DNA of 64,000 nucleotides from a virus, in IMG/VR virus record IMGVR_UViG_3300046791_000269, positions 2,954 through 66,953 of that record. One strand, 5' to 3'. The stretch's first letter is position 1. Each line of letters begins with the position of its first letter. The notes beneath the pieces were generated by a model that was not told where the DNA came from, ran no database searches, and was given only the letters and a program-made list of their open reading frames with translations. This document shows positions 1 to 64,000 of the stretch, one piece after another. A program made the position numbers and the translations under genes.

Positions 1-1
1 C

Positions 2-211
2 AGTGGCAAGCCAGGCGAGTGACGGGAGCGGAGGCGCGACGAGGAGACTGCCGACGGGATCGTTCGGCGTCGACCGCTGCGAGCGGTACGGCGTCCGGGG
101 GTTGTCGGTGGCGAGCCAGCCGGTCGACGGCAGGGCAATCGCGAATGCGGTCCCGATTGGTGCGGCCGTCTCGACCCTACGCGGGACGAGCGGAGCGGGA
201 CGGGCTTGCGG
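2..211 (-). CDS. Continuation of the repeat-containing tail fiber reading frame beyond an in-frame TGA; runs off the left window edge
   Basis: Same frame as 212-1855 still encodes the repeat motif (APIGTAFAIALPSTGWLATD, PSLAWLAT) and has no in-frame start codon after the TGA. Confidence 0.35.
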
Positions 212-1110
212 CTCAGCGTTCCACCCGAACGCCGGCAGAGCGCCGGTGAGGATGTTCCCTACCGGTTCGCTCGGAGCGACCCTGATCGCGATGACCGGCG
301 GGTGTGCCGGGAATTCTGCTGTGAGCCACCCGGTCGAGAGCGAGACGAACGGGGTAAGCGGCCCGGTCGGCTGCTGCGATTCCTGCGCACGCGGTGCCGG
401 GATGATCGGGGCGCGGGTGTCAGTGCGGAGCCAGCCCGTGTCGACCGAAACGAACGGCGCGAGGGGGCCAGTCGGCGCACTCGGCTCGACCCGCTTGGCT
501 ACGAGCGTCGGCTTGCGGCAATCGGCTGGGAACCAGCCCGTCGACGGGGAGACGAACGGGACGAGCGGTCCCGTGGGCTGCGAGGCCTCGAGCGCTTTCC
601 GGATCGTCGAGAGCGCGGTCCTGGGAGCCGGGTCGCACATCCAGCCGAGCGAGGTAAGCCCCGTCGGTGCTGCGCCAATCTCGGCGGGGCCCGCGCTGAT
701 GACCAGCCGCCGCGTTCGGGGCGGGGATGCATCGATCTGGAACCAACCGAGCGAGTCGGACGGCGTGAGCAGCGTCCCGACAGGCTGAGACGGCTGGAGG
801 ACTGCCGGATTGGGACGGAGTGCCCGAGGGGGCAGCGGCGTCGACGAACTGTGCGAAAACTTGGTTAGCGCGAATGTGCCGGTCCCGATCGGCGCAGTCG
901 GCTGTAGAACCGGCGGGTTCGGGCGCTTTGCCGCGAGCGGGAGCGGGACAACCGAATTCCAACCGATTGAATCGGTCGGCGTCATCAGCCGCCCAATCGG
1001 CTGCGCAGTCTGTACCGTGAGCGGCTTGATGGCTCGCGGCGGCTGCGGGAGGGGAGTCGACGGACCCCAGCCGATCGTGCTGAGGCCGCCAGCAACGATC
1101 AGTGCGCCAA
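116..1110 (-). repeat. Coding tandem DNA repeat (about 105-bp unit, about nine copies; CCAGCCsGTCGAC..GAGACGAACGG..GGnCCnGTnGGC)
   Basis: Units start at 116, 326, 431, 533, 641, 743, about 850, 959 and 1066. Confidence 0.7.
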
Positions 1111-1855
1111 CCGGCGCCACCACCTCAACGAATCGCGAGAGCGGTTTGTGCCGGCTCGGCGGGAACAGCGGAACGCGCAGCGGCTCCTGATCCGTGCTGA
1201 CGCTACCGAGCGTAACGGTCGGATTGTCGCTGTCGGTGGTGAGCGTCCCGTGGAGGGTAAACGCGCCACCGGAGCCGCTGTTCGTGGTGTCGCTCGCCGT
1301 CGAGAGACCCATAAACGTGTGCGTCCCGGTCGGGTCGGCGAGAGACTGAGACTGGGTGAGGTTCGCGCCCGTGCTCAGGACGGAGGTAACGATGCCGAAC
1401 GGACGAATGGACGTATTCGGGTTCGGCCCGCCGCCGTCCCAGAAGACGAACATGTTGAGCGCGCCACCGCCCAGGGTGAGCTGCGCGCCGTTCGTGATCG
1501 TGTCGGTACTAAGAGAAGTCTCGCCTTCCTTTCGGAACTCGATGACGTAGTTGGCAGAGCCGGAGGTGTGCTTGATCGAGCAGTAAACGTAGTCGGTGTA
1601 ACCACCCGTCGAGAACGACCCCGCATCGAAGCCGGCGCCGCTGTTGACGAAAAAATCGACGCTGTCAGTCGCGATCTCGTCGGTGTCGATCCCCATCGAA
1701 TCGGCGCCGCCCGACCATCCGAAAACCTGGGTGAAGGTCGTGCCAAAGCCGGAGACCTTGACCCACGCCCAGATCGTCCAGTCACCCGTAACAGTCGGGT
1801 TCCCGGCATCTGCGCGCGAAAGGTAGTTCGCGGAGGATGTGGATTTAGCCGCCAC
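212..1855 (-). CDS. Tail fiber protein with a non-repetitive N-terminal domain and about nine C-terminal 34-36-aa tandem repeats (PTGPLxPFVSxSTGW). Not in the supplied ORF track
   Basis: Manually checked open frame from GTG at 1853-1855 (GGGGG RBS 6 nt upstream) down to TGA at 212-214. The N-terminal part (GDWTIWAWVKVSGFGTTF..) reads like a real protein. Repeat-unit spacings are 102, 105 and 108 nt, all multiples of 3. Confidence 0.6.
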
Positions 1856-2231
1856 GCTTTACCCCCAGCGCGTCGCAAACTGCGTCACAGAGCACCCGCC
1901 GACGCTCGTGCTTCGCCGCTAGCCCCGGGGACATCGGCTGTTCCGGTCGGCGCGTCCGGCGCTCCTCGCGCTCCTCGGGAGTGAGCATGCGATCGATTAG
2001 GATGTCGCGCGCAATCCCAAGCGCCTTGCCGCGCGCAAGCTCCGGAAGCCTGTTCAGCACGTCAGCGAACCAGACCTCACCACGCTGAGCGCGCAAGCGC
2101 TGGACGGGCTCGGTGCCGAGATCGATCTCGTGCGTGACGGTCTCGGTCAAGCCGTCGATCGACGCGGTACCCCGCGCAACGGCACGGAAACCGACGTGTT
2201 CGAGAAGCTCTACCGAGGCGGAGGCTTTCAT
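1845..2231 (-). CDS. Hypothetical protein (128 aa)
   Basis: ATG at 2229-2231 with GGAG 7 nt upstream. Internal start of track ORF 1845-2306, whose N-terminus is Arg-rich. Confidence 0.45.
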   Translation of the reverse strand: MKASASVELLEHVGFRAVARGTASIDGLTETVTHEIDLGTEPVQRLRAQRGEVWFADVLNRLPELARGKALGIARDILIDRMLTPEEREERRTRRPEQPMSPGLAAKHERRRVLCDAVCDALGVKRGG

Positions 2232-2245
2232 TGTAGACTCCGCGA

Positions 2246-2572
2246 ATGTCCGAGAAGGCCTGCGAGCTCTGCGGTTGCGTCGGTTGGCACGGCTGCATGG
2301 GTCCACAGCACATCAACGACTGTCGCTGGCTCGATGGCGCCGACTGCACCTGCGATTTCGAGGCACGGCTCACGCGCCACGCCGCGCTGTTCAGCGACCG
2401 CGAGCGCATGATCGCCTTTTGGCAGAGAGAAGCCGAAGAGCGGCGCGTAATCCGCGGGCTCGGGAAGAAGTCGGTGGACGGCATCGTCCATGTGAATTCG
2501 CGGGAGGGCTTCGCTTCCGTGAATTCTGCGGATGGCGTCATTCGCGCGGCGCTGCCTGCTCGTCACGGCTGA
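2246..2572 (+). CDS. Small Cys-rich protein (CELCGC..C..C..C zinc-binding-like N-terminus)
   Basis: Balanced composition. CELCG motif is shared with the N-terminus of the HNH endonuclease at 6959. Confidence 0.45.
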   Translation: MSEKACELCGCVGWHGCMGPQHINDCRWLDGADCTCDFEARLTRHAALFSDRERMIAFWQREAEERRVIRGLGKKSVDGIVHVNSREGFASVNSADGVIRAALPARHG

Positions 2573-3456
2573 GTCACCCGCACCCAATCGATCTGCATGT
2601 TGGCCGGGTAACCTGCTGGGTTCGGTGTCCCGCCGGCGCCGCCAACGGCCATGTTGAAAACGATGTACTGAGCGAAGCTCGGGACCTGCGAGCCGGACGC
2701 CGTTTGCGTGGTCACGAAACCGTTCCCATCCTCGGCGTCTCTCGACCAGATCATCGAGCCCGCGGACCATTGCAAACGGTAGACGGCGAACTGCGCGCTC
2801 GCATCGAAGCCGAGTGAGTTCTCTCCGCCCGTATGGCTCGCGTTGTAGTGAACGATATTGTTCACCTGCGTGCGGTGGCCGGCGAGAAATTCCGCGATGT
2901 CGGTTTCGCACCAAGCATCGACGGGCCAGTTTTCACCGACGCCGTTCGCCGTGTAGGGCTGCGACGCTTGCCAGTTCTCGCCGAGCATCCAGAAGCAAGG
3001 CCAGACGCCTTGTCCGCCTACGGGAGGCTTGAGTCGCGCGCTCACCGTTCCATAAAGGAACTTGAACCGCGACTGGATCTGGCCTGACGTGTAGTTATAC
3101 GTGACGAGCGGCGTTTCGAAGTCGTGCGGGAACGCCTCGTCGCGGTCGTTCGAGTCCTTGTCCTCGAAGCGGGCAGTGATCGAAAGGATGCTGCCGGTGA
3201 GCGAGATATTGGACGATGTCGGGGTGACCGCGTCCAATTCGCTGTTGTCTAGATCGCCTTGACGGTCGAACTCTGGCTGTCCCGGGACTCCGCCGGTCCA
3301 CTTCGCTTGGTCGAGCGAGTGACCGAGGAAGTCGTCGAAGAATGCAGAGCCGTCCGACGGCACAATGGCGCCGCCCGTGTTGCCGCCAGTGATCGACGAC
3401 TTCCCGCCGATGCGGTAGCCGTAGTCAAAGCTCTGCGTGAACGTGCCGAGTGCCAT
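2563..3456 (-). CDS. Glycoside hydrolase family 16 beta-glucanase (laminarinase/lichenase-like)
   Basis: GH16 catalytic motif E-T-D-I-A-E (WCETDIAEF) and the WPCFWMLG signature. Confidence 0.8.
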   Translation of the reverse strand: MALGTFTQSFDYGYRIGGKSSITGGNTGGAIVPSDGSAFFDDFLGHSLDQAKWTGGVPGQPEFDRQGDLDNSELDAVTPTSSNISLTGSILSITARFEDKDSNDRDEAFPHDFETPLVTYNYTSGQIQSRFKFLYGTVSARLKPPVGGQGVWPCFWMLGENWQASQPYTANGVGENWPVDAWCETDIAEFLAGHRTQVNNIVHYNASHTGGENSLGFDASAQFAVYRLQWSAGSMIWSRDAEDGNGFVTTQTASGSQVPSFAQYIVFNMAVGGAGGTPNPAGYPANMQIDWVRVTQP

Positions 3457-3462
3457 GCGGGC

Positions 3463-3756
3463 TCAGCCGACCGCTAGAATCAGCCGCTCGCGCTGCTCGT
3501 ACGCCCGGAGCTGCTTCTCGAACGGCTGGCACTGAGGCACGCCGATGCAGGTCGGGCAGATCAGGGCGTCGCAGGAGTGACAGCGGCGGATGTCCCGCTT
3601 CTCCTTGCCCTGGCGGATGGCCATTGCGAGCCCCTGGAGCGTCACGTCCTTTTGCATCCGGACAATCCGGTTGCAGTGCGCACAAGTAAAGGTCTCGATC
3701 TCCTCGGTAGCTTCCCCGGGGACGATGATCTGGCTGTAGCCCTTGGCTCGATTCAT
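3463..3756 (-). CDS. Small zinc-ribbon protein (CxxC..CxxC..CPTC)
   Basis: Four Cys pairs. Real start may be an internal one. Confidence 0.45.
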   Translation of the reverse strand: MNRAKGYSQIIVPGEATEEIETFTCAHCNRIVRMQKDVTLQGLAMAIRQGKEKRDIRRCHSCDALICPTCIGVPQCQPFEKQLRAYEQRERLILAVG

Positions 3757-3782
3757 GTGGTAAAACCTGAGCTGGTGAAACG

Positions 3783-4151
3783 ATGAAAACGCTGTACGAA
3801 AGATCGTTAGAGGCGCTGGTTGCTCAACTCGAGGCTGAGAACGAACGGCTACGTGCCGCCGTCACGCCGAGCCCGGCTGTTGCGGCTCCGGCAGAGGAGA
3901 CATCGCAACTCCCGCTTTACGTTGTGCCGCGCATCGGCCGGAGCAGTCAGCCGCCGCCGGAGAAGAGTGGGGCGCCAACGTCAGATGAGAAGCGCGCGGT
4001 TCTCTTTGCTCGCGGCTGGACTCACCACGAGGAGATTTACGAGCAGAACATCCCCGTTTGCTGGGAGCGAGGCGCCAAGTGGTACTCGCTTGATGACGCC
4101 TACAAGGTCGAATTGGGAGAACTGAGCGAGTCCGCCGCGGTGTCGTCGTGA
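3783..4151 (+). CDS. Hypothetical protein (122 aa) with an N-terminal coiled coil
   Basis: Non-biased composition. Confidence 0.45.
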   Translation: MKTLYERSLEALVAQLEAENERLRAAVTPSPAVAAPAEETSQLPLYVVPRIGRSSQPPPEKSGAPTSDEKRAVLFARGWTHHEEIYEQNIPVCWERGAKWYSLDDAYKVELGELSESAAVSS

Positions 4152-4381
4152 AGCTCGTCACGAGACTGGCCAGAGAGGCCGGCGGGAATATTCGATGGGA
4201 GCGCTATAACGAGGATGCGCCGCAGCCGATCCCCATGAGTTTCCGCGATGACAACCGAAGATTTGTCGTCAAGGTCATGCTCGAAGACGGACGGTCTGTG
4301 CTCCTCGATCTTGAGGTGCAGGACGATGCCGCCGAGTCCTCACGACCGCGACGCGCTAGCCGCCGTGTAAATCAAACATGA
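4148..4381 (+). CDS. Hypothetical protein (77 aa)
   Basis: Stop/start overlap with 3783-4151. Confidence 0.4.
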   Translation: MKLVTRLAREAGGNIRWERYNEDAPQPIPMSFRDDNRRFVVKVMLEDGRSVLLDLEVQDDAAESSRPRRASRRVNQT

Positions 4382-4832
4382 GATGCACCCGCGGAGTAGT
4401 CCCCGCGTTCCAGACCGCGTGACGCTCCCGTGTGTTGATCTCGTAAGAAAAGCCGGCCGCCATCCGGTGGACAGCGTCGCCGGAGATGAACATGGCGTCG
4501 GGGTTCGTCAGTAGCGGGACGTGGATCCGCGTGACCCAGTCGTCCCCGAGTTCGTCCGTGTGCGGCTCGATGAATGCGCCGGGCATCACGACTGAGAGCA
4601 GCCGGTTGCGCTCGCGGTAAGCCTTGAGCGGGGCCGGCGTCGCTGCGCGTGCTAGCTCGTCCGTCACGGCCCCGAACGACTGCCACGCCAAATCGGTGAC
4701 CATGGCGGGACGAATCAGACCGTCGGGAAGCCGCGTCTGCTGCGGCCAAAGATCGAACGGGATCGCCGCTACCCATTCGACGACTCGACTAAGCGTCAAG
4801 GCATCTAGGGGCAGCGGCTTTCCTTGCGTCAC
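4356..4832 (-). CDS. Cupin-fold 2OG/Fe(II) oxygenase, aspartyl/asparaginyl beta-hydroxylase family-like
   Basis: HxD...H triad candidates (IEPHTDELG ... RIHVPL), typical of the AspH domain. Confidence 0.5.
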   Translation of the reverse strand: MTQGKPLPLDALTLSRVVEWVAAIPFDLWPQQTRLPDGLIRPAMVTDLAWQSFGAVTDELARAATPAPLKAYRERNRLLSVVMPGAFIEPHTDELGDDWVTRIHVPLLTNPDAMFISGDAVHRMAAGFSYEINTRERHAVWNAGTTPRVHLMFDLHGG

Positions 4833-4835
4833 ACG

Positions 4836-5285
4836 CTACTCGTGGAACGCGATCGCCACGTTGACGTTCGTGCCGATGCCGCCCGCGGCGATCATCTGGA
4901 ACCCGATGCCAGCGTTGGCCGTCGCGGGAATCACGAGCTCGCTCAGCTGGTCGTAGGCCGACCACGGAACGACCGCGCGAGGGTTGAAGAACACGTCATC
5001 CAAGAAGCCGGCCGAGTAGGTCGGTTCGATGGAAGCGTTGACGCCCGCGATGACGACCGACGCCGGATCGGCGAGATCGACCTGCTGCGGCGTGTAAGCC
5101 GTGGACGTGCCGGTCGCCGTGCTGCGCCGAACCTGAACCTCTGCGTTCACGTCGGTGGCGGGAGTGCCAGTCGCCGAGATGCGGAAGTACGAGATCCAGC
5201 CGCGCTGCGCCGCCGTGCCCGTCATGATGAGCGGGGTCTTGGTGGCCGCCGCCGCGATGAAACCTGCTGCCGTATACTTTGCCAT
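4836..5285 (-). CDS. Hypothetical virion/tail protein (149 aa)
   Basis: AGGA RBS. Sits in the structural module. Confidence 0.5.
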   Translation of the reverse strand: MAKYTAAGFIAAAATKTPLIMTGTAAQRGWISYFRISATGTPATDVNAEVQVRRSTATGTSTAYTPQQVDLADPASVVIAGVNASIEPTYSAGFLDDVFFNPRAVVPWSAYDQLSELVIPATANAGIGFQMIAAGGIGTNVNVAIAFHE

Positions 5286-5435
5286 TGTCTTGTTTTCCTA
5301 GGTTGTTGTTGGTCTCCCGAATGCATTCGGGCCTGGCGCCCGATGGGGACGCACGGATCTCCGGCAATCTGCCGGCTTAGTTCGTGTTGGGTGACTCGAT
5401 GGGGGCGAGTCGGGGACTAGCGAGTGGTACGCATC
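5286..5435 (-). promoter_or_regulatory. Structured intergenic region with two perfect palindromes (CCGGCAATCTGCCGG at 5360-5374; CCCGAATGCATTCGGG at 5315-5330)
   Basis: Read directly. No U-tract, so not a canonical terminator. Confidence 0.4.
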
Positions 5436-6941
5436 TCAAAACACGTTCCACACGCGACATTCCCCACGTGCGCCGTCGCCACCTGCTCCGCCGACAGTCG
5501 TACCGGGGCCACCGCCGCCGCCTGCGCCGCCCGGGATCCCGCCAGCCCCGCCTTTGCCGCCAGTGCCAGCCGTGTGTGGGGCTCCGCCGCCGCCACCAGT
5601 GCCGCTCTTGTCGTTGTTGCCCGCGACGCCATCGGTCCCGGCTGCGCCGGCGCTACCAGTTCCGGCTGCACCGCCACTGCCGTCGACAACGCTGTCCGTT
5701 CGGCATCCTGAGCCGCCGCCTGGCTGTCCGTTGATCGGTGAGTTCGCCGCGTCGATAAATCCGCCGGCACCGCCGCCGCCGGCCGCGTAGCAGGAGTTTC
5801 CGCCGCGCCCGTTGAAGGCCGTGGCTGCGCATCCGCCGCCGCCGCCGCCGCCGAACATCGAGCAGCGTCCGTGCTGCGAGTTGCCGCCGGCGCCACCACC
5901 GAAACCGGCGTTCGCGCCGTGGTTCGAGTCGGTCGGCTGAGACCCGCCCGGCTCGCCACCCTTGGCGCCCGTCGTCCCGCCGTTGACGCCGACGCTCATC
6001 GAGCCGCCGCCGCCTGCGCCGGATCGGTCAGTCACGCTCGAGCCGAGGCCGCCAGCGCCGCCGCCGTAGGCGCAGCACTTGGCCGTCGAGCCGCTCACAC
6101 CAAATGCCGTGAAGCTGCCGGCCTTGCCGTCCGAACCATCAGCCACGCTGCCGCCCGCGCCGCCCGTCGTGGCAACGGCTACCGTCACGGTTTCGGTGGA
6201 GCTGAGATCGTTTGCGTCGAGCCTGCGCGTCGAGCGTGCCCCGCCACCGCCTCCGGTTCCGCCCTGACGGATGCCGCCCGCAACCTTGCCGGCGCCGCCG
6301 CCGCCACTGCCGCCGGCCGCAATGCAGTCCGCCACGGCCTCAAGCAGCCCGGGCCGCTTGGTCCAGGTCCCGCTGACCGTGAAGATGTCGAGAATCACCC
6401 CGCCGCGCTCGATGATGAACGTGAGCGCCGTTGAATTGAGTGTGATGGTGTCGTTCGCGGTGAGCTGGAAACGCTGGTTCGCGTACTGCGTGCCCTCGCG
6501 CGCGGGGACGAGCAGGCAGTCGAACACCTCAGCGCTTGAGTCCATGTCGGCCGCACGGGTGAACACGTAGGGAGTGCCAGCCGAACCGAGCGATGTGACT
6601 GTGTAGATCCCGTTGTCGGCCCCGAGCGTCTGCTGCCAGACGAGGACGCGGTTACCGACGCTGAGGGAAACGCCGTCCTGTGCAGCAAGCGCGCCGTTCG
6701 CGTTGGCCGTGAGCACGTTGCCCGTTCTGGTAGCCACGAGCGCGCCGGTCGTCGCAACACGGACCGGATCCTTGATAGTGTGGTCGCGCTCGGCACCAAT
6801 CGTCGCGATGCCCGTAACCGGGTCGTACGCAACAACCGTCGACGTGAAGTTCAGGCCCTTGATCCGGCCTGTGCCGGGGACCTGGACGCCGTCGACGTAG
6901 ACGGTGACGCCGCGGAGGCGGTCTAAATACGGTAAACTCAT
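5436..6941 (-). CDS. Glycine-rich tail fiber protein (501 aa)
   Basis: Globular N-terminal domain followed by a long Gly-rich low-complexity region. The + strand Pro-rich ORFs here are its shadows. Confidence 0.65.
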   Translation of the reverse strand: MSLPYLDRLRGVTVYVDGVQVPGTGRIKGLNFTSTVVAYDPVTGIATIGAERDHTIKDPVRVATTGALVATRTGNVLTANANGALAAQDGVSLSVGNRVLVWQQTLGADNGIYTVTSLGSAGTPYVFTRAADMDSSAEVFDCLLVPAREGTQYANQRFQLTANDTITLNSTALTFIIERGGVILDIFTVSGTWTKRPGLLEAVADCIAAGGSGGGGAGKVAGGIRQGGTGGGGGARSTRRLDANDLSSTETVTVAVATTGGAGGSVADGSDGKAGSFTAFGVSGSTAKCCAYGGGAGGLGSSVTDRSGAGGGGSMSVGVNGGTTGAKGGEPGGSQPTDSNHGANAGFGGGAGGNSQHGRCSMFGGGGGGGCAATAFNGRGGNSCYAAGGGGAGGFIDAANSPINGQPGGGSGCRTDSVVDGSGGAAGTGSAGAAGTDGVAGNNDKSGTGGGGGAPHTAGTGGKGGAGGIPGGAGGGGGPGTTVGGAGGDGARGECRVWNVF

Positions 6942-6958
6942 GCTACAGTGGCTCTCTG

Positions 6959-7528
6959 ATGGATCGAGTCTGCGAACTCTGCGGTTCTAAATTCCGCGTG
7001 GCGCCCTACCTGGCCAAGCGTGGCTATGCGCGCTTCTGCTCGCGCCTGTGTTTCAAGTCGCGAACTGACGACGCCCTCTTTTGGGAGAAGGTCAATCGTG
7101 ATGGTCCCATTGTCCGTGAGGAACTCGGACAGTGCTGGGTCTGGACCGGCGGAACAACAACCGGCTACGGCTCGGTCAGGCTGAAAGAGCTACAGCGTTC
7201 CGTGCTCGCGCATCGCTACTCGTGGAAACTGGCGCACGGGGAATGGCCGGCCCTGTGCGTCTTGCACAAGTGCGACAACCGCCCGTGCATACGCCCGGAG
7301 CATTTGTTCCTTGGAACACACGCCGACAACACCGCAGACATGATGCGCAAGGGGCGCCACCGCCAGGCGCCTCTACGTGGCGCCGATCACCCTATGTCCA
7401 AGCTCACTTGGGAGCAGGTCCGGGAGATTCGGGCCAGCAGCGAGAAGAACGCGGACATCGCTAGACGGCTCGGCATAGTCCCTGAACACATCTCACGCAT
7501 CCGCGGCGGCCACGTCTGGCGCGAGTAG
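6959..7528 (+). CDS. HNH homing endonuclease (HNH_3/AP2-like)
   Basis: CWVWTG..GYG..HR..HKCDNRPCIRPEHLFLGT..DN core, opposite strand to the surrounding tail genes. Confidence 0.85.
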   Translation: MDRVCELCGSKFRVAPYLAKRGYARFCSRLCFKSRTDDALFWEKVNRDGPIVREELGQCWVWTGGTTTGYGSVRLKELQRSVLAHRYSWKLAHGEWPALCVLHKCDNRPCIRPEHLFLGTHADNTADMMRKGRHRQAPLRGADHPMSKLTWEQVREIRASSEKNADIARRLGIVPEHISRIRGGHVWRE

Positions 7529-7630
7529 CACTCATCCGCACAGCTCACCGCGCCCAGATCGGACCAGCACGGAGGCAACCGACCGGGACGAGCGTGGCGC
7601 GGTGAGCTCTACGGATTCGGCGCTGTCAGA

Positions 7631-8401
7631 TCAGAGCGAGCCGCCGTCGATCGTCATGTCGATCCATTGGAGCGTGAGCGCGTTGGCCAGGGAGTTGGCG
7701 CCGCTCTCACCAGTGATCTTCAGTGCCCAGAACATGGTGCTCGACGGTGCAATGCTCTCGACGACGTTGAGTTGAATGCCGTGCGCGGCGTCGTAGATGA
7801 CAGCGGTGGCCGACGTGTCAGCCTGACCACCAACGAGCGCGCTCGAAAGTCCGCTCCCGGTCGAGACGTAGCGGTAGAGATCGATGCGCGGCATGTTGGC
7901 CGGCTTGCTGCCGCCGTGGACGTTGCCGCCCGCAACATCGCCGAGCACGTGGGCCGTGACGGTGATGAGCGTGCCGGCGCGAATCGTTACCGGCAGTTGG
8001 AAAAGCGCGATGTCGCTGGACGAGTTCCCAGTCTGTACGAAATTGAACGTTCCGCCGCCGGACGAGACCGACGACCACGCGCTCGAGTGGATGGGCCGCG
8101 GGAAGAACCCGACGACCGTTGAGCCGAGGGCCTTCCCGGGAAGGGACTCCTTCAACCACTTGAAGTTCTGGAGGAGCGGCTTGGCAATCGCGCGGAAAGC
8201 GTTCGATGCCGTGAGCCGCGTGTCGTCGGGGACCGTGACGTACTGCGTGAGCGTCGCCGGAACTGTGAGGAGGTTCTCCGGGACGCCTGCGCTATTGCCG
8301 GTGATCGTGTTGTAGATCCAGCGGGTTCGGTCGGCGAGGCGGTCGACGCCATCCAAAACTGTGGCCGGATAGTCCGTGTCCCCGACCGAGGGGGCGGGCA
8401 C
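7631..8401 (-). CDS. Tail fiber / receptor-binding structural protein (256 aa)
   Basis: Position within the fiber cluster. Confidence 0.5.
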   Translation of the reverse strand: MPAPSVGDTDYPATVLDGVDRLADRTRWIYNTITGNSAGVPENLLTVPATLTQYVTVPDDTRLTASNAFRAIAKPLLQNFKWLKESLPGKALGSTVVGFFPRPIHSSAWSSVSSGGGTFNFVQTGNSSSDIALFQLPVTIRAGTLITVTAHVLGDVAGGNVHGGSKPANMPRIDLYRYVSTGSGLSSALVGGQADTSATAVIYDAAHGIQLNVVESIAPSSTMFWALKITGESGANSLANALTLQWIDMTIDGGSL

Positions 8402-8539
8402 AGTTGTTTGGAAAAGGTCATTTTCCGTGACGTTTATGGAAATTTGGCCCTGGCCTTCTAGCAGCCAATGCTAGGATGTGAGTGCGCCCGGCGTTGTTTG
8501 AGCAACCCGGGCGCATGACCCACAGGAAGGTTAGTTCCC

Positions 8540-9157
8540 ATGAGTGCGCGAATAGTACTGCAATGCGTCCGCTGCTGCGCTGAGTTCAGCGTGTGGCCCC
8601 ACGAACTACGGAATGGGCGGCGCTTCTGCTCCAAGAATTGCGCGTACGGCGCTCGACTAGGCGAGGCCGGTAAAATTGACAGGCTACGCTCGCGATTTCT
8701 AAGGAGAGTGAACGCGGCGGGTCCCGTACTGCGTCAGGAACTCGGGCCTTGCCATGTATGGACTGGTCTGCGCGACAGGTACGGGTATGCCCAGATGTAT
8801 GCCTGCGGCAGAAGGCGTCCGGCTACCCACGTGGCCATCTATCTCGTCCGCGGCCATTGGCCGTCGGCATGCGCGCTTCACAAATGTGACGGCGGCCCGA
8901 TCGGGTGCGTCCGCGAGGACCACCTGTTCGAAGGGACCAAGGCCGACAATACGGCAGACATGCTCGCAAAGGGACGGGCATGGAAAGGGCGCGAGGTGGG
9001 GACAGGGCCTAAAAAATTAGACGCCGATCGCGTTCGTGAGATCCGCCGGTTGTTGGGTGGCGGCGTCACGCATCGAGCGATTGCCGCCCAGATGGGCATT
9101 GACAGAACAACCGTCTCGCAGGTGGCCCGCGGCCGCACGTGGCGGCACGTGATCTGA
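8540..9157 (+). CDS. HNH homing endonuclease, paralog of 6959-7528
   Basis: CHVWTG..YGY..THVAIY..HKCDGGPIGCVREDHLFEGTKADN. Confidence 0.85.
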   Translation: MSARIVLQCVRCCAEFSVWPHELRNGRRFCSKNCAYGARLGEAGKIDRLRSRFLRRVNAAGPVLRQELGPCHVWTGLRDRYGYAQMYACGRRRPATHVAIYLVRGHWPSACALHKCDGGPIGCVREDHLFEGTKADNTADMLAKGRAWKGREVGTGPKKLDADRVREIRRLLGGGVTHRAIAAQMGIDRTTVSQVARGRTWRHVI

Positions 9158-9161
9158 GTCT

Positions 9162-9800
9162 CTACGGCCCCAGCGTCACGCGGAGGCCAACGAGGCGGCC
9201 GTCCGTGGTGGAGTTTGCGCCAGTCTCTCCCGTGAGTTTCACGTAGAGTTCCTCGTCCGTGTCGATGACCTCGGTCAGGCCAGTCAGCGAAATCAGGTGG
9301 ACAGTCTGGTAGGTGCCGAGGACTGCGGTCGGGTCCGTAACCGTCGACACGAGCGTCGAGCCGCCGGCTGTGCCGCCGATCGTGATGCTTCCCTTGTAGA
9401 GCGAGATCGTCGGCTTCGTACCGATCGAGACGTTCACCGTGTTCGCGTTGAACCAGTAGGCGTCGACGCCTGTGACCTTGCGGCCAACCGGGAGAACCCC
9501 CGAGAGCGGGAAGGAAACGTTTCCGACGCCGGCAACGCTGGTCTGCGTCCAATATGTGCGGTTGGACGAAAGGTTGATCGCGAAGTTGCCGCCTGAGTCG
9601 ATGCCCGCGGTTAGCGGAATGCGAAAGACCGGCGCGTCCGGGTTCCAGAAGAGCTTCAGCCGTTGCGTGCGGTCGACGATCTCCTGAAACGCGGCCACGA
9701 CTTCGCCACTCCAAACGGCGCTGTCGGTGCCGTTCGATGGGACGGCGAGGCCGGTCGTAAAATCGGCATTCGCATGGTTCTCCGTCAAAGCGGTTGTCAT
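9162..9800 (-). CDS. Tail fiber / baseplate-attached protein (212 aa)
   Basis: Position in the tail module. Confidence 0.5.
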   Translation of the reverse strand: MTTALTENHANADFTTGLAVPSNGTDSAVWSGEVVAAFQEIVDRTQRLKLFWNPDAPVFRIPLTAGIDSGGNFAINLSSNRTYWTQTSVAGVGNVSFPLSGVLPVGRKVTGVDAYWFNANTVNVSIGTKPTISLYKGSITIGGTAGGSTLVSTVTDPTAVLGTYQTVHLISLTGLTEVIDTDEELYVKLTGETGANSTTDGRLVGLRVTLGP

Positions 9801-9813
9801 TGATGCTTTTCTT

Positions 9814-10581
9814 TCAGGCGAGCGGCAGCGGGATCTCTGTCCCGCCGCCCCAGATCACTCCGGCCGATCCCCACGTGCCGCCGGATTGTCCCCAGTTGAT
9901 TTGAATCCCCTGCTTCAGAACGAGCCCGCGGCAGATCCATCGCGATGGTTTCCATTTGCGAATGATCCTGATGACCGTGCGCCGGAACTCGGGGGAGTAG
10001 CCGACGGGTCCCCAGACGCCGTCGTAGGTATCGCCCCAGACGAACGTTCCCCAGGGGATCGGCGGGCCAACAACGGGGTGATAACCGGAGTTGAAGACCA
10101 CCCAGAACTGGGACCAGTACGGGGCCGGCTCGCCACGAGGTCCAGGCTCGGACGGGCGGAGCAGGATGTACGTTCCGACATCGCCCCACGCGTAGCCTGT
10201 GGTGCCCCAGGGGAGCCCCGACTCGCCCCACGCTGGAGCCGTAACGGTCGGGCCGAAACCCGCGGCGCGTAGCTGCTCGTTGATGACCGTGTCCGAGCCG
10301 CCGAACGAGTAGATCGTCCAGGCGCTGTCGAGCCGGTTGCGGTGCTGCTCTGGAGACTCGAGCGAGTACCGGTCGAGTCGCCGGTCTTTCGCGATGACCG
10401 GCAGAATGTCGTCGGGGCTCTCCGGATCGTCGAGGAGATGCATCCTCGACGCGAGCGTCTGCGTTTCTTGCGCAGTGTCCGCCGTGACACCGACGAGAAC
10501 GCCGAAGAAGGCACCGGCTAGCTCCGCCCGCTCGTCGCTGTTCGACCAGGACTCTACGAGGTCGGTGAACGTGGCGGCCAT
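9814..10581 (-). CDS. Baseplate / tail protein (P2 gpI-like position), 255 aa, Trp/Gly-rich
   Basis: Immediately downstream of the baseplate J-like gene. Confidence 0.5.
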   Translation of the reverse strand: MAATFTDLVESWSNSDERAELAGAFFGVLVGVTADTAQETQTLASRMHLLDDPESPDDILPVIAKDRRLDRYSLESPEQHRNRLDSAWTIYSFGGSDTVINEQLRAAGFGPTVTAPAWGESGLPWGTTGYAWGDVGTYILLRPSEPGPRGEPAPYWSQFWVVFNSGYHPVVGPPIPWGTFVWGDTYDGVWGPVGYSPEFRRTVIRIIRKWKPSRWICRGLVLKQGIQINWGQSGGTWGSAGVIWGGGTEIPLPLA

Positions 10582-10585
10582 TGGG

Positions 10586-11767
10586 CTAGCCGTTGATCGC
10601 TTGGTAGACGATGCCCGGGGTGTTCAGGCGAGCGCGGGCTCGAGCGGGAACGGGGATGTTCGCTGCCGGCGTGGTGAGCACGACCGTCGACGACTTGAGC
10701 GTCAGCGTTTCGATCGTCGTGCGGATGACCGACTCGATGTCGTTGATCGGAATGATGTCTTGAGGCCCGGGACTGAAATCGAACCCGCCGAGCGGGACGC
10801 GGCGAACGTAGGCCAGCAGTGCCGCCTCAACCGCCGTCTGGACCTCGGCTTGGGTGAAGTTCCCGGAGTAGTAGGCCGTGCCGACGATGTCGACACCGAG
10901 CTCGGGCGCCTTCTTGACTTGGACCGTGGCGTCCATGCCGAACACGTATCGGCGGACGAGCGCCTGAGCGAGAGCAACGTCCGTATCACTCGCTGTCGCG
11001 TCGAGGCCGGCGATGTACACGTCGAACGTGCCCGCGCCGCGTGGGTTCGTTGAGTCCACCGACGTGGCGATGATGCTCGAGGATGCCGCCAAGCAAAGCG
11101 CCTCAACGGCCTCGTCGATGATCTCGAAACCAGAGAGGAGCGCCCATTTGGACGTATTCCGCTCGTCCAGTCTGTCGTCGCTTTCCTCGTCGACGCCCGC
11201 AAGGAAGAGCGAGTGGGCGGTGATGCTCACGCCGGCAAGGGTCGTGTCGAGCGCGAGGGTGACTTGGTCGACGGAGACGGCGTTCCCGATGTTGGCCTGC
11301 GCGCCGGCAACCTGGGACTCGAAAAGGAGCGTTTGGGTCCCGCCGCTCGCGAGGACCACCGGGTAGACGATCGAGTTGCCCTCGACGTTCCGGTAGGTGT
11401 GGCCATCCGCGTGGAAGATGACCACGTCGCCGAGGTTGATCGTGTGCGGCCCGGCTGATGCGAGGCACGAGAGCGTCGCGAGATGCTGCGAGGCAACGGC
11501 GTCCGCGCGCGTATTCTTGAAGAAGCCGCTACTGGTCCGGGTGAGCGCCTCGCCGGTCGCCGTGGCGGACTGGAACGCGTTCTTTAGGAGGACCGAAATC
11601 TTGCTAAGGCGCGCCTCCGCCTCGGCTTGCATCTTGATCAGGGTCGAGACGATAGAGCCTTCCTGAAAGCTCGTGGCGGTAAAGCCGGAGTCGTCCAGCA
11701 TCTCGAGCAGGCGCTGCTCGGACTGGGACTCGCTCACTTCCGCAATGTCGGACCACAGGAGCTCCAT
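10586..11767 (-). CDS. Baseplate J-like protein (gp47/gpJ family)
   Basis: Size and sequence character of the Baseplate_J family; sits in the baseplate cluster. Confidence 0.65.
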   Translation of the reverse strand: MELLWSDIAEVSESQSEQRLLEMLDDSGFTATSFQEGSIVSTLIKMQAEAEARLSKISVLLKNAFQSATATGEALTRTSSGFFKNTRADAVASQHLATLSCLASAGPHTINLGDVVIFHADGHTYRNVEGNSIVYPVVLASGGTQTLLFESQVAGAQANIGNAVSVDQVTLALDTTLAGVSITAHSLFLAGVDEESDDRLDERNTSKWALLSGFEIIDEAVEALCLAASSSIIATSVDSTNPRGAGTFDVYIAGLDATASDTDVALAQALVRRYVFGMDATVQVKKAPELGVDIVGTAYYSGNFTQAEVQTAVEAALLAYVRRVPLGGFDFSPGPQDIIPINDIESVIRTTIETLTLKSSTVVLTTPAANIPVPARARARLNTPGIVYQAING

Positions 11768-12163
11768 TTAGGTAGTCGCCCTGAGTGCCACGAGCGTTCC
11801 GGCTGCTTGCGTGATGTCCATGGTGAACTGAAAGTTTCGAGCGGCTGAGCTGGCGGCGGCGACGACGAGGCGCAGGCGTCGGCCACCGTCAAGAACCTCA
11901 ACGGCTGCGTCGACCGCGTCGACCTGCTCGTCCTTGGCGATCTCGGCTTTCGCGTCCTGGACGATTCGCCACGGTGGAACCTTCGAGAGGAGGTACTGGC
12001 GGAGATCGGTCCCGTACTGTGGCCACCAAGGCTTGGTGCCGCGCCGGGTCGTGAGTCGGCGTCGGAGCCGCTGGGCCACGGCGAGCACACCGGAGACCTC
12101 CGGGGCGTGCGCCTGCATGTCGCCGTCCAGGGCGAGATCCAGCGTCTCTGCAAGGGTTCCCAT
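11768..12163 (-). CDS. Baseplate wedge protein (gpW/gp25-like)
   Basis: 131 aa, immediately upstream of the J-like gene, as in P2/Mu baseplate clusters. Confidence 0.5.
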   Translation of the reverse strand: MGTLAETLDLALDGDMQAHAPEVSGVLAVAQRLRRRLTTRRGTKPWWPQYGTDLRQYLLSKVPPWRIVQDAKAEIAKDEQVDAVDAAVEVLDGGRRLRLVVAAASSAARNFQFTMDITQAAGTLVALRATT

Positions 12164-12272
12164 GGGTTATGGGCGGCCTTGCGGAGCGGCCAATGAGGGC
12201 GCAGACTGGACGTAGTTGGCCCCACGCCGCGCAAACGGCTGGGGCCCGGTCCGAACTACAAGGAGTCCGAAC

Positions 12273-12851
12273 ATGTCGAGTCTACAGAAGTTGGTCATTG
12301 CCGCAACGTTGGGGTTGATTGGGTGCGCATCCGCGCCACCGCCTGCACCGGTCACGGTCCAGCGCGTCGTCTACGTCTACGTTCCCGAGAAGAGCGGTCC
12401 GCCCGTTCCGCCAGGCCCACCGATCGCCGAGTCGCCGCTACTCGTCGCCGCGCAAGCGCAACGGGTGGAGCACTACGACGCGATCGAGAGCGTCAGGCCG
12501 CCGCCGGTCGCTGAGGTGAGCTACGTTCCGAGCTACGGCTACGTAGACAGTTGGGTCGACCCGTACCCGTACAACGGGGGCGTCGTCATCGTTGCCGATG
12601 TCCACGGCCACCATGGGCATCACCACGGACACGATCATGGGCACGACCACGTCCAGCACCACGGAGCGAGCGGGCATCACGGGAACGGTCACGGCTCCCA
12701 TGCTGGGAGCGGCAGTCACCATCAGTCACGTCCGAGCCATCACGGGTCGGGGCGTTCACGCGGAATGCTTGAGCGTGCCGCTGGGCGCTGCATGGATAGG
12801 GCTACGGAGTGGTCGAGGAATCAGTGTTTGAGCGGGACGGCGAGTCGGTGA
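12273..12851 (+). CDS. Histidine-rich lipoprotein (moron)
   Basis: AAGGAG RBS; MSSLQKLVIAATLGLIGCAS signal with lipobox; HGHHGHHHGHDHGHDH..HH run. Confidence 0.6.
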   Translation: MSSLQKLVIAATLGLIGCASAPPPAPVTVQRVVYVYVPEKSGPPVPPGPPIAESPLLVAAQAQRVEHYDAIESVRPPPVAEVSYVPSYGYVDSWVDPYPYNGGVVIVADVHGHHGHHHGHDHGHDHVQHHGASGHHGNGHGSHAGSGSHHQSRPSHHGSGRSRGMLERAAGRCMDRATEWSRNQCLSGTASR

Positions 12852-13108
12852 CTCTAAAAGCTAGACGATGGGTTTGGACCCTCGAGACGCCGGAATTCGT
12901 CCGCTTGGAAGATGTCGAGGTTCCGGTGGGCTTCATCAGCGATCTCAAGATGATCCGGGAACGTGTCTATGACCGGCGGCGGAGCCCGTTCCCAGTCGAT
13001 CTCAAGCTCGTTCGCTGCGAATTCACGAGCATGGACGGCTGCCACAATTCCGACAGCATCGCCACGTTCTGCTTCGGTCACGACAGGGCCGGCTGGCGCT
13101 CAGCATGA
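12809..13108 (+). CDS. Hypothetical protein (99 aa)
   Basis: Plausible composition within the + strand block. Confidence 0.4.
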   Translation: MVEESVFERDGESVTLKARRWVWTLETPEFVRLEDVEVPVGFISDLKMIRERVYDRRRSPFPVDLKLVRCEFTSMDGCHNSDSIATFCFGHDRAGWRSA

Positions 13109-13662
13109 GCGCCGCTGACGTGATCCTGGGGAAGTACCGGCTAACACCGGAACTCCGCGAGCGCCTACGAACCAGCGTTCTTGACTTTGCGAGTAAGCGC
13201 GGGATCGAGGAATTCGAACTCAAGAGGCTAGCTGCCGAACTCGAGGCTCTCGTTGAGGAGGGGCCCCCGGTGCCGAAGCCGGCGGCTGTCACCATGTTCG
13301 ACCTAGATAACCGCGTCCTTAGGACGACCATAACAATACCCGGCGGCACACTCACAGCCGAACAGGCCGCCGAGATTCTCACTGGTGAGCGTGAGGACAG
13401 GACCGAGGAGCTTTGCGCGGCGTTCTGGCTAGCGCACGGGAGGCCGATCCTAGTCGGTCGCAACGAGGCGAGCATGATGTGCTCGTTCTGCAAGCTCGAT
13501 CTTGAGTCAAGCGGCGGACCGATCGATCTCGAGTACGCCAAGACGCGAGCGAGGGGCTTCGCTGCTCATACTGATCTGAAACCAGAAGCCGCAATGGTTG
13601 CCGTCGGGACATTCGACGGGACGCTCGCGGTGAGGTTTATGCCGAAACCTGAGGACTGGTGA
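13105..13662 (+). CDS. Hypothetical protein (185 aa)
   Basis: ATGA-type coupling to neighbouring genes. Confidence 0.45.
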   Translation: MSAADVILGKYRLTPELRERLRTSVLDFASKRGIEEFELKRLAAELEALVEEGPPVPKPAAVTMFDLDNRVLRTTITIPGGTLTAEQAAEILTGEREDRTEELCAAFWLAHGRPILVGRNEASMMCSFCKLDLESSGGPIDLEYAKTRARGFAAHTDLKPEAAMVAVGTFDGTLAVRFMPKPEDW

Positions 13663-13895
13663 GCCTCTCCGCCATCGTCCGCAGCCTATTCTGCCGTCAC
13701 GAATTCGTCGAGCGCGGCACGTTCAAGCGCGGGAACTGGTGGAGCGTTCTCGAATGCGAGAAGTGCCACGCGGTGAAGCGTGAGAAGATGCTGCCGACGC
13801 CGGTTCTATACGGGTACGACGGGCCTACCCGGAAGACGGAACTAACGATCGACGAGCTGCGGGAGTATCTGCGGAGCCCCGACGAAACCCGATGA
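13659..13895 (+). CDS. Small Cys/His zinc-ribbon-like protein (78 aa)
   Basis: CRHEF..CEKCH. Confidence 0.45.
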   Translation: MSLSAIVRSLFCRHEFVERGTFKRGNWWSVLECEKCHAVKREKMLPTPVLYGYDGPTRKTELTIDELREYLRSPDETR

Positions 13896-13935
13896 TTTCT
13901 ACGTTAATTTGCATCCACCCAAGAAAAGGTCTCAC

Positions 13936-14418
13936 ATGACGAACATGAAGCTCATCGGCGTTCTGCTCACGCTCTCTGTCTTTGGCTGCGGTGCTCCAGG
14001 GGAGGAGCCACTTGGAACCGAGCAGCTACCGCTTCCGGTAACGGCGAGCGCGCCGTGCATTCGGGTTACCTGCGACCAGGCGACATGCAACGGCCGGCTA
14101 ACCATCTCGCAGACGGTGCCGGTGGTAACCGGGAACGTAGAGACGTGGAGCGTCATCCACGTGAACGCGGCCCAGACGGAGGCGGAGAACTTGCTACCGT
14201 CCACCGTGCTCACCCAATCACCGGGGAGCGTGACTACCGTCACGCCCATGACGGGGTTCCGGATGAACGACTACGTTTGCGTCCTCACGAGCGTCGTGGT
14301 TCGCAACGCAGCTGGGAACGTCATTGGCGCCCAGAGCGCGCCGGTTGTTTCGGACGGTGGCGGCGGGTTCCGGTTGTCGTTGCAGCCTAGCAGCGTGACG
14401 GCCACCGTCGCGCCATGA
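13936..14418 (+). CDS. Secreted lipoprotein (moron)
   Basis: MKLIGVLLTLSVFGCGA signal with lipobox; RBS AAAAGG. Confidence 0.55.
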   Translation: MTNMKLIGVLLTLSVFGCGAPGEEPLGTEQLPLPVTASAPCIRVTCDQATCNGRLTISQTVPVVTGNVETWSVIHVNAAQTEAENLLPSTVLTQSPGSVTTVTPMTGFRMNDYVCVLTSVVVRNAAGNVIGAQSAPVVSDGGGGFRLSLQPSSVTATVAP

Positions 14419-14549
14419 GCGCCCCGGACTTCATCATCACGTTCCGCTGGCTCTGGACACAGCCGTGGCGCGGACGCGTTGTCATAGCCTACCGATTCGA
14501 GCATGAGCCGGAGAATGTTTTGCGGCTTGCGTGGGCGCACTGGTGAACT
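14415..14549 (+). CDS. Small hypothetical protein (44 aa)
   Basis: ATGA overlap with the upstream gene. Below the ORF track size cutoff. Confidence 0.3.
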
Positions 14550-14563
14550 GCTAGGCTGGCCCC

Positions 14564-14683
14564 ATGGGCTCGCTCGCTCCGATCCACTTCGTCTTGCTGG
14601 CGGTGCTCTGCCTGCCGGTCGTGGTCATTGTCCTGCTCATCCGGCTTCTGTACAACCTGGGCGGGAAACGGGACGAGCGCTAG
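14564..14683 (+). CDS. Small single-pass membrane peptide (39 aa)
   Basis: Hydrophobic run IHFVLLAVLCLPVVVIVLLI. Shares a CTAG stop overlap with the convergent gene 14680-15210. Confidence 0.35.
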   Translation: MGSLAPIHFVLLAVLCLPVVVIVLLIRLLYNLGGKRDER

Positions 14684-15210
14684 GACGCGAACAGGGCCTC
14701 GAGCGCCACGATCGTCCCATTATCTGCTGCGATGAGCGCGAAAGCCGTGCCAAGTTGCGAAGGCCCGGACCCGCCGGGAACGCCGCTGCTGGTCAGCCCG
14801 GATAGGTCAGCGCCCATTGCGCCGATCTCCCCGTCCATTCGGTAGAGATGAACGCCGGCAGTGCTGAGGATGGTCTGGAGTTGCGCCAACGCGGCCAACT
14901 GAGCCTCGAGCGCAATCACGATCGCCCCGAGCTCTATGACAAGCTGGGCCGCAACGCCAGCACTCGCGCCTACCGTTGGGCCCGTGAGAGCCGCCTGAAC
15001 TGACGCCGCTGCCGCTGCCGCGAGGGTGGCGACGGACGCAATACTTGGCGGGCTGATGGTAACTGCCGCCGCCGCCTGGACCGCTCCAGCGAGCCGAGCC
15101 TCCGCGGGAATTAGCGCCGCGTTCGCCGTGGCCGATGCCGTAGCGACCGCTACGGCCGCAAAGGGGACCGCGCCGCCAACAGTGAACCCGCCGATGTATT
15201 GGCCAGACAT
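14680..15210 (-). CDS. Ala-rich tail/baseplate protein (176 aa)
   Basis: Position in the tail module. Confidence 0.45.
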   Translation of the reverse strand: MSGQYIGGFTVGGAVPFAAVAVATASATANAALIPAEARLAGAVQAAAAVTISPPSIASVATLAAAAAASVQAALTGPTVGASAGVAAQLVIELGAIVIALEAQLAALAQLQTILSTAGVHLYRMDGEIGAMGADLSGLTSSGVPGGSGPSQLGTAFALIAADNGTIVALEALFAS

Positions 15211-15211
15211 G

Positions 15212-15520
15212 CTAGGGCGCCGCTGTGTGGCAAACGGAAACCACGTAATTCCCGCCGCCGGTTGTGCCGAAGAATCGTCCCGTCAGTGACCCGTTCGTCG
15301 CGCAGTTTATGTCGAAGAGCCCGGCACCCGCGAGCCGCGTTGTCGGGTTCCAGGTGAATACGTCGCCCGCCTGCGCCCATGGGAGCCCGGAGACGGTAAC
15401 GTCGCCGAACGATGCGGTTAGTGCGCCGACGGGGAAAATGACCGTGTAGACATCGCGCGTGAGTGTCTTCGTTGAACCCGGAAGCGGTGAAGTGCCACTG
15501 AATCCTACTATTCCGGACAT
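15212..15520 (-). CDS. Small baseplate/spike-associated protein (102 aa)
   Basis: Lies just downstream of the hub protein gene. Confidence 0.45.
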   Translation of the reverse strand: MSGIVGFSGTSPLPGSTKTLTRDVYTVIFPVGALTASFGDVTVSGLPWAQAGDVFTWNPTTRLAGAGLFDINCATNGSLTGRFFGTTGGGNYVVSVCHTAAP

Positions 15521-17367
15521 CAGATGATGTTCTGGTCGTTACCAGTCTCGATGAAGCCGAAGCAGGGGAACGGAACCGGTGGACCGGGCGCTGGCATCGG
15601 CACGAACGGGAGAATCACGCGAACCATCGAGCCGAGGCCAGCAGCTGGGCGAGTGCCGCCCGGGTAGGTGATGACCGCGTCGTCAGCAGCCGTGCTGCTC
15701 TCCCAAGAGTCAACGTATGGGAGCGCCGGATCGCCGTCGTCCCAGCCAACAAGGCATCGAGCGCCGCCCGGAACTTCCATGCGCGTGCCGGGAATTCCAA
15801 CACGAACGCGGCACTTCTGAATGCCCCGCCCCTTCATCCGCTCATCGTCAACCAACACGTCAACGCGGCCGTCGCTGCCCTGGCTTACGACCTTGCAGCG
15901 GTAGCGCTTGAAATACTGTGAATCCTGCCGAATCGGCTCGAGCGCCCGCTCCATCACGGAGCGAATGCCATCAGAGCGGAGTTCAGTCCGGAGCCCGCCG
16001 CGGCTCAGCCGGTGCGTGACCTCCTCGACCCGTTGGCCACGGACGACGATCCCGGGGACCATCGACGGCGTGTCAGGCGCGAGCAGGATGACGCCGTCAC
16101 CCCAGTCGTCGTCTTGAACGATGCCGTCCGGTTCAACCTCGGGCCACTCGTCTACGCCGATCCAGACGGTGCCATCGCGGAGGACCCGCCAGACCGCACC
16201 GATCTTCTCGCAGATGCGATCCAGCGCTCGCCGGCCCGGTCCTTTGACCCGCTGCCAAGCGTCGATCTGTTTGGCGAGTAGCTCGGTGTTCGACTCGGCG
16301 GAAAGCGTCTCGCCAGCGTCTCGGAGGATGTCATCGACGACCGTCTTGGCCCTCGTGACCCCGCCTCCGTAGTTCCGCGGCTCGAGATCGTGGGAGAGGC
16401 CGCCAGCCCCGCCAACGACGCGAACCTTTGTCCGCCCGCTTTGCGACCGCCCCGAGCGAGCCGGCACAGCCGACCCGCGAAACTCGATGCCCTCAATCTC
16501 GAACGTGAACGGACCGGTCGGTGGCTCGGCGTCCACGGCTAGCTGGTCGACCGAAACCGTGGCATTCCACTCGCCGCGGCGCGGCATGGTGACCGTCGTG
16601 TCGAGTACGAGCTCACCCGATGCGTGAGGGAAGCCCGGCGACGGACCGAATGAGGACCGGAACGACTGCTCGAGCGCCTCGCCAATCTTCGGCGAAACCT
16701 CGGCCTTGACCGTCTCCTGCTTCTGGACGGACAGGCCAGAGCCGGCCAGTGCGTCGGCGAGCAAGCCGTCGAGTTGAACTCGGATGTCTCGGGAGGCGCT
16801 GACGTTGATCTTCGCCGTAGTCGGGTCGAAAACGGTGATTCCGGCGGTCAGACCCGGTATACCCCTGGGATCGATTCCGGCCTTGAGCGTGACGCCAGCG
16901 AGTGGCGTGCCCTGGTTGCCGGCCTTGACGGTGCCACCTGGTGTGCCAAGTGCGGCACCGAGGCTGATGCCGCCCTGGACGCCGCCAGAGGCACCGAGAG
17001 AGACTTTGCCGCCCGCGCTACCGGACGCTCCGCCCGATACGCTTACGCCGCCAGTGGCGCTACCTGACGCCCCAGCGCCTGCCGTGCCGCCGATGCCGAC
17101 CCCCGTCTCCCTGGTGATCCCGAGGGCCACCGAAAGCTTGGAACGGACGCTGGTTTTGAGCGCGCCCGTGAGCGAGGCGAGCTTTGCCGCGTCGAAATGT
17201 AGACCCAGCTCCCCCTTGACGATGCCGGGGAGCTTCTGATCGATCGATGCGCCGAGCTTCTGATTGACGGCCCTCCGCTCCTCAATCGTGAGCGTCCCCG
17301 TGTTCGGCTCGAGCGAGACCGAGGCGGACTGCTCCCGCGAGATGCTGAGGCCGACGGTTTGGGGCAT
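15520..17367 (-). CDS. Baseplate hub / tail-associated protein (gpD/VgrG-like), 615 aa
   Basis: Large protein between the tape measure protein and baseplate genes, with a Gly-rich central region. Confidence 0.5.
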   Translation of the reverse strand: MPQTVGLSISREQSASVSLEPNTGTLTIEERRAVNQKLGASIDQKLPGIVKGELGLHFDAAKLASLTGALKTSVRSKLSVALGITRETGVGIGGTAGAGASGSATGGVSVSGGASGSAGGKVSLGASGGVQGGISLGAALGTPGGTVKAGNQGTPLAGVTLKAGIDPRGIPGLTAGITVFDPTTAKINVSASRDIRVQLDGLLADALAGSGLSVQKQETVKAEVSPKIGEALEQSFRSSFGPSPGFPHASGELVLDTTVTMPRRGEWNATVSVDQLAVDAEPPTGPFTFEIEGIEFRGSAVPARSGRSQSGRTKVRVVGGAGGLSHDLEPRNYGGGVTRAKTVVDDILRDAGETLSAESNTELLAKQIDAWQRVKGPGRRALDRICEKIGAVWRVLRDGTVWIGVDEWPEVEPDGIVQDDDWGDGVILLAPDTPSMVPGIVVRGQRVEEVTHRLSRGGLRTELRSDGIRSVMERALEPIRQDSQYFKRYRCKVVSQGSDGRVDVLVDDERMKGRGIQKCRVRVGIPGTRMEVPGGARCLVGWDDGDPALPYVDSWESSTAADDAVITYPGGTRPAAGLGSMVRVILPFVPMPAPGPPVPFPCFGFIETGNDQNII

Positions 17368-17370
17368 GGG

Positions 17371-18069
17371 CTAGAACGTCTCGCCCATCCGGCGCAAACG
17401 GTGGTTGCCGAACATGGTGTTGAATACGTTCTCGGCGGCCGACGGGTCCAGCGGCTTCAGCGTGTTCGGATCAACATCCGTCTGGGTGAACCGGGTCAGC
17501 GAGTCGATATGGTTGCCGTTAGCGTCCGTCTCGAGCCCAACCGTTCCGAGCTTGCCGCCACCGATCGCGATCGCTTCCGAAACGTGCGGGTAGTCGCGCG
17601 CGTCTTCGGGCTTGGTCTTCTTCGGCTGCGCTTTCGGCTTGTCGAACCACTCCTCGACTTTCCAGACAACACGGAACCCGCCCCTGGCCGTCGGCTGGTC
17701 CCCGCTGATCTTCAGGATCCGGATGTTCGTGATGCCGAGGAGGTTCGGCCAGGGGTGAACGATCTTGACTGGCGAGCGGTCACGGCCGGGCCTGCGCGGA
17801 TTCAGCACCTGGACGATGCGCTGGAACCCAACAAAGTGGCTCTCATTCATCCACTCGTGGATCTCGAACTTGGCCGGGTCGACGCCATTGTCTTTCGACG
17901 TTGGCTGGTCTGAACCCCTAGCCTTCTTGGTGTCGCACTCGATGCCAACGTCGAGGCCCTTGATCTCGCAGATCCCGGGCAGGACCTCACTTGCCATCTG
18001 CACGCTGTTCCAACTGTCGTCGGCGGCTCCGCCCGCGCCGGTCCAGCCGGGGATTTGTGCAGCGGCCAT
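17371..18069 (-). CDS. Tail protein (gpU / Mu gp43-position), 232 aa
   Basis: Directly downstream of the tape measure protein. Confidence 0.45.
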   Translation of the reverse strand: MAAAQIPGWTGAGGAADDSWNSVQMASEVLPGICEIKGLDVGIECDTKKARGSDQPTSKDNGVDPAKFEIHEWMNESHFVGFQRIVQVLNPRRPGRDRSPVKIVHPWPNLLGITNIRILKISGDQPTARGGFRVVWKVEEWFDKPKAQPKKTKPEDARDYPHVSEAIAIGGGKLGTVGLETDANGNHIDSLTRFTQTDVDPNTLKPLDPSAAENVFNTMFGNHRLRRMGETF

Positions 18070-19742
18070 TACGTGCCGTCCTCAAGCATGCGCATCATTT
18101 GCCCGCGGATACCGCTGACGATTGCGCCGGCTGCGCCCTCGGGGGTTCCGTCATGGTCACCGAGGGCCACGTTGATGTCGCCGAACTTGATATCACCGTA
18201 CTTGTGGCCACCGGCGGCTACCGACCCGGCCTGTGTGGCCGAGTTGGTTGAGCGGGAAGCCGCGGCCATGCGGGCCTGGCTTTCCTTTACTGCGTCGCCG
18301 TCGCCGAACGTCTCATTGAGTGGCGTAAACATGAACTTCGCGAAGTCCGACGATGCGAGCGCGATGAATGGCTTGAAGAAATCGGCCGCCATTTGGAGCC
18401 CGGTGCCCATCGCGACCGCGAACCTGACAAAGGACTCACGCAACTCTGCGCCGTGGTCACGAATGAAAACGGCTGCTGCCTGGATCTCCGTCCCGAGCGA
18501 CTTGGCCGCCTCCGACAGAAGTCCAGCGATGTCCGTTTGCTGAACGAACGCCGATGCCGCGTTGAACAGTTCCACGACAGCCTTACCGAGTGCCGCAACC
18601 TGCGGGCCGGCCACTGCCGATTGAATCGACGCCATGATGCTCGAGAACGCGGCGGTGACACCGGGCCCAACCTCTTCACCGAGCGAGATGAAAGCGTTTT
18701 CGACCTGTCCCTTGAGCGTGCGCCACATCCCCCCGACAGAGGACGAATTGATCTTCATCGCGAATCCACCGGACTGCTCCACTCCGAGCTGGTTCCGGAC
18801 CGCCTGCAAAATGGCCGGGATAGCCACGTCGGCCGACAGATCGCCAGCCTTCTGCATCTTGAGGATCTCTTGGCGCGTCTTGCCGAGCGTCTTTCCGAGA
18901 ACCTTGTAAACCTCGTCGGCGCTGACACCGTGCTCCGCGAGCTGGCCGGTGATTTCTTCCGCCTGTAGCCGCCCCTTCATCTTGATCTGCGAGATGGCGC
19001 GCAGGGCGAATTCGGCGCTCTCGGAGCTTCCGGTCAAGGCCTGCAAATCGGCAGACATCCGGACGAGCTCGCGGGCCATCGGAACCTTGAAGCCCGAGTT
19101 GGCCAGCATCTTGAACTGGTCGACCGTTTCGACCACGTCGAGTCCGAGGCCGCCGGCCTCCTTGCGGACCTCGGAGAACTGCTGAGCGGCGAGGGGCCCG
19201 TCCTTCAAAATCGATGTGAGTGCAGTTTTAGAGCGCTGGCCAAAGTCGATGGCGGCCATCGTGGCGCTCGTGAACTTTGCGGCAACGAATCCGACTGCGG
19301 CCGCAGCCACAGCCGACACGCCAGCGATGGTGGCGAGCGCGCCGACCGCTGTTGAGCGCCCCGCGGTGTCGTTCCGTGCTCCGCGCGCTTGGCTGCGGCG
19401 GAGGTTCCTAGCTTGTGTCTGCTTGTGGCGCATGACACCAGCGAAACGCTCCTGGAGGCGGGCGCGCTGTGCGCCCAGCCGACTCTTGGTGTCGGCCGCG
19501 GCGGCCCGTTGCGTGGCCTCACGCTTCTTCTGCATCGCGCGAAGCTCCTGACGATGCGTCGTGTCCGCCATGCGCCGGCTGGCCTTCAGCTTCTTCTGAA
19601 ACGCCGACTCACCCTGATCAAAAATCCGCTGCTTGTCGCGCAGGTCATCGCTAAGGCCACGGATCGAACGCGACATCGCGCGCGCCGGGCCCGTCACCTG
19701 ATTGTTCAGGCGTAGCGTAAAGTCTGCGGAGCCGTCAGCCAT
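18069..19742 (-). CDS. Tail tape measure protein
   Basis: 557 aa, helical, Ala/Gln/Arg-rich with hydrophobic segments. Follows the G/GT chaperone pair. Confidence 0.75.
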   Translation of the reverse strand: MADGSADFTLRLNNQVTGPARAMSRSIRGLSDDLRDKQRIFDQGESAFQKKLKASRRMADTTHRQELRAMQKKREATQRAAAADTKSRLGAQRARLQERFAGVMRHKQTQARNLRRSQARGARNDTAGRSTAVGALATIAGVSAVAAAAVGFVAAKFTSATMAAIDFGQRSKTALTSILKDGPLAAQQFSEVRKEAGGLGLDVVETVDQFKMLANSGFKVPMARELVRMSADLQALTGSSESAEFALRAISQIKMKGRLQAEEITGQLAEHGVSADEVYKVLGKTLGKTRQEILKMQKAGDLSADVAIPAILQAVRNQLGVEQSGGFAMKINSSSVGGMWRTLKGQVENAFISLGEEVGPGVTAAFSSIMASIQSAVAGPQVAALGKAVVELFNAASAFVQQTDIAGLLSEAAKSLGTEIQAAAVFIRDHGAELRESFVRFAVAMGTGLQMAADFFKPFIALASSDFAKFMFTPLNETFGDGDAVKESQARMAAASRSTNSATQAGSVAAGGHKYGDIKFGDINVALGDHDGTPEGAAGAIVSGIRGQMMRMLEDGT

Positions 19743-19959
19743 CCTTCAGTTTTCTTCCGGCCTTGGCCAGTGCGTCGAGATACGCAGTCAAGTTCCGATC
19801 GATGTTCACGACCGCCGACTGGTACTGGAGTTCGAGGTCCGCGCCGAGTTCGGCCTCGTCGGTGAATGCGCCACTCTCGTCGCGCTCGAGCCCGCGAAAT
19901 GCAAGCAAGGCCCGCCCGCCCACGTCGGGGGCAGAGCGGGCCTCGTCTAGTCTTTTCCC
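19735..19959 (-). CDS. T-extension of the tail assembly chaperone, expressed as a G-T fusion by -1 frameshift
   Basis: -1 frame is open from 19971 downward. Slippery heptamer G_GGA_AAA (plus-strand 19953-19959) sits 2 codons before the gpG stop. Confidence 0.55.
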   Translation of the reverse strand, partial: GKRLDEARSAPDVGGRALLAFRGLERDESGAFTDEAELGADLELQYQSAVVNIDRNLTAYLDALAKAGRKLKDG

Positions 19960-20348
19960 TCGGTCACGCCCTCATCCTGCATCTTAGAGATAGCTAGGGC
20001 GGCCTGGTTTGCGAAGTTCGTGTATTCGTCGAAAACTTGCTTGAGTTGCTCGCGGTCTTTCGGCCAGATGCAGCACGACTTCGTAGCGGTCTCGTTCGCG
20101 TCGATCAGTGGAGCGGCGTCGCCGTCAGCCTCGTACTTCTTGTTCGCGCTGTTCGAAAGCTTCGTGAACGCAATAACCTCGCTCCGTCGCATCCTGCGAC
20201 AGGCGACGAGGCCAAAGCCATCGATCTCCCACCAAACTATGAACTTGTGCTGAGCCCGCAGCGACGCGAGAATCCCCGCCCGCTCGGCCTTTTTCGATTC
20301 TTCGGACGAGCCCAGTTCATCCGCGCGCTCGACTAGCGAATCCGTCAC
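19947..20348 (-). CDS. Tail assembly chaperone (gpG-like)
   Basis: 133 aa, acidic; lies between the tube and tape measure genes. Confidence 0.6.
   Translation of the reverse strand: MTDSLVERADELGSSEESKKAERAGILASLRAQHKFIVWWEIDGFGLVACRRMRRSEVIAFTKLSNSANKKYEADGDAAPLIDANETATKSCCIWPKDREQLKQVFDEYTNFANQAALAISKMQDEGVTEGKD
19953..19959 (-). other. Programmed -1 ribosomal frameshift slippery site GGGAAAA(G)
   Basis: Lambda G/GT uses GGGAAAG. The position and a downstream open -1 frame match. Confidence 0.5.
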
Positions 20349-20391
20349 GTTTGCCTCCGTTTTCCGACCGCATTACGCGGCCACTCGCGCA

Positions 20392-20865
20392 CTAAACCGC
20401 GCTGCCTACGTCCTGACCGTAAACGTCGACACCCTGGTAGTAGATGTTCGACGTGTTGAACTCGACCGGCACGACCAGCATGTCCGGGCCACGCTTGTAA
20501 GACTGCTCGACGCTCGAAACGCGCGCCCTCCAGATCGTGTCCTGCGTGATGATGTTGTTCTTGAAGTAGGTGGCGCCGATGGTGAGGACCATCGTGCCGA
20601 CCCCGAACCCAAGCTCCGCGGCAATCGCAGCCCAGTAGTCCCACTGGGCCTTCTGGACCGTCATCGCCGTCTCGTGCTCGGCCTCGCCGTCGGTCCAGTC
20701 CTGAACCGTCCGGTGCGAGCCGTACATGGGCTCGCGGTTGATCTTCGTGGAGTAGCTCAACTCTTCGAGCATTCCGACGAGCCCGATGGAACCCTGCGTG
20801 GTCACGAGCTCGACCGAGCAGTTCTGAAGGTCCATCGTGATGTTGTTGACCGTGACAGTTGCCAT
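20392..20865 (-). CDS. Tail tube protein
   Basis: 157 aa, immediately after the sheath gene. Confidence 0.65.
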   Translation of the reverse strand: MATVTVNNITMDLQNCSVELVTTQGSIGLVGMLEELSYSTKINREPMYGSHRTVQDWTDGEAEHETAMTVQKAQWDYWAAIAAELGFGVGTMVLTIGATYFKNNIITQDTIWRARVSSVEQSYKRGPDMLVVPVEFNTSNIYYQGVDVYGQDVGSAV

Positions 20866-20867
20866 CG

Positions 20868-22361
20868 TTACACCGCCACCGATCGGGAGAGACCCACGGT
20901 CGCTTCAAGGTTTTCCATCGGAGGCAGCGGGACTGCCCTCCACGTCGCCTTGACGATGCGCGTACCGAACACGTCATTCGTCTGGTCGATTGTCGCGCCC
21001 TGCTCCTCGACGTGGTTCGGTTGTCCGTCCACCGTCGGGCCGCGCATGACTTCCGCGATCTGCGCGTTGATGGCGCTTTCCATCTGCTTGGCCGCCACCG
21101 GGTGAATCGGCCGCTGCGTCACGCCCGGGACTCTGATGGTCGAAACCTTCGAGTTCCGGTAGCGCGCAAGCGCCATGTCGAACACCGTGGTTCCCTCGTC
21201 GAGGGTCACGCCGAAATCCCAGTAAAGGAAGTCGGAGCCGGCCGGGCTCTTGAGGTAGCCGTTCGTCGGGAAGAATCCGGGTCCGCTCTGGTCGGTGCGG
21301 AACGTGTTGGTCTTGTCCGCTTCGGTGAAGATCGGCGCCTTCATCTCGTCGTTCGAGATGGCCACGACGCCGTCCATCGGACCGGACGCCACGCGCCCGA
21401 GGTTCTCGGAGATTTGCGCCCGAACCGCCCGGAGGAAGTTCGAGTGGATCTCAGAGACGCGCGGGATCGCGAAGCCAGCGAAGGGCTGCGGGCTGATGCG
21501 CTCCTCGAGGCCGTACTGGACAGCCACGCGGGAGTTGGCGAACACGCCGCCCACGCTGGTCAGGTAGTTGGCGCTCGTATCGATCGAGCCGCCGTCCGCC
21601 ATCGCGCGGGCAAAGTGCTTGCTCGTGGCGAGCGTCGACATGTGTGTAGCGATAGCCGCGAGAACCGTTGCCGCCGCAGACGCCGACGCCGGATTGCCGG
21701 CAAAGCAGACCTTGCGGATCTTCCGGTTGTTGAGGAGCGGCGACGCGAGGAGTGCCGTGATGGCTGTGCCGAGGTCGGTCGTGTTGTAGTGCGGGCACGT
21801 CGAGGTGCCGGTGAACACGTCGCCGAGTTCGAAGAAGGTCGGGCCGCCACCGGGCGTAAACGTCCACGTGAACCCAGCCCCGGGCACAGCGAACGTTCCG
21901 CCGGCCGGGATGATGATCTCCTCAGAGAACGTCCGGTCCGTGTCGGCCGTCGCGTTGGTGCGGTCGAGTGAGTAGTCGAACTTGCCGACTCCCACCGTTC
22001 CGGTCTTCTTGATGCGGATCTTGACCGCAAAGTCGTGCGTCGCTCCGCCGGCGGACACCGTCATGGTGCCGGTGCTCGTGCCGATACGAGCGACGGTGAT
22101 CGCGCTGTTCACGCCAGCAACGGTCGCCGCCGTCTTCAGAAAGAAGCAGCCGCCGATCGCGTCGATGCAGGAGAGCGCGATGTCAACGCCGGGCCCGCGC
22201 CCCACGGCGGTCTTGAACGCCTGTGGATCTGTCCCCATGTAGAGCGTCGCGGCTGTGCCGGCGCTCGACGGGGCAATGACAAGCGGGAAATTCGCTCCGC
22301 CCGAGACGAGCTGGAGCCCGCCATCCTGGACCGTGATGGTAACTGTGCCCGGATAGGCCAT
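20868..22361 (-). CDS. Contractile tail sheath protein
   Basis: 497 aa; sheath-like sequence character and position. Confidence 0.75.
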   Translation of the reverse strand: MAYPGTVTITVQDGGLQLVSGGANFPLVIAPSSAGTAATLYMGTDPQAFKTAVGRGPGVDIALSCIDAIGGCFFLKTAATVAGVNSAITVARIGTSTGTMTVSAGGATHDFAVKIRIKKTGTVGVGKFDYSLDRTNATADTDRTFSEEIIIPAGGTFAVPGAGFTWTFTPGGGPTFFELGDVFTGTSTCPHYNTTDLGTAITALLASPLLNNRKIRKVCFAGNPASASAAATVLAAIATHMSTLATSKHFARAMADGGSIDTSANYLTSVGGVFANSRVAVQYGLEERISPQPFAGFAIPRVSEIHSNFLRAVRAQISENLGRVASGPMDGVVAISNDEMKAPIFTEADKTNTFRTDQSGPGFFPTNGYLKSPAGSDFLYWDFGVTLDEGTTVFDMALARYRNSKVSTIRVPGVTQRPIHPVAAKQMESAINAQIAEVMRGPTVDGQPNHVEEQGATIDQTNDVFGTRIVKATWRAVPLPPMENLEATVGLSRSVAV

Positions 22362-22364
22362 TCG

Positions 22365-22742
22365 CTAGGCTCCCTTGACCGATGCGGTTCGCTTCGGTGC
22401 GTGAGGCGAGAGCGCCGCGGGGTGCGGCTCGTACTCGCCATGAGTGTTGGTTTTGCCGGCCGCGCTGAGCGCAGCCTCGTAGTCGGCGCGGGTGAGCTTG
22501 ATTGGCTCGCCGGCGTGGTGCGCGTGCGATGCCCAACCGTGGAGGGCAGACGCGGCCTCGTGCTCCCACAGGAAGTCACCGATCACGTCAAACTCTTTGC
22601 CGTTGATCTTTGAGACGGTGTCCTCGAACCGTTTCGAGCGGCGCTGTCCGCACGGGCCCGTCCACTCTTCCGGAGTGCGCTTGTCACTCTGGACAGGGCT
22701 CGGCACTGGCGCCACAGCACTTTTCTCGTCGTCTTTCGCCAT
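22365..22742 (-). CDS. Hypothetical virion protein (125 aa)
   Basis: Position. Confidence 0.4.
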   Translation of the reverse strand: MAKDDEKSAVAPVPSPVQSDKRTPEEWTGPCGQRRSKRFEDTVSKINGKEFDVIGDFLWEHEAASALHGWASHAHHAGEPIKLTRADYEAALSAAGKTNTHGEYEPHPAALSPHAPKRTASVKGA

Positions 22743-22747
22743 GTTTT

Positions 22748-23341
22748 CTACGGTTCGCTGTACTTGTCAGGTTCAACCCACTGGTTGACCTCGTAGGCAG
22801 TGTCGGCCTCGAGTTCGCCAACCGGCGATTCGATGCCTGTGCGGATCACGGTGTCCACGAGCACCACAGTCTCAACCTCGCCGTCGAACTCGCGCGCGAC
22901 GTTCACCCAAACGGGCAGGTTCAACACGATCACTGACAGTCCGCTTTGGAGCGACTTCCCGGCGATCTGTGACGGGTACTCGTAGGAAGCGGCCTCGGCC
23001 CAGCGGAAACGCTCCGCCGCGACTCGGTCGGTGGCCATCCAGAGCCGGTCAAGCAGGTGCTCGGCCTGCTCCTCATTCGTGTGCCAGATGCGGATCTGGC
23101 TCATCGCCAGGCGGACACCGAGAACGGGTACCGGTGGATCGCTCTGGTCCGTGATGACGTGGTCGCTGGTAGTGAAGCGCCCGCCGATTTGTGTCCAGAC
23201 GACTTTCGGCGCCTTCTGGTCCTCGTTGAACCCGATGCGTCCGAATTCGAGCTCCGGGACGGCCCGGGACTCAGCGGTTAGGATTTCGTCGAGCTGTTCG
23301 TGAACGTCGCGCACGAGCAGTCGCCAGGGCGACTCGGCCAT
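22748..23341 (-). CDS. Tail completion / neck protein candidate (197 aa)
   Basis: Position between the head and tail modules. Confidence 0.45.
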   Translation of the reverse strand: MAESPWRLLVRDVHEQLDEILTAESRAVPELEFGRIGFNEDQKAPKVVWTQIGGRFTTSDHVITDQSDPPVPVLGVRLAMSQIRIWHTNEEQAEHLLDRLWMATDRVAAERFRWAEAASYEYPSQIAGKSLQSGLSVIVLNLPVWVNVAREFDGEVETVVLVDTVIRTGIESPVGELEADTAYEVNQWVEPDKYSEP

Positions 23342-23752
23342 CTACTTGAGTCCGAGCGTCAGGAGACAGTGCGTGTTCCAGATGCGGTCGAAGCTGTTGT
23401 CCCAGCTACCCGGCACGCGGCGACCCGGTGAAAGCGCGCGGCGGCGGGAGAAATAGCCGCGGTAGGTAGCCCGCGATCCGATGGTGAAGCCGAATCGGGA
23501 GAGGGTTTTGACTTGGTAGCTCGAGCGGAGCTTCCCGGTCTTGCCCTGGCCGATGCGGCGACCGTCTGGGCGTTTCTTGGGAGCCCAGGGACGGCCAAAC
23601 GGGTCGGCCTGCTTGGCGAACTCGTCGTCGGTGCGGCTCAGTGACTCAGCGGCGAACTTGGCCGAGACATCGTGGAGCGAATTCGGGCTCCCGAGCGCCA
23701 GGATCCCGCGCTGCCACTCGTCGAGTACGCCAAAATCACCGGTCAGGCCCAT
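23342..23752 (-). CDS. Head-tail joining protein candidate (136 aa)
   Basis: Internal ATG of track ORF 23342-24268, whose N-terminal 172 aa are Arg-rich shadow. ATGA overlap with the upstream gene. Confidence 0.45.
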   Translation of the reverse strand: MGLTGDFGVLDEWQRGILALGSPNSLHDVSAKFAAESLSRTDDEFAKQADPFGRPWAPKKRPDGRRIGQGKTGKLRSSYQVKTLSRFGFTIGSRATYRGYFSRRRALSPGRRVPGSWDNSFDRIWNTHCLLTLGLK

Positions 23753-24204
23753 CAGGTGAACCCATCGAGAGACTCGTTCGTCGCCTGCACGAACAGCATG
23801 CAACGGAGCGGCTTGATTTCGACGTGGACGATGCTGAACCGCTCCCACGCCGGATAGAGAGGTCCGCGCAGGAACACGAAGCGGCTTTCGCCATCCTCGA
23901 GCGCGCGGACAAATTTCGATGTATCGAATCCGCCGCCTGCGAATGCCGGCGTGATGGGTCCGACCGTCCAGAGGTTTCCCGGGGCGTTGCCGAACGGGAT
24001 GTCCTCGCCCTTGGCCTGCTTTACGCGCGGGCTCTGTCCGCCAGCCTCGACGATCGCGAATTCCTCGCGAACGATCGTGCCGTCGCCACTCTCGGGGTCG
24101 GCCCACTCGAAAACGAGCTTGGCTTGGTAGCTGCGAAACCCATACGCACCCGCAATGGCCCGCCCGTTGTAGACGGTGGGAAGTAGGTCGTCGGCGAGGG
24201 TCAT
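23752..24204 (-). CDS. Head-tail connector/neck protein candidate (150 aa)
   Basis: Good composition. Confidence 0.5.
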   Translation of the reverse strand: MTLADDLLPTVYNGRAIAGAYGFRSYQAKLVFEWADPESGDGTIVREEFAIVEAGGQSPRVKQAKGEDIPFGNAPGNLWTVGPITPAFAGGGFDTSKFVRALEDGESRFVFLRGPLYPAWERFSIVHVEIKPLRCMLFVQATNESLDGFT

Positions 24205-25031
24205 CAGACTGGGTGGTGCGCGATGTACTCGGGTTGCTCACCAACTCGAGCGGCAAGGGCACGCGCAAGCACAGCGATCCCGTCTGTCACGTCTGTGGGC
24301 TTGAGCTCGGCGCGACGCTCGGCCACGTGGTTGCGGCGAGCCTCAGCGGAGTTCAGGAGCGCCCGACACTGCTCGACGATGCGGGCCGGGCTGAGCCTCC
24401 GCAGCGGGTCCGTGTCGTTCTCTGTCAGGACGCAAGCGCCGCGGGAGTCGAGGAAGAACGTCCGCGTCTTGTCGCTCGGGTCGCTCTCGCGCTGCTTGAT
24501 GTCCACGATGACCTTGGCGCGGTCTACGAGGGCATTCCGCTCAGCGCCGAAGACGTTGAAGTGGCACTCTGGGTTGAGGCCGGCGTCCTGGAGTTTGGTG
24601 AGTAGCTCTACGCGGCGCTCGGTGAGCGAGCCGTAGAACAGGATGTCGATGTCTTTTGGTACGTCCGCCGGCGTCTGCTCGTACCGACCCGGCTCGACGA
24701 CAGCCAAGCCCGTACCGTAGCCGTGAGCCGAGTCCCACACGCAGAGCGCTCGACTGAGCTTCTCTACGTAGGATGCTGGGAACGACCCGCTGCCGGGGAC
24801 CTCGGTCTGGTAGATGATGACCGGGTAGTTCGGGAGGACAACGCCCTCGCGGTGGGCGCCGATGACGATCTCGATGGCGCCTTTGAGGGCTCCGGCTGCG
24901 TGGTCCTGGGCGAAATCATTGGCTCGCCACACCTCGTGGCCGGCCGCTTTCAGTGCAGCGGCGAGACAATCCGCGATGTCCTCGAGGCACCGCCACCACC
25001 GGAGGCGGGGCAGCACGACCGAGAATTTCAC
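24204..25031 (-). CDS. Glycosyltransferase-like protein (GT-B-like C-terminal region)
   Basis: DIDILFYGSL..R..FNVFG pattern resembling GT1-type C-terminal domains. Weak call. Confidence 0.45.
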   Translation of the reverse strand: MKFSVVLPRLRWWRCLEDIADCLAAALKAAGHEVWRANDFAQDHAAGALKGAIEIVIGAHREGVVLPNYPVIIYQTEVPGSGSFPASYVEKLSRALCVWDSAHGYGTGLAVVEPGRYEQTPADVPKDIDILFYGSLTERRVELLTKLQDAGLNPECHFNVFGAERNALVDRAKVIVDIKQRESDPSDKTRTFFLDSRGACVLTENDTDPLRRLSPARIVEQCRALLNSAEARRNHVAERRAELKPTDVTDGIAVLARALAARVGEQPEYIAHHPV

Positions 25032-25864
25032 GACGGACCGTCAGGGTGGATGTGGACCGGAAGCGGTCCGTACATCTTTACCGCCGGCGCTTGGCCATTC
25101 GGTTTCGACTCGGCCGGCACGCTCGCGTGCGGGTCTTGCCGAACCTCGGGGGTAGTATCGGGCGTGCGGTTCGCCTTGGTGGGCGTAACGTCATCTTCGC
25201 GTGGAACGAAGACCTGCTCGCCGTAGTGCTCGACAACCACGCCGCGATGCATCCAAATCTCGCCGCCGAGGTTCGTCCACCTGCGACAGAACGCGATGTC
25301 CTCGCCAGCGTAGCTAACGCCCTGCTGGAACGTCGGCGACCAGAGCCCCGTGATGATGCCGTAGCCCTTCACTTCGTAGACGAGGCTTCGGTAGGCGCCC
25401 GCCATCCGCTCGATCACGGCCCGCTCAATGAGCATGAAGCCGGCCGGGACGTGCTTGCACTCCCAAAGCGGCAGATCGATCTCGGGGCCGCGCGCCCTGG
25501 CGTTCGGATAGAGGGTCGCGAAAGGTTCGCCCTCTTGGCGCCCCGTGTAGTCGGCGGGGATTTCGCGGTTTTCCTGCTTCTTCGAATATGTGCCGGCGAT
25601 GAACGGCTTCCTCGTGTCGAGGAGTGCCTGGATCTGCTCCGGCCCAAACCCGATGTCCGAGTCCACACAGAGCATGTGTGTCGCTGGACTGTCGAGGAAG
25701 CCGTCGGTCAGGAGGTCGCGATTTCTCGGAAGGATTGGCCCGTGCTTCTGGGCCATCTGCATCCGTTCATGAAAAACATGCGCGGTCCTAAGAACGCCCT
25801 GGAAATACGGGATATGTACGCGGCCGTCATGGGTCGGTGTGCAGAGATAGAGTGTCGGTTTCAC
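25028..25864 (-). CDS. Glycosyltransferase, GT-A fold with DxD motif
   Basis: LCVDSDIGF (DxD) and YAGEDIAFCRRW motifs. Confidence 0.55.
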   Translation of the reverse strand: MKPTLYLCTPTHDGRVHIPYFQGVLRTAHVFHERMQMAQKHGPILPRNRDLLTDGFLDSPATHMLCVDSDIGFGPEQIQALLDTRKPFIAGTYSKKQENREIPADYTGRQEGEPFATLYPNARARGPEIDLPLWECKHVPAGFMLIERAVIERMAGAYRSLVYEVKGYGIITGLWSPTFQQGVSYAGEDIAFCRRWTNLGGEIWMHRGVVVEHYGEQVFVPREDDVTPTKANRTPDTTPEVRQDPHASVPAESKPNGQAPAVKMYGPLPVHIHPDGPS

Positions 25865-25891
25865 TGGGGTTCCCTTGTTGAAATTGCCTTT

Positions 25892-26290
25892 TCAGCCGAG
25901 AGAAATCTCCCCGGTATTCGGCGCCGAAGTGCCGAAGTAGCGCCCGTACAATTCGACCCCAAACGATTGTCGCAGCCGCTCGATGAGCATCTTGCCGCGG
26001 CCCATTGCGTCAACCGACGCTCCGTTAGACTCGGTGGTGGTGTTGTACCACTCGACGTCGCCCGTGATGGCCTTGAGCGAGCCGGTCGAGCTAGCAGACG
26101 CTCCCGCGGTCGCAATGACAGCGTCGATCGTCACGAGCTCGGTAAGGATTGTCTCCACCGCGGTCTGCTCAACAGCAGACCCGCCCACCTTGTCCATCAT
26201 CCCCTCGAGTTGAGGGTCGAGATCGTAGAACCCGAGCGGGCGCCCGAGGTATCGACGGATGGATACCTTTTGCGTTTCGGTGAAGGCCAT
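25892..26290 (-). CDS. Hypothetical head/connector protein (132 aa)
   Basis: Position. Confidence 0.45.
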   Translation of the reverse strand: MAFTETQKVSIRRYLGRPLGFYDLDPQLEGMMDKVGGSAVEQTAVETILTELVTIDAVIATAGASASSTGSLKAITGDVEWYNTTTESNGASVDAMGRGKMLIERLRQSFGVELYGRYFGTSAPNTGEISLG

Positions 26291-26292
26291 TG

Positions 26293-26775
26293 TCAGCTCG
26301 TGGCCGACTTCGGCCCTTCTAGTTTCTTCGGCTTGCGCTCAGTCAACTCGAGCTTCCGCGTAGTCTCCGCAATGAGTTCCTCGGCCGCCTTCGTGTCGGC
26401 CTTGGCCGATGCGAGTTCGGACTCAAGAGCCCTCACGCGATCCGATAGCGCCACCGAACGAGCCTCAGCCGTTTCGCGGCGCGACTCGGCGGCCTGGATC
26501 TCTGCGCGGGCCGCTTTTGCGTCGGCTTCGGCCGCGGCCAGCGACTCCTTCAGCCGCAGATACTCGTCAGAGCGAATCGTCGCGCGCTCTTCCTCGGCCA
26601 CCCGTCGCGCCTTTGTCTCTGGCGCGACGGGGATCTCTGCAACGGGGAACTTCTGCGCAACCAGATGTGCAACGAGATCGCCTGGCACTTCACATGCGCC
26701 ATAGGCGTCCCACCGGTATTTCCTACCGAGGGCCTCCCAATCGAGCCGATGCTGCGTCTGGTTGTGGAGAAGCAT
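26293..26775 (-). CDS. Coiled-coil protein (160 aa)
   Basis: Long heptad-like AEAxAKA repeats. Confidence 0.45.
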   Translation of the reverse strand: MLLHNQTQHRLDWEALGRKYRWDAYGACEVPGDLVAHLVAQKFPVAEIPVAPETKARRVAEEERATIRSDEYLRLKESLAAAEADAKAARAEIQAAESRRETAEARSVALSDRVRALESELASAKADTKAAEELIAETTRKLELTERKPKKLEGPKSATS

Positions 26776-27311
26776 CAGGCCGGCACCACGTCCACGTAGA
26801 TGCCGATCGGCCCGTCCTGCGAGTGGTCGTTGAGCTGTTCCTTGATCTCGTTCACGAGAACGAGGAGGTCAGTGGCGTCCGTCGCGTCGGCGGTCGTGAC
26901 CGTGTTGGTGTCGTCCGCCGTGTAGTGGACGTTCGACGCCGTGCGGTGCGTGTTGAACTGGGCCTTGATCTCGTTCGCGAGAGCCACGCAGGTAGCGGTG
27001 TCGGTGCCGTCCGCCATCGTGATCACGGCGGATGTCGCCGTGTCGTGCGCCTTGCCGAGTGCGTCCGTGAAGTGGGCGTCCGTATAGGCTTTGCACTCAT
27101 TGGTGAGGGAAAAGCCCGTGGCGTCGTCCGTCGCGTCCGCGGTTGCGATGGTGTAGGCCGAAAATGCGTAGTCGCGCGAGTCCGGACGCAACGTCGACGA
27201 CATTTTCGAGATGTGGAATTTGGTGCTGATGCCATCGAGTACCAGCTTGTTGTTCGCGGCAAGAAGCGCGGACAGCAGGTCGGTATCGACGTCTCTCGGT
27301 TGAATAGCCAT
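26775..27311 (-). CDS. Capsid accessory/decoration candidate with internal repeats (178 aa)
   Basis: ANEIKAQFNTH and VNEIKEQLNDH repeats. Lies downstream of the major capsid protein gene. Confidence 0.45.
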   Translation of the reverse strand: MAIQPRDVDTDLLSALLAANNKLVLDGISTKFHISKMSSTLRPDSRDYAFSAYTIATADATDDATGFSLTNECKAYTDAHFTDALGKAHDTATSAVITMADGTDTATCVALANEIKAQFNTHRTASNVHYTADDTNTVTTADATDATDLLVLVNEIKEQLNDHSQDGPIGIYVDVVPA

Positions 27312-27380
27312 GCTTGTTTTCTCCGTGTGACTGAGCGGGCGCCCGACAGGCGGGTTAGGCCGCGAGCGCCCAGTCAGCTA

Positions 27381-28448
27381 CTAGGGTGCGAAGTTCAGCT
27401 TGACGAAGCGCCGCACGCCGCACGTGCGGGGATTCTTCACGCGAAGCTCGCAGTACGTCTTGGCCATGTAGGGCGTCGCGTCGCCGGTCTTCGCGAGCTT
27501 CACGACGGCCGCCATGAGCGGGATGTCGCCGAAGCCGTCGTTCGCCGTGAGCACGGTCTCCGGGTCGAACATGAGCTGCGGGAAAGCCGCCGCAAACTCG
27601 GGCGGAGGCAGGATCTGGAGGCTCACGAACTCGCTGTTGACGTAGTAGATGCGTCCCGAGCCGCTGCCCGACTCGAGCGTGGCGTCCTTGTCCTTGATGA
27701 ACACGCAGCCATCGACCTCGATGCCGCTGTAGCCGCCGGAAAGAACGATCTTCCCGCGCGCCGTCGTGAACTCCGTCACCGTCTGGATCAGGCGGCGCTG
27801 CGAGTCGAAGAGGTTACCGACCTCGTTGAACACGCTGTGATGACAAAGCGCGATGTCGGGCGCCATGCCCGACTGAACCGTGATCTCTTTCAGATCCTCG
27901 CGGATCTGGCCGAGCGACAGGTTCGTCGCAACGCCAGGGTTGACGAGATACGGTTTCCACGTGGCAACCGACCCGCGGGCGATCGTTGCGTACGTGTTGG
28001 TGTTGTCGCCGATGGCCTGGTCGAGACCCGTGACCTGCTTCGGGGAGGCCGCACCATCGCCGGAATAGACGTGGAGATTGACCTTGCTCACGAGCGCGGC
28101 GAGCGAGTTCGTCACCTGGCGCGCGATCTGGTTCAGATTGCCCTGGGGGGTGCGCGAGGTACGCGCGGCCGCCTGAGCTGGGCCAGTGACGGACGAGCTC
28201 TGCTCGTAGTAGGCCCAATTGAGAACGGCCGAGTCCTGGCCATCCGAAGTCGCGGCTGCGGGATTCGCGCCTTCGAGCATTGCTTGAGCGGTGGCGCCGT
28301 CCTTCTCGGCCACCCACGCGCAGTTTTTGCCCTCGTCCATGCGGATCGGGAGCACGCGCAGCGCGGAGCAGGTTCGGTTGACGGTGCGGACGACATCGCC
28401 CGCGTAATTCTGCGCGAGCACGGTAGTTGCGATACTTTGAACGGCCAT
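27381..28448 (-). CDS. Major capsid protein
   Basis: 355 aa, directly after the scaffold gene. Confidence 0.65.
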   Translation of the reverse strand: MAVQSIATTVLAQNYAGDVVRTVNRTCSALRVLPIRMDEGKNCAWVAEKDGATAQAMLEGANPAAATSDGQDSAVLNWAYYEQSSSVTGPAQAAARTSRTPQGNLNQIARQVTNSLAALVSKVNLHVYSGDGAASPKQVTGLDQAIGDNTNTYATIARGSVATWKPYLVNPGVATNLSLGQIREDLKEITVQSGMAPDIALCHHSVFNEVGNLFDSQRRLIQTVTEFTTARGKIVLSGGYSGIEVDGCVFIKDKDATLESGSGSGRIYYVNSEFVSLQILPPPEFAAAFPQLMFDPETVLTANDGFGDIPLMAAVVKLAKTGDATPYMAKTYCELRVKNPRTCGVRRFVKLNFAP

Positions 28449-28496
28449 CTTGTCTCTCTCTTGTTGTGTTTTTCTGGCCGCTCAGACGCGGCGTGA

Positions 28497-29360
28497 TCAG
28501 TCGATGAGCGAGGCCGGATCGATTCCGAGTGCCTCGAACTGCTGGAGTGTTCTGGTTGCGGGATCGCCGCTGAGCGGCTGTCCGCCGCCGCCACTTCCGG
28601 GGACACGCGGACCGGGTGGTCCGCCGCCGCCAGTGGGCTTGGGTGCTGCCCGAAAAAGCTTCATCCCTGGCTCTTCGAGAAGAACCGGGATCGCTTCCTC
28701 GAGCGCGATGTCCTCGTCTGCTTCCGGTGCGCCCTTGTACGGGGCGCGCTTCACGCGGAAGAGCGCGTTTCCCTGTTCGTCGACCTTCAGCCGCCCCTGA
28801 ACCAGGGTGAGATGATCGATCGCAATGTCGGTCATGCCGGGCGCGAGCTTGTCGGCGAGCCCCGAGCGGAGCTTCAGCTTCGCTGCGTCAAGCTTTCGAT
28901 TCGTCTCCGACTCGGCACGTAGGCGCGCCTCTTCCTTGCGCGCGGTCTCACTCGCCTCGAGCTTCGTAGCAAGTTCTTGGAGCTGCCGAGCTACAGCGTC
29001 GTCGCTGGCCGCCTTGCCGCCCTTTGCTTTGCCGCCGTCACCGCTGCCGCCGCCAGAACCGCTGTCGTCGGGCTTTGGGATGAGTTCGGTTACGACGGGG
29101 CCAATCAGGCCCTTCCAGTCGACGCCCTTGAGTTGCTCAGCAAGCGCAGGCTGGCGCTTGAGATGACTCGTGACGGCCGCGTTGACGGTCTGGCCAATGG
29201 CCGCGAGCTGCTCTTCCGAGAAGAGCGGCTTCGGCGGATCTCCACCGCCGCCATCGTCTCCAGCCTTGTCCAACAGGGGGAACGGTCGATTGAATAGGAG
29301 CATGCCAATCCTCTTCCGGCCGATGGCTGTGGCCGTTCGCCTTGTGGGGGCGTTACCCAT
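28497..29360 (-). CDS. Capsid scaffolding protein
   Basis: Gly-rich linkers plus a long charged coiled coil, located between the portal and capsid genes. Confidence 0.65.
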   Translation of the reverse strand: MGNAPTRRTATAIGRKRIGMLLFNRPFPLLDKAGDDGGGGDPPKPLFSEEQLAAIGQTVNAAVTSHLKRQPALAEQLKGVDWKGLIGPVVTELIPKPDDSGSGGGSGDGGKAKGGKAASDDAVARQLQELATKLEASETARKEEARLRAESETNRKLDAAKLKLRSGLADKLAPGMTDIAIDHLTLVQGRLKVDEQGNALFRVKRAPYKGAPEADEDIALEEAIPVLLEEPGMKLFRAAPKPTGGGGPPGPRVPGSGGGGQPLSGDPATRTLQQFEALGIDPASLID

Positions 29361-29419
29361 TCAGGTCGTTGGCGGGTGACCCGTAGTCCCGTGCACGCGA
29401 AAGCCGCGTGTTCTGTCTG

Positions 29420-30013
29420 TCAGCAGTCGAGGTAAACGGTGGTTGCTACAGTCGTGTCACCAGTGGCAGCAGCGGTCGCCGCGCCCTTGGTGACCACTCG
29501 AGTAGCTGCAAGCTCGTAGAAGGCGCGATTGGCAATCACCACCGGAATCACATCTGTAGGAGCGCCGGAGCCCTGGCCGTAGACGATGCTCAAGTCACCG
29601 TCGGCATGAAGCTCGATGCCCGAGAACGCGTCGCCCTGGGGTGCGCCAATGTCCTGCACACCGAATGAGAGCGCGCCGGCGGTGCTGACCTGGCCGGGCA
29701 CGTCGATGTTTGCAATCCCGTCGAAAATCAGCAGGCCGCTGAGCGTATCTCCGCCGTCAGCATTGGCCGGCGTGATGAGCTCGACCGCGGTTCTGCCGCC
29801 GCGCCGACCGGTGATCGTGAACGGATCAAGGGTGTAGGCGCCGGTGGAAAGCGAGCGCGTGATCGTCGTCGACCGTGGGAGGTCGAGGGTACTCATGATC
29901 AGGTCGCCGTCCGTGAACGCGCTGGTCGCCACGGCGGTCGCCGCGGAGGCCTTGATCGCGTCCGTCACGTCGAGCTGCGCCGCCGTGTAGGTCTTGGTTC
30001 GGAATGAACTCAA
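29420..30013 (-). CDS. Minor head protein candidate (197 aa)
   Basis: Position. Confidence 0.45.
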   Translation of the reverse strand: MSSFRTKTYTAAQLDVTDAIKASAATAVATSAFTDGDLIMSTLDLPRSTTITRSLSTGAYTLDPFTITGRRGGRTAVELITPANADGGDTLSGLLIFDGIANIDVPGQVSTAGALSFGVQDIGAPQGDAFSGIELHADGDLSIVYGQGSGAPTDVIPVVIANRAFYELAATRVVTKGAATAAATGDTTVATTVYLDC

Positions 30014-30576
30014 AGTCTTGCTCGCAAAATCTTTGCCCCGCGCCTGACGAGCTCGGGTTCAATTTGGTCCCAGACGGTGCGACAACCGACGGCCATCGCG
30101 CTCTGCCCGGGGACTCGCTCGGCCACTTGCGTGTCGAGCTGGATGAAAAGGTCGGCGGGAAGGCCCGTCGGGTTCCTGGCCAGCCATTTTCTCGTGGCTC
30201 GGGCCATGATGACGTTCTCGCAGACCATCGGGCCCGGCTCGTCGAGCCACTTCGCTGCGGCGACCGATCCCTGATCGGGACCGAGGCCGACATCCTTCAG
30301 CTCTTCGCCGTGATGGTACTTTCGACCGTCGACCGCGAGCTTTCGAGCCAAGTGCGACTTACCCGCTCGTGGGCCTCCTGAGATGACGATCCGCTCATGC
30401 TGCTGGTGGCTCAGCAGTCTTGCCAGGCCGTCCAGTGCCGTTCGGTGGGCCGCTCGTTGGGCTGGCGAAAAGCGCTGCGGCGGCTTCTCGCTCGAGCCTC
30501 GCGTCCTCTGCGGGATCCGTTGTGCCAACCTTGATCTCCTCGCGGATGATCGTCTTCGTGGTCTCGGGCAGGTCAC
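30010..30576 (-). CDS. P-loop NTPase / small kinase-like protein
   Basis: Walker A motif GGPRAGKSH. No ATG/GTG/TTG between the portal stop and the Walker A, so the start must overlap the portal 3' end. Start is uncertain. Confidence 0.45.
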   Translation of the reverse strand: MTCPRPRRRSSARRSRLAQRIPQRTRGSSEKPPQRFSPAQRAAHRTALDGLARLLSHQQHERIVISGGPRAGKSHLARKLAVDGRKYHHGEELKDVGLGPDQGSVAAAKWLDEPGPMVCENVIMARATRKWLARNPTGLPADLFIQLDTQVAERVPGQSAMAVGCRTVWDQIEPELVRRGAKILRARL

Positions 30577-31936
30577 GGAGTAGCGCCTCGGCGACTCGCG
30601 TGTTTGCCTCGATCGCGAAGGTCTTGCTCGGGATGGCCCCGACCTTGTCTTTCAACAGGGCGAGGTTCGCGAGGAAAGCGTCGATGTCGAGCGCCGCAAA
30701 GTCGTCCAGGCCCTCAACGGACCATTCGAACTCTTCACCGCGTGCCCGACTGATGGTGTCGAGCGTGTACTCGATCGTCTCTTTGACGATGCGGGAGAAC
30801 GCCACGAGAACCACCCGCGTGCTCTCCATGTCGCTCGCCTTCGAATCGGCTGAGCGGCCCACGGCGGCTGCGTTGTTCTCGACTCCGAGCGCCATCTGAT
30901 GGGCGACTCGGAAGATTTCGTCCTTCTCGGCCTTGATCTCAACGTCGAGGGCGGCGAAGTGCGCGCCATCGGGGGAGGACCATTGCGCCTTGTCATCCTT
31001 GTGTAGGATGACCTCGTAGCCAGGTCCGGAGATTTGCTTTTCGAACTCGTCGGGCTTGCCGACGAAGTACTCACGCAGCGCGTAGCACGTGGCCGCCATC
31101 GACCAGGCCTGCGCGTTCACCTTGCGGAAGTGCGCGAGTTGCGGGGAGCGAAGCCTGTTCGCTACCCAAAGCGCCGGCGGGAGGTCCAAGCAGACGAGCG
31201 GGACGCGGCCAAAGCCGTGAGTCACAGCGCCGAGGCTCGGAACTTCCTGCTTGGCGTCCGGCCTTTTGCTCTTGTCGTAGCTGATGCGGAAAGTCTCGAC
31301 AGCCTCGGCCGTCAGGAACTCCCACGTCTCGGTGATGGTTTCGCGAGAGCCTGAAACCCCGTTGCGCTTGGCCGTAGCCTTGTGGGTGATTGCCCACTCG
31401 AGCCGGCCGTCCTCGCCGGTGTCCCAGTCGAGAACGTTGCATGTCTCGAGGACATCAACCCAGCATTCGCCAAGTTTGCGATCCTCGAATTCGGCAGCGC
31501 TCGCGGGTGTCGGCGCCCCGTCGTTCGGCTGATTCACACGGAGCCAGCCCGTGCGCGCAACCATCGCGTTCGTGAGCAGCTGCTTGAACGCCGCGTCGAT
31601 GTCTGTCCCAGCCCGGTCGCAGTCCTCGCGGAATGCGTCCCAGTAGGGCCCGGTATTGACCGCCTCGTCCTTGCCGGCGAGCCGCGCCTTGAGCATGGGG
31701 CTCGAGACGAAGAGCATCGACGTGAAGTAGTCGATGATGGGCCCGAGGTAGTTCCGGTACTGCGCCTCTTTCAGCCGCGTTTCGTAACGCTGCTGACGTT
31801 CCCGCTCCCGCCTTGGGAGCAGCGTAGGGTAGAGCTTCTCGAGCTTTTCCCCACCCTCGTAGAGCGCCTCGAGCTCGCGCTGCCGCTGCTCGTTGTAGCT
31901 CGGGTGGCGTTGGTTGAGGTCGGCGTAGGTGGGCAC
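30395..31936 (-). CDS. Portal protein
   Basis: 513 aa, immediately downstream of the large terminase. Confidence 0.7.
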   Translation of the reverse strand: MPTYADLNQRHPSYNEQRQRELEALYEGGEKLEKLYPTLLPRRERERQQRYETRLKEAQYRNYLGPIIDYFTSMLFVSSPMLKARLAGKDEAVNTGPYWDAFREDCDRAGTDIDAAFKQLLTNAMVARTGWLRVNQPNDGAPTPASAAEFEDRKLGECWVDVLETCNVLDWDTGEDGRLEWAITHKATAKRNGVSGSRETITETWEFLTAEAVETFRISYDKSKRPDAKQEVPSLGAVTHGFGRVPLVCLDLPPALWVANRLRSPQLAHFRKVNAQAWSMAATCYALREYFVGKPDEFEKQISGPGYEVILHKDDKAQWSSPDGAHFAALDVEIKAEKDEIFRVAHQMALGVENNAAAVGRSADSKASDMESTRVVLVAFSRIVKETIEYTLDTISRARGEEFEWSVEGLDDFAALDIDAFLANLALLKDKVGAIPSKTFAIEANTRVAEALLRDLPETTKTIIREEIKVGTTDPAEDARLEREAAAALFASPTSGPPNGTGRPGKTAEPPAA

Positions 31937-31937
31937 T

Positions 31938-33461
31938 TCAGCTCTGGAGTCGCCCGTACTTGAAGACCGGGATCTGCCTTACGGACCAGCCGATCGCCTC
32001 AGCTAGAACGAGGTCGTCGTTCTCGCCTGGCGCCGCCTCGGGCTTGCCATTCGAATTGGTGACGAACGTCCGGAACTGCCCGAGGACCGCACGGTCAGGC
32101 GATGACCAGTGTCCGTTCCGGTGCGCGTCGTCGAGCGCGTCCAGCATGATCGGGCGCGTCACGGGATTCGTGGGCCACCCGTTCTTCTTGTCCGCGTGCT
32201 CGTAAATCTGTTTGTACTTCTCTTCACGCTCGAGGGCTTGAAGGGTCGCGTGGCCGTGGTTGTTCCGCTCCACAGCGATCAGCGCATCGTTGTACTCGTG
32301 CCCCAACTTGGCGCCGGCGCGGGCGAGCTCCCACGGCGGGTACTGGCCGTCGATGGTGGCGCAGTGCTCCCCAGTGACGCGCTCCCGAAGGATGCCGCCG
32401 CTCGGGTCACCGCCGCCGCCCTCTGCACAGTCGAGGGCCAGGAGGTAGGCCTTGCTGGGCTCGGGGCGCCTGAAAATGCGGACGCGGTCGTGGTCTCGGC
32501 GCTCAAGCGGCTGAGTCGCCAGCTTGAACAGTTTCGTCGTGACCGATTGGTCAAAGAACCCGCGTCCAGAGACGAGAAAGCACGTCTCGGCGTCGCTCGG
32601 ATATTCCTGGTCCGTCTTCTCCTGGCCACCCTTGTCGGCGACCTTGGCGCGATACCATTTGAGCTGTTCTTGCGTGACACCGGCCTTGGCCAGCGCATCT
32701 TCACGCTCAGTCGTCGGCTCGATCTTCTCGTCCGGCTCGAGCGGCGTTTGGTACTCAGTCGCCGCGAACCAGGGGAAAAAGTGGAGCTTGTAGGCGCCCG
32801 CTCCCGATGCGGCCGATTGGCATCGGCGGTAGAACGCCCCGGATGCCCCGTTCGGTGTGGACTCGTCGACGATCTCGGAACCGTGCTCGACGCCCGGCAC
32901 GCACTCGAGAAGCGCGTTGAGCGTCTCGTCGGCATACTCGTAGAACGCCGTTTCGGTGAGGTGTAGCCGCGAGACCGTTCCCGCGCGCCCCTTCTTCACC
33001 GCCGCGGCCTCTGATGCGCCAGCCTCTACGATTCGGAGCGATGCGTCCCGGTCCGCCAACGACCACTCACCGGCCGTCCGGGTGTGGAAGTTCAGTTTGA
33101 GGCCTGCCCGTTCGAGTGATTCGAACATCACCCGGTAGTTCTTGCTGAGGAGCTTGAACGGGTCGTGGTCGGTGAGGGACTGGCAGGTGGCCACGACGCG
33201 AGCGCCGGGCACCGTGAGGAAATGGTAAACGTCGCGCGCCTGCTCAAGCGTCGTGAAGCCAACCTGGCGGGGCTTCAGAACAACGTCGCGCTGCGTACGT
33301 TCGCGGCAGTAACGCCGCTGGATGCCGTTGAGGACGAGCTTCTGACGCCCACCGCTCTTCGGTACGATGTCGAGGATCCCGGCGAACCGCTCGAACTTGG
33401 AGAACGCCCAAGCTAGGAATTCGGCTCGGGCTTTTCGGTCGTCTCCGGCTCCGTCGGGCAT
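31938..33461 (-). CDS. Terminase large subunit
   Basis: 507 aa with an ATPase N-terminus and a nuclease C-terminus. Confidence 0.8.
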   Translation of the reverse strand: MPDGAGDDRKARAEFLAWAFSKFERFAGILDIVPKSGGRQKLVLNGIQRRYCRERTQRDVVLKPRQVGFTTLEQARDVYHFLTVPGARVVATCQSLTDHDPFKLLSKNYRVMFESLERAGLKLNFHTRTAGEWSLADRDASLRIVEAGASEAAAVKKGRAGTVSRLHLTETAFYEYADETLNALLECVPGVEHGSEIVDESTPNGASGAFYRRCQSAASGAGAYKLHFFPWFAATEYQTPLEPDEKIEPTTEREDALAKAGVTQEQLKWYRAKVADKGGQEKTDQEYPSDAETCFLVSGRGFFDQSVTTKLFKLATQPLERRDHDRVRIFRRPEPSKAYLLALDCAEGGGGDPSGGILRERVTGEHCATIDGQYPPWELARAGAKLGHEYNDALIAVERNNHGHATLQALEREEKYKQIYEHADKKNGWPTNPVTRPIMLDALDDAHRNGHWSSPDRAVLGQFRTFVTNSNGKPEAAPGENDDLVLAEAIGWSVRQIPVFKYGRLQS

Positions 33462-33880
33462 TCGTTCGACTCGGCGGACTTCTTCAGCGCGTCGAGCTCA
33501 TCGAGGGCCACGGCTGCAACGCGGAGGTCTTGTTTGGTTGGTGCTTTCGCCCCGCTCACGTCGGCCCAGAGGTCGCCCATGAGCTTTGCGGCTTTCGCGT
33601 CCCCCAGCGCCACGGCTTCACGGAAGAGCTTTCGGGCACCAACGCTGATGTCCCGCTCGGCCTCGTCCTTGTCGGCTGTGATGCGGCGGTGAGCCTCGGA
33701 TGAGGCCTTCTCGACCACACCGAGTGTCACGCCCCATTCAGCGGCGAGCTTAGGACCGGACTTGCCACGAACCCACTCAAACCGCTCCATCATCCCGGCG
33801 ATGTGGTCGACGCGCTCAGCGACCGTAAGGATCGCGCGCGCGCGGGTGGGACTATCCGGTTTGTCGGCCGGCTCGGCCAT
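33413..33880 (-). CDS. Terminase small subunit candidate
   Basis: 155 aa, helical, just upstream of the large terminase. Confidence 0.5.
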   Translation of the reverse strand: MAEPADKPDSPTRARAILTVAERVDHIAGMMERFEWVRGKSGPKLAAEWGVTLGVVEKASSEAHRRITADKDEAERDISVGARKLFREAVALGDAKAAKLMGDLWADVSGAKAPTKQDLRVAAVALDELDALKKSAESNECPTEPETTEKPEPNS

Positions 33881-33889
33881 TTGCTCTGC

Positions 33890-34009
33890 TCAATCGTCTC
33901 GGCGCATCAACGAGCGCCATGCCTGTCGTGCGAGCAGTGCCGGGAGCACACACCAGAACACAACCGTTTCGATCACGTCGCCGGCCTGCTCGCTCAGGTC
34001 TTTCGTCAT
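33890..34009 (-). CDS. Small membrane peptide (39 aa)
   Basis: MTKDLSEQAGDVIETVVFWCVLPALLA. Confidence 0.3.
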   Translation of the reverse strand: MTKDLSEQAGDVIETVVFWCVLPALLARQAWRSLMRRDD

Positions 34010-34013
34010 TCGT

Positions 34014-34241
34014 TCACTTCTCGATGAGTTGCCGGAGCTTGAACTGCTCCCAGGTGAGCATCGCCATCGCGAGCGGCATCGAGCCTGCCCAGCCGTGCTG
34101 GACCTCGTCGCCACGACGGTTGCCGAGGAGTACGCAGCCGATCAGCTCACCTTTGCGGGCATCGTCGAGCCACGTTTCCAGGCACCGCACAAGGTCGGTG
34201 TCTATCTCGGGCCGGATACTGCGAACCTTTGCCGGTTCACT
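34014..34241 (-). CDS. Hypothetical protein (75 aa)
   Basis: Internal ATG of track ORF 34014-34292. Confidence 0.4.
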   Translation of the reverse strand, partial: SEPAKVRSIRPEIDTDLVRCLETWLDDARKGELIGCVLLGNRRGDEVQHGWAGSMPLAMAMLTWEQFKLRQLIEK

Positions 34242-34434
34242 CATTCGCCAGCAACTCCACCGGCAACTCTTCCGCCGTCTCGACCGCCTCAACCTTCACG
34301 ACTCGCCTGCGTGCCGGCCTGACGTTCGCCCCGTAGCTTGGGGGAGCATGGTCGACTGAGGGCTTGGTGTGATCGGCTGCCCGTTTCCAGGCTGCGAGGT
34401 GTCTCGGCTCGAGGGTCGGCATCAGGTGCGCCAC
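34237..34434 (-). CDS. Hypothetical protein (65 aa)
   Basis: Track ORF. Confidence 0.3.
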   Translation of the reverse strand: MAHLMPTLEPRHLAAWKRAADHTKPSVDHAPPSYGANVRPARRRVVKVEAVETAEELPVELLANE

Positions 34435-34607
34435 TCTTCCCAGCCGCTCGGGGGCTGGTCACCGATGCGAATCTCGGTTCCGCGTGGGCCGAACAGGTCG
34501 ACCTTTGGGAACACGGGCCAGGCCTTGCGCCTCGCCCTTTCGTCTTCGGCGATCTCGATGAGCCTGTCCAGCAGGGTCTCGAGCTTAGTGGCGAGCCGCT
34601 TGATCAT
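34422..34607 (-). CDS. Hypothetical protein (61 aa)
   Basis: ATGA coupling. Confidence 0.4.
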   Translation of the reverse strand: MIKRLATKLETLLDRLIEIAEDERARRKAWPVFPKVDLFGPRGTEIRIGDQPPSGWEEWRT

Positions 34608-34711
34608 GCTCTCCCGAACTTCCGCGCCATCTCCGCGATCTCGACAACGATCCCAACGGACATGACCGTCGCGATTGCCACGAGCGAGAGGAAACCGAGG
34701 GTCTTGACGAT
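34604..34711 (-). CDS. Small membrane peptide (35 aa)
   Basis: MIVKTLGFLSLVAIATVMSVGIVV. Not in the ORF track. Confidence 0.3.
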   Translation of the reverse strand: MVKTLGFLSLVAIATVMSVGIVVEIAEMARKFGRA

Positions 34712-34911
34712 CATGCCTTTAGCCGTTGAGCGTCTCGGAAGATTTGTTCGATCGCGCCCTTGCCTGGCCACGCCGGTCGGACTTGGCTTACCGGCTCGGT
34801 CTCTTCGACCGCGTCGGCTAGCTCCAGTCGTCGCTGGCCTTGAGTTTGGCGGATGACCTCGGGGGGTCGTTTCGGCGGGATCGCTCGGCGCTTAGGCCGC
34901 GGGTTCGTCAT
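34711..34911 (-). CDS. Hypothetical protein (66 aa)
   Basis: Track ORF. Confidence 0.35.
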   Translation of the reverse strand: MTNPRPKRRAIPPKRPPEVIRQTQGQRRLELADAVEETEPVSQVRPAWPGKGAIEQIFRDAQRLKA

Positions 34912-34956
34912 GTCGACGGGATCGTTTGGGGCGGCCAGACGGATTGACCGTTCTGG

Positions 34957-35405
34957 TCACCGCGCGCACGCCCTCACCCTTCCCGAATTTGATGTCTCTT
35001 TTGAGTCACTTTCGTTACCTTCGAGGGTTGCTACGTCGGATAGGTACTGGGCTGTAAGCCTGCGCCAGCTTTCAAGATTCCTGAGTCTTGATCCGTGGTC
35101 GTTCACTTGCCGGTGTAGGTGTCGTGTTTTGGAGCTGAGGTCGGCTACGTTCTTCTCGAGGTCGGACAGCACGCGCTCCTCGGGCAAGCGGATGCGGTCG
35201 AGCGCGTTCGCATTCACATAGATGCGTCCGCGCCACCGCTTGTGGAACTTCTCGCCGTGGAACTCCTCAGCCGCACGTAGGGCCCTGTAGGCGTACTGTC
35301 GCCGCGTTCGCCGGCTGCTGTTCTTGAGCTTCTCGTCCGTGCCGGCGAGCCGACGCCCGAGATCGCTCAGCTGGATCCAGCGGTCGTTACGCGGCTCATT
35401 CACTG
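34957..35405 (-). CDS. Hypothetical protein (about 149 aa)
   Basis: C-terminal part of track ORF 34957-35862 is protein-like. GTG start overlaps the upstream stop (GTGA). Confidence 0.4.
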
Positions 35406-36158
35406 CTCCGCCTTCGCCGGGTCGTACTCCGGCAAGAGCGCCCGCCGCTCGCCCACACGACGCGGCTTCTTCGCCTCGTCCTTGGCCGTCCGCCATGCCG
35501 CGTGGTCGCCCTTGGCGGCATCCTCCGCGAGCTTCAGTGCCGCGCCGATGACTCGCCCGCTCTTGCCCTTGTTCGGGTCCTGGCAGGCAACCAGGAGCTT
35601 GGCCGGGTCGTCGCACAGGTGGAACGCAAGGGCCGCAGCACGACCAAGCCTGGCCTCTGTGCCCTTGCGCGCATGAAACCCGGTCGGCTTCTGCGGCTCG
35701 ACAGCGCCGTACTTGGTGATCGCCTCGACGCTCGGGCAAGCGTCCTTGGCCTTGGCGCCGAAACCTTCGTCGCTCCGGAACTGCGCCGGCGGGGCCTTGT
35801 ACCAAAGATCCAACCGGAACCTCACCGGCTTGGGCAGCGTCGACCACGCCGCCGAAAGCCACCGGTGCCGCTCCACCGAGCCGATCACCGTGTTGCCCCA
35901 GCCGATCTGCTGGTCGTCGTACAAGTCGGTGTTTGGCACACCCGTGAACGGTCCGCCGTGCTCGAGCTGGGCGATCGTTCCGCCCAGGGTGCCGCGCTCT
36001 CCCATTTCCGCGTCGCCCATCACGAGCAGGAACTCGAGGTCAGGGTCGAACGCCTCTTCGCTGCGTTGTCGTGGTCTCTTGGATTCTGTCGCCACCGGGA
36101 TCAACCCGGTAGCGCTGTCACCGTCTGCCATGGTAGGTTTCTCCTTGAACGCCGCCAA
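35400..36158 (-). CDS. Hypothetical protein (252 aa)
   Basis: Good composition. Confidence 0.5.
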   Translation of the reverse strand: MAAFKEKPTMADGDSATGLIPVATESKRPRQRSEEAFDPDLEFLLVMGDAEMGERGTLGGTIAQLEHGGPFTGVPNTDLYDDQQIGWGNTVIGSVERHRWLSAAWSTLPKPVRFRLDLWYKAPPAQFRSDEGFGAKAKDACPSVEAITKYGAVEPQKPTGFHARKGTEARLGRAAALAFHLCDDPAKLLVACQDPNKGKSGRVIGAALKLAEDAAKGDHAAWRTAKDEAKKPRRVGERRALLPEYDPAKAEQ

Positions 36159-36210
36159 GCAGTTCTCGGAGCGCCTCGGTCACGAGCCGGGGCGTTTCGT
36201 CGTTTCAGGT

Positions 36211-36576
36211 CTACCAGTGGTCGGCCCGCTTCCACCGGGACTCACTGAAGCTATTCGTGAAGTCAATCAGACTGGGTAATTCGCCTGTTCGTTTTACGAA
36301 GTGCCGCTCGGCTACGCTGTGCGGGACCGTGGCAAACAGCGGCACGCCTCTCACATCAGATGCGTTGAAACTGAGCGGGCCGTCGCCGAACACGCCGAAC
36401 GGCATCCCGCTCCACCCCATCAGCGGCAACCCGTCCATCAACACGGGATACCAGCGCCCGGACCTCCACCCGCCAACAAACGAGTAAGCCCTCACGACCG
36501 GCTCCGGAACGAAAATCCCCGCCGCCGTGGCGGTCAGGGCTTGGAGGAGCTGGCGGCGGTTCACGGCAACTCCCAC
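36211..36576 (-). CDS. Small Tat-signal (twin-arginine) secreted protein
   Basis: N-terminus MGVAVNRRQLLQALTATAAGIFV. Confidence 0.5.
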   Translation of the reverse strand: MGVAVNRRQLLQALTATAAGIFVPEPVVRAYSFVGGWRSGRWYPVLMDGLPLMGWSGMPFGVFGDGPLSFNASDVRGVPLFATVPHSVAERHFVKRTGELPSLIDFTNSFSESRWKRADHW

Positions 36577-36806
36577 TCTCTGACGACATCGACCGGCACC
36601 GGCTGCACGACGCGGCCCTTGATGATGAACGCGCCCTCGGTCTCGTTCAGGTTTTCACCGGGACAGCTCGCGAGCCATTTCGGCGCGCTCTCTCCCTCGC
36701 CCCAGTAGCCGCTGGCGAGTTTGTGGCGCAGGTCGGTGGCTGTGTGCTCCGTGACGTACACGTCGCCATCCTCGGTGCCCCTGATCACGTAGAACATCTC
36801 GGTCAT
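36561..36806 (-). CDS. Hypothetical protein (81 aa)
   Basis: Start lies inside the 33-bp repeat copy 1. Confidence 0.45.
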   Translation of the reverse strand: MTEMFYVIRGTEDGDVYVTEHTATDLRHKLASGYWGEGESAPKWLASCPGENLNETEGAFIIKGRVVQPVPVDVVREWELP

Positions 36807-36835
36807 TCCGTTCCTTTCGGTTCGTGCAAAACGCA
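36803..36835 (-). repeat. 33-bp direct repeat copy 1 (TCATTCCGTTCCTTTCGGTTCGTGCAAAACGCA)
   Basis: Matches 40428-40460 with 1 mismatch. Confidence 0.9.
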
Positions 36836-37027
36836 GCCGAAGTCGGGCGGGGTCAGAAAGTCCACGTCGGCTCGTCCGTATCCGCCGTCGAATGGCGCCT
36901 CAAGCCGAGGCAGTGCGTCGCCGTCGACGGGAATGCGCACGCAATGCCCGGCACCGTCCTTGCGGGTCTCGCGGCGCCGCCAGAACTTGCAGCTCCCGCA
37001 CCTCGGCTCCGGCCCGGAGATCATCAA
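36803..37027 (-). CDS. Small Cys-containing protein (74 aa). Its C-terminal 10 aa (CVLHEPKGTE) are encoded by the repeat
   Basis: Cys pairs CGSC..C; ATGA coupling. Confidence 0.4.
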   Translation of the reverse strand: MMISGPEPRCGSCKFWRRRETRKDGAGHCVRIPVDGDALPRLEAPFDGGYGRADVDFLTPPDFGCVLHEPKGTE

Positions 37028-37950
37028 GCCACCATCTCTCTTCCCCCAACCCGCGCTAGCCTCGCCATCGTCTCCGCCACGCCCTCAACGAGCGACCCGG
37101 TAAACGTCATTCCGGCCCGCTCGATCTTCTCTCGCGACACCACGTAGGAAAGCTGGTTCATGATGGGCGAGTCGACGAACACGGTCTCGAGCCTCGGTGC
37201 GTGTCGCCGGATGATCTCGACGATCTGCCCAACCGTCGCGTTTTCGGTCACAACGTTGTAGGTCTCGCCACCGAACAGGCCGCGCTCCACAGCGAACCAG
37301 ATCGCTCGGCACGCATCGAGGATGTCGAGATACGGCCGCCCCTGATCGAGCGCCGTCCGCCACACCGTGATCGGCTGCCCCGTGCTCGCCTGCCAACAGA
37401 ACCGGTTGACCGCCGTGTGAAAGCGCATGCCCGGTGAGATTCCGAAGATCGTTCCAAAGCGCAGGATACATGCGTCGTGTCCGCCGGCCCTGAGCATCTC
37501 CTCGCCCCTGGTCTTGCTCTCTGCGTAGGGGCTCTGTGGGACGACCGGAGACGCCTCGGTGACGATGCCCTCGTTCTGCCCGTAGACGCTCGTGGACGAG
37601 GCGAACACCGGACGGGCGCCGACTGCACGACAGGCCGCCGCCACTCGCTCGGTTCCCTGGAAGTTGACGCGCTCAACCTCAGCCGCTCGTCCAAAGCTCG
37701 TGGCCGCGTCCGTCAGGGCCGCGAGATGAACGACCGCCCCGCAGCCGTCGAGTAGCGGCTCTAGCTCACTCGTCACCACGTCGGCCTCGGTGAACTGAAA
37801 TCCGATACCGCGTGGCAAATCGAACAGCGAGCAGAGCCGCTGGGTCGAAAGGTTGTCGATGAGCCGGACCTCCTCGAATTGGCCGGGCTGGATCGTGCGG
37901 ATGAGCGCCGAGCCGATGTGGCCGAGTGCTCCAGTGATAGCGATTTTCAT
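37024..37950 (-). CDS. NAD-dependent sugar-nucleotide epimerase/dehydratase (SDR family)
   Basis: MKIAITGALGHIGSALIR Rossmann motif. Internal ATG of track ORF 37024-38496. Confidence 0.8.
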   Translation of the reverse strand: MKIAITGALGHIGSALIRTIQPGQFEEVRLIDNLSTQRLCSLFDLPRGIGFQFTEADVVTSELEPLLDGCGAVVHLAALTDAATSFGRAAEVERVNFQGTERVAAACRAVGARPVFASSTSVYGQNEGIVTEASPVVPQSPYAESKTRGEEMLRAGGHDACILRFGTIFGISPGMRFHTAVNRFCWQASTGQPITVWRTALDQGRPYLDILDACRAIWFAVERGLFGGETYNVVTENATVGQIVEIIRRHAPRLETVFVDSPIMNQLSYVVSREKIERAGMTFTGSLVEGVAETMARLARVGGREMVA

Positions 37951-38825
37951 GGGTGCTCCGTGTAGTGCGCGCGAGTGAGCTCGATACCCTCTGTGATCCA
38001 CACGGCCGGACGCCAGCCCGTGGCGTGGCGGAATGCCGACGTGTCCATCACCGCGTTCCGTGTGTCGATCGCAGCGAGTACGGTGTCCGGCGTTACGTGC
38101 TTGAAGTTGCCGCCCGCGGCAATCGCCGCCACCCTTGCGAATAGGTGAGCCGCTCCAGAGCCGACAACGAAGTGCCGCCCGTTCGTCGTGGCCTGGTTGG
38201 CCGCAGCGAGCATGAACGCCCGACACACGTCGTCGAGGTAGACGTAGTCCCGGGTCCAGTCTCCGGCGCCGTAAACCTGGACCGGTTCGCCCCTGGTTGA
38301 CTGTCGGATCATTCGGTTCAAGACGCCGCGCGTCGGGCCGCTCTCGCTCGTGCTTTGGCCGTAGACGTTGGCCAGTCGGAGCGTGCAGCCGCGTGCCCAT
38401 CCGCGCCGGCAGGCGTGCTCGAGCGCCATCTCGGCCATGCATTTGTGTAGGTCGTAGACGGTGAGCGGTGCGTCGGTCATGCCCTCGTGAATGCAAGACT
38501 CTGCCGGCACGCCAACCTGCGTGGCCGCGCCCGCGAATACGATGAACGGCTTTGGCTCGTGCCCGCGGAACTCCTCGATTAGCCCGTACATGGGCTCGAC
38601 GTTCGCGGACAGATCCTCGAGCGGGTCCTCGTCAGCGTCGCGCGCGCTCGTCTGCGCAGCAAGGTGGAAGACCACCTCGACATCCTTGTCTGGGCCAACA
38701 GCCGCCCCCGCCTCCACGAGCATTTGTACCAGACGCGAGCCGATGTACCCGCTTGCGCCCGTGACGGCGCAGCGTCGGCCCTTGAGCCACTCGATCGCGT
38801 TCAACGGATCTCCCTCTTCAGCCAA
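37947..38825 (-). CDS. NAD(P)-dependent SDR reductase/epimerase (RmlD-like size)
   Basis: VTGASGYIGSRL motif; about 292 aa. Confidence 0.75.
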   Translation of the reverse strand: MAEEGDPLNAIEWLKGRRCAVTGASGYIGSRLVQMLVEAGAAVGPDKDVEVVFHLAAQTSARDADEDPLEDLSANVEPMYGLIEEFRGHEPKPFIVFAGAATQVGVPAESCIHEGMTDAPLTVYDLHKCMAEMALEHACRRGWARGCTLRLANVYGQSTSESGPTRGVLNRMIRQSTRGEPVQVYGAGDWTRDYVYLDDVCRAFMLAAANQATTNGRHFVVGSGAAHLFARVAAIAAGGNFKHVTPDTVLAAIDTRNAVMDTSAFRHATGWRPAVWITEGIELTRAHYTEHP

Positions 38826-39253
38826 TCGTAGCCGATGGCTGGATCGTTGTGCGGGATCCGTAGCTCGTCGTCCGGGTTGTACTCATGCGAGGTCACATAC
38901 AGGAGCTCGCAGTCGGTGAGAGCCCGGCAGCCGTGCGCCACGTTCGTGGGCACCCTGACGAGCCGAGCCGGGTGGTCGTCGCCCATCAGGATCTCTTGCG
39001 TCTCCTTGTGCGTCGGGTTGCCGTCTCGCATGTCATGCATGACGAGGAGCAGGGCGCCGCGCACCACGTACCACCAATCGATCTGCCGGCGATGCAAGTG
39101 CCACGCCTTGATCGCGCCGGCCCGCATGCGCGAGTGGCTCAGTTGCCCGAAGCCCTCAGCGAAACACGCGTCGGTCTTTCGGACGATCTCGCGGAAAAAT
39201 CCCCGCTCGTCGTCGCGGGTGTCCAGGTTTCTGAGGACAACGCCGGAAATCAT
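38801..39253 (-). CDS. Cupin NDP-sugar 3,5-epimerase / 3,4-ketoisomerase (RmlC/FdtA-like)
   Basis: ERGFFRE..WHLHR His pair; about 150 aa cupin. Confidence 0.65.
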   Translation of the reverse strand: MISGVVLRNLDTRDDERGFFREIVRKTDACFAEGFGQLSHSRMRAGAIKAWHLHRRQIDWWYVVRGALLLVMHDMRDGNPTHKETQEILMGDDHPARLVRVPTNVAHGCRALTDCELLYVTSHEYNPDDELRIPHNDPAIGYDWLKREIR

Positions 39254-40431
39254 AGGATCTTGACCTCCGGCACGTGCGTGATGAACCGGCCACCGCGCTC
39301 GCGATAGGCTGTCTCTTTCGCCAGGATCTCAGCCGCGTGGTTCCAGGCGAACAGGAGCATGTAGTCCGGTGGGTCAGCGTAGAAACGCTCGGGCGAGACA
39401 ACCGGGATGTGGACGCCGGGAGAGAGCTTCCCTTGTTTCCCTGGCGTCGTGTCGGTGATGTACTCGATGAGTTCGGGTCCGATGCCGGCGTAGTTCGTGA
39501 CGGTCGTGCTCTTGGACGTTGCCCCGTAAGCTGCCACGCGCTTTCCGTCACTCTTGAGCGTCTCGAGCAGGCCGCGCAACGTTGCGCACTTCGCGTCGAC
39601 TCGTTCCTGGAATGCTGCGTAGGCCGCCTCGTCGCCAAGACCCAACACAACCTCCTTGCCGAGCAGGCGGAACACATCGTCTGAGGCCGCCCGCTCGCCC
39701 CGGCACGCCACGGTGTACCGCATTGAACCGCCGTGCGTCACTTGCCACTCCGCGTGGACAAGCTCGAGGCCGGCCGCGTTCGCCAGTGCCGCAACAGACG
39801 TGAGCGAGAAGTAGGACGCGTGCTCGTCGTAAATCTGATCGAACGAGCAAAGCCTCAGAATGTCCCCCAGGTAGGGTTCCTCGAAAATGAACAGGCCGGG
39901 CGGTTTCAAAAGGACAGCAACGCCCCGAAAGAAGTCCGCCGGGTCCGGGACGTGGCAGACGACGTTGGACGCGATCACGGCGTCGGCTTGCCCGTGCTCC
40001 TTGACCAGATCGCCGGCCCGCTCCTCCGTGAAGAACCCGCCCACGACGGTGAGGCCACGTTCACGCGCCGCATAGGCAACGTTGGCGCTCGGCTCGATGC
40101 CGAGATGCCGCCGACCCGCGAAATGCTGGAGCATGATCCCGTCGTTGCAGCCAATCTCAACGACGAGCCCACCCGATGGCGTGCGTGACTTCACCGACTC
40201 GGCGAACGCGGCGAAGTGCTTGGCCATGGCGGAACTCGACGAGGAGTAGAACGCATACTGATCGTGGAACATCCGCTCGGGTGGGACGAGGTCGAGCAGC
40301 TGGACCAGCTTGGTATCCGGGTCGAAACCCGCGCGGAGCGGAAAGCGGGGCTCGTCTGCGATCTCTGCCGCGTCGAGAAAGCCGTTGGCTATCGGCATCG
40401 GGCCGAGGTCGAGGAAGGGGCGGAGACTCAT
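39250..40431 (-). CDS. NDP-hexose C-methyltransferase-like SAM-dependent methyltransferase (TylC3/TcaB9 family)
   Basis: LDLGPMPIANGFL N-terminus, class I SAM fold (VVEIGCNDG), C-terminal C-methyltransferase-like domain. Start inside repeat copy 2. Confidence 0.7.
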   Translation of the reverse strand: MSLRPFLDLGPMPIANGFLDAAEIADEPRFPLRAGFDPDTKLVQLLDLVPPERMFHDQYAFYSSSSSAMAKHFAAFAESVKSRTPSGGLVVEIGCNDGIMLQHFAGRRHLGIEPSANVAYAARERGLTVVGGFFTEERAGDLVKEHGQADAVIASNVVCHVPDPADFFRGVAVLLKPPGLFIFEEPYLGDILRLCSFDQIYDEHASYFSLTSVAALANAAGLELVHAEWQVTHGGSMRYTVACRGERAASDDVFRLLGKEVVLGLGDEAAYAAFQERVDAKCATLRGLLETLKSDGKRVAAYGATSKSTTVTNYAGIGPELIEYITDTTPGKQGKLSPGVHIPVVSPERFYADPPDYMLLFAWNHAAEILAKETAYRERGGRFITHVPEVKIL

Positions 40432-40460
40432 TCCGTTCCTTTTGGTTCGTGCAAAACGCA
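40428..40460 (-). repeat. 33-bp direct repeat copy 2
   Basis: TCATTCCGTTCCTTTTGGTTCGTGCAAAACGCA. Confidence 0.9.
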
Positions 40461-41090
40461 CAGCTTCCCGATCGAGTACGCCAAATTCTCTCGCGCCTTT
40501 TGCTCCCACCGCTCGCGTCCGTAGTCGGTGAAATAGATGCGCGGCCGCTCGAGGAACTTCTGGAGAATGGCCGCCCGCCCTGCCGCGAATTGCTCGTCGC
40601 CGATGAAAGGCCACTCGAGCCGGACGAGCCGCTCGTAGTCGTCGAAAGCCTCACGGTCGGCGCCGAGGATGGCGATGTCAGCATCAGATAGGATCGCCTC
40701 GTCCGGTTTCAAGTCGTGCGCGTCGTGGGCCGTGGCCATGATGAGCCGCTCAACCGTTGCCGCGAGGTCTGGGCGGCCGGCAGTCGTGAGCATCTTCCGC
40801 GCGCAGTCCGCCGATGCGAACTCGTCATCAGGTAGTCCCTGCAAAACGAAGTCGTGATACCAGGCGGCCCAGCGCAGAGCGGCCGTCTCGTCGGGCGTTC
40901 CGTTCCACATCGGCGCCGCCGTGATCTGATCGATGCGCGTCAGAACCCACATGATGTGATGGAGCGTGTGGTAGTGGCGCCGTGCTCCGCTGTACGCCTG
41001 GACGAGCGAGAGGAAAACGGCGTTCCCGTTGCCCTGACAGTTGGTGTCGCCCCAGAGGCGGTTGAATTCGATGCGGGGGATGAGGTTCAC
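40428..41090 (-). CDS. HD-superfamily metal-dependent phosphohydrolase-like protein
   Basis: RHYHTLHH ... WYHDFV His/Asp motifs. C-terminus CVLHEPKGTE is encoded by repeat copy 2. Confidence 0.55.
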   Translation of the reverse strand: MNLIPRIEFNRLWGDTNCQGNGNAVFLSLVQAYSGARRHYHTLHHIMWVLTRIDQITAAPMWNGTPDETAALRWAAWYHDFVLQGLPDDEFASADCARKMLTTAGRPDLAATVERLIMATAHDAHDLKPDEAILSDADIAILGADREAFDDYERLVRLEWPFIGDEQFAAGRAAILQKFLERPRIYFTDYGRERWEQKARENLAYSIGKLCVLHEPKGTE

Positions 41091-41353
41091 GTGTCCTCCG
41101 GTTTGATGTATGCGTACATGGGCCGCGGGGTTGCCTCGACGATCTTCGCCGCCAACCGCGCCAGGTGCGCGTCGAGCAAGAACATCAGCACGTGAAACTG
41201 CGTGGCCATCGTCATCTGCATCGAGTCGGCGCCCTCGTACTTCTTCTCAAGCGCAGCCAACAGATCGGCGTGCTGCTCGGGGTTGTTGCCGATCTCGAGC
41301 AGCAAAGCATCGACTTGCTCGGTCAGGGTCTTCTTTTCGGACAGGTCAATCAT
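41087..41353 (-). CDS. Hypothetical protein (88 aa)
   Basis: Internal ATG of track ORF 41087-41641. Confidence 0.4.
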   Translation of the reverse strand: MIDLSEKKTLTEQVDALLLEIGNNPEQHADLLAALEKKYEGADSMQMTMATQFHVLMFLLDAHLARLAAKIVEATPRPMYAYIKPEDT

Positions 41354-41580
41354 CGTTTCCCCTCCCACCGGCCCATCAGCATGCCCGTCGTCTGTTCGAG
41401 ACGCTGCGGGGCTGGTTGCTTGTTGGTGTCCGTGTACTTGTATTTGACATTGTCGATCTCGTAGTGAATCCCGTTCACGACCAGCACCGAACGCGGGTAG
41501 CGCTCGCTCTGGCTCGGGTGGTACAAAACTCCGGACGAGTACGGCCTCGCTGACTTGGGAACGGGGCGGCGTTTCACCAT
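41350..41580 (-). CDS. Hypothetical protein (76 aa)
   Basis: Internal ATG (MVKRRP..). Confidence 0.35.
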   Translation of the reverse strand: MVKRRPVPKSARPYSSGVLYHPSQSERYPRSVLVVNGIHYEIDNVKYKYTDTNKQPAPQRLEQTTGMLMGRWEGKR

Positions 41581-41924
41581 GTCGGCCTCTCGATGGTGAT
41601 GGTGTCGCCGACACCACCGGTTGGACGCCGCATCCGCACAAGCTTCACATCCCAAAGCGTTGCGGCCTTGACGCACCACTCGATCCCGTGGCGGAAACAC
41701 CACTCGTTCATCCGGGCCGGCGTCACCACATCGTAGCCCGGCTCGCGCGCGTTCGGGCCCGGGTCGAGCATGAACTTGCGGCCACCGAATTCGCCCATGA
41801 GCACGGCTACGACGGTTTCGATCTCTCCGGCCTCGCGCTCAGTTGTTGGGTTGGGGACGAAGATGTTCACTGGCCACCTTCCCGGCCGAGGCGCTCGCTG
41901 CTGTTCACTTTGGATCCTTGCCAA
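41574..41924 (-). CDS. Hypothetical protein (116 aa)
   Basis: Track ORF. Confidence 0.4.
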   Translation of the reverse strand: MARIQSEQQRAPRPGRWPVNIFVPNPTTEREAGEIETVVAVLMGEFGGRKFMLDPGPNAREPGYDVVTPARMNEWCFRHGIEWCVKAATLWDVKLVRMRRPTGGVGDTITIERPTW

Positions 41925-42246
41925 ACTTCGCGTGAAGTTCCTCGTATTGTCTGCGCATGCCAGCCTCGCGTTGCTTCTCGAACTCCACGCGCTTGGCGGC
42001 GTACCAGGCGTTCACCTCGTCTTGGCTCAGAACGCCAAGCAGAGCCAGATCGTGGACGTGCGGCTCGTCTTCACCAGACAGCTCTTTCATGCTCGCGCTG
42101 TCGTAGTCGTTCTCGCAATCAATCTGCACGATGCCGCCCTCGAACACGAGTGTCAGTTCCGACGAGTCGAACCGCGCACCCTCCAGTCGCTGGCCAACGG
42201 CGTCCTCCAGCTTGATCACGGGTTTTGGTAGTTTGATTGGGATCAT
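41905..42246 (-). CDS. Hypothetical acidic protein (113 aa)
   Basis: Track ORF with good composition. Confidence 0.45.
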   Translation of the reverse strand: MIPIKLPKPVIKLEDAVGQRLEGARFDSSELTLVFEGGIVQIDCENDYDSASMKELSGEDEPHVHDLALLGVLSQDEVNAWYAAKRVEFEKQREAGMRRQYEELHAKFGKDPK

Positions 42247-42455
42247 TTGCTCTCCTCGTAAAACCGCTCACACTCCGCCAGCCGCTTTCGGTACTGATCG
42301 AGGTCGGTCCGGTCGGTGGGTGGGCCGCCGGTACAGTGGAGAATGTCCGAGCGCGCAGCCACGCTGTCCATGTGGCTGTTGATCACGTAGTAGGCGGCCA
42401 CGACCCCGCCGATGAGGACCGCGATGGCAAAGCCTGGGGCGAATAGGTCGATCAT
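42243..42455 (-). CDS. Small membrane protein (about 70 aa)
   Basis: MIDLFAPGFAIAVLIGGVVAAYYVI transmembrane helix. Confidence 0.4.
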   Translation of the reverse strand: MIDLFAPGFAIAVLIGGVVAAYYVINSHMDSVAARSDILHCTGGPPTDRTDLDQYRKRLAECERFYEESK

Positions 42456-42670
42456 TGCTCCACATCCCGCCCGTACGGACAGTCCGGATCTCCGCACGTC
42501 GGGCAGATCAGTCGCGTCTTTTTCTTCGCTGCAACGACAGGCTTCCCGCCGAGCAGCTTCGCGATGTTGTCGAGGGTCGAGTCAGTTGAGGGCGCCCCGT
42601 CCAGCGGCTTGAACGCCGGAGTCTCCGAAACTGACGGCTGGTCCAAAGTACGCTTCTTCTGATCCTGCAT
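42452..42670 (-). CDS. Small disordered protein with a C-terminal zinc ribbon (CPTCGDPDCPYG)
   Basis: Overlaps the AAA+ gene 3' end by 89 nt. Start is uncertain. Confidence 0.35.
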   Translation of the reverse strand: MQDQKKRTLDQPSVSETPAFKPLDGAPSTDSTLDNIAKLLGGKPVVAAKKKTRLICPTCGDPDCPYGRDVEQ

Positions 42671-44198
42671 GGAATGTCGCCTTTCGCACGTTGCTCGGCA
42701 CGCGGCCGATGCTCTCGATCTTCTCGAAAATAGCCCCCAGGTTGTTTACGTCCGCCATCTCGCGGAATGACTCGGTCACGGCTGCACGGATGTCGTCGGC
42801 CGTGATCCCGTTCGCCACGCCCTGCTCACGATCGCGCCGAATGGCACGAGACGCTGCACGGTTCACGAATCCCGAGATGACGGCGCCGCTCAGCATGTCA
42901 CGGAGGCACAGGACTTCACGCGGGCCTTCCTCAAATAGCAGCTCGTACAGCGCGAGCTTGTCCGAATACATGAGCTGAACGGCTACGGAGCCGAGCTCGC
43001 CGGCATCCCCTGGTCGGCCACGCATGGCCAGTCGGAAAACCTGCTCTGCCGATTCAGCATCGGGCCGCCCAACCTTCACGCGCCGATCGATGCGCCCGTC
43101 CCGCACGATGGCCGGGTCGAGCGAATCGGGCCGGTTTGTGCTCAGCATGACGAACGCTCCGGAGTCTTCCAGGCCGTCCATCTCGGCAAGGAAGCTCGGA
43201 ACTGTCATGGACGCCACGCCGAGACCGCTCCCGCTGCCACCGGTAGCCAGGAGTGCCTCGGCTTCGTCGATGAAGACGATCGCCGGCCGCCCAGTCTTCC
43301 GCTTGTGGTCGCGCGCGCGGTCGAAGATGCTCCGCACGGTGGCCTCGGACTCGCCGACCCACTTGCTCAGAACCTCGGCGCCCTTGACGTAGATGAAACC
43401 CGAGCCGTCGCCCATGGCGTTTGCGGCGGCCTTCCCGAGCATCGTTTTCCCGCAGCCGGGCGGGCCGTAGAGCAAGACGCCGCGTGATGGTCTCTGCCCG
43501 TAGCCAGCGTAAACGTCCGCGTACTTGGTGGGATACTCGATGGCCTCACGGAGCGCTTCCTTGGCCTCCTCGAGGCCGCCGATGTCGCCCCACGTGACCG
43601 TCTCGACGTTGACGGCAAAGCGGTTCTTGTCGCGGCCGAGGTTCTTCATCGCGACCATGCCAGACGGATCGAGCTGCACGCGGTCACCGGACTCGGGCAG
43701 CGGATCCATGCCAGCGGCAACAGACGCAGACGCCGACTCTTGCCCGCGCGAGAAGTAAACCTCGTGGCCGTCGATTCGATCGATCGTCACGATCGACCCG
43801 AATACAGCCGGCGTTTTCAACACGCCGATCGGCTGGCTCGTGGACATGAGCGTCCGCACCTGGCTGCCAATCTCGCCACCAGGAGGCAGGTTCACCTCGA
43901 GCGTTACGCCACGAACGGCAACGATGCCACGCCCGTCTTCCGTCTTGCCCGTAACAGTGCCGATCGCGCAGGGCTCTGAGTTGATCTTCTTGATGAAAGC
44001 GTCTTGCTGCTCGAGCTTCTGGCCGGCATCCCGGAGCGCCATCTCGAGTTGTTCCTCGCGGGACTGCGGAGGGCGAGGCGGCCCAAACGGGCTGGTTTGC
44101 ATCATTCGGTACATTTGCTCGCGCATCATTTCGCTTGGGTCTTCAATGATCCGCCCGTTCGTGATCCTGAACTCGCCTGTCGTGAAATCTTTTGCCAT
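42582..44198 (-). CDS. AAA+ ATPase of the proteasomal-ATPase type (ARC/Mpa/PAN-like unfoldase)
   Basis: N-terminal coiled coil plus OB-like region, then VLLYGPPGCGKTMLGKA (Walker A), IVFIDEAEAL (Walker B), second region of homology and a lid domain. ATG at 44198 with an AAGGGA RBS. Confidence 0.75.
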   Translation of the reverse strand: MAKDFTTGEFRITNGRIIEDPSEMMREQMYRMMQTSPFGPPRPPQSREEQLEMALRDAGQKLEQQDAFIKKINSEPCAIGTVTGKTEDGRGIVAVRGVTLEVNLPPGGEIGSQVRTLMSTSQPIGVLKTPAVFGSIVTIDRIDGHEVYFSRGQESASASVAAGMDPLPESGDRVQLDPSGMVAMKNLGRDKNRFAVNVETVTWGDIGGLEEAKEALREAIEYPTKYADVYAGYGQRPSRGVLLYGPPGCGKTMLGKAAANAMGDGSGFIYVKGAEVLSKWVGESEATVRSIFDRARDHKRKTGRPAIVFIDEAEALLATGGSGSGLGVASMTVPSFLAEMDGLEDSGAFVMLSTNRPDSLDPAIVRDGRIDRRVKVGRPDAESAEQVFRLAMRGRPGDAGELGSVAVQLMYSDKLALYELLFEEGPREVLCLRDMLSGAVISGFVNRAASRAIRRDREQGVANGITADDIRAAVTESFREMADVNNLGAIFEKIESIGRVPSNVRKATFHAGSEEAYFGPAVSFGDSGVQAAGRGALN

Positions 44199-44303
44199 CC
44201 GTTTTTCCCTTTTCTGTTCCGCTCTTGCTTTCTTGCCTGTTGATGTTCGCTTCGCCTGATTCCGTTGCCAGCGCTCGCGCGCTCGATCTTCCGCGCGTCT
44301 CAC

Positions 44304-44528
44304 CTACGCAGCCCTCCCGTCCTCCAGCGCTCGCCTCTCCAACTCCCCCGCAACCCACTCGCCCGTCTTCCTGAAAACGTCGCTCAGCGCGTCGTCGAGA
44401 TCGAAATCGAGAACCTCCCGATGCACCGGCGGCGGCGTGTAGGCTGGGCCGGGGCGGGAGGCGTGGATCACCACTTGGTATGTGCCGTCACGTTTGCGGA
44501 CCAAATCGAAACTTAGCACTTGGTCCAC
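44304..44528 (-). CDS. Hypothetical protein (74 aa)
   Basis: Track ORF. Confidence 0.4.
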   Translation of the reverse strand: MDQVLSFDLVRKRDGTYQVVIHASRPGPAYTPPPVHREVLDFDLDDALSDVFRKTGEWVAGELERRALEDGRAA

Positions 44529-44962
44529 GGCTCCTCGTCGCCAAAGGTTGCGGTGACGAACGGGATGTCATCCTCGGGACCAGCGGTCGAACCGGAACTG
44601 CCGCCGTAGTCCGCGCCGTCGTAGGTGCCGTCGTCGCCGGGGGGAGGCTTGGTTGCTGCCCCGGCACCCGGCTTTGCTCCGCCACCGAACGTCAGCTCCG
44701 AGACGCGGCAGTCGAGGTAACTCTTCCCATTGTGCTCCCGAATCGAGAGCTCGCCCGTGATGACCACGAACGTTCCCTTGCGGAGATGCTGGACGAGAGC
44801 CTCGCCACGCTTTCCCCAAAGACTCGCGCCGATCCATTGCGTCTTCTCCTCGCCCTTCACCTTCTTCGACGTGGCGATGCTGAACGAGCAGACCTGATCG
44901 CGGCCTGCGGTGCGGAGTTCGGCGTCTTTTCCTAGGCGGCCTGCGGCTGTAACGGTTAGCAC
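44513..44962 (-). CDS. ssb: Single-stranded DNA-binding protein
   Basis: OB fold, Gly-rich linker and acidic C-terminal tail DDIPF. Confidence 0.85.
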   Translation of the reverse strand: MLTVTAAGRLGKDAELRTAGRDQVCSFSIATSKKVKGEEKTQWIGASLWGKRGEALVQHLRKGTFVVITGELSIREHNGKSYLDCRVSELTFGGGAKPGAGAATKPPPGDDGTYDGADYGGSSGSTAGPEDDIPFVTATFGDEEPWTKC

Positions 44963-44976
44963 TTATGTTGGTCCTT

Positions 44977-46002
44977 TCAGGGGTAGCGAGGGTCTTCGTC
45001 TGCAATGTTGTGGAGGTCCGCCAAAACTTCAGGCGGCGGCAGCAGTGGGTCATGAACAGTCCGGAAGCTCGCGCTCCGCTGGTCCCAGTCGAGTGGCACC
45101 TTCGCGCCCCGCGGCCCGTTCTTCACCTTGTCGACGTGAATGCACTTGGTGCCGGCGGGAACAATCACGTCGCCGCGGTCGTCCTCGATGGCCTTGTCCG
45201 GCTCGAACGCAATCAGGATCACCTCGGCCGCGTTGGCGATGTCGCGACACTCGCGGATGTTGTGCCGGTTCGGAACCTTGGTCTTGCCGTCCTGACTGAA
45301 CGTGAGTTGAGACAGGATGACCCCAGCGATCTTCGACTCCTTAGCCACGCGCCGGCAGACCTTCGCGATCTCCTTGTACTTGGTGCGCTCGTCCTGGTGC
45401 CGGTTCTTGGACTCGAATTCCTGGATGTAGTCGTAGGCGATGAGATCGATCGAGCAGTCCTTGATGATGCTGCGTAGATGCGGCTCGAGCCTCTCGATCT
45501 TCCAGCCGATCGCCTCGACGTAGACCGGCATCGGCCCCGCGTTGGTCTCAGCCTCGAGAACCTTTTGCCGGTCGTCGGGAGTCAGCTTGCCGTCGCGGTA
45601 CGCAATCGCGTCGATGCCAGTGCGGCGGACCATGAACCGATCGCCGTACAGCTCCTCGGGGTCCTCGGCAGAGACGATCAGAACCTTCTTTCCCTGGAGT
45701 AGGTTCTCGTCGGCGATCGAAACGAGCAGGCTTGTCTTCCCGACGGACGTGTCCCCGCCGATCAGCCAGACGAACCCCGGGCGGATCTTCCCGGTGATGT
45801 AGTCGAGCCGGTAGTGTCCCGTCGTCAGCCGCTTGTCGTCGCCCTGGCCGGCCGTGAAAGCGCGCTCGCGAGACGCGGTCATGATGTCCCGCAGCGAGCG
45901 AACACGCGGAACCTCGGCCGCAACGATGCGCGTTCCCTTCGTCGGGTCCGGGGATGCCGTGCCGGCCTTCAGGCTATCCGCTTCGTCGGGTTGCTTGCTC
46001 AT
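44977..46002 (-). CDS. DnaB-like replicative helicase (RecA-fold C-terminal domain)
   Basis: GGDTSVGKTSLL Walker A; DnaB C-terminal-type motifs. Confidence 0.75.
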   Translation of the reverse strand: MSKQPDEADSLKAGTASPDPTKGTRIVAAEVPRVRSLRDIMTASRERAFTAGQGDDKRLTTGHYRLDYITGKIRPGFVWLIGGDTSVGKTSLLVSIADENLLQGKKVLIVSAEDPEELYGDRFMVRRTGIDAIAYRDGKLTPDDRQKVLEAETNAGPMPVYVEAIGWKIERLEPHLRSIIKDCSIDLIAYDYIQEFESKNRHQDERTKYKEIAKVCRRVAKESKIAGVILSQLTFSQDGKTKVPNRHNIRECRDIANAAEVILIAFEPDKAIEDDRGDVIVPAGTKCIHVDKVKNGPRGAKVPLDWDQRSASFRTVHDPLLPPPEVLADLHNIADEDPRYP

Positions 46003-47033
46003 GCCAAAAGCTCCGGCTCGAGACGGCTCACCACCGCTCGGCCCCTGACTGTTTCGATGACCTCGCCCGCGTACCGTTCGCCAGCGTCGTCGATGTGCGT
46101 GCGGACGATCACGTCGCTGCCGTACGGTACGCGCTCAGCGAACCCGCTGTGCCAGCTCCCGGACATCACCCCGAGCACGGCCTCCGATGGACTCAGGATC
46201 GAGCGAGCCAGAAAGTCCGGCTCACCCTCGACGACCACGATCCGGCGCGGCCTGGCGTTGCCGCGGAGCCACCGTTGGGCCGATGCGTTCGCGAGCACGA
46301 GCCCGGACGCCTTGTGGCCAACCGGCGGGACACGCTTCGGCATCCCCTCGGCTCCGTTGACGAGCCACGCACGAACGGAGCGCATCTCGCCCGCGTAGTC
46401 GAACACCGGCAGGATCAAGCGGTGCCCGGTGGCCGTCCAGGCTCTCGCCGACGGCTGCCGGCCCTTGAACTTCGCCCACGACGGCACGCTCGAGCCGTGG
46501 GTCAGTGGGTGCAACGCGGCAGCCGAACCGGTCCGAGCCACCGCAGCCGGGTCGATCTCGCGGCCACGCAGCAGGCCAGACACCTCGGCATCCTCGGTGA
46601 CTGGAACGCATGCCGACCAGAGCAAAGCCACCTCGCTCGCCGGCGGGTAGTCCCGGGCCGGCTCCGGAGGCGGCAACGGAACGGCCCGGCGCTTTGGTGC
46701 CGGCTTGCCGCCGCGTAGCTCGTCCGCCTCGGCAGCCATCCCGGCGAGCTCGCACGCAGACGCCAGCGTCTCTCGGAACCGCCCCTCGAGCCCGTACACG
46801 GCCGCCACAAGCGTCAGCAAGTCCCCGGTCCACTTACACCCCCAGCACTTCACACCCACGCCGCCGTCGCGCTTGTGAATCGAGCACGAGCCAGTTTTCT
46901 CGGCATGCACCGGGCACAGGACCAGGACGTACGAGCCGCAGTCGTCGTGGACCTTGAGCCCGAGCGCGTCTGCAACCCGGCGCGGTGAAGCCAGTGCGCG
47001 GCGGACTTCTCGGGCTAGATCGCGCTCGGTCAT
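45999..47033 (-). CDS. DNA primase (zinc-binding CHC2 plus TOPRIM)
   Basis: CPVHAEKTGSCSIH zinc finger. ATG at 47033 overlaps the upstream stop. Confidence 0.7.
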   Translation of the reverse strand: MTERDLAREVRRALASPRRVADALGLKVHDDCGSYVLVLCPVHAEKTGSCSIHKRDGGVGVKCWGCKWTGDLLTLVAAVYGLEGRFRETLASACELAGMAAEADELRGGKPAPKRRAVPLPPPEPARDYPPASEVALLWSACVPVTEDAEVSGLLRGREIDPAAVARTGSAAALHPLTHGSSVPSWAKFKGRQPSARAWTATGHRLILPVFDYAGEMRSVRAWLVNGAEGMPKRVPPVGHKASGLVLANASAQRWLRGNARPRRIVVVEGEPDFLARSILSPSEAVLGVMSGSWHSGFAERVPYGSDVIVRTHIDDAGERYAGEVIETVRGRAVVSRLEPELLA

Positions 47034-47917
47034 ACCTGCCACTCCGAGCGCGGTCCGTAGCCGCCGGTTTCGTCGTTGGCGGGCGGCATCTCCGGTGGCT
47101 TGATCGGTCGCTTCTTGGGGTTGCTCCAGTCCCGGTGAACCCACCGCGAGCAACTCTGGTTCCATTCGGCATCGGTTCTGAAATCGGCGGTTTCCGCGAG
47201 GAAATGGCTACGGTGAGCATGAATTAGGGCGTCCTGGGCGAATCTTGGAATCAGTGCAACGTCGAGGCCCTTGCGGGTGATCTCTGTGGGCACCCATTCC
47301 GAGTGCATCGCGAAAGTACCGGGCTTGGTGTTGCGGGCGGCTGACTGCTCCTGCTCCTGTTCGTTCTCCTGCTCCTGATTTGCGCGCGGAGACTGTTCCG
47401 GTAACGGTTCGGCTAACTGTTTAGCAAACGGTTCCGATAACTGTTTGCGTGGTTTTGGGAACGTGTTTGGCAGACCGTTTGGGAAGCGGTTCCCGGCCCC
47501 TGACATGCCTGTTACCCAGTTGATGATCTCGGTCACGGCGGCATCGCGCAGGGAGCATTCCGGAACGAGCTCGATGTGTTTGGCCCAGCCACGGAGGACG
47601 TTCTCGTTCTTGGGCTGGTTCGACGGCACGTGGATCGACTTCGGCAGCCAGAGCACGCCAGCCTTCCAGTCTGCGTAAACCTTGCCGGTCGGCTTGTCGT
47701 CGGCGCCAGCGAGCTTCGAAAACGCCGTACGGAAAGCGCCGATCGACATTCCGAACTTGTGGGCCAGCTGCGGCTCGGAGGCTGGCCAGAGCCCTGCCAC
47801 GGGCGTCACGTGTGGGCCGGTGAGGAGACGGAACCAGACGAGCTGAGCCATGTGCGGCAGCGCACAGAACCACTCGTCCGCGTTGATGCGGCGATCGATC
47901 GAGCTGTAGAAGCTCAT
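47030..47917 (-). CDS. Replication initiator candidate with internal iterons
   Basis: Lies upstream of the primase and helicase genes. Peptide repeats KQLSEPFAKQLAEPLPEQ are encoded by DNA iterons. Confidence 0.5.
   Translation of the reverse strand: MSFYSSIDRRINADEWFCALPHMAQLVWFRLLTGPHVTPVAGLWPASEPQLAHKFGMSIGAFRTAFSKLAGADDKPTGKVYADWKAGVLWLPKSIHVPSNQPKNENVLRGWAKHIELVPECSLRDAAVTEIINWVTGMSGAGNRFPNGLPNTFPKPRKQLSEPFAKQLAEPLPEQSPRANQEQENEQEQEQSAARNTKPGTFAMHSEWVPTEITRKGLDVALIPRFAQDALIHAHRSHFLAETADFRTDAEWNQSCSRWVHRDWSNPKKRPIKPPEMPPANDETGGYGPRSEWQV
47391..47500. repeat. Iteron-like array: AAC(G/T)GTT(C/T) repeats at about 12-bp spacing inside the initiator gene (putative ori)
   Basis: gactgttcc, aacggttcg, aactgttta, aacggttcc, aactgtttg, gtgtttgg, ccgtttgg, gcggttcc. 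Confidence 0.5.
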
Positions 47918-48438
47918 TGTTTCTCACCGTGGATCCGCTCGTGGCAGACGTTGCAGATCGCGCGCAGTTCCCAAAGAAATTCGTTCCCGACGTGAGCGTA
48001 GGTTTCGTGATGAACCTGGACAGCCGCTCTGGCTCCGCACCCCTCGCACATGCCGCCGGATCGGCGCTTCACCATTGCCGCGCGCTCCCGCCAAGCTGGC
48101 GACTTCAGGTACTGGTTGTACCAAGTCCACCATTCCCGACTCTGCGCCGCGCGCTCTCGTTCTGAGCGTTCACGATCGCGTTGACGGTCTTCTTCCATCA
48201 GCCTGGAGTGCGTCCGGTTCTCGACTGCATTGAGGCAAATCCTGCAAGTGCCGCGGCCCGTATTCGTGAGCTTGCCCGGTACGGCCTTGAGCCACTTGCC
48301 GCAAAGGGTGCGCTCGGTGTTTTCGGCGTCCACGAGATGGATCTTGCCTGGTCCGAATTCATGCGGGTCCGCCGCCCAGAGTCCTGCCGCGATAGTCACG
48401 CTGCCCTCCACTGTGTTTCGTTCTTCGCCTTGGCCCAT
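47914..48438 (-). CDS. HNH endonuclease-domain protein
   Basis: CEGCG..VHHETYAHVGNEF..CNVCHERIH. Start is uncertain (internal ATG preferred). Confidence 0.6.
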   Translation of the reverse strand: MGQGEERNTVEGSVTIAAGLWAADPHEFGPGKIHLVDAENTERTLCGKWLKAVPGKLTNTGRGTCRICLNAVENRTHSRLMEEDRQRDRERSERERAAQSREWWTWYNQYLKSPAWRERAAMVKRRSGGMCEGCGARAAVQVHHETYAHVGNEFLWELRAICNVCHERIHGEKQ

Positions 48439-48896
48439 TGTTCGAAAGCTCGGTATGCCCACCACAGATCGCGGTTCGTTCCGGCTCGGCAGTTGCGGCA
48501 CGCCCACTTGCCGGACTCGGAAACGAGCGTCGGTTTCTTGCACGCACGACAGAACGTCAGGATGCAACGGTCCCAGCCGCCATCGGCCTCGAATATTTCT
48601 CCAACGTCCGCCGTGTCGCCACTGATGAGGATCGCCGCGTCACCCTCCCACCCAGAGCACTCGAGTTTGCTCTTGGCCAGGTCGATGTTCTCCTGCGTCG
48701 GCTTGATCTCGATCAGCAGCGGGCGGGCTCCGAACTTCAAGTCGAAGTCCGGGATGTAGCCGTTCAAGTCGGTGGGCTCGTAGTCCCATTTCCACCCGAG
48801 CTCGTCGAAGAATGCGGCCCATGTGGCCTCGTGTCGCGAGCGGAACCGAATGCCGCTGTAGACGGTCGGGATCCCTTGAATCAAGTACTCAGACAT
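48396..48896 (-). CDS. PD-(D/E)xK nuclease-fold protein with a C-terminal zinc ribbon
   Basis: PDFDL..EIKP motif; CRACKKP..CRNC. Confidence 0.45.
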   Translation of the reverse strand: MSEYLIQGIPTVYSGIRFRSRHEATWAAFFDELGWKWDYEPTDLNGYIPDFDLKFGARPLLIEIKPTQENIDLAKSKLECSGWEGDAAILISGDTADVGEIFEADGGWDRCILTFCRACKKPTLVSESGKWACRNCRAGTNRDLWWAYRAFEQWAKAKNETQWRAA

Positions 48897-49010
48897 TCGC
48901 GCATCCTCCCGAAAAATAGTCAGCGGCAGCCCCAGCATCAGCGAATGATGTCGCATCGCACCGCTGGAGCCGCCGCACCCGGTTGCCCGGGGAAGTCTTG
49001 GGGTGGGTGG

Positions 49011-49913
49011 TCATGAGCCGGTTTCCTTGGGAGCGAAGAGGGCGGTTTGGCCGGCGACCATGCGGCGTCGCGTCGAGTCGGATCGCTCGGCTTTGATGAT
49101 CTCGGCGGCCAATTCCGCGGTCTTTCTATCGACGTCGCAACCGATGAAGCGACGGCCGGTTCGGAGGGCGGCGATGCCGGTGGTTGCGGCCCCGCACACC
49201 GAGTCGACCACCAGGCCCTCGACGAGCGAGTAGTCCTGGACGATCTGGATCATGGCGCGCTTTGGTTTGCCGCCGACGATTCGGTCTGACCCATCGGCTG
49301 AGTTCTGGTCACGCTCGCCAGGGACAGCGTACCAACCCGTCAAAGTTCCCCAACTCTTGAAGTCTGCCCCTTTCGGGCGGGCCACCATGATGAAACAGGA
49401 CCAGTTGCTCGGTCCGTCTCCGTGCATGCGGACACGCGAGCCGGTCTCGATGAGCGGAATGGACGGGAACGTGACCCGGTCCTCAGCCTCGTACGCGGCT
49501 CGCCAGTGCTGCGAAAGAACGTCATCGGTGATCGAGACGAGCCACCCGTTCGTGAGTGGCGACCAGAGCTTGACGAACCGGTCGACGTCCGCGGGCGTCC
49601 AGGCCGGATAGTCGATGTCGCGCCGTCCGCCGCTACCCTCGGCTGCCTTTCGAGCCGCGTAGGCGCGTTCGTTCTTTGCGTTCGCCCGGCTGAGTTTGTT
49701 CGAAAGCGGGCGCCTTGCGAACGCCTCGGCACGGTTGGCCGTCATCTTCCCCTGGCTGTGCCCGGCGTGAGTCTTGTCGCTGTACGGCGCATCCACACAA
49801 AGCAAATCCGCCTTCCGCTCGCCCATCACCTCGGCAACGTGCTCGGGGTTGAGCGAGTCGGCGTGCCAGATTTCGGCAAGGTCGTCGCGGAACAGGCGGT
49901 CGGGATGGCTCAC
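49011..49913 (-). CDS. DNA methyltransferase (N6-adenine/N4-cytosine, beta-class), orphan
   Basis: DAPY motif (LCVDAPYSD) near the N-terminus and SAM-binding VVDSVCGAATTGIAA near the C-terminus. Confidence 0.8.
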   Translation of the reverse strand: MSHPDRLFRDDLAEIWHADSLNPEHVAEVMGERKADLLCVDAPYSDKTHAGHSQGKMTANRAEAFARRPLSNKLSRANAKNERAYAARKAAEGSGGRRDIDYPAWTPADVDRFVKLWSPLTNGWLVSITDDVLSQHWRAAYEAEDRVTFPSIPLIETGSRVRMHGDGPSNWSCFIMVARPKGADFKSWGTLTGWYAVPGERDQNSADGSDRIVGGKPKRAMIQIVQDYSLVEGLVVDSVCGAATTGIAALRTGRRFIGCDVDRKTAELAAEIIKAERSDSTRRRMVAGQTALFAPKETGS

Positions 49914-50302
49914 GCGCTCCGCCTTTCCTGAATCCCAACAGCCCGCAGCGCCTCACCAACCGAACGAACGACCGCGTACCGGACACCGTGCCGCTCAGCC
50001 TTCACCTGCCAAGCTTTCTGCGTGGCGGACTGCTTGCCCTTGATGGTCTTGCACTCGATGGCCATCAGCGTGCCGACGCGATCGCTCTCAAAGTTGCCGT
50101 TCCCGTCGAGCATCAGGGGCGTTCGCTTCACGTCCAGCGGCTTGACCGCGAAGATGTCCGGCCCGCCCGCCTCGCCCTGCCGGAAGAACCGGCGGGACTT
50201 GCCTGTGCCTAGAACGAGCGCGCCGGATTGGTTACGCCACGCCCAGACGCCCTTAGCTTTCAGGGCGTCGAGGACAGCGCGGACGAGAATTCCCTCGCTC
50301 AT
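49910..50302 (-). CDS. VRR-NUC domain nuclease
   Basis: GGPDIFAV ... AIECK. Confidence 0.7.
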   Translation of the reverse strand: MSEGILVRAVLDALKAKGVWAWRNQSGALVLGTGKSRRFFRQGEAGGPDIFAVKPLDVKRTPLMLDGNGNFESDRVGTLMAIECKTIKGKQSATQKAWQVKAERHGVRYAVVRSVGEALRAVGIQERRSA

Positions 50303-50658
50303 TCGCTCCCCCTCCGCAAAACCCAGTCCTTCACGTCATCCACGTCGTAGAAGATCGGCCGGCCGAGGCGCTGCATTTCGAGAGCCTCGCCGCGCGCGCC
50401 TTTGGACGCTTCCCAGCCTGGGATGAGCAGGATCGCGTCGCAGGCACGGCATAGGGCGAGGGTGCCGGCTACATAGAAGTCATACCCCTGGAGAACCTCG
50501 TACTGCGGATGATCGGTGTTCTTGTGCGGGACGACCGGGTAAGCGCAGACGCGCGCGAGTTGTAGGCCGTAGTACTCCGCCGCCGCGATGTTCTTCTCAA
50601 CCTCGTGGCGCAGCGGAGCGGTGAATTTCCCGGCTACGTAGACTAGGGGCGGGGTCAT
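50299..50658 (-). CDS. Nucleoside 2-deoxyribosyltransferase-like protein (DUF4406-like)
   Basis: LVYVAGKF...RNI..AEYY-type fold signature. Internal ATG of track ORF. Confidence 0.5.
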   Translation of the reverse strand: MTPPLVYVAGKFTAPLRHEVEKNIAAAEYYGLQLARVCAYPVVPHKNTDHPQYEVLQGYDFYVAGTLALCRACDAILLIPGWEASKGARGEALEMQRLGRPIFYDVDDVKDWVLRRGSE

Positions 50659-51461
50659 TCGGCGGCCTTCGCTTGCGGCACCGGGAATTCGCGCGGCCAG
50701 TTGCCGGGGATTTCGGTGAGGTCGCCGCCCTTCTTGCTGCGGAGCCTGATCGGGTTTCCGCCGAACTGGGGCTTTGCCCCGAACTGCTTCACGAATGGCG
50801 GAACGCCAGCGATCCGGCACTGCTCGACCAAGCCCTGAACCCAGGCCAGATCCGTCGCGCGCGATCCGCCGCCACTCTCCCCGCCGACGATGACCCACGA
50901 AATACCATCGAGGTCCGCGGTGATGGGCCCAAGCATCGGCTCGCACGAAACGAACCGCACGCGAGCCGGCAGCCGCTTCAGGAACTTGACGCGCTTGTCC
51001 CAGCCGGCCTGATCGCCGGCGGTCGTTCCCATCCAGACGTTGTTGGGAAAGCCGTCGTTCATCCAGTGCGGCGGAACGAGCGCCGCCATGTTCTGCGGAC
51101 GCTTGGTAAGGAGCTGGTAGTCGAGCCAGGGCGTCTGCTCAATGAGCGGCCAGAACGCGGCGCGCACACGGTCCATCTCGCGCCCCACGTCGTCGTTGCG
51201 CCGCTCGCCGATGTCCATCATCGAGCCGCAGAACACGCGCGCTTTCTCGTCTGACAGGCACGCGTCCCTGTTCCATTTGAGCGGCAGGTCGAGGTGCTTC
51301 TGGCCGAAGAACCGCCGAGCACCCAGGCCCCACACGTCGTGGCCGGTACGCTTGGCAAACGCCCGCGCGTAGCAGTGATCGCACTCCGGGCCGTCCTCGA
51401 CGCAGCCCCACCAAAGGTTGTGCGTGTGTGTCGTCCACTCGATTTTCGTTTCAGCGCCCAT
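50655..51461 (-). CDS. Phage Gp37/Gp68 family protein (DUF5131)
   Basis: TKIEWT..NLWWGC..C..C N-terminus, typical of the family. Confidence 0.7.
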   Translation of the reverse strand: MGAETKIEWTTHTHNLWWGCVEDGPECDHCYARAFAKRTGHDVWGLGARRFFGQKHLDLPLKWNRDACLSDEKARVFCGSMMDIGERRNDDVGREMDRVRAAFWPLIEQTPWLDYQLLTKRPQNMAALVPPHWMNDGFPNNVWMGTTAGDQAGWDKRVKFLKRLPARVRFVSCEPMLGPITADLDGISWVIVGGESGGGSRATDLAWVQGLVEQCRIAGVPPFVKQFGAKPQFGGNPIRLRSKKGGDLTEIPGNWPREFPVPQAKAAE

Positions 51462-51651
51462 GATGGCCTCCGCTCATCCCGACAACCCGCCTAACCCATT
51501 CACCCCTCGCCCTCCGCTCCGACTCCGCCCGCTCGATCGCCGCAAGCCACGCCTGGTGCTCGACCGGCGGGATGACGTGGGCGATGACTGGGGAGGGCTT
51601 TCCGAGGCAGGTCGAAAAGCGCTGGTGGGGGAAGTGGATAATTTTGCTCAT
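51451..51651 (-). CDS. Hypothetical protein (66 aa)
   Basis: Internal ATG (MSKIIHFPHQ..). Confidence 0.35.
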   Translation of the reverse strand: MSKIIHFPHQRFSTCLGKPSPVIAHVIPPVEHQAWLAAIERAESERRARGEWVRRVVGMSGGHHGR

Positions 51652-51935
51652 TCCGCGGCCGCCGGTTTCTCTGCCGAGTGTCCGCACATCGGGCAGCCGA
51701 ACACGCCGATGGCAGCCCAGCCGGCGCGAAGTATTGTCAGCCCGCGCGAATCGAACTGAGCGCGGCGGATCAACCCCCTACGCTCAAGGGCCACGAGGTG
51801 ATCGCTGACGCCGTTCGTCGAGTTGATCCCAAGGTGCGTAGCTATTTCCCTGAGCGTCGGTGGGTAGCCGTGCTCTCGCCAAAACTCGGCGATGAAACGC
51901 AGCACCTGGACCTGTCGCTTGGTTACGTCTCTCAC
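51648..51935 (-). CDS. LexA-type winged-helix DNA-binding-domain protein lacking the S24 peptidase domain
   Basis: LTKRQVQVLRFI..GYPPTLREIATHLGINSTNGVSDHLVALERRGLIRR..SRGL matches the LexA N-terminal pattern. Only 95 aa. Confidence 0.7.
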   Translation of the reverse strand: MRDVTKRQVQVLRFIAEFWREHGYPPTLREIATHLGINSTNGVSDHLVALERRGLIRRAQFDSRGLTILRAGWAAIGVFGCPMCGHSAEKPAAAE

Positions 51936-52189
51936 AACTCCTCCATTTGCTTCTTCAAACTCGCGAACGCTTCACACGGCGCACGCTTGACTCCGTGCTT
52001 TTCGAGAATGTCGAGAATCCGCGGCGCCTCACTCTTTGGCGCCGTGAACTCGAACCCCCACCCGTCGATCTCTTCCGAGCGAACGTCGCGACCGATCGGC
52101 ACGTCCATGATCTCGCCGAACACCTCGTCGCTGATGCCTTGGACGAGGAACCGGACGAGGTCGGTGGTTTGGGCGAAGTTGGCGGTCAC
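51932..52189 (-). CDS. Hypothetical protein (85 aa)
   Basis: Track ORF. Confidence 0.4.
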   Translation of the reverse strand: MTANFAQTTDLVRFLVQGISDEVFGEIMDVPIGRDVRSEEIDGWGFEFTAPKSEAPRILDILEKHGVKRAPCEAFASLKKQMEEL

Positions 52190-53445
52190 GGGGACACCCC
52201 GTTCCCATCCGGCCCGTTCGCCCCAGCCGGAGCCACCGGTGAGGGAGCGCCGATTGGGCCTGTTAGACGCGGATCGATTGCAGTCCAGTCCTCAAGGCGA
52301 TGTAACGAATCTGCACACCCGTGGCCCCCAGTGGCGGCAAGTTGCGCGACGCAACTGGCGTAATTGCTCGCCTTTCCCTCTATCTCACCATCTGCCGAGC
52401 CTTTTAAGTCCCCCGCGTTTGCCGTTTCGCCAAGGGGCCGCGCTACAGTCTGTAACGTTTTTGCACTGACACCGAGCAGGTTCCCGAGCTCGTCGGGCTT
52501 CATCTGTCCGTAGACCGTCCGGACCATCGCATCGTTCTTGTGCCTGAGAAAGCGGCTCACATGGGACTGGTTTGCGCCGGCTGCGATGAGCCAGGACGAC
52601 GCGGTACGACGTAGGTCCTTCGGGGACAGGTGTGGGATACCAGCCCTGGCGCACGCTTCCCCGAGCGCCTTCGACGACCGCGGCCAGCTCACCGGCAGCC
52701 GCTCGAGGGCGTAGAGGAACAGGTCCTCGACGTGCTCGAGCACCGGAACCTCGGCGTCCCGGGTGAGCGTCTTGGTTCCCCTCACCCGCATTACCTTGCG
52801 CTTCGGGTCGTAGTCGCCGCGTACTGCGCGTTCGATGTCGCCAGCGTCGGCGCCTACCGAGATCGCGAGAGCTACCCAAGCCCGCTCGGTGTCGCTCGGG
52901 AGGGCCTCCCACAGCTTCGGGAGGTCGGACGGGAGCAGCGTCCTGGTCGTCGGGGTGTAGTTCGCGGAGAACGCCACCGGCATCACTTCGGCAATGTCGG
53001 CGGGGAACTGCCCGGCCCGCTTGGCGTACCTGAGGAGCTGGCGAAGGCAGGTGAGCTCCCTCTTGATGGTGTTGTTCTTGGCCCCCTCGTCCTGCCGTTG
53101 CCGGATGAACGAATCCACCCTCGTCGCTGATACGTCAGCAAGCCGGAACTCGTCGCCCCAGATGCGAACGAAGTGGCCGAGCTTCACCCCGTACATGTGG
53201 AGTGTGCCACCCGACCGCTCGCGTTCCTTGGTCTCGAGCGTCCGCACTACCCAGTCCCCGAAGCTCGCCGCAAGCGCGGCTGCGTAACTGGGGCTCGACG
53301 CGACCCGCTGCCGCTCAGCGTCCCAGAGGTACGCGGCTTCCGGGTCCGTACGCCCGGTCGATCGGGGAAGCCCGTCGATGGCATCGGTCCGGACCCAGAC
53401 AACAGCCCCGCGGCGGTAGAAACCTCTCTTGAGTTTCTTTCCCAT
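52186..53445 (-). CDS. int: Tyrosine integrase (site-specific recombinase); the C-terminal about 90 aa may be non-coding read-through
   Basis: SAM-like N-terminal domain; R..HxxR..Y region (LRHKNDAMVRTVYG). The 3' tail 52190-52480 has lower GC. Confidence 0.75.
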   Translation of the reverse strand: MGKKLKRGFYRRGAVVWVRTDAIDGLPRSTGRTDPEAAYLWDAERQRVASSPSYAAALAASFGDWVVRTLETKERERSGGTLHMYGVKLGHFVRIWGDEFRLADVSATRVDSFIRQRQDEGAKNNTIKRELTCLRQLLRYAKRAGQFPADIAEVMPVAFSANYTPTTRTLLPSDLPKLWEALPSDTERAWVALAISVGADAGDIERAVRGDYDPKRKVMRVRGTKTLTRDAEVPVLEHVEDLFLYALERLPVSWPRSSKALGEACARAGIPHLSPKDLRRTASSWLIAAGANQSHVSRFLRHKNDAMVRTVYGQMKPDELGNLLGVSAKTLQTVARPLGETANAGDLKGSADGEIEGKASNYASCVAQLAATGGHGCADSLHRLEDWTAIDPRLTGPIGAPSPVAPAGANGPDGNGVSP

Positions 53446-53588
53446 TTTTCTAAATCCTCCGGCCTGATTCGAAGCACACCCTTGCGCACGTAGAAGCCGC
53501 CAGCCTTGCGCATGAGCCGGGCAGCCTGGAGTCGCGTGATCCCGTAGCGCTCGACAAGGTCGGCGGGGGTTAGGCGGCGGTCGGTCAT
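53247..53588 (-). CDS. xis: Excisionase / helix-turn-helix DNA-binding protein (Xis/AlpA-like); only the N-terminal about 55 aa look real
   Basis: LTPADLVERYGITRLQAARLMRKAGGFYVRKGVLRIRPEDLEKW. Overlaps the int N-terminus in another frame. Confidence 0.5.
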   Translation of the reverse strand: MTDRRLTPADLVERYGITRLQAARLMRKAGGFYVRKGVLRIRPEDLEKWERNSREVSTAAGLLSGSGPMPSTGFPDRPGVRTRKPRTSGTLSGSGSRRAPVTQPRLRRASGTG

Positions 53589-53946
53589 CGGCGCATCCTC
53601 CCAGCCCGCACGTACAGGCTCACGCCTCGATGAACGGGCCCGCCCTGATGCTGGTGGAGCTCAACGCGCGCCAACACCCAGCCACTTCGGGTAAAGCGCC
53701 GGTGCCGCGTCCTGCCGATTGGAAGGCCGAGCGAAAGCACCTTGTCGGCCCAGCGACGCATCCCCGGCGTGACCCTGGCGGCCGGAACCCACCCGACGAG
53801 CCTCGCGAGCTTGCTCGGCGCCGGTTCGCTCTTTGGCGGCACCACCGGCACGGACCGGCGGATCTCCGCGAAGACGTCCGGCTCGACGTACCGAACGCCG
53901 TTCGCGGGCGGAACCAGGCCGGCGGCAAGGAGGGAGGCCGCGAGGA

Positions 53947-54171
53947 TCAAATCTTCTCCCCGTTCTTCACCCGCTCCGAAACCTGCGCGCGGATCGCGTC
54001 CTGGATCTCTTGCGTCGAGAACGTGATCGCTTGGTTGTCGGGCTCGGGCGCGGTCGTCTGGCTCGTCCACGTGAAGGAGCCCTTCGAATTTGTGAGCCGC
54101 CACACCAGCCAGACGAGCACGACCGTCCACACCAGGAGCAGGGAGAGAATTACGGCTTCGAGGTTCAACAT
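53947..54171 (-). CDS. Small membrane protein (74 aa)
   Basis: AVILSLLLVWTVVLVWLVW transmembrane helix. Confidence 0.4.
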   Translation of the reverse strand: MLNLEAVILSLLLVWTVVLVWLVWRLTNSKGSFTWTSQTTAPEPDNQAITFSTQEIQDAIRAQVSERVKNGEKI

Positions 54172-54421
54172 CTAGGAGCGCTCCTGAGTGAATTGATGGT
54201 CACGACCGACGGGATGAAAGACGTTCAAGTACGCGGCGACCAAAAGAGCGACGCCGATCAGCGCGAGAAGTTTCCAGGCCCTCACCGCCAGGCCCTACCG
54301 TTCGCGATCACGAAGTCTCGATCGGTGCGCGACACGGCCCTGAGCCCCGGCGCACGAACCCGTAGCGCGGCGAAGACGAATGCAAAGCCGGACAGGGCGA
54401 GGAGGTAGGCGGCGAGCATTA
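54171..54421 (-). other. Two unlisted small transmembrane-peptide ORFs (about 37 and about 48 aa)
   Basis: VRAWKLLALIGVALLVAAYL.. and MLAAYLLALSGFAFVFAAL.. read manually from the sequence. Confidence 0.3.
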
Positions 54422-55387
54422 CTTCCCAACCATCGCCGGGCTCATGATGAACTGCTGCCCCGCCGGAACCATCATCACGCTGACGTTCGGTGAGAGCTTT
54501 TGCGCGAAGATGTACTGTGTCAGTGCCGGGCTGATGCTCTTCGCCAGCTTCTCGTTCGCCTCGGCCTCTTTGGAAGCAAGAACTAGGTTCGCGTCGGCTT
54601 GCTTCGTTGCGTTGATGAGCACCGCATCCGCCTTGCCGCGCGCTTGCTCGATTGCCTGGTCCGCTCGGGCACGCTCAGCCGCAACCTTTTCCCGCTCGGC
54701 GAGCGCAAGCTGGCTCTGCGTCTGCTTCTCCTCGATCGCCGCCTGGAACTTCTGATCGAACGCGATGTTGTCGATCAGCAGGTCCCGAACGTCGATGCTG
54801 TCCGAGCTGAGTTCCCGCTGGAGTCTGGCACGAACGGCGCGGCGGATGTCCTCACGGTGTGGAGCGATGTCCACCGACCCGTACTTGACGATCTCGTCCT
54901 TGTGGGCCTGGAGAACCCGGGGCGCCACGAGAACCTCGAAGTAGTTCGCGCCAACCTCACGATAGAGCCGCTGAATGTGTGACGGTGAAACGTGGATGTT
55001 CAGCGTGGCATTGACGTAGACTTGCTGCGTCTCCTTGCTGAAACAGTGCAGCGTGTCATCGTAGTCAGCGGTGCCGTCGTCTTTCCTATGCATGGCGAAC
55101 TTGTGCCCGAGCACCTGGATCGACGCCTGCTCGACCGACTGCCACGGGAGAACCCACTGCATTCCTTCCGGGCGCTGACCGGCGATGGCGCCGAAAGACC
55201 GGACGAGTCCGACGTTGCCGGCGTCCACGCTGTTGTACGACGAAACGGAGGTGGCGATGATCAGACCCGCGAGGCCAACAAGGAGCGCCACGAACCGGTA
55301 GGGCTTTACGTCCTCGTCCTTGCCCATGATCCAAACGATGGCAGCGAGAGCGGCGGCGAGCGAAACGAACAGAATGATGAAGCCCAT
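54419..55387 (-). CDS. SPFH/Band-7 (stomatin/prohibitin/HflKC-like) membrane protein
   Basis: N-terminal transmembrane helix, SPFH core and a C-terminal Ala/Gln/Glu coiled coil. Internal ATG (MGFIILFVSL). Confidence 0.7.
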   Translation of the reverse strand: MGFIILFVSLAAALAAIVWIMGKDEDVKPYRFVALLVGLAGLIIATSVSSYNSVDAGNVGLVRSFGAIAGQRPEGMQWVLPWQSVEQASIQVLGHKFAMHRKDDGTADYDDTLHCFSKETQQVYVNATLNIHVSPSHIQRLYREVGANYFEVLVAPRVLQAHKDEIVKYGSVDIAPHREDIRRAVRARLQRELSSDSIDVRDLLIDNIAFDQKFQAAIEEKQTQSQLALAEREKVAAERARADQAIEQARGKADAVLINATKQADANLVLASKEAEANEKLAKSISPALTQYIFAQKLSPNVSVMMVPAGQQFIMSPAMVGK

Positions 55388-55391
55388 GTGT

Positions 55392-55526
55392 TTATTTCCC
55401 TTGTGTGAATGTCTCAGGAAGAATTGACGCTCGAGTGCACTCCCGCCCCGCCTCAAGCCTCCCGAGCTGGTACGAGAGGAATACGGCGAGGGCGGCAATC
55501 AGGCACAGGACGGCTCGGTAGATCAT
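55392..55526 (-). CDS. Small membrane peptide (44 aa)
   Basis: MIYRAVLCLIAALAVFLSY; ATGA overlap. Confidence 0.35.
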   Translation of the reverse strand: MIYRAVLCLIAALAVFLSYQLGRLEAGRECTRASILPETFTQGK

Positions 55527-55789
55527 CAGTTGCTCCTCAACTGCCGAATCACCCGGATAGCCTCGCGACGAACGGTCTCCTCGGCGCGGTAGGCGTCCAA
55601 CTCGAGCTGCATCTCGTACGCACGGCGGCGCTCCTCGTGCAGCTCCTCGACAACCTCGTCGCGGTTCTTCATCGCGTCGCGCATGCATTCGCGGGCCAGT
55701 CGCTCGTTCGCGCGCAGGTGGCGGGAGGCGCGGAGTTGCCTGGTGAGGGCGGCTCCGAGGAGAAGGCAAATGAGGGCTAGCGGCATCAT
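55526..55789 (-). CDS. Small membrane plus coiled-coil protein (87 aa)
   Basis: MMPLALICLLLGAALT transmembrane segment, then a charged helix. Confidence 0.4.
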   Translation of the reverse strand: MMPLALICLLLGAALTRQLRASRHLRANERLARECMRDAMKNRDEVVEELHEERRRAYEMQLELDAYRAEETVRREAIRVIRQLRSN

Positions 55790-56016
55790 TTGGGAAGCTC
55801 CACGATTCGCTTGGCAATGCGCGCTCGCTGGTTCTCATCGAAGTTTCGCAGAACGAAATGGACGGCGTCGGCAAGCGACGGGGAAATGTCCGTCTCTGCC
55901 AACAGCTCGCCGTCCGTCGTGTGGTACTGGCGAACCGCTCGGCAACGGTCGTCCGCACTGTCGCCCTCGCCGCGCGTGATCTCGCTCTCGATGACCCGGA
56001 TCAATCGCGGCATCAC
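55786..56016 (-). CDS. Hypothetical protein (76 aa)
   Basis: Track ORF. Confidence 0.4.
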   Translation of the reverse strand: MMPRLIRVIESEITRGEGDSADDRCRAVRQYHTTDGELLAETDISPSLADAVHFVLRNFDENQRARIAKRIVELPK

Positions 56017-56170
56017 GAGACCCCCAGTGACGCGCGTTCACTCGGCATCCGCACACGTGGATTCCGTTCAGCACGAGCGCCACGCTGAACATCGGTGCGC
56101 ATGACTTGCGCGACACGGTGGCGCCGGTCCGCGTATACGAGGCGCGATGCCCTAAAAAAAGTACTAAGGA

Positions 56171-56521
56171 TCATCCCGTATGCCTCCGTGATTGCGACGC
56201 TTCTTGCCTCTTGCGGCGAAGCTCCTCGAGTGCCCAACGTGGCGGCAGACACTTGGTCATCGAGGTATCGCGCCAGTGCCTCAAAGCGCCTTCCGTCACG
56301 CCGATGAGACGCGCCGCTTTCGACTGCTCGCCGATGCTCGCGACGCCACTAAGGAACAGCTCGCGCTCGAGTTCAGCTTTCGAGACGCGATCGTGATCGG
56401 CACGCAGCTTGCTGATGCGAAGATGAGTAGACGATGACGACGAACACTTGCGCAGCGGTCCCGACGCCGGAACGAACGGCGCCGCGAGTTGAGCGACGAG
56501 CTTGTCGATGCGATCGCTCAT
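56171..56521 (-). CDS. Putative HTH regulator (about 116 aa)
   Basis: KAARLIGVTEGALRHW helix-turn-helix-like segment. Confidence 0.4.
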   Translation of the reverse strand: MSDRIDKLVAQLAAPFVPASGPLRKCSSSSSTHLRISKLRADHDRVSKAELERELFLSGVASIGEQSKAARLIGVTEGALRHWRDTSMTKCLPPRWALEELRRKRQEASQSRRHTG

Positions 56522-56823
56522 CGCGCACCACCGTTCTTGTGCGTGACGACGATCCGGCACAGGTGTCGGATGAACGGGACGCGCAGTCGTTGCGATCGCA
56601 ACACCGTGTCCGAGTTGACGGGAACTTTCCCCGAAACCCAGCGCTGGACGGTGCTAACAGAAATGTCCATCGATCTCGCGGCCATTGCCTGCGAAAATCG
56701 AGTTGTCCCCAGGGCGTACGCAATAGATCGCAGCGTCCATGCTTGGGGTATTTCACCCCTGACATTCTTCGGCCTTGCGGCGCGACGGTGCGTCTTGCTA
56801 CGTTCCCGTGTTCTACTCATCAC
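56518..56823 (-). CDS. HTH DNA-binding regulator (101 aa)
   Basis: MAARSMDISVSTVQRWVSGK. Confidence 0.45.
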   Translation of the reverse strand: MMSRTRERSKTHRRAARPKNVRGEIPQAWTLRSIAYALGTTRFSQAMAARSMDISVSTVQRWVSGKVPVNSDTVLRSQRLRVPFIRHLCRIVVTHKNGGAR

Positions 56824-56917
56824 AACTCAGGGGCTTTAGATGGGATTCGCGGAAATCATTGCGGCGAGATACGAACTGGACAGGCTGAGGGTAGAGCGAC
56901 AACAGGGGCGGCCGGAC

Positions 56918-57151
56918 TCACGCGGCTGGCTTGTTGGCGGAATGGTCGGGATTCGGGACTGGCTCGTCCCACCAGTGCATTGGGATGCGCTTGACGCTCC
57001 AGAACCGCTTTCGGACGTCCATGCCGGGGACGCGCTCCCCGCTGAGGATCCGCCCGAGGTACCCTTGGTCCACCTCGACGAGTTCCGCGAGACGCGCCTT
57101 CGAGCCGCGGGCCGCGACAGACCTGCTGAGTTTTCGAGCCGCACGGTTCAC
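56918..57151 (-). CDS. Cro-like XRE-family HTH regulator, first gene of the leftward operon, probably leaderless
   Basis: KARLAELVEVDQGYLGRILSGERVPG HTH motif. GTG start at 57151 lies 7 nt downstream of the -10 TAGACT. Confidence 0.55.
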   Translation of the reverse strand: MNRAARKLSRSVAARGSKARLAELVEVDQGYLGRILSGERVPGMDVRKRFWSVKRIPMHWWDEPVPNPDHSANKPAA

Positions 57152-57158
57152 GATGGGC

Positions 57159-57187
57159 AGTCTATGCCCCTAGGGCAACTTGTCAAG
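57159..57187 (-). promoter_or_regulatory. Leftward early promoter/operator (PL/OL-like): -35 TTGACA (57186-57181), 16-nt spacer, -10 TAGACT; operator 14-mer CTTGACAAGTTGCC plus CTAGGG
   Basis: Read directly. Twin of the site at 57642-57671 in inverted orientation. Confidence 0.55.
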
Positions 57188-57220
57188 AGGGCAAGCCATG
57201 GACGGTGGCAAGCTAGCGAA

Positions 57221-57586
57221 ATGCCAAGCGCAAAAACTTCTCGCGGCGGTGGCGGCGTGAAGGAAATTGGTCCGCGCTTTCGGGTTGCGAGGAAACGGCT
57301 AGGGCTGACGCAGACCGATTTTTGCGCCCCGCTCGACCTCAGCGAGACCGCGCTTTCCCGCTTCGAGACCGGCAAGCGCGGCATCCAGAGCGACAAGCTG
57401 CTCGCCCTTCTGCGTATCGCCGCCGAGCGCGGCATGAATGTGGACGGTTTCGTCCTACGTGGTCAGGGCGAACCAGTGCGTGCGGGGTCGGAGTCCGAGA
57501 TGCTTGAACGCATCCTGAAGACCGTGGAGGGCCTGCGACCCGATGAAGAAGCTCCACACGCGGCCCCCAGGCGCGCCAGCAAATGA
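57221..57586 (+). CDS. XRE-family HTH repressor candidate (CI-like), lacking a peptidase domain
   Basis: RKRLGLTQTDFCAPLDLSETALSRFETGKRGIQSDKLLALLRIA HTH motif. Located between the two operator copies. Start is uncertain (57164 or 57221). Confidence 0.6.
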   Translation: MPSAKTSRGGGGVKEIGPRFRVARKRLGLTQTDFCAPLDLSETALSRFETGKRGIQSDKLLALLRIAAERGMNVDGFVLRGQGEPVRAGSESEMLERILKTVEGLRPDEEAPHAAPRRASK

Positions 57587-57641
57587 GAGGCTAATAGTTT
57601 CGGGCACATAGGAAAAATCGACGCGGGGCCAACGTTGCCGC

Positions 57642-57671
57642 CTTGACAAGTTGCCGCTAGGGCAATATGGT
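57642..57671 (+). promoter_or_regulatory. Rightward early promoter/operator (PR/OR-like): TTGACA-17 nt-TATGGT with the operator CTTGACAAGTTGCC-G-CTAGGG overlapping the -35 and spacer
   Basis: Near-consensus σ70 hexamers. The ATG at 57678 lies at the predicted transcription start site, so the first gene is leaderless. Confidence 0.6.
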
Positions 57672-57677
57672 CTGGGC

Positions 57678-57863
57678 ATGGTTACCGCGCTCACCAAAGC
57701 CCGCATCCGAACGACCCTCATCCTGAACGGCACTGAGCTCCCGAGCTGCTTCGCCGACAGCACCATCTCGGCGCTCTGCAACGTGCTCGACCGCAACGCT
57801 GACAAGCGGACGGTCCGCAGGCTCAGCGGCAAGGTCGCACGCATCACGACGGTGTCGCCGTGA
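57678..57863 (+). CDS. First rightward early gene (61 aa), probably leaderless
   Basis: ATG 7 nt after the -10; internal start of track ORF 57651-57863. Confidence 0.45.
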   Translation: MVTALTKARIRTTLILNGTELPSCFADSTISALCNVLDRNADKRTVRRLSGKVARITTVSP

Positions 57864-58045
57864 GCACGACACGGCCTGCCACTCCGTCCGACCAGCTACC
57901 GGTCGCGCTTCTCGGCATCGAGATACCGCCCTCGCCGAGACTGCCCCGCGGCTGTTTGTTCGTCGTCGGCCTGCCTGTCAGTGCGGCGAGTCCGAGGGTG
58001 ATCGAGTGCAGTGGTGAATTGCTGAGCGATCGGCGGGTGGCGTGA
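57860..58045 (+). CDS. Hypothetical early protein (61 aa)
   Basis: Translationally coupled. Confidence 0.3.
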   Translation: MSTTRPATPSDQLPVALLGIEIPPSPRLPRGCLFVVGLPVSAASPRVIECSGELLSDRRVA

Positions 58046-58305
58046 TGGCTCGCCGCACTCCCGCTGCCCGTGCCCTTGTTGGCGCTCTCGCTCTCCGTGA
58101 CGGAGCGACAACGAACCAGGCATTCAAGCTCGCCGGCTACGGCCTCATCATCGCGAGCCCCGAGACATCGAACCACAGTGCGCGGCTCGTCATGCGCCGC
58201 AACCACATCGTGTTCCGTAGCCGCAACGCCTTCATCGCGTCGGCCTGGCTCCTGAAGCTCGGCCAGAAGCTCGAATCGCTCGGCGTTGGAAAGGTTGCCG
58301 CGTGA
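58042..58305 (+). CDS. Hypothetical early protein (87 aa)
   Basis: ATGA coupling. Confidence 0.4.
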   Translation: MMARRTPAARALVGALALRDGATTNQAFKLAGYGLIIASPETSNHSARLVMRRNHIVFRSRNAFIASAWLLKLGQKLESLGVGKVAA

Positions 58306-58595
58306 TGATCACCTCCCAGCGCGCCACCCTCCCCGACGGCCGCCCCGTGACCCTGACCTGGGAAGTCTCGCTCATCCGACTCGACCCGGCGACACAGGGG
58401 GACGGGTGGGCGGTGGACGAGGTTCTCTCGCTCGACGCCAAGACCGACGACGGCATCCCGGCCGAAGTGTCGGACGAGTGGATCCAGGAACAGCGCGACA
58501 TCCTCGACCCCGACGAGCTCGCCAGCGAAGCGGCCGACGATGCTTGCGACGGGCCGGATTACGACGAGCGCGAGCCGATGGGGTGGAGCCCATGA
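58302..58595 (+). CDS. Hypothetical acidic early protein (97 aa)
   Basis: ATGA coupling. Confidence 0.4.
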   Translation: MMITSQRATLPDGRPVTLTWEVSLIRLDPATQGDGWAVDEVLSLDAKTDDGIPAEVSDEWIQEQRDILDPDELASEAADDACDGPDYDEREPMGWSP

Positions 58596-58663
58596 TCGCC
58601 CGCGCATTCCTCCTCGTTGAAACCGTCCTGATTCTGCTCGTCCTTTTCGCGAGGCACCAATGA
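58592..58663 (+). CDS. Tiny hydrophobic peptide (23 aa)
   Basis: MIARAFLLVETVLILLVLFARHQ. Not in the ORF track. Confidence 0.25.
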   Translation: MIARAFLLVETVLILLVLFARHQ

Positions 58664-58944
58664 CCGAGCTATCCCAAATCCTCCGCTCCGCCGCTGCCGA
58701 ACTCGGCCGGTCCGAGAAGCGGCTGCTGGACGAGGCGCGCGTCAGTCTGCTCGTCGAGGCGGCACACGGGCTCGCCATGGCCGGCGGTCTCGATCCGGAC
58801 GTTCACGCCGTTGCGATCCTCGAGTCCTGGCAGCGCGCCGGTAGCGAGCACTGGGCCCGGCTGTTCGTGCTGTGCGGGATCAAGCCTGATGCGGACGTTC
58901 GGGATGGGGTGATGCGGGAGCTTGGGCGGAGGGCTGGACGATGA
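58660..58944 (+). CDS. Hypothetical early protein (94 aa)
   Basis: Coupled. Confidence 0.4.
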   Translation: MTELSQILRSAAAELGRSEKRLLDEARVSLLVEAAHGLAMAGGLDPDVHAVAILESWQRAGSEHWARLFVLCGIKPDADVRDGVMRELGRRAGR

Positions 58945-59186
58945 GCTACTCCGTATCCTGGGGCTACTGCGCGGAAAGCGGCGCGACCGTGCCGACGCTG
59001 GACGCAGCGATCATCGTCGCGCTGACCGTCTGGCACGAGTACGGCGGAAAGATGCCGCGAATGTCCGTCCCGCCGCGCATTGCCAACGACGACCGGGTTG
59101 ACGGTGACTGGGATGGCGAGCGCTACCGGTTCTTTGACGGTCTCGACGACGACGAGCGGGAACGCTTGGAAATGGCTGGGTTATGA
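58941..59186 (+). CDS. Hypothetical early protein (81 aa)
   Basis: Coupled. Confidence 0.4.
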   Translation: MSYSVSWGYCAESGATVPTLDAAIIVALTVWHEYGGKMPRMSVPPRIANDDRVDGDWDGERYRFFDGLDDDERERLEMAGL

Positions 59187-59572
59187 GGCCGCTATCCCAA
59201 CCCAATCAGCGCTGGAAGATCAGTCGCGAGATGCGCCGCCATCCGCAGTTCCCGACGCATGACTACATCCCTGAACGAATCCACCAGCCGACAGGCAAGG
59301 AGTTGGCGCGCCTCGAGAAGAGCAATCACCGGGAGGCGCTCTACGACGTGCTCGGCGGGCGCTGTTGGTACTGCCACGACATCGCGGACCCGCTGACGAT
59401 CGACCACTTCGTCGCCGTGTCGAAGGGCGGAGCTGACTCGCTCGAAAACATGGTTCCGGCGTGCGAATCGTGCAACCGGCTCAAGGGCAGCCACCCGGCC
59501 GATCATTTCCTGTTCAAGACGGTGCGCAAGGATCCGCGATTCGATGCGGCGCGACGACGGGTGTCACCATGA
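59183..59572 (+). CDS. HNH endonuclease
   Basis: CWYCHDIADPLTIDHFVAVSKGGADSLENMVPACESCNRLKG. Confidence 0.75.
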   Translation: MRPLSQPNQRWKISREMRRHPQFPTHDYIPERIHQPTGKELARLEKSNHREALYDVLGGRCWYCHDIADPLTIDHFVAVSKGGADSLENMVPACESCNRLKGSHPADHFLFKTVRKDPRFDAARRRVSP

Positions 59573-59766
59573 CCGAGTGGGTCGTCCGCCGCGTCAACGC
59601 CAAAAGGCAGACCGGTTTCGGCTCGGCCGGTGAGATCGCGACCGCAACGTTCGCCAGGCTCGTCGAGAACGCGAAGGACAGCGGCGAGACGGAGACGTTC
59701 GAGCTCGAGAAAGATGGTGAGGTTGTGTCGCGGGCGATCGTGCCGGCGAGGAAAGGAGCGGACTGA
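59569..59766 (+). CDS. Hypothetical protein (65 aa)
   Basis: Internal ATG with ATGA overlap. Confidence 0.35.
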   Translation: MTEWVVRRVNAKRQTGFGSAGEIATATFARLVENAKDSGETETFELEKDGEVVSRAIVPARKGAD

Positions 59767-59857
59767 CGGCCAGAAGCGGGTCCAGGCGATGCGACGTGCT
59801 CCCCCCTCACGTCCCGCCTGGCCCGGCTTGTGGCCACCGAGTCCGAACGGAGAGCAA

Positions 59858-60028
59858 ATGATCTACCGCGTAATTCTCCAGCGTGCCGTCTCCGAAGAGG
59901 CCGCAATCGAAATCGAGGCTGGGTCTCCCGAGGAGGCCGAGGACACCGCGCGCACCCGCGAGTCAGACGGGATGGTTGCGTGGGTGAAGACGCACGAGGA
60001 AGTGGAGGCGCTCGCATGTCCAACGTGA
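59858..60028 (+). CDS. Small acidic protein (56 aa)
   Basis: Internal ATG (MIYRVILQ..). Confidence 0.3.
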   Translation: MIYRVILQRAVSEEAAIEIEAGSPEEAEDTARTRESDGMVAWVKTHEEVEALACPT

Positions 60029-60870
60029 AACCCGGCATCTACCCCCGCGGCACCATCGACTACGACGCGATCGACGCCGTGAACTTTAGCTCGCTAAAAG
60101 AACTGGCCCATTCGCCGAAGCGGTATCAGCACCGGAAGAAGCACGGGCGGAAGGCTACGCGATCGATGGAACGCGGGACGGCTGCCCACACTGCCCTGCT
60201 CGAGCCCGACCGTTTCTTCCGTGACTACGCCGTTTTCGGCCTCGACAAGAAGCGAGGATCGAAGGAGTGGAGCGCGTTCGAGGCTGCGAACCCGGGCAAG
60301 GAAATCCTCAAGCTCGCCGAGTACGAGGAGGCCATCACGGTTGCCGCCGCCGTCCGCGCCGACCCCATCGCCATGCGCTACCTCGAGAACGGGATGCCCG
60401 AGGTGGCGCTCGTGTGGACCGACAAGGAGACGGGTACTCAGTGCAAGGGACGTGTCGATTGGCTCGACGACATCGGCCGCGTGATACCCGACATCAAGGG
60501 CGCGCGGAACATCGAGTCCCATGCATTTTGGCGGCAGGGCGCCGCGCTAAATTACCATACCCAGGCGGCTTTCTATGCCTCGGGGTACCACGCGATCACC
60601 GGCCACGAGCCGACGTCCAAGATCATCGCCGTCGAGTTCGAGCCGCCGCACGACGTGGTCGTCTACAACATGACGGAAGAGGTTCTCGACAAGGGGCGCG
60701 AGGAGTACCGGCGGCTACTCCTGAAGCTCATCGGCTGCCAGGACGACAACCGGTGGCCGGGCTACGCGAACAACTGCGAGCTCGATGCGCAACTGCCCGC
60801 TTGGATGATGACGGACGACGACGATTTGGACGGGCTCGACCTCGACATGGGTGAGGCCGCCGCTGAGTAA
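60016..60870 (+). CDS. PD-(D/E)xK recombination exonuclease (lambda Exo / YqaJ-like)
   Basis: GRVDWLDDIGRVIPDIKGARN D..E.K core; about 285 aa; early-operon position. Confidence 0.6.
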   Translation: MSNVKPGIYPRGTIDYDAIDAVNFSSLKELAHSPKRYQHRKKHGRKATRSMERGTAAHTALLEPDRFFRDYAVFGLDKKRGSKEWSAFEAANPGKEILKLAEYEEAITVAAAVRADPIAMRYLENGMPEVALVWTDKETGTQCKGRVDWLDDIGRVIPDIKGARNIESHAFWRQGAALNYHTQAAFYASGYHAITGHEPTSKIIAVEFEPPHDVVVYNMTEEVLDKGREEYRRLLLKLIGCQDDNRWPGYANNCELDAQLPAWMMTDDDDLDGLDLDMGEAAAE

Positions 60871-60920
60871 CGCCCACGGTCATGGTGACCAAGGCATGCA
60901 ACCAATAGGAGAACACGAAC

Positions 60921-61325
60921 ATGGGAAAGCCAGTTGATTGGGATGAATTGTACCCGGGTCGCTTCATCAAGGCGGGCGAGTTCAAGGGCAAGCGCCCGAC
61001 GCTCACCATCAAAGACGTAGACGTCGAGCTGCTCGCGGGCGACGATGGGAAGGAAAAGACGAAAGGCATCATCTCATTCGTCGAAACTCCGAAGCAACTC
61101 CCGCTCAACAAGACGAACGGAATTTGCTTGCGGGCAATGTTCGGTCGCAAAGTCCAGGAGTGGGTCGGTAAACGCGTGACGCTCTACGCCGACAAGTGGA
61201 ACGGCGAGGAAGCAACGCGCGTCTGGGGTAGCCCGGACATCAAGGAGGATCAGGCCGTCGAGGTGAAGCTCCCGAGGAAGAAGCCGATCGTCATGACCAT
61301 GCACACGAAAGCCGAGGCAGCGTGA
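60921..61325 (+). CDS. Hypothetical basic protein (134 aa)
   Basis: Track ORF with good composition. Confidence 0.45.
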   Translation: MGKPVDWDELYPGRFIKAGEFKGKRPTLTIKDVDVELLAGDDGKEKTKGIISFVETPKQLPLNKTNGICLRAMFGRKVQEWVGKRVTLYADKWNGEEATRVWGSPDIKEDQAVEVKLPRKKPIVMTMHTKAEAA

Positions 61326-61606
61326 TGGCAACCGCAAAACCCCCAATCGAGCCGACGCCAACCCCCGCGAAACGCCGCACCCCGACCCAGGTTCAGCGCG
61401 AACGTTTGCAGGAGCGGATCGAGCGCATCAAGGCCGATGCGAGGCGTGCCGAGCGAGATGCGATCACAGAGATCCAAGACAACGCGGCCTCGGAGATCAG
61501 CAAGAAGATCGACAACGCCAAGAACCGCGTGGCGAACCGGTTCGGCATGAAGCTCCAGCCGCTCGAGAAGATGCTGGCAGCGCTAGCACCGGAGCTCCCC
61601 GAATGA
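61322..61606 (+). CDS. Hypothetical coiled-coil protein (94 aa)
   Basis: Coupled. Confidence 0.4.
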   Translation: MMATAKPPIEPTPTPAKRRTPTQVQRERLQERIERIKADARRAERDAITEIQDNAASEISKKIDNAKNRVANRFGMKLQPLEKMLAALAPELPE

Positions 61607-62367
61607 CTCCCTCCCCAAAACCCGAAGACCGGCTGTTTGAGGGCGACAACGTCTGCGCGCTGTGTGGCGGCCGTGGCGATCGTCTCTGCGACCAGGACGG
61701 CTTCGAAGGGTTCATGTATTGCAACGGGTGCAGCGCAAGAGTCGGATCGCGCAATCCGTCTGCTGCCGATCCGCCGCGTGGTGTGTACGCCGAATACCTC
61801 CGCCGCCGTTCCCTCGCCGCGAACCCGAAGCCCGCCGTGGAGAAGTACGCCGACTTTCCCGATGACATGAGGGAACTGCTCGACGAGGCTCGGTGGGCCC
61901 ACAGCAGTCTCGTCGATGCCTTGGCCGAAAACCGAGTCTACCCACGCGAGGACGCCCGGCGAATGCTCGAACCCGCCACACCTCCCACCGCTCCGGCAGC
62001 CGAGTCGAAGGGGCGCATCATCTACTGTCAGGACTGCGGGTTATCGGTGCCGTACGTCGATTCGTGGATCATGCCCGGAGAAAAGCCGACGTGTCGTGAG
62101 TGCCACTGGAAGAAGAGTGGCGCGCGCGGAGTCGAGTCGAATCCGAAGAAGCGGCCGGACCCGTACGCGAATTTCCCGCACGGCATGAACGAGGCACAGG
62201 TGGCCATCGCGACGGCCGGCCAAGACCTCGCCTACCGCCGCCGCGTCCAGGTCGATTCGCTGCTGCGGGACATGGGGCGGCCGATGGTGAGAAGGGACAA
62301 GATGGGGCGCGAGGTGGTGCCGTGGGTTGGGTGGGTTTCGACGCAACACGCGAAAGGAGGCAAGTGA
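61603..62367 (+). CDS. Zinc-ribbon-containing protein (254 aa)
   Basis: CALCGGRGDRLCD..CNGC and CQDCG..CRECH. Confidence 0.45.
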   Translation: MTPSPKPEDRLFEGDNVCALCGGRGDRLCDQDGFEGFMYCNGCSARVGSRNPSAADPPRGVYAEYLRRRSLAANPKPAVEKYADFPDDMRELLDEARWAHSSLVDALAENRVYPREDARRMLEPATPPTAPAAESKGRIIYCQDCGLSVPYVDSWIMPGEKPTCRECHWKKSGARGVESNPKKRPDPYANFPHGMNEAQVAIATAGQDLAYRRRVQVDSLLRDMGRPMVRRDKMGREVVPWVGWVSTQHAKGGK

Positions 62368-62969
62368 TGCCGACAGGATACACCGCCGAATTGAGCGAAA
62401 AGGCCCAGTCTTTCGAGGCGTTCGTGTGGGGATGCGCTCGGGCGTTCGGTGCTCTGGTTCTCATGCGTGATGACCCGAGCGACAAGCCGGTGCCGGAGAA
62501 GCTGGAGGAGCAATCGTTCTACGTGGGGCAGCTAGCGAAGACTAAGAGCGAGCTTGCCGAGTGGGACGGTTCCGGAGAAGTACAGCGCCGCGCCATGTAC
62601 GAGGCGCAGAAGCTAGCCGACGCGCAAACGGCCGAGCGGTACCGGGAGAGGGCTCGGGCCACGGTTGCTCGTTACAGGGCGATGGTCGAGCGCGTGAGGG
62701 GCTGGGAGCCGCCGAGCTCGGAACACACAGAGCTTCGGAAGTTCATGCTCGAGCAGCTCGCCACGTCGATTGAACACGACGGGTGGGAGTACTCGCCAAC
62801 GCCGCTCCCTGAATTCTCGGCGTGGACGGAGAAGCACCGTAAGAGCCTGGTAGACGACCTCGCGCGCTATGCAGGCGAAGTCGAAAAGGAGCGGGACCGA
62901 AACGAATCACGCCAGCGCTGGGTTGACCAGCTACGAGCGTCGGTGCCGCAACCGTCGGCCTCCCCATGA
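62367..62969 (+). CDS. Hypothetical protein (200 aa)
   Basis: Internal ATG overlapping the upstream stop. Confidence 0.45.
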   Translation: MPTGYTAELSEKAQSFEAFVWGCARAFGALVLMRDDPSDKPVPEKLEEQSFYVGQLAKTKSELAEWDGSGEVQRRAMYEAQKLADAQTAERYRERARATVARYRAMVERVRGWEPPSSEHTELRKFMLEQLATSIEHDGWEYSPTPLPEFSAWTEKHRKSLVDDLARYAGEVEKERDRNESRQRWVDQLRASVPQPSASP

Positions 62970-63472
62970 CCTCCCCACCGAAACGCGCCGCGAAGGGCCG
63001 GAAGCACGAGCCCTGGACGCACTTCCACGACATGCACAGTGGCGGCGGTCAAAAGCTCGACTGGGGGAACATCTTCATCGAAGGCGACGAGGCGACGGCG
63101 CGGGGGATCTTCACTAAGCGTTTCGGGCGCGACCCGGACAACGTGACGTGTTACTGCTGCGGCCCGGACTACTCGGTAACGGAGTCTAGATCGTTGCGGC
63201 TAGCCACTGCGTTCAGCCGCGGATGCCGCTATCTCAGAACTCCGCGCGACGCGACTGGGCGGTACGTCGAGCCGACAGACCCGGCGTTTCGGGATCACTA
63301 CTATCTAGAGGACGGTGAAGAGCCACCCGCCGGCTTTCAGGTAGACGACAGTCCTCGCTGGAATGGCTACCAGACCCTTGGCGCGTACGTGAAGACGTCG
63401 GGTGTGCTCGTTGTCCGCGCCAGGAAACAGAAACTCCGCGCCGCCAGCAAGCCGAAAAGGAGAACGCGATGA
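62966..63472 (+). CDS. Hypothetical protein (168 aa)
   Basis: Coupled. Confidence 0.45.
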   Translation: MTSPPKRAAKGRKHEPWTHFHDMHSGGGQKLDWGNIFIEGDEATARGIFTKRFGRDPDNVTCYCCGPDYSVTESRSLRLATAFSRGCRYLRTPRDATGRYVEPTDPAFRDHYYLEDGEEPPAGFQVDDSPRWNGYQTLGAYVKTSGVLVVRARKQKLRAASKPKRRTR

Positions 63473-63675
63473 GTAAAAAGAAGACCGCCACGATTCAGCT
63501 CTACTGCAAGGAGCCGGACGAGTTTGGCAATCTGATTGAGGATCTCGGACTGTCGGAAACTAAGGCAGACGCACACTTCGAATTCGGCGAGTACGCAACG
63601 CTGGAACTAACGATCGACTCTGACCTGCGCGTCGTCGGTGGGCGCGTCGTGCCGTTGAACGTGAGAAAGCGATGA
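63469..63675 (+). CDS. Hypothetical protein (68 aa)
   Basis: Coupled. Confidence 0.4.
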   Translation: MSKKKTATIQLYCKEPDEFGNLIEDLGLSETKADAHFEFGEYATLELTIDSDLRVVGGRVVPLNVRKR

Positions 63676-63890
63676 GCGAGCCGAAGACCGTCCGGGTGAG
63701 GATCGCGGTGGCGGTTGATGCTAACAGCAACTGGTTTTCGGCTGGAGGATCGGAACCCTGTAGCGACAAGGAACTTTTCCTTGATGCGCTTCGAGAGGTG
63801 GATGACGGCGCGAAGCTCTACTGGCTGACCGCCGACCTCCCAATCCCGACCGTCGCCGAAGTTCCAGCCGAAGGAGAGGAGAGCAAATGA
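63672..63890 (+). CDS. Hypothetical protein (72 aa)
   Basis: Coupled. Confidence 0.4.
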   Translation: MSEPKTVRVRIAVAVDANSNWFSAGGSEPCSDKELFLDALREVDDGAKLYWLTADLPIPTVAEVPAEGEESK

Positions 63891-64000
63891 CCGTCCGGGT
63901 GACAGATGCCGACCGTCAGGGAGCGGCGAGGGTGTTGGTGCCGTACCGAACACGGCTCATCAACCACGAGCCGGACGCCTCTCTTGAAGAGACCATCGCC
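63887..64000 (+). CDS. Hypothetical protein, 5' partial (runs off the window)
   Basis: ATG overlapping the upstream stop. Confidence 0.3.
   Translation, partial: MTVRVTDADRQGAARVLVPYRTRLINHEPDASLEETIA

Follow-up and report, generated by a model that had tools for sequence, protein, structure and literature searches.

A tandem-repeat gene cut by the edge of a phage sequence window is intact and probably encodes a tail-fibre-like protein

Does the minus strand at the start of this viral sequence carry a fibre gene broken by a stop codon, or a whole gene that merely looks broken? The window, a 64,000-nucleotide stretch of the IMG/VR record IMGVR_UViG_3300046791_000269, opens with a reading frame for Pro-rich tandem repeats, which an earlier note had described from the letters alone as a tail-fibre gene interrupted by an in-frame TGA and missing from the list of open reading frames (ORFs). 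Positions 2-1855 of the minus strand cover the first two-thirds, counted from the 5′ end, of a single intact gene of 881 codons with no internal stop, and the source of the gene is an uncultured myovirus-like phage. That the gene is intact and that its product has a virion fibre-like role in host recognition is, taken together, the explanation we favour, with a probability of about 0.6. The features discussed below are collected in Table 1.

As had been noted, the minus-strand frame is open from a GTG (1855..1853); it reaches the edge of the window at base 2 with 618 codons and zero stops. An in-frame TAA lies just upstream, at 1861..1859, so this GTG is the first possible start; a Shine-Dalgarno-like GGGGGT (1861-1866) is placed 5 nt upstream of it. 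A stop-free run of 618 codons has a probability of 3e-6 from base composition, and none of 2000 shuffled sequences was stop-free, the longest shuffled run being 450 codons. GC content by codon position is 0.61/0.60/0.80, which is typical of coding sequence here. The remainder of the gene is found on a public contig of 7,272 bp (L001) that is 100% identical to window positions 1..4318 and extends 2,954 bp further. The whole gene has 881 codons and its true TGA stop lies 790 nt beyond window base 1; the product (P0001) matches the window translation with 100% identity over all 618 aa. The gene is indeed absent from the ORF list, because the window begins inside it and the list leaves out ORFs running off an edge; the absence is an edge effect and no sign of an interrupted gene. 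A circular wrap-around was considered and rejected, as the repeat ORF has no continuation on the minus strand at the other end of the window (62800-64000). An exact-match search of viral_contigs with the first 69 nt of the window gave no match.

The supposed stop at 212-214 is explained by the frame in which it was read. The codon at this site encodes Glu548, in the context ...FGWNAEPQ..., and the TGA is shifted by one base and belongs to a frame with 9 stops over positions 1..1900. On L001, the identical contig, the called gene runs straight through the site to give 881 aa, and this ORF is collinear with homologues of 810-1082 aa. Every homologue is continuous at the position of Glu548, and the stretch GW-N-A-E-P-Q-A-R-P-A-P is conserved in the homologue P0002. 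Readthrough, a pseudogenising mutation and a sequencing error had each been proposed for an in-frame TGA; a TGA triplet does occur on the minus strand, but after checking nothing speaks for any of the three, and we give this account practically no chance of being right, the homology excluding any true frame other than the one that starts at 1855. Because the TGA is out of frame, none of them needs explaining: there is neither an in-frame stop with conserved coding sequence beyond it, as in programmed readthrough or a recoded gene, nor a premature stop or a shift of frame that intact homologues lack, as in a pseudogene. Phage readthrough such as that of Q-beta A1 is defined by an in-frame stop in a conserved ORF, which the repeat-protein gene does not have, and the likeness is nil once the frame is read correctly. 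The repeats said to continue past the TGA with no restart codon belong to the same uninterrupted ORF throughout. The flagged feature itself is without importance, there being no recoding event, pseudogene or assembly error; the lesson is a methodological one, namely that edge-cut ORFs vanish from an ORF list and that a slip of one base creates a phantom stop.

The opposite strand carries three ORFs (3-788, 810-1190 and 1148-1984), which had been regarded as antisense shadows sharing wobble positions with the minus frame. ORFs 3-788 and 810-1190 do share its third-codon positions; the third does not, since its own position 1 falls on the minus-frame wobble. We consider it next to impossible that these ORFs are the real genes and the minus frame their shadow. 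Their open stretches span 126-278 codons and GC3 is high in two of the three, but the high GC3 derives from the wobble positions common with the minus frame, and three broken pieces with low-complexity, Arg/Gly/Ala-rich translations stand against a single frame of 881 codons. The minus-strand product has ten homologues (E 0 to 5e-48, one being the 100%-identical 881-aa product) with conserved periodic Trp, Gly and Pro. The flanking genes also lie on the minus strand and overlap both the start and the stop of the repeat gene, the overlap with the end of the upstream gene 1845-2231 being 11 nt. Homologues, the strand of the neighbours and the overlapping start and stop codons all place the real gene on the minus strand and mark the plus-strand ORFs as its shadows.

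Table 1. Features of the repeat-protein locus and its tail-gene context (window positions unless L001 is given)
Feature	Position	Strand	Basis or remark
Repeat-protein gene, codons 1-618 of 881	2..1855	−	Translation and identity to P0001
Complete repeat-protein gene	L001 2464-5109		Gene call, same start as in the window
GTG start codon	1853..1855	−	L001 gene call uses the same start; P0002 and P0003 align from residue 1
N-terminal β-rich domain, residues 1 to ~235	1151..1855	−	AF2 strands, weak concanavalin-A/LamG-like signals
Repeat array: units 1-10 in full and, truncated at the edge, unit 11	2..1129	−	Repeat HMM hits, residues 243-630
Start of the family's most conserved core: unit 10 (APIGTAFAIALPSTGWLATDNPRTP) and unit 11	2..175	−	Alignment A1
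Site of supposed stop	212..215	−	In-frame codon 214..212 is GAG (Glu548); TGA at 215..213
Upstream gene, 128 aa, no family match (Pfam, PHROG)	1845..2231 (L001 2088-2474)	−	Gene call
Glycoside hydrolase family 16 gene	2563..3456	−	Pfam Glyco_hydro_16, E 1.2e-18
Tail-fibre-like protein	5436-6941	Same as repeat gene	
P2-I baseplate-type protein	9814-10581	Same as repeat gene	
Baseplate wedge	10586-11767	Same as repeat gene	
Tape-measure-like	18069-19742	Same as repeat gene	Weak PHROG match, E 1.5e-4
Sheath-like	20868-22361	Same as repeat gene	Weak PHROG match, E 5e-4
Portal	30395-31936	Same as repeat gene	
Terminase	31938-33461	Same as repeat gene	

P0001 is composed of a β-rich N-terminal domain of ~235 aa, 17 repeats and a C-terminal module of ~50 aa, so that the earlier description, with a globular domain at the N-terminus and ~35-aa repeats after it, holds. 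Hits of a repeat HMM define 17 contiguous ~35-aa units across residues 243-832 (0 hits in 200 shuffles); the window contains ten complete units and part of an eleventh, rather than about nine. The unit consensus is (R)V-x-P-x-x-P-[VIT]-G, 10-11 residues, G-W and then ~12 residues. The motif PTGPLxPFVSxSTGW, given earlier for the repeats, is literal in three units only; the rest conform more loosely, to P-x-G / G-W. Pro makes up 18% of the region and each unit has one Trp, and the periodicity is significant, as expected of a tandem-repeat protein (Trp-Trp spacing of 34-36 residues, z = 4-7; lag 70, z = 10.6); enrichment of P-x-x-P is modest (lag 3, z 2.9). The copies are only 62-75% alike at the DNA level, with spacings of 102 and 105 nt, and TRF reported no tandem repeat in the DNA there; the repeats are old and diverged. 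Units 10 and 11 are nearly invariant across all 10 aligned homologues, with invariant columns at P566-P624. The repeat region has no family match in Pfam, PHROG, NCBIfam or PDB sequences, with single sequences or profiles, and a literature search on Pro/Trp or polyproline-II repeat fibres returned nothing relevant. The ~35-residue Pro/Trp repeat is undescribed.

The type of N-terminal domain in P0001 is common only to P0002 and P0003. It reached E 0.15 and 12.6 bits against Pfam Laminin_G_3, whose cutoff is 27.6. Foldseek gave laminin LG, neurexin LNS and legume lectins as the best hits, all at E of at least 0.04 and from a model with pLDDT of ~50-64 in this domain, and a profile search of PDB sequences with the domain returned nothing. 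AlphaFold2 (AF2) places β strands there at low confidence. For full-length P0001, AF2 produced no confident fold (pLDDT 33.5); two terminal β-strands are predicted at residues 856-878 in this low-confidence run. A segment of four repeat units, modelled from an alignment of in-register, non-overlapping windows (A4), gave pLDDT 61.7, pTM 0.16 and no secondary structure. A fibrous trimer is thus assumed rather than seen, since both monomer runs lack a confident fold; intertwined trimeric fibres commonly defeat AF2 when it is run on a monomer with a shallow alignment.

The repeat gene lies distally in a tail module that looks like that of a myovirus and in which the gene order runs from terminase to the fibre-like gene, the repeat gene and CHAP, the CHAP (lysis) gene following downstream on L001. 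The module is a run of tail genes on the same strand, with two plus-strand genes and several small ORFs sitting between the repeat gene and the recognisable baseplate and fibre genes. No cultured phage has a terminase more than 31% identical to the one here, which leaves the phage with no close reference genome. P0001 is probably a tail-fibre-like protein, a role to which this context points. The label of tail fibre given earlier fits the gene context, but does not extend to homology with any known fibre family: searches of Pfam, PHROG, NCBIfam and PDB, and tblastn of GenBank phages, tied neither the repeats nor the C-terminal region, in sequence or fold, to any fibre or spike family that has been characterised.

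Relatives of the protein are rare and come exclusively from uncultured phages; 1.84 billion representatives yielded ~18 clusters. A viral_contigs search yielded one relative only, and tblastn against 50,697 GenBank phage records gave no match to the repeat protein. A scan of genome_contigs found no prophage relative and so provides no clue to the host. Comparison of copy number in related phages, as suggested earlier, shows that it is variable, with counts of at least 10 up to 28 units among proteins 810-1474 aa long. Between loci the flanking genes are 74-88% identical and the repeat protein only 35-50%, and the N-terminal domains have been swapped among at least three unrelated types. Modular exchange is thus combined with faster divergence than in the neighbouring virion genes, and at the level of sequence comparison the evolution of the repeat protein is typical of receptor-binding proteins.

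These features favour a model in which P0001 is a putative virion fibre-like host-recognition protein. Its N-terminal domain would be an exchangeable module, probably carbohydrate-binding, and the repeat array an extended shaft or spacer whose copy number would set the reach of the fibre; the array, Pro-rich and free of predicted helix or strand, may fold only on oligomerisation. The C-terminal module would pair with a small β-sandwich protein encoded directly downstream (LtfC-like here, Gp77-like in a relative); this protein would connect fibre and tail. Glycan-active enzymes encoded nearby, GH16 in this phage, would work on the host surface that the fibre recognises. The GH16 gene sits in a variable enzyme slot upstream of the repeat gene, which related loci fill with GH16, a GH30-like protein, a GDSL esterase or a product that matched no family.

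P0001 could instead be a real protein but no tail fibre, either a disordered multivalent tether or a secreted or surface factor outside the virion. The ~17 P-x-G / G-W motifs would then each bind a repeated target, be it a polymer of the host cell wall or capsule or, with P0001 as a decoration or cement protein, the lattice of the phage capsid or tail. The lack of regular secondary structure in both AF2 runs is in line with such a tether, as are the Pro content, the modest P-x-x-P enrichment and the single invariant aromatic residue of each unit. The relatives P0035 and P0024 combine the same N-terminal domain with quite different Pro-rich repeats, as linkers would, and the gene adjoins glycan-active enzymes and the lysis module, outside the baseplate block. 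Specific repeat positions and three central units are, however, invariant despite overall identity of 35-50%, a pattern that speaks for a defined structure or interface. The overlapping partner gene has its matches in fibre-attachment families, and failure of an AF2 monomer is, as noted above, no surprise for a trimeric fibre. We regard a tether or non-virion factor as unlikely, if worth keeping in view, and prefer the fibre-like protein.

The partner, encoded at L001 5106-5459, is a small protein of 117 aa, probably a β-sandwich. Its start overlaps the stop of the repeat gene by 4 nt (GTGA), suggesting translational coupling of the two genes. It matched phrog_1084 (E 1.5e-13), phrog_3304, annotated as 'L-shaped tail fiber protein assembly' (E 0.002), and PF23926 (LtfC-like) over profile positions 3-83 of 100, the last with E 5.5e-5 and 24.1 bits, below the 27-bit cutoff. 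In phage DT57C/T5 the lateral fibres are attached by LtfC, which forms a collar (PMC10713586). At the related locus L002, the partner of the repeat-protein homologue scores 32.4 bits against PF23148 ('Podophage GP4 fiber-tail adaptor gp77'), for which the cutoff is 27 bits. The relative P0038, with similar Pro/aromatic repeats, has a Gp77 domain fused at its C-terminus, and its N-terminal domain is the commoner type of the family, not that of the window protein. The type of partner tracks the C-terminal type and not the N-terminal type, so that an adjacent putative adaptor or chaperone co-varies with one end of the protein, in a small sample of only six loci.

Which end of such a fibre would face the tail? 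In the canonical layout a fibre is anchored by a conserved N-terminus and ends in a variable C-terminal tip. Chaperones and tip adhesins of fibres, such as lambda Tfa and T2/S16 gp38, are typically products of the next gene downstream and vary together with the C-terminus of their fibre. Were P0001 of this polarity, its N-terminus would sit on the baseplate, its C-terminus would be distal, and the partner would be a chaperone or tip adhesin; the co-variation of partner and C-terminus is exactly that pattern, and the PHROG 3304 label speaks of tail fiber protein assembly. P0001, however, has variable N- and C-terminal ends around an invariant centre, which departs from the canonical layout and counts against a fibre role. 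Swaps among at least three types of N-terminal domain, in phages whose other genes are 74-88% identical, would be unexpected for an anchor, and the partner's matches, the LtfC collar and the Gp77 fiber-tail adaptor, are tail-proximal attachment proteins. Canonical polarity is consequently judged improbable, and docking through the C-terminal end is a tentative part of the preferred model.

The T5-like lateral fibre (LtfA and LtfC) of DT57C has a long fibre gene beside a gene for a small single-domain β-sandwich protein, an arrangement like the one proposed here, and short β-strands of the fibre terminus augment the LtfC sheets (PMC10713586), for which the predicted terminal strands of P0001 (residues 856-878) offer a parallel. 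LtfA, in contrast, binds via its N-terminus and continues as an α-helical coiled coil, whereas the co-varying end of P0001 is the C-terminus and its putative shaft a Pro/Trp repeat; the two fibres share no sequence similarity, and the window phage is myovirus-like while the T5-like phage is a siphovirus. With gp77 of the Ralstonia podophage GP4 (PF23148), the connection runs through the bona fide Gp77 partner at L002 and the fused domain of P0038, but the window phage has an LtfC-like partner and the fibre proteins have no relatives among PDB sequences.

Repeat-built fibre shafts are known from the triple β-spiral of adenovirus and reovirus (~15-aa repeats) and from T4 gp12, gp34 and gp37. P0001 resembles them in that diverged tandem repeats form the body, a globular domain occupies one end and copy number would set the length; it differs in its ~35-aa period, 18% Pro, invariant Trp, lack of a Pfam match and lack of predicted β structure. 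Choline-binding repeats (PF01473) and Listeria GW modules are also tandem repeats with a conserved Gly-Trp in each, and their aromatic residues build ligand sites for wall polymers. Their periods, however, are ~20 aa and ~80 aa, they are not Pro-rich, and they fold as β-hairpins or SH3-like domains; hmmscan of nine family members against Pfam at E <= 1 matched neither PF01473 nor a GW module.

If P0001 is a fibre, it would add a new type of shaft, perhaps with unusual polarity, to phage host-recognition devices, and the rare, unannotated Pro/Trp repeat family would help to annotate the host-range locus in this clade of phages. A bolder proposal, which we hold to be rather a long shot when its parts are taken jointly, is a new fibre class combining a Pro/Trp shaft with reversed polarity and possible modification by an Asp/Asn-β-hydroxylase-like cupin. 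The shaft would be no β-spiral, β-helix, coiled coil or collagen and could be polyproline-II-like or fold only on assembly; the C-terminus would dock to the tail via an LtfC/Gp77-type adaptor, and an exchangeable lectin-like N-terminal head would bind the host. The gene for the cupin, at window positions 4356-4832, is syntenic with the repeat gene in six of seven loci.

The gene at 2-1855 (minus strand) had been described in an earlier note as a tail-fibre gene carrying an in-frame TGA at 212-214. Translation of the reverse complement of window 2..1855 yielded 618 codons with zero stops. Explicit codon read-out identified the in-frame codon 214..212 as GAG, so that residue 548 is Glu, within ...LPAFGWNAEPQARP...; the TGA triplet sits one base off, at 215..213, in a frame with nine stops over window 1-1900. 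The coding frame has no stop below the TAA at 1861..1859. The interruption was therefore the product of a one-base slip, and readthrough, pseudogenisation and sequencing error, the three explanations proposed for it, are all excluded. The gene is missing from the ORF list because the lister skips ORFs that run past the end of the source. The open frame is not a product of chance: the probability of 618 stop-free codons, computed from base composition, is ~3e-6, and every one of 2000 shuffles had stops, the longest open run being 450 codons. GC at codon positions 1, 2 and 3 is 0.61, 0.60 and 0.80, resembling the adjacent GH16 gene. Among the + strand ORFs, the sharing of wobble positions with the minus frame described in the note holds for 3-788 and 810-1190 but not for 1148-1984.

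A protein search recovered the full product, P0001 (881 aa), which matches the window product at 100% identity over 618/618 residues. Its contig (L001; Logan SRR26075152, 7,272 bp) is 100% identical to window 1..4318 and continues 2,954 bp beyond. The true TGA stop is found 790 nt past the window edge, where it overlaps the downstream gene's GTG start (GTGA). GTG 1855 is backed as the start by an in-frame TAA two codons 5′, a GGGGGT motif 5 nt 5′, an 11-nt overlap with the stop of the upstream gene, and homologues whose alignment begins at residue 1. These data show an intact and conserved 881-codon phage gene, truncated by the window edge, whose product carries a 35-aa repeat without earlier annotation.

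The protein consists of an N-terminal domain (residues 1 to ~235), a repeat array (residues 243-832) and a C-terminal module formed by the last ~50 residues, with two β-strands predicted at 856-878. The N-terminal domain is β-rich by prediction; Pfam Laminin_G_3 (E 0.15) and the best Foldseek matches of a low-confidence model (laminin LG, neurexin LNS and legume lectins, all E >= 0.04) give only weak signals of a possible concanavalin-A/LamG-type jelly roll. The array contains 17 units back to back, each of 29-38 aa (median 35), with the consensus (R)V-x-P-x-x-P-[VIT]-G, 10-11 residues, G-W and ~12 residues; units 1-10 and part of the 11th fall within the window. An HMM built from the units had 0 matches in 200 shuffles of the protein. 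Trp residues recur at 34-36 residues (z 4-7) and at lag 70 (z 10.6), and Pro makes up 18% of the repeat region, with a modest lag-3 enrichment (z 2.9). The best pairs of DNA copies, spaced 102 and 105 nt, are just 62-75% identical and TRF reports no tandem DNA repeat in the array, which is therefore old and no recent expansion. Three units at ~residues 561-665 (FAIALPS(T/N)GWLATDNPRTP...) are near-invariant across 10/10 aligned proteins.

AlphaFold2 modeling of the full-length protein from a 10-sequence alignment gave a mean pLDDT of 33.5, with repeats lacking secondary structure. The four-unit segment 422-560, modeled from 27 orthologous and paralogous four-unit windows aligned in register, reached pLDDT 61.7 and pTM 0.16, with neither helix nor strand. 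Neither run produced a confident fold and no PDB chain matched the protein by sequence or by profile, suggesting that as a monomer the repeat may be disordered or PPII-like; alternatively, it may fold on oligomerisation only.

The repeat protein belongs to a rare family. When 1.84 billion cluster representatives were searched exhaustively with a HMMER profile (E <= 1e-3), 37 matched, ~18 of them with the repeat region; the others are mostly alike in the commoner N-terminal domain type only. IMG/VR yielded one relative, and 185,579 species-representative genomes yielded none. Related phages do differ in repeat copy number, as had been proposed: counts at a strict threshold run from at least 10 to 28 units, in proteins 810-1474 aa long. 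Three or more unrelated types of N-terminal domain occur in the family. Six further loci were compared, five with DNA. All six carry a 98-124-aa gene immediately downstream, and the remaining synteny, including its 4-nt overlap with the repeat-protein stop, is kept in most. Between loci, the flanking genes share 74-88% identity; the repeat protein is just 35-50% identical between relatives. The homologue P0009 has a ~230-aa non-repeat insertion mid-array (~residues 500-745, unit spacing 229) with a weak DUF7311 signal; its array thus tolerates an inserted domain.

Three proteins (P0024, P0035 and P0038) carry the family's commoner type of N-terminal domain instead of the LamG-like one seen in the window protein, and their P-x-G / G-W repeat is replaced by markedly different, long Pro-rich degenerate repeats of ~35-40 aa. 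The P0038 repeat follows a looser version of the P...G...W...R pattern, and its C-terminus is a fused Gp77 fibre-tail-adaptor domain. These proteins point to a wider superfamily laid out as a putative head, a Pro-rich repeat and an adaptor end.

The 117-aa partner encoded directly downstream matches phrog_1084 (E 1.5e-13), phrog_3304 'L-shaped tail fiber protein assembly' (E 0.002) and PF23926 'LtfC-like beta-sandwich' (E 5.5e-5; 24.1 bits, slightly below the 27-bit cutoff). Its counterpart at the related locus L002 is a true member of PF23148 'Podophage GP4 fiber-tail adaptor gp77' (32.4 bits, cutoff 27). In DT57C/T5, LtfC forms a dodecameric collar that receives the lateral fibres by β-strand augmentation (PMC10713586). 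Co-variation was assessed pairwise across six loci, labeled by their repeat proteins. The partners fall into the groups P0001/P0006, P0003/P0004/P0012 and P0010, and comparison of the C-terminal 70 residues likewise groups P0003, P0004 and P0012. The N-terminal domains group discordantly with both (P0001/P0003, P0004/P0010 and, weakly, P0006/P0012). Together with the partner hits and the P0038 fusion, these groupings suggest that the C-terminus may act together with its adaptor-like neighbour, and that a freely exchanged head would be formed by the N-terminal domain. A partner serving as a C-terminus-specific chaperone or tip adhesin would also produce this pattern.

Genome position, the partner's family and an RBP-like mode of evolution argue, with a probability of about 0.6, for a tail-fibre-like host-recognition protein working with an LtfC/Gp77-type adaptor. 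By homology the protein belongs to none of the known fibre families and is therefore not to be filed under one. Its mode of work would most resemble that of the adaptor-attached side fibres LtfA-LtfC of T5/DT57C and GP4 with gp77, and of repeat-built shafts, but repeat type, composition and possibly polarity set it apart. The point of interest that remains is the repeat family itself, which is rare and uncharacterised and lies at a likely host-range locus.

The phage genome segment in the window has ~64% GC and is transcribed mainly from the minus strand; the terminase comes first, followed by portal, tail genes, cupin and GH16, with the repeat protein last. No GenBank phage has a terminase more than 31% identical to the one here. 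Downstream of the repeat-protein gene, L001 carries the partner, then several small ORFs and a CHAP-domain gene that probably marks the lysis module.

Features of the window and related loci (window coordinates unless a locus is named)
Feature	Position	Strand	Remark
Terminase	31938-33461	minus	
Portal	30395-31936	minus	
Sheath-like	20868-22361	minus	weak PHROG match, E 5e-4
Tape-measure-like	18069-19742	minus	weak PHROG match, E 1.5e-4
Baseplate wedge	10586-11767	minus	
P2-I-type baseplate protein	9814-10581	minus	
Tail-fibre-like protein	5436-6941	minus	
Conserved 149-aa protein	4836-5285	minus	
Asp/Asn-beta-hydroxylase-like cupin	4356-4832	minus	Pfam Asp_Arg_Hydrox, E 1.9e-11
Zn-ribbon protein	3463-3756		
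GH16 (enzyme slot)	2563-3456	minus	also at the P0005 locus
128-aa protein	1845-2231	minus	followed by repeat-protein gene
Repeat-protein gene	L001 2464-5109		start, GTG 1855 of window
GH30-like (enzyme slot)	L002 8640-10004		
GDSL/SGNH esterase (enzyme slot)	L004 8429-9133		
HNH endonuclease	6959-7528	+	HNH_3, E 4e-12
Resolvase-type HTH protein, weak	8540-9157	+	HTH_7, E 0.0017, 18.9 bits, under 23.8-bit cutoff
tRNA-Ser, anticodon CGA	29183-29258	+	sole one; within structural region, opposite most genes
Nucleotide-sugar epimerase family, 490 aa	37024-38496	minus	phrog_540, E 5e-38, strong

The cupin is 74% identical to its L004 counterpart. In 6/7 loci its gene precedes that of the repeat protein by 2.5-3 kb, L002 being without it; it could conceivably modify either the repeat protein, rich in Pro, Asp and Asn, or a molecule of the host surface. 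The 149-aa protein, invariably immediately 5′ of the hydroxylase, has no family match, yet is 88% identical to L003 7157-7606, a conservation far above that of the repeat protein. The 'enzyme slot' shortly upstream of the repeat-protein gene differs among loci, which suggests cassette exchange of surface-polymer-degrading enzymes together with the fibre; the slot proteins of L003, L005 and L006 have no family match. The HNH and HTH_7 genes are inserted inside the minus-strand baseplate/fibre block, the former probably a homing-endonuclease-type insertion, and an HNH gene adjoins the fibre locus in L006 too. The epimerase-family protein represents a further sugar-related function of this phage.

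Follow-up and report, generated by a model that had tools for sequence, protein, structure and literature searches.

A candidate two-enzyme protein-glycosylation cassette in the head-gene block of an uncultivated temperate phage

The virus record IMGVR_UViG_3300046791_000269 (IMG/VR) carries two overlapping genes for predicted glycosyltransferases, here termed ORF-A and ORF-B, in the midst of its virion genes. The window, i.e., the whole stretch of 64,000 nucleotides that was analyzed (positions 2,954 to 66,953 of the record), belongs to a temperate, tailed phage with a contractile tail and an SU10-like capsid. It represents an uncultivated and probably proteobacterial lineage, and the only related phage that has been deposited is an uncultured Manatee Spring virus. 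A DNA methylase gene is present, and no credible tRNA was found in the window. A sequence-only reading had placed both open reading frames between the capsid and the tail genes. Their boundaries proved to be exact, both lie on the minus strand and have many homologues, and the pair is indeed flanked by the major capsid protein (MCP) upstream and by tail sheath and tube downstream (Table 1).

Table 1. Features of the window, listed by descending position and numbered from the first letter of the window.
Feature	Position	Strand	Remarks
Integrase	52186-53445		about 27 kb from the glycosyltransferase pair
Branched deoxysugar cassette	37024-40431	-	four genes
EvaC-type NDP-hexose C-methyltransferase	39250-40431	-	393 aa; first gene of the deoxysugar cassette; Pfam Methyltransf_14/13
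Cupin resembling dTDP-4-dehydrorhamnose 3,5-epimerase	38801-39253	-	Pfam dTDP_sugar_isom, 1.1e-22
SDR1, NDP-sugar epimerase/dehydratase/reductase	37947-38825	-	short-chain; NAD-binding motif VTGASGYIG
SDR2, RmlD-like NDP-sugar reductase	37024-37950	-	308 aa; start codon ATG (37950) overlapping with the stop of SDR1
MCP, SU10-like	27381-28448	-	Pfam SU10_MCP, 2.6e-6; PHROG major head protein, 4.9e-16
p178, head-fibre/decoration-like protein	26775-27311	-	weak match to PHROG 6994 'head fiber'
p160, coiled-coil head-block protein	26293-26775	-
p132, small head-block protein	25892-26290	-	immediately upstream of the glycosyltransferase cassette in the window
ORF-A, GT-A-fold glycosyltransferase	25028-25864	-	278 aa; predicted soluble; fold model and core motifs
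ORF-A C-terminal tail	25031-25207	-	residues about 220-278; linker and KMxGxLPVH(I/V)H
ORF-B, compact GT-B-fold glycosyltransferase	24204-25031	-	275 aa; predicted soluble; fold model
p150, conserved gene	23752-24204	-	immediately downstream of the cassette
Tail sheath, start of tail module	20868-22361	-	weak sub-threshold matches only
Tail tube	20392-20865

The pair is tightly embedded in its surroundings. ORF-A starts with GTG, with AAGGGA 8 nt 5' of the start, and its stop overlaps the GTG start of ORF-B (GTGA), whose own stop overlaps the start of the following gene (TGATG). The GC3 values of ORF-A (0.78) and ORF-B (0.82) are comparable to those of adjacent genes. No promoter-like site was detected anywhere in the region of 19-34.5 kb of the window, including the cassette itself, and terminator-like sites occur there at the frequency expected by chance. 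Both genes are predicted to be translated within the late structural operon. The MCP gene opens the head block that bears the cassette. Two genes separate ORF-A from p178, a protein featuring three repeats of the form TADATD...LANEIKxxxNxH. The sheath was assigned by a PHROG 'tail sheath' match (E 4.7e-4), by Pfam DUF2586 (18.4 bits, cut-off 26.4) and by synteny with a gene of MW202476 annotated as 'Mu-like prophage tail sheath gpL', and a phmmer search with the window sheath gave no match in MW202476.

Homologues of ORF-A comprise 70 proteins (best E-value 1e-139), and its AlphaFold2 model (pLDDT 91.4) features the single Rossmann-like alpha/beta/alpha domain of the GT-A core (Taujale et al., 2020; PMC7185993). 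In a Foldseek search of the PDB, the best 50 matches were all GT-A or nucleotide-diphospho-sugar transferase folds with a probability of 1.0; the best solved match was STIV A197 (E 2.6e-9), followed by the glycosyltransferase domain of LH3, ColGalT1 and mimivirus R699. Among the BFVD models, where TM reached up to 0.73, Megavirus PLOD-like and PBCV-1 proteins were found. The common core of GT-A enzymes consists of the DxD motif for binding of metal and donor, the G-loop glycine, the xED motif, which opens helix alpha-F and provides the catalytic base of inverting enzymes, and a C-terminal histidine (PMC7185993). The sequence-only reading had already noticed a DxD motif, which was located as D68-S-D70 (nt 25655-25663) directly after the strand formed by residues 63-67, both aspartates being invariant in 67 sequences. 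G142 of the G-loop and the C-terminal H213 are likewise invariant in 67 homologues, and so is D189 of the xED motif (E188-D189) at the start of helix 188-198. These three motifs were assigned by motif order and secondary structure and not by superposition, following the definitions in PMC7185993. ORF-A retains all four motifs of the catalytic core. Beyond the core, a low-confidence linker rich in P, T, A and E (pLDDT 58-64) leads to the conserved motif KMxGxLPVH(I/V)H.

ORF-B has 41 homologous proteins (best E-value 1e-112). Its AlphaFold2 model (pLDDT 93.1) consists of two beta/alpha/beta halves, and model and Foldseek matches together establish the two Rossmann-like domains of a GT-B fold, in agreement with the GT-B-like character suggested earlier. 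All significant PDB matches were GT-B enzymes, with SenB, Tll1591, MshA, FUT9, TarM and MurG at the top. Invariant residues include P67, E77, W99, L131, F132, G134, S135, R140 and R171, with L131-S135 forming an LFYGS loop; R190 and E204 are nearly invariant. Membrane segments are absent from both proteins because the maximum 19-residue hydropathy amounts to only 0.87 in ORF-A and 1.07 in ORF-B. Both are predicted to be soluble and catalytically intact glycosyltransferases.

Fold and HMM assignment of both enzymes, which had been proposed as a check, succeeded at the level of the fold and yielded no curated Pfam or NCBIfam family. Neither protein gave a match above threshold in sequence searches of Pfam, NCBIfam and the PDB. 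ORF-A lies outside the curated glycosyltransferase families compared (Pfam GT2, Anp1/GT62, GT25 etc.), and its 67 relatives showed only sub-threshold matches to Anp1 (seven proteins, best E 0.012) and Glycos_transf_2 (three proteins); its PHROG match, PHROG 1574, is annotated as 'unknown function'. ORF-B did not match the curated GT-B models Glycos_transf_1 and Glyco_trans_1_2/CgeB, with sub-threshold matches to PF13524 in 9 of 40 relatives (best E 4.4e-4). It belongs to a large family of 6,305 representative clusters for which no curated model exists.

The phage also possesses a deoxysugar-nucleotide pathway of its own, as had been claimed, and its four genes point to a branched sugar. The C-methyltransferase gene (JGI gene call P0126) is annotated as 'methylation protein EvaC', and its closest homologues are found on other short contigs; two phage-like contigs again carry the four-gene cassette as a unit. 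Since no homologue of this cassette occurs within 10 kb of the glycosyltransferase pair in the relatives, of which about 20 kb per contig were read, the use of its sugar by these enzymes is presumed.

Comparison of related phages revealed four states of the glycosyltransferase cassette: no such gene, GT-A alone, GT-A and GT-B, or both together with an aminotransferase. GT-A occurs without GT-B in several relatives (L001, L250, L268, L269 and the P0074 contig), and the reverse was never seen in this lineage. The cassette is always situated inside the head block MCP-p178-p160-p132-[GT]-p150, although in three different gene orders, namely behind p132, behind p178 at the block's end, or behind p178 beside the MCP gene. 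In relatives devoid of it (L251 and L260), p132 is directly followed by p150. In L167, a head block with GT-A, GT-B and a DegT aminotransferase is joined to a different tail module of the E217/PhiTE type. The cassette is an accessory element which is confined to the head-gene block and is kept there despite exchange of the tail module. The C-terminal tail of GT-A was found in all six phages with GT-B and in none of the four with GT-A alone. Both families occur together in 23 of 80 viral loci seeded with GT-B (up to 10 kb on each side), in one case (L114) beside giant Gly-rich structural proteins. A tblastn search of 50,697 phage records resulted in 61 matches for GT-A and none for ORF-B.

Further indications of function come from the bacterial relatives of both families. 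Flagellar genes lie within 10 kb in 22 of 80 bacterial loci with the GT-B family, and a flagellin is found at a distance of 0-3.8 kb in 17 of the 80. A recurrent order in these islands is flagellin, TPR-GT2, GT-B family and TylF O-methyltransferase, and one giant TPR-GT41-GT2 fusion adjoins flagellin and an EvaC-type C-methyltransferase. Relatives of GT-A are located between fliJ and motB in three genera of the Acetobacteraceae (Acetobacter, Komagataeibacter and Aristophania). In Mesorhizobium, the gene precedes that of an autotransporter, and in Paraburkholderia it is flanked by a type I secretion system on one side and a Ca-binding protein on the other. In Burkholderia YI23, both families are adjacent to each other. 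Judged from this gene content, the bacterial GT-B members appear to be part of flagellin or surface-protein glycosylation islands. The occurrence of the bacterial relatives in loci for flagella and secreted surface proteins therefore indicates glycosylation of a structural protein in the cytoplasm.

With regard to possible acceptors in the phage, the sequence-only reading had pointed to several Gly/Ser/Thr-rich candidate substrates. This applies only loosely, with 26% Gly in p501 and 20% Ser and Thr in p178; no S/T-rich C-terminal acceptor tail resembling that of Che8 occurs on MCP, tube or sheath. Across 17 relatives with or without glycosyltransferases, neither MCP nor p178 showed insertions or S/T patches that track the presence of these genes. 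An 'LESGSGSG' insertion in the MCP was rejected as a linked feature, its occurrence in the relatives being uncorrelated with that of the glycosyltransferases. The best candidate acceptor is p178, which is located directly upstream of GT-A in L001, L167 and L268, a nomination based on gene adjacency in relatives only. No solved structural relatives were found for p178 or for the cassette-adjacent p220.

In principle, the enzymes could instead modify a host envelope glycan, e.g., O-antigen, capsule or EPS units at the cytoplasmic face, either during infection or from the prophage. The resulting change of a receptor, conceivable though doubtful, would lead to superinfection exclusion or to less adsorption of progeny to debris. 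The phage is temperate, its deoxysugar cassette is of a kind typical of O-antigen clusters, and the glycosyltransferase genes are accessory, being present in some relatives only. Moreover, about 27 GT-B relatives from Rhizobium are encoded directly upstream of rmlC/rmlB-like genes, a setting which also fits polysaccharide synthesis. Nevertheless, neither enzyme bears a membrane segment or signal, and the pair is coupled into the late operon about 27 kb from the integrase without a promoter-like site. Its retention in the head block across three rearrangements and a tail swap, together with the lack of Gtr-type, Wzx/Wzy-type and polyprenyl-phosphate glycosyltransferase genes in Pfam scans of the window ORFs, likewise renders envelope modification unlikely. 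The Gtr proteins of Shigella and Salmonella phages are membrane proteins whose genes lie beside int/att and are expressed from the prophage. The phage studied here resembles such GtrA/GtrB/GtrC systems in being temperate and in carrying glycosyltransferase genes as accessory cargo; unlike them, its enzymes are predicted to be soluble, are encoded in the late head block and match no GT2/Gtr model. Lysogenic conversion was one of the alternatives named from the sequence, and conversion of the Gtr type was rejected because of the topology and location of the two enzymes.

It is less probable still that the acceptor is not a virion protein but one of the host (e.g., flagellin, pilin or an adhesin), whose modification might, for example, block flagellotropic or pilus-dependent superinfection. 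Relatives in flagellar clusters or beside autotransporter/RTX-like genes would be in line with such a role, whereas each phage enzyme consists of a catalytic domain only and lacks the TPR or other substrate-binding modules of the bacterial islands, and expression from the late head block would leave little time to benefit from an altered host appendage. Glycosylation of phage DNA, by analogy with the T4 alpha- and beta-glucosyltransferases forming hypermodified bases, is highly improbable despite the GT-B fold of ORF-B, the T4 enzymes AGT and BGT among its structural matches (ranks 23 and 41) and the DNA methylase, and was rejected because no acceptor-base pathway (dCMP/dUMP hydroxymethylase, thymidylate-synthase-like, TET/JBP or 5-hmdU kinase genes) was found in a Pfam scan of nearly all window ORFs of 120 aa or more; besides, it is the head block and not the replication module that harbors the two genes, and the closest structural and genomic relatives indicate protein acceptors.

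Virion glycosylation, as put forward in the sequence-only reading, is favored over these alternatives by the comparative data, although no feature of MCP or p178 tracks the glycosyltransferases. As bacterial relatives are found in flagellum clusters, the phage would therefore most likely sugar-coat a head protein of its own, and the chances that ORF-A and ORF-B together constitute a protein-glycosylation cassette of the head module with a head protein as acceptor are considered about even. GT-A would act in the cytoplasm during head building and, as a metal-dependent and probably inverting enzyme, transfer a first sugar onto Ser/Thr of a head protein, most likely the fibre/decoration-like p178 or the MCP. 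GT-B, recruited via the C-terminal tail of GT-A, would add a second sugar. Host NDP-sugars and probably a branched 3-C-methyl-6-deoxyhexose from the deoxysugar cassette would serve as donors. As a result, the capsid surface would bear a coat of glycans, which may provide masking, stability or adhesion. Glycosylation of a head protein is favored by the association of the cassette with the head block, which persists in three gene orders and after a tail swap, by the predicted translational coupling of the pair with late genes, and by a putative division of labor between GT-A and GT-B, with the GT-A tail tracking the presence of GT-B. On the other hand, the cassette behaves like accessory DNA inserted at a hot spot, as do morons with non-virion functions, and the phage enzymes lack the TPR or other substrate-binding domains of flagellin glycosyltransferases. 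The bare glycosyltransferase domain of Caulobacter FlmG does not bind flagellin (PMC7591256). A more specific scenario is tentative and has to be regarded as less probable: the lineage may have co-opted flagellin-type O-glycosylation into its head module, so that GT-A primes and the tail-docked GT-B extends with 3-C-methyl-6-deoxyhexose.

To our knowledge, mycobacteriophages are the only phages whose own enzymes have been demonstrated to glycosylate the virion, a modification that shields the particles from antibodies. In Che8, Corndog and Myrna, phage glycosyltransferases modify capsid and tail-tube proteins (Freeman et al., 2023, Cell Host Microbe, as cited in PMC12363180 and PMC11256854). 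Phage-encoded glycosyltransferases for cytoplasmic O-glycosylation of the phage's own capsid and tail proteins (Che8 gp110, Corndog gp38, Myrna) correspond to what is proposed here. Several glycosyltransferases per phage, sometimes accompanied by methyltransferases, are found in those systems, and two are present here. A relation in sequence was not apparent, as no Mycobacterium phage was among the 61 tblastn matches of GT-A and ORF-B had none; likewise, the best 50 BFVD matches of ORF-A included no mycobacteriophage glycosyltransferase. Furthermore, the genes reside inside the head block, whereas those of F1-cluster phages are found close to the right end of the genome (PMC11256854). The contractile tail, the SU10-like capsid, the branched-deoxysugar cassette of its own and the lack of visible S/T-rich acceptor tails also set this phage apart from mycobacteriophages.

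Flagellin glycosylation islands offer a second parallel. Caulobacter FlmG combines a TPR domain with a 288-aa GT-B domain for flagellin O-glycosylation (PMC7591256), a domain likened to the 275-aa ORF-B by size alone and thus a lead. As in the phage, the islands contain soluble cytoplasmic glycosyltransferases, including a GT-A-fold enzyme paired with the same GT-B family, and there a self-assembling structural protein is modified prior to assembly. Sugar-tailoring enzymes are encoded alongside, i.e., O- and C-methyltransferases and deoxysugar genes. The bacterial relatives are located in flagellar loci and the phage genes are not; the presumed acceptor is flagellin in the former and a virion protein in the latter. 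Neither phage enzyme carries a TPR or other extra domain, TPR being found in neighboring or fused bacterial proteins.

A third parallel is the glycosylation of capsids and fibrils by enzymes that archaeal and giant viruses encode themselves. Giant viruses, too, pair glycosyltransferases with rare-sugar pathways of their own. The virus-encoded enzymes STIV A197, those of PBCV-1, mimivirus R699 and the glycosyltransferase domains of L230-type PLOD proteins share the fold of ORF-A, a likeness at fold level only, with 9-16% identity and TM of about 0.4-0.6 to the archaeal and giant-virus proteins. These viruses differ in host domain and virion architecture, and the phage here has no lysyl hydroxylase.

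If the more specific scenario of a co-opted flagellin-type system holds true, no glycan coat of virions would have been known before from outside the actinobacteriophages, and its makers would be two hitherto uncharacterised glycosyltransferase families which also serve bacterial flagella. Virion glycosylation would extend to an unrelated phage lineage, with unrelated enzymes that are encoded within the head module and with a rare branched sugar whose pathway the phage itself carries. For two large glycosyltransferase families lacking a curated model, the locus gives a first clue to function. Besides, the GT-A/GT-B pair, being small and soluble, might perhaps be suitable for protein glyco-engineering by simple co-expression.

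The two glycosyltransferase (GT) genes of this virus are embedded in one long run of structural genes on the minus strand, with head genes upstream and tail genes downstream. An AAGGGA ribosome-binding site lies 8 nt before the start of ORF-A, the ORF-A stop and the ORF-B start overlap in GTGA, and TGATG holds both the ORF-B stop and the ATG of the following gene. The GC3 values of both genes (0.78 for ORF-A and 0.82 for ORF-B) are in line with those of adjoining genes. In the 19-34.5 kb section of the window, no sigma-70-like promoter was found, and terminator-like sites are no more frequent than in shuffled sequence. The sequence-only reading had placed two genes within a late operon in the capsid-tail interval, and coordinates, gene order, overlaps and the promoter scan agree with it. 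Within the scaffold-like protein, several Gly/Pro-rich runs occur (GGGGDPPKP, SGSGGGSGDGGKAKGGK, GGGGPPGPRVPGSGGGGQP), and a tRNA-Ser(CGA) called by ARAGORN antisense to its gene is probably a false positive. Further off, close to tail-fibre and baseplate genes, a protein with a GH16 glycoside hydrolase domain (E 1.2e-18) may act in lysis or as a glycan depolymerase associated with the virion.

Features of the window (coordinates in window positions)
Feature	Coordinates	Strand	Remarks
ORF-A (GT-A)	25028-25864	-	278 aa, GTG start
GT-A tail	25031-25207	-	linker + KMxGxLPVH(I/V)H motif
ORF-B (GT-B)	24204-25031	-	275 aa
Terminase	31938-33461	-	upstream of GT pair
Portal	30395-31936	-	upstream of GT pair
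Scaffold-like protein	28497-29360	-	upstream of GT pair
SU10-like major capsid protein (MCP)	27381-28448	-	upstream of GT pair
p178	26775-27311	-	small head-block gene after MCP
p160, p132		-	small head-block genes after MCP
p150, connector-sized, tape measure, baseplate genes		-	downstream of GT pair
Tail sheath	20868-22361	-	downstream of GT pair
Tube	20392-20865	-	downstream of GT pair
Sugar cassette	37024-40431	-	EvaC-type NDP-hexose C-methyltransferase (393 aa), RmlC-like cupin, two SDRs
p220	40428-41090		no assigned function
p184	41087-41641		no assigned function
Integrase	52186-53445		
tRNA-Ser(CGA) call	29183-29258	+	probable false positive
GH16 domain protein	2563-3456	-	
Tail-fibre region protein	5436-6941	-	501 aa, 26% glycine, no Pfam match

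That both proteins are glycosyltransferases is nearly certain. Neither matches Pfam or NCBIfam models or PDB sequences; ORF-A matches PHROG 1574 (unknown function) and, weakly, one PHROG annotated as glycosyltransferase. Uncharacterised homologues are numerous for both, and AlphaFold2 models built from their alignments are confident (pLDDT 91.4 for ORF-A and 93.1 for ORF-B). The fold and HMM assignment proposed in the sequence-only reading was successful for the folds of both proteins, while no Pfam or NCBIfam model could be assigned. As modelled, ORF-A has a GT-A fold, with the STIV glycosyltransferase A197 as top solved structural match (E 2.6e-9), followed by the GT domain of the lysyl hydroxylase LH3, the collagen galactosyltransferase ColGalT1, mimivirus R699, majastridin, B4GALNT1 and SpsA. 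In BFVD, uncharacterised Caudovirales proteins match best (TM 0.6-0.73), then PLOD-type GT domains of giant viruses and a PBCV-1 protein. Invariant among 67 homologues are R49, D68, D70, G142, D189, F192 and H213. The GT-A core comprises four elements, i.e., DxD, the G-loop glycine, xED and a C-terminal His (Taujale et al., PMC7185993), and all four were matched by order and secondary structure, with D68-S-D70 following beta strand 63-67 and E188-D189 starting helix 188-198. The model, its structural matches and the invariant D68/D70 support the earlier designation as a GT-A DxD enzyme, and the conserved xED aspartate suggests a metal-dependent, probably inverting enzyme. Likewise, the model of ORF-B, earlier called GT-B-like, is a compact GT-B fold whose significant PDB structural matches are without exception GT-B enzymes (SenB, Tll1591, MshA, FUT9, TarM, MurG), with T4 AGT and BGT only at ranks 23 and 41. 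Its C-terminal, donor-binding half holds an invariant LFYGS loop, R140 and R171, and 9 of 40 relatives give sub-threshold matches to Pfam Glyco_trans_1_2. Searching 1.84 billion representatives with a profile returned 6,305 family members (1,214 at E <= 1e-30), either stand-alone proteins of ~275 aa or modules within proteins of up to 2,440 aa. Neither ORF-A nor ORF-B contains a hydrophobic segment.

No isolated phage is related, and the sole deposited relative is the uncultured virus MW202476 (L001). The head block of metagenomic relatives is arranged as MCP-p178-p160-p132-[GT]-p150, with both GTs in the window and in contigs L003, L085, L166 and L168, GT-A alone in MW202476, L250, L268 and L269, and no GT in L251, L260, L256 and others, p132 abutting p150 in L251 and L260. 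In L167 both GTs are directly followed by a DegT-type sugar aminotransferase, and this head block including the GTs is joined to a different tail module, of the E217/PhiTE type; on the P0074 contig, GT-A is again alone and precedes a methyltransferase-like gene. Three gene orders were seen: GT-A after p132, MCP-p160-p132-p178-GT-A (L001, L167 and, by gene sizes, the P0074 contig) and MCP-p178-GT-A-p160-p132 (L268). A random moron is a poor explanation for a cassette that was moved or gained several times yet always stayed among the four small head genes, and the frequent position of the cassette directly after p178 argues in the same direction. Every GT-B in this lineage is accompanied by GT-A, but GT-A is also found on its own. 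A C-terminal GT-A tail of 55-60 aa, a P/T/A/E-rich linker followed by the conserved motif, is present in all six GT-B-carrying phages and missing from each of the four phages with GT-A alone whose DNA was readable. GT-A would prime the acceptor and GT-B would extend the glycan, and the tail may serve to dock one enzyme to the other. Four of the six GT-B proteins terminate in AHHP(V/A).

Among possible functions of the pair, head-protein glycosylation ranks first, a reading with about equal chances of being right or wrong. Its main weakness is that no acceptor was found on inspection of MCP, tube, sheath and p178: S/T-rich tails are absent from the first three, and no feature of MCP or p178 tracks GT presence across relatives. 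By adjacency, p178 would be the best candidate, being fibre- or decoration-like and often placed directly before GT-A. It carries three ~35-aa repeats (TADATD...LANEIKxxxNxH), is conserved in all head-block relatives with or without GTs, matches only, and weakly, a 'head fiber' PHROG and has no solved relative. Modification of a cytoplasmic-face envelope glycan intermediate is rather unlikely, and that of a host protein such as flagellin still less probable. Gtr-type lysogenic conversion fails on topology, distance from the integrase and operon structure, and DNA glycosylation on the lack of an acceptor-base pathway in Pfam scans of nearly all ORFs of at least 120 aa. By function, the closest known system to head-protein glycosylation is mycobacteriophage virion glycosylation (Freeman 2023, as cited in PMC12363180 and PMC11256854), from which the present one differs by enzymes without detectable relationship, genomic placement, phage type and the presence of a branched-sugar cassette. 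Bacterial flagellin glycosylation (PMC7591256) comes closest in mechanism.

The sugar cassette looks like a mobile, phage-borne branched-chain deoxysugar pathway. Both SDRs have intact NAD motifs, the junctions with sequence read are 4-nt overlaps, and the four genes are found again in collinear order, with 60-70% amino-acid identity, on two other phage-like contigs (L278, 258-3677; L279, 1396-3781), on one of which an HNH gene follows. Upstream in the window, p220 and p184 are joined by 4-nt overlaps as well. Since a nucleotidyltransferase and a clear 4,6-dehydratase are absent, the cassette would draw on a host NDP-4-keto-6-deoxyhexose and convert it to a 3-C-methyl-6-deoxy-L-hexose. In relatives with readable DNA, the GT pair has no cassette homologue at a distance of up to 10 kb. 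Instead, a DegT aminotransferase or methyltransferase adjoins the GTs, so the GTs look like the constant part and the sugar-tailoring genes like the variable one. It is plausible that the sugar of this cassette serves these GTs.

Among 80 bacterial loci with full-length GT-B relatives (E 1e-42 to 1e-69 against the profile), 17 carry a flagellin gene at a distance of 0-3.8 kb, and flagellar genes occur within 10 kb in 22. These are lower bounds, as some alphaproteobacterial flagellins escape the Salmonella FliC query; for a random 20-kb stretch, we would roughly expect ~1%. A recurrent island in Acidobacteria and other phyla consists, in this order, of flagellin, TPR-GT2, GT-B family and TylF-type sugar O-methyltransferase genes (L012, L025, L030, L038, L051, L073, L078 in Acidobacteria and relatives). 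Giant proteins of 2,100-2,450 aa containing the GT-B domain adjoin flagellin in L035, L037 and L077, that of L035, the one Pfam-scanned, also having TPR, GT41, GT2 and methyltransferase domains. A gammaproteobacterial MAG has the domain within a 2,443-aa TPR-GT41-GT2-methyltransferase protein neighboured by flagellin, 3,5-epimerase, SDRs, nucleotidyltransferase and an EvaC-type C-methyltransferase (3e-73 to the phage enzyme), and in ~27 Rhizobium loci it is directly upstream of rmlC/rmlB-like genes. In the flagellar clusters of Acetobacter, Komagataeibacter and Aristophania, a GT-A family gene is flanked by fliJ and motB and is a candidate flagellin glycosyltransferase gene; its product is annotated 'hypothetical protein' in Acetobacter pasteurianus pAP22518-1 (L270), where a GT25 gene is nearby, Komagataeibacter saccharivorans p92689 (L274) and Aristophania vespae (L275). 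Possible adhesin glycosyltransferases are the GT-A family genes directly upstream of an autotransporter in Mesorhizobium ciceri (L276, 7860-12004) and, in Paraburkholderia ginsengisoli (L271, 2431-12911), with a type I secretion system on one side and a 909-aa calcium-binding protein on the other.

Homologues of both families are adjacent and convergent on plasmid byi_1p of Burkholderia sp. YI23 (L277, 7842-9525; BYI23_D001400 for GT-B, BYI23_D001410 for GT-A), adjoining a 3D-domain protein, a Ser/Thr kinase and T6SS icmF. In 23 of the 80 viral loci retrieved with GT-B as seed, members of both families also lie on one fetched stretch (<=10 kb to either side). On the T4-like contig L114 (451-11868), with gp32, PhoH and ThyX nearby, an island of two GT-A genes, a Methyltransf_24 gene, a GT-B family gene and a Glycos_transf_1 gene directly follows genes for a Gly-rich 939-aa and a 1,276-aa protein. 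In Pelagibacter phage HTVC023P (L164; gp71, gp77, gp78), the GT-A homologue gp78 and its neighbour gp77, annotated 'glycosyl transferases group 1', are both encoded a few genes away from a tail protein and a 2OG-Fe(II) oxygenase, an arrangement resembling the combination of hydroxylase and GT in collagen and mimivirus L230. As these flagellar, autotransporter, secretion and structural contexts point to protein acceptors, we argue that both GT families would act in the cytoplasm on self-assembling or exported proteins, often with 6-deoxyhexose donors.

Follow-up and report, generated by a model that had tools for sequence, protein, structure and literature searches.

A predicted four-enzyme nucleotide-sugar tailoring module in a temperate phage, and a 33-bp direct repeat that may be the scar of its insertion

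Within the window, the 64,000-nucleotide stretch of viral DNA analysed here, four adjacent genes encode a C-methyltransferase, a cupin and two extended SDR proteins (SDR-A and SDR-B) that, judging from their families, probably make a methyl-branched sugar nucleotide. The overall reading, which we consider probable though well short of certain, is that this is an intact four-enzyme nucleotide-sugar tailoring module and that the 33-bp direct repeat found at either side is the scar of the module's insertion. The pathway is a real, uncommon phage accessory pathway, in keeping with the initial annotation, which had called it unusual for a phage, as only eight weak matches were obtained among 50,697 GenBank phage records.

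The window is almost entirely the genome of a temperate, contractile-tailed phage. It encodes an integrase, a DnaB-like helicase, a primase, the large terminase, portal and major head protein, a sheath-like and a tape-measure-like tail protein, and in addition an SSB, a replication initiator, a DNA methyltransferase, Baseplate J and GH16 proteins, as well as a RecE-like exonuclease, adjoining which no single-strand annealing protein was identified. The sugar module lies upstream of the packaging genes, within a long operon on the minus strand, which is also the strand of all the genes of the window described below.

The repeat occurs in exactly two copies in the window (36803-36835 and 40428-40460; pattern search, + strand), with zero copies expected in dinucleotide-preserving shuffles, and a repeat search returned the same pair (97% identity, 32/33; direct orientation; spacing 3625 bp). 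The copies bracket a 3.6-kb gene set in which the five genes named by the initial annotation are present in the order that it gave. Read on the minus strand, each copy is TGC GTT TTG CAC GAA CCR AAA GGA ACG GAA TGA and, as had been noted, encodes ten codons (CVLHEPKGTE) and a stop that is overlapped by the ATG of the next gene as ATGA. The sole mismatch, C/T at position 16, falls in a synonymous Pro codon (CCG vs CCA) and leaves exact-match runs of 17 and 15 bases, while sequence identity ends abruptly at both edges of each copy. The source is a metagenome contig and repeats can mark mis-joins, such that the cassette might belong to a bacterial contig, and yet this is scarcely credible here. 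The longest exact run common to the copies is only 17 bp, which makes an assembly artefact very unlikely, and an independent Logan assembly of run SRR26075152 yielded a contig (L001, 5336 bp) that is 100% identical to window positions 35701-41036 and crosses both copies, including their one-base difference. Moreover, the reading frames run on through both sides with coupled junctions, GC content is uniform, and the same module is carried by other phage-like contigs.

The first gene of the module (39250..40431) encodes an NDP-sugar C-methyltransferase of 393 aa, which is of the TcaB9/KijD1/TylC3 type (originally proposed as TylC3/TcaB9), with the Methyltransf_13, Methyltransf_23 and Methyltransf_14 architecture (Pfam), E values of about 1e-110 against both TcaB9 and KijD1, PDB matches to 5t64 (2.4e-110), 3ndi (1.4e-106) and 4rv9 (2e-76), and YDEH and EIGxNDG motifs that are invariant in the family alignment. 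It is followed by a short RmlC-like cupin (38801..39253, 150 aa), which matches PF00908 at 1.1e-22 (81 bits vs a cutoff of 27), scores below the TIGR01221 equivalog cutoff, and aligns with the PDB RmlC 9j9s (2.3e-13) at the conserved His and Tyr positions. RmlC also has a Lys and a C-terminal Asp, and these could not be placed in the cupin. The protein may epimerise a 4-keto sugar nucleotide at C3 and/or C5; of its earlier description as RmlC/FdtA-like, the RmlC part stands and the FdtA part has no listed family match behind it.

SDR-A (37947..38804, 285 aa) starts at a TTG that overlaps the cupin stop, with an alternative TTG at 38825 that would give 292 aa, and has an unusually short Rossmann N-terminus together with the motifs GASGYIG and YDLHK; it matches PF01370 at 1.8e-34, only from profile position 62, and is a putative 4-ketoreductase or 4-dehydrogenase. 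SDR-B (37024..37950, 308 aa) matches PF01370 at 1.4e-36, contains SSTSVYG and YAESK and lacks a TDE motif, has its best PDB matches in 6wjb, 6vo6 and 6zl6, and scores 74.9 against TIGR01181 (cutoff 365), so that on sequence it resembles 4-epimerases and 4-dehydrogenases more than dehydratases. The assignment of both proteins to the SDR family holds, and both SDRs fall short of the 4,6-dehydratase and RmlD models. The Asp-Glu motif is characteristic of 4,6-dehydratases and is absent from the sequences of both SDRs. Since the cassette contains no 4,6-dehydratase and no nucleotidyltransferase, the latter not being found anywhere in the window, the proposed 6-deoxyhexose nature of the product is unproven.

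Three further phage-like contigs (L005, L006 and L007) carry these four genes in unchanged order at 63-71% identity, SDR-A being 64-68% identical in L006 and L007, with unrelated flanks, differing upstream genes and no repeat; in L007, the module is followed by an HNH gene and SDR-B by no gene for the small cysteine protein described below. By this comparison of gene order, the four-gene module is shown to be a unit moving among phages. The nearest cellular relatives (53-58% identity) lie within Wzx/Wzz/GT4 polysaccharide clusters, with homologues of the methyltransferase (58%) and SDR-B (53-54%) co-occurring in bacterial clusters L040 and L042 and an SDR in the latter being 47% identical to SDR-A. 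The single cassette of the initial annotation was thus correctly seen as modular, but the conserved unit extends from the methyltransferase through SDR-B and not to the limits of the repeat. That it was recently acquired is not borne out, as composition gives no sign of this and the closest copies of the module are no more similar than stated above.

The origin of the repeat is indicated by the genes at its two ends. The downstream copy (36803..36835) lies at the end of a gene (36803..37024) for a four-cysteine protein of 73 aa that belongs to a phage small-protein family (CxxC...C...PDFGCVLHEPK) with 24 representatives at E<1e-3. In the family alignment C9, C12, C28 and C64 are invariant, F62 and G63 are invariant or nearly so, and the consensus C-terminus is TxPDFGCVLHExK; the 3' end of the gene is conserved at the DNA level too among unrelated phage contigs. 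Its relatives have unrelated small phage ORFs as neighbours, and by all appearances this is a separate small phage gene outside the conserved sugar module. The upstream copy (40428..40460) lies at the end of a gene (40428..41090) for an HD-superfamily phosphohydrolase of 220 aa (phrog_19425 phosphohydrolase, E 2.6e-27), with 26 homologues that have invariant H..H and HD residues and weak PDB profile matches to YedJ-like HD hydrolases. This gene has no link to the sugar module in its relatives; in L002, what comes after a 62% identical homologue is an integrase-like gene and not sugar genes. A CVLHEPKGTE-type tail is found in none of 13 aligned HD homologues, the closest of which ends in KLEAAE, and the DNA match to this closest gene (L002) reaches no further than 40461. 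The tails of HD-family proteins range from 0 to 19 residues, and xGxE is the ending of some, which makes an argument from the HD protein alone a soft one, and it is the Cys-family alignment that carries the case for ownership of the repeat. At the level of sequence comparison, the repeat is thereby shown to belong natively to the four-cysteine gene, being its 3' end as conserved in the family together with the ATGA stop/start overlap, and the upstream copy to be a fragment of such an end, attached in frame to the HD gene at the point where HD homology gives out. This fragment supplies the last 10 residues and the stop of the HD protein as well as the ATG of the methyltransferase and the bases just 5' of it, while the downstream copy supplies the start codon of an 81-aa gene (36561..36806) of no assigned function, whose product had no match to Pfam, equivalog or PHROG profiles and for which no relatives were found.

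We read the upstream copy as a recombination scar rather than a dedicated recombination site. The event that brought the module to its present location would have left it, possibly when an intermediate that was circular or longer than unit length, and that carried a Cys-family gene, became integrated and most of one copy of this gene was then lost. The region from the HD gene to the 81-aa gene is conserved in none of the relatives found. A precise 3625-bp deletion, with release of a five-gene circle, is conceivable by rare recombination because the copies have the same orientation and both terminate at gene boundaries, and the clean excision foreseen in the initial annotation does work on paper, where no ORF is broken in the deletion product or in the reciprocal circle. 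It is a possibility only, as searches revealed no cassette-less relatives, deletion variants or circle junctions. That the methyltransferase, cupin, SDR-A, SDR-B and Cys genes form an active 3625-bp cyclic element, which passes from phage to phage through excision and re-insertion, recombines where the 3' end of the Cys gene is conserved and uses the repeat as its attachment sequence, much as PeSL mini-circles or integron cassettes do, we regard as decidedly improbable. As a circle, the five genes would make up a closed operon with stop/start overlaps at all junctions, the segment from the HD gene to the 81-aa gene corresponds to one unit plus 33 bp, the DNA-level conservation noted above could provide shared homology, the phage has its RecE-like exonuclease, and there is precedent both in PeSL mini-circles (PMC2839356) and in the relaxed homologous recombination of phage recombinases (PMC3945230). 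Against this, none of the three other module contigs has an associated Cys gene or repeat, the window holds only two copies of the motif, the exact 33-mer was not found in viral or metagenome collections, the exact 81-aa product is in no second contig, one search with the Cys protein gave only the window's own protein, no site-specific recombinase is evident, and 17 plus 15 exact bases are marginal homology.

The repeat would be uninformative on how the cassette arrived if the module was already beside the HD gene and the HD/methyltransferase junction was later replaced by an ectopic 33-bp copy of the Cys/81-aa junction, through template switching or gene conversion, and kept for coupling methyltransferase translation to HD. 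The copy is indeed exactly a gene end, a purine-rich stretch (AAAGGAACGGA) and ATGA, its 3' edge is the ATGA common to all junctions of the operon, and the methyltransferases of the relatives share this start position, with GTGA or ATGA junctions that differ. We nevertheless think this unlikely, as it requires a precise, in-frame patch with no longer homology evident at the 5' edge, and a former adjacency of HD and module to which nothing independent points; in L002, other genes adjoin the HD homologue.

The fate of the sugar is a further question. The two glycosyltransferases with which the pathway had been paired are candidates only, with sub-threshold signals obtained through homologues. 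A GT-A-like protein of 278 aa (25028..25864), whose gene lies between those for capsid and sheath in the structural operon, matches phrog_1574 at 3e-18 and, weakly, a glycosyltransferase PHROG at 6e-4, and has no Pfam match of its own; its family, which is conserved in related phages, has invariant DSD and ED..FC motifs, and three of six members match Pfam Anp1 below the cutoff. It is translationally coupled through a GTGA overlap to a GT-B-like (Glyco_trans_1_2-like) protein of 275 aa (24204..25031), which has no Pfam or PHROG match and is assigned through a 59% identical homologue (L008:880-1686) that matches PF13524 at 4.4e-4 (20.7 bits, cutoff 25). Related phages, among them L008 and L021, keep the pair in their structural module; a single-sequence structure model failed (pLDDT 33). 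The GT-A-like protein may use the sugar nucleotide; the complete related phage MW202476 has the GT-A-like gene and lacks the C-methyltransferase, and therefore the pairing is not obligatory. This separability also fits a doubtful but plausible alternative, lysogenic conversion, in which the module, expressed from the prophage, supplies the methyl-branched sugar to host glycosyltransferases and modifies the O-antigen, capsule or S-layer glycan of the host instead of the virion, changing the phage receptor and blocking superinfection. The phage is temperate and has an integrase, the cassette has no glycosyltransferase of its own, and surface-polysaccharide clusters contain the cellular proteins closest to the methyltransferase and to the two SDRs. 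What weighs against it is that the cassette lies midway in a long operon of co-directional genes, is joined to its neighbours on either side by stop/start overlaps (seven of seven junctions from the HD gene onward) and adjoins the packaging genes ~12 kb from the integrase, an unusual place for conversion genes; promoter and terminator sites are not enriched in a consensus scan, although a scan for the sigma-70 consensus is weak evidence in a 64% GC host.

The proposed tailoring pathway would draw its starting sugar nucleotide from the host. This would be either a 4-keto-6-deoxy intermediate, produced by a 4,6-dehydratase of the host, or else an ordinary NDP-hexose or NDP-deoxyhexose that one SDR would oxidise at C4. 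The methyltransferase would transfer the methyl group of SAM to the position beside the 4-keto group, which is C3 by analogy with solved homologues, the cupin would epimerise C3 and/or C5, and the other SDR would reduce C4 to give the C-methyl-branched sugar nucleotide. Less certainly, the GT-A-like and GT-B-like proteins encoded in the structural operon might use this product during lytic growth and decorate virion proteins. Within the TcaB9/KijD1/TylC3 type, the methyltransferase belongs to a short-N-terminus lineage that lacks the zinc-site cysteines and both CxxC motifs. The use of a dehydrogenase, an epimerase and a reductase in series has its precedent in Cj1427, Cj1430 and Cj1428 (PMC10680097).

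The window derives from a 66,953-bp JGI metagenome contig and carries genes for an integrase, a DnaB-like helicase, a primase, the large terminase, a portal and a major head protein, with weaker matches to sheath and tape-measure proteins, while further genes encode an AAA ATPase, SSB, a replication initiator, a DNA methyltransferase, baseplate J, a GH16 protein, a RecE-like exonuclease and HNH proteins. It is therefore essentially all phage, and this gene content supports the description of its sugar genes as phage-borne in the initial annotation. Two minus-strand genes of the early region, at 49011-49952 and 50655-51473 and about 0.7 kb apart, encode a DNA methyltransferase-like protein and a DUF5131 protein (4.9e-60; phrog_2045, 1.3e-66), and the two proteins may form a DNA-modification pair. 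An SPFH/Band 7 protein (2.6e-21; 54419-55498, minus strand) adjoins the integrase, a typical site for an accessory gene expressed in lysogeny. A tRNA-Ser (anticodon CGA) was called by ARAGORN at 29183-29258 (plus strand) amid the minus-strand portal-to-major-head region, where it overlaps ORF 28497-29360 and is either a phage tRNA or a false positive. Several homing-type nucleases are spread over the genome; ORF 6908-7528 (plus strand) matches HNH_3 at 4.7e-12.

The sugar genes lie between the replication and packaging genes, on the minus strand. A gene for an HD-superfamily phosphohydrolase (40428-41090) is followed by genes for a C-methyltransferase of 393 aa (39250-40431), a cupin of 150 aa (38801-39253), two SDRs termed SDR-A (37947-38804, or to 38825 with an alternative start) and SDR-B (37024-37950), a four-cysteine protein of 73 aa, here the Cys protein (36803-37024), and a protein of 81 aa (36561-36806). 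The four enzyme genes from the methyltransferase to SDR-B are referred to as the module, and the module together with the Cys gene as the cassette. At every junction from the HD gene through the gene after the 81-aa gene, stop and start codons overlap as ATGA, TTGA, GTGA or TGATG. The GC content is 63-66% throughout the cassette region with no anomaly, and with no compositional island the earlier suggestion that the cassette was recently acquired finds no support. Promoter-like and terminator-like sites around the cassette did not exceed shuffle expectation in a consensus scan, which is a weak test of such sites here. A scan of the window's larger ORFs revealed neither a nucleotidyltransferase nor a 4,6-dehydratase, nor any additional sugar enzyme. 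A role of the HD gene in the sugar pathway was considered and rejected, as its 62%-identical homologue (on contig L002) has other neighbors. About 0.4 kb downstream of the 81-aa gene, ORF 35400-36179 (minus strand) has a weak HNH PHROG match (0.003).

The cassette is bracketed by direct copies of a 33-bp repeat, the downstream copy at 36803-36835 and the upstream copy at 40428-40460. A pattern search allowing up to three mismatches found the repeat at these two sites only in the 64-kb window, with 0 matches expected in shuffled sequence, and a repeat search paired the copies at 97% identity with a spacing of 3625 bp. On the minus (coding) strand both read TGC GTT TTG CAC GAA CCR AAA GGA ACG GAA TGA, which encodes CVLHEPKGTE and a stop, and in each the stop is overlapped by the ATG of the next gene, as ATGA. 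Their sole difference is in the synonymous Pro codon, leaving 32 of 33 nucleotides identical, and identity is lost sharply at either side of both copies. Because both copies and their one-base difference are reproduced in a contig of the same locus from another assembler (Logan, run SRR26075152), which is 100% identical over window 35701-41036, it is very unlikely that the repeat is an assembly artefact. The repeat pair and the five-gene arrangement stand as first described.

The main new result is that this repeat, as judged from protein families, belongs to the Cys gene. While a word-based homologue search returned the Cys protein itself only, an exhaustive HMMER search recovered a family of small proteins of about 63-90 aa. 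When these are aligned, all four cysteines prove invariant and the C-termini share the consensus TxPDFGCVLHExK, several members terminating in ...PDFGCVLHEPK; the coding content of the repeat is therefore native to the Cys gene. The 3' ends of the family's genes are also alike at the DNA level among unrelated phage contigs. The CVLHEPKGTE tail is absent from all 13 aligned HD homologues, the closest of which (62% identity, L002) ends in ...SIAKLEAAE, and the DNA homology between L002 and the HD gene runs to 40461, one base short of the repeat. Given this ownership, the missing tail and the point at which homology stops, the upstream copy is the fragmentary end of a Cys-family gene, joined in frame to the HD gene after ...SIGKL. 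It supplies the HD stop codon, the purine-rich stretch AAAGGAACGGA and the start codon of the methyltransferase. The initial annotation had treated the whole as a single repeat-bracketed cassette, and this has to be revised, as the repeat is native to the end of the Cys gene, which itself lies outside the module, according to the family alignment and to L007, another phage-like contig with the module. The Cys-family profile (C-x2-C...C...C) has a weak, non-significant match (E 0.04) to high-potential iron-sulfur proteins, and the central part of the Cys protein is matched in three very large proteins (P0150, of 2979 aa, P0151 and P0153), by four repeated stretches in each.

The methyltransferase matches PF08421 (Methyltransf_13, 1.1e-12), PF13489 (Methyltransf_23, 1.1e-18) and PF08484 (Methyltransf_14, 1.8e-52), all above cutoffs, and this three-domain architecture is common to TcaB9, KijD1 and TylC3, with which it can be aligned over its full length. 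The match to KijD1 (5t64) is at 2.4e-110, residues 5-393 aligning with 24-416, followed by TcaB9 (3ndi, 1.4e-106) and the mycarose 3-C-methyltransferase (4rv9, 2e-76). In an alignment of the family, the SAM-binding residues E92, G94, N96, D97 and G98 (EIGxNDG) and the residues Y201, D202, E203 and H204 (FDQIYDEH) are invariant and align with those of KijD1; Tyr, Glu and His residues of this cluster are reportedly catalytic, from mutagenesis of TcaB9. The phage enzyme is thus a putative NDP-sugar C-methyltransferase of the TcaB9/KijD1/TylC3 type. Its N-terminus is about 20 residues shorter than that of KijD1. The TcaB9 structure is reported to have an N-terminal zinc site of four cysteines in two CxxC motifs, and both positions are without cysteine in the phage methyltransferase, in P0029-P0031 and in the homologue on viral contig L003, the short N-terminus without CxxC being common to the three closest phage-type homologues. 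In cellular homologues the motifs range from fully intact (P0032 and P0095) to half-degenerate.

The cupin scores 81 bits against PF00908 (dTDP_sugar_isom; cutoff 27) and 61.6 bits against the RmlC equivalog TIGR01221, under the cutoff of 155.75, and it has 150 aa versus about 183 aa for RmlC. In RmlC catalysis, His is the base and Tyr the acid, with Lys and Asp in supporting roles. Aligned with RmlC 9j9s, the cupin has the His (WHLH) and the Tyr (LLYVTS), the Lys position is a gap or Trp, and the C-terminal Asp region falls past its end. At E<=0.01 its other Pfam matches are Polysacc_synt_C and a weak Cupin_2, with no FdtA-family profile listed, so that of the proposed RmlC/FdtA-like character the RmlC family membership holds and the FdtA part is unsupported. 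Both SDRs are extended SDRs by PF01370 (1.8e-34 for SDR-A and 1.4e-36 for SDR-B), with the GxxGxxG and YxxxK motifs present as GASGYIG and YDLHK in SDR-A and as GALGHIG and YAESK in SDR-B. Against the 4,6-dehydratase model TIGR01181 they score 54.9 (SDR-A) and 74.9 (SDR-B) versus a cutoff of 365.1. The dehydratase motif has the catalytic Asp-Glu after Ser/Thr (S-T-D-E-V-Y-G), and this pair is missing from both SDRs, which have SSTSVYG (SDR-B) and GAATQVG (SDR-A). SDR-A, which had been called RmlD-like, reaches only 25.1 bits against RmlD TIGR01214 and SDR-B 67.6 bits (cutoff 224), and the RmlD_sub_bind match is stronger for SDR-B (1.9e-19) than for SDR-A (5.7e-7); the label is therefore not upheld. 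The best solved relatives of the SDRs are 4-epimerase-like enzymes, and 6vo6, which we take to be Cj1427, is the third-best PDB match of SDR-B. SDR-A is also missing about 30-40 residues between the first Rossmann strands (GxxGxxG helix/second strand) and the VFHLAA strand, its Pfam match beginning at profile position 62, and this shortened form is kept in phage relatives (L006 and L007, with 288 aa in L007) versus 313 aa in a 47%-identical bacterial homologue. At the family level, the enzyme assignments of the initial annotation are nevertheless largely confirmed.

C-methylation by a TcaB9-type enzyme would require a 4-keto sugar nucleotide, and because the cassette has no dehydratase, there are two ways in which it could be supplied. 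An NDP-4-keto-6-deoxyhexose might be provided by a 4,6-dehydratase of the host. Alternatively, one SDR might oxidize C4 of a host NDP-sugar, with the methyltransferase and the cupin acting on the keto intermediate and the other SDR reducing it, a route that would not necessarily yield a 6-deoxy sugar. The 6-deoxy nature originally proposed for the product is hence not established, neither SDR reaching the 4,6-dehydratase model.

The three closest methyltransferase homologues (71%, 68% and 63% identity) are on phage-like contigs, in which the order methyltransferase, cupin, SDR-A, SDR-B is kept as far as each contig extends. Upstream of the module, the ORFs on these other contigs are small, unrelated and joined by GTGA or ATGA overlaps of their own, and none of the contigs contains the repeat motif. 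In L007 an HNH gene follows the module, there is no Cys gene, and homology to the window is limited to 40420-37124. The conserved order, the varied flanks and L007 thus show that the four enzymes are the conserved unit; the module is a mobile one, and the Cys gene and the repeat are particular to this genome. More distant viral contigs in IMG/VR (L003, 10001-13267, and L004, 10001-11528) encode 41-44% identical methyltransferases followed by a cupin-like segment, with an SDR-B homologue at 42% in L003, and the association of methyltransferase, cupin and SDR therefore reaches past the close phage group. The next-closest methyltransferases (56-58% identity) are cellular. In the two cellular contexts looked up, L040 and L042 from metagenome-assembled genomes, the methyltransferase (58%) is found in a Wzx/Wzz/GT4 polysaccharide cluster beside an SDR 53-54% identical to SDR-B, and one of the clusters also has an SDR 47% identical to SDR-A. 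The enzyme set thus co-occurs there with glycosyltransferases interleaved with a flippase and Wzz and with no cupin in the regions seen, whereas in the phage the genes form a compact operon of four, which includes a cupin and in which the methyltransferase and SDR-A are shortened. Among GenBank phages, 8 of 50,697 records have any methyltransferase match, all weak, with the best in phages of >600 kb (the top one at 33% identity in a 642-kb phage), and no phage with a TcaB9-type sugar C-methyltransferase module was found in the literature searched.

Relatives of this genome that lack the cassette, or have a single junction, were not found by searches with the gene products, the 33-mer, the 81-aa gene or the terminase. 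The region 35.5-43 kb has no DNA match in GenBank phages, the exact HD product has no record, and the exact 81-aa product is recorded from the same locus only, with no relatives of its gene in viral or metagenome contigs. The exact 33-mer has no match in metagenome or viral collections, none of the large-terminase relatives conserves the region upstream of the terminase, and the segment from the HD gene to the 81-aa gene is conserved in none of the relatives searched. Members of the Cys family lie on short contigs among small, unrelated ORFs, and their contexts show no link to HD, sugar or 81-aa genes.

Two glycosyltransferases had been proposed as partners of the module, and their genes (25028-25864 and 24204-25031) are in the structural operon, between the capsid and sheath genes. 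Neither has a Pfam match of its own. The product of 25028-25864 matches phrog_1574 at 3e-18 and, weakly (6e-4), a glycosyltransferase PHROG, and in its family alignment DSD and ED..FC are invariant. Three of the six members of this family match Pfam Anp1, a mannosyltransferase family, at sub-cutoff scores (2.7e-4); one homologue is annotated as Mnn9-like, and another adjoins a group-1 glycosyltransferase in Pelagibacter phage HTVC023P. For 24204-25031, a 59%-identical homologue matches Glyco_trans_1_2 at 4.4e-4, also sub-cutoff. A PDB profile search with the candidates and a BLASTP search of 24204-25031 against annotated glycosyltransferases returned nothing, and a single-sequence AF2 model of a candidate was unusable (pLDDT 33). 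The pair, or at least 25028-25864, is kept in the structural modules of related phages, including the complete 77-kb genome MW202476, which has no C-methyltransferase. The glycosyltransferase assignment has weak homologue and PHROG signals and conservation with no match above threshold, making the link tentative, and it is plausible that the module and this glycosyltransferase-like pair would act as partners in decorating the virion. Lysogenic conversion, in which the sugar would be added to surface glycans of the host, stays a serious rival because the cellular relatives of the module are polysaccharide genes. A 299-aa protein with a GH16 domain (1.2e-18; window 2563-3462, minus strand) is encoded about 7 kb from the baseplate J gene. 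It could act as a glycan depolymerase associated with the virion, in which case a polysaccharide receptor would be indicated.

On paper, recombination between the two copies of the repeat would leave an intact HD gene directly before an intact 81-aa gene, and would release a circle of 3625 bp that couples the Cys gene to the methyltransferase and keeps all five ORFs intact. The segment from the HD gene to the 81-aa gene thus equals one cyclic unit and a further 33 bp. In the minus-strand orientation the predicted deletion junction is CTCGATCGGGAAGCTG-TGCGTTTTGCACGAACCRAAAGGAACGGAATGA-CCGAGATGTTCTACG and the predicted circle junction is CCCGCCCGACTTCGGC-TGCGTTTTGCACGAACCRAAAGGAACGGAATGA-GTCTCCGCCCCTTCC. 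The arrangement is probably a recombination scar, which could have formed in several ways. A circular or concatemeric intermediate with a Cys-family gene might have integrated, with most of one Cys copy later lost, a loss that would also stabilize the insert; a fragment of longer than unit length might have been inserted directly; or a later 33-bp patch might have restored translational coupling. A transposon, with the repeat as its target-site duplication, was rejected, as the cassette ends carry no inverted repeats, none of the five genes encodes a transposase, and the duplicated sequence is coding sequence of the donor Cys gene. Convergent origin of the two copies was likewise rejected, given that they agree at 32 of 33 nucleotides, synonymous sites among them.

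The identity between the copies amounts to 17 + 15 exact bases, which is marginal for host recombination and lies among the short homology lengths discussed for phage recombinases (PMC3945230). The window encodes a RecE-like exonuclease VIII (59767-60870, plus strand; phrog_412, 4.5e-68; DUF3799/PDDEXK), preceded by an HNH endonuclease (59138-59572, plus strand), and no annealing partner of the RecT, Erf or Rad52 type was recognized near it. It could be imagined that the 3625-bp unit is a self-contained cyclic cassette, transferred as a mini-circle by way of the conserved 3' end of the Cys gene, whose C-methyl-branched sugar is attached to the virion by the glycosyltransferases of the structural operon. 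We regard this combination as very improbable; if true, it would provide a new vehicle for phage accessory-gene exchange and the first branched-sugar virion glycan.

In our assessment, the cassette is a genuine accessory pathway of a phage, an uncommon one, and is marked by a splice scar; it is of kinds that are already known, namely glycan genes carried by phages and mosaic junctions where genes meet. The repeat offers a clean natural case in which a foreign operon was spliced in at a stop/start overlap through reuse of the conserved end of another gene, and it yields a precise prediction in the form of the deletion and circle junctions. Should the product decorate virions or surface glycans of the host, phage glycobiology would gain a methyl-branched sugar. 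Sugars of this kind are unusual epitopes that might resist common glycosidases, and such decoration matters for receptor masking, superinfection exclusion and the way in which therapeutic phages are recognized by the immune system. With its methyltransferase free of the zinc site and its minimal cupin and SDR, the compact operon is also a candidate set of tools for the synthesis of branched sugar nucleotides.

Several known systems resemble parts of this one. TcaB9 of Micromonospora chalcea and KijD1 of Actinomadura kijaniata, like TylC3, belong to antibiotic clusters, whereas the phage enzyme is encoded in a phage genome and has its closest cellular relatives in polysaccharide clusters. In the tailoring of heptoses in Campylobacter jejuni, the C4-dehydrogenase Cj1427, the C3/C5-epimerase Cj1430 and the C4-reductase Cj1428 (PMC10680097) act in the order SDR oxidase, cupin epimerase and SDR reductase through a 4-keto sugar nucleotide, as the phage enzymes would if an SDR oxidized C4 of a host NDP-sugar; this bacterial trio, however, has no methyltransferase and uses GDP-heptose substrates, and the corresponding roles of the phage SDRs are putative. 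Mycobacteriophages are reported to modify capsid and tail proteins with their own glycosyltransferases (Freeman et al., 2023, Cell Host Microbe 31:1216, as cited in PMC11256854). A candidate pair of glycosyltransferases is likewise encoded in the structural operon here, and no dedicated C-methyl sugar supply module is described for the mycobacteriophages in the literature searched. Like a phage moron, the cassette is an accessory block between conserved phage modules and is absent from a related complete genome, but it has no detected promoter or terminator of its own, does not deviate in composition and is translationally coupled to its neighbors. The boundary motif does not recur as it would in an integron-like or PeSL-like system, with two copies in 64 kb and none in the other module contigs. 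In T4-type phages, PeSLs are promoter/terminator motifs at many gene boundaries that give rise to cassettes and mini-circles (Arbiol et al., 2010, PMC2839356), whereas the repeat here is the coding 3' end of one gene in two copies. The PeSL mini-circles are nevertheless the closest described analogue, as in both systems short repeats at gene boundaries bracket accessory genes and recombination between them would delete or circularize the cassette.
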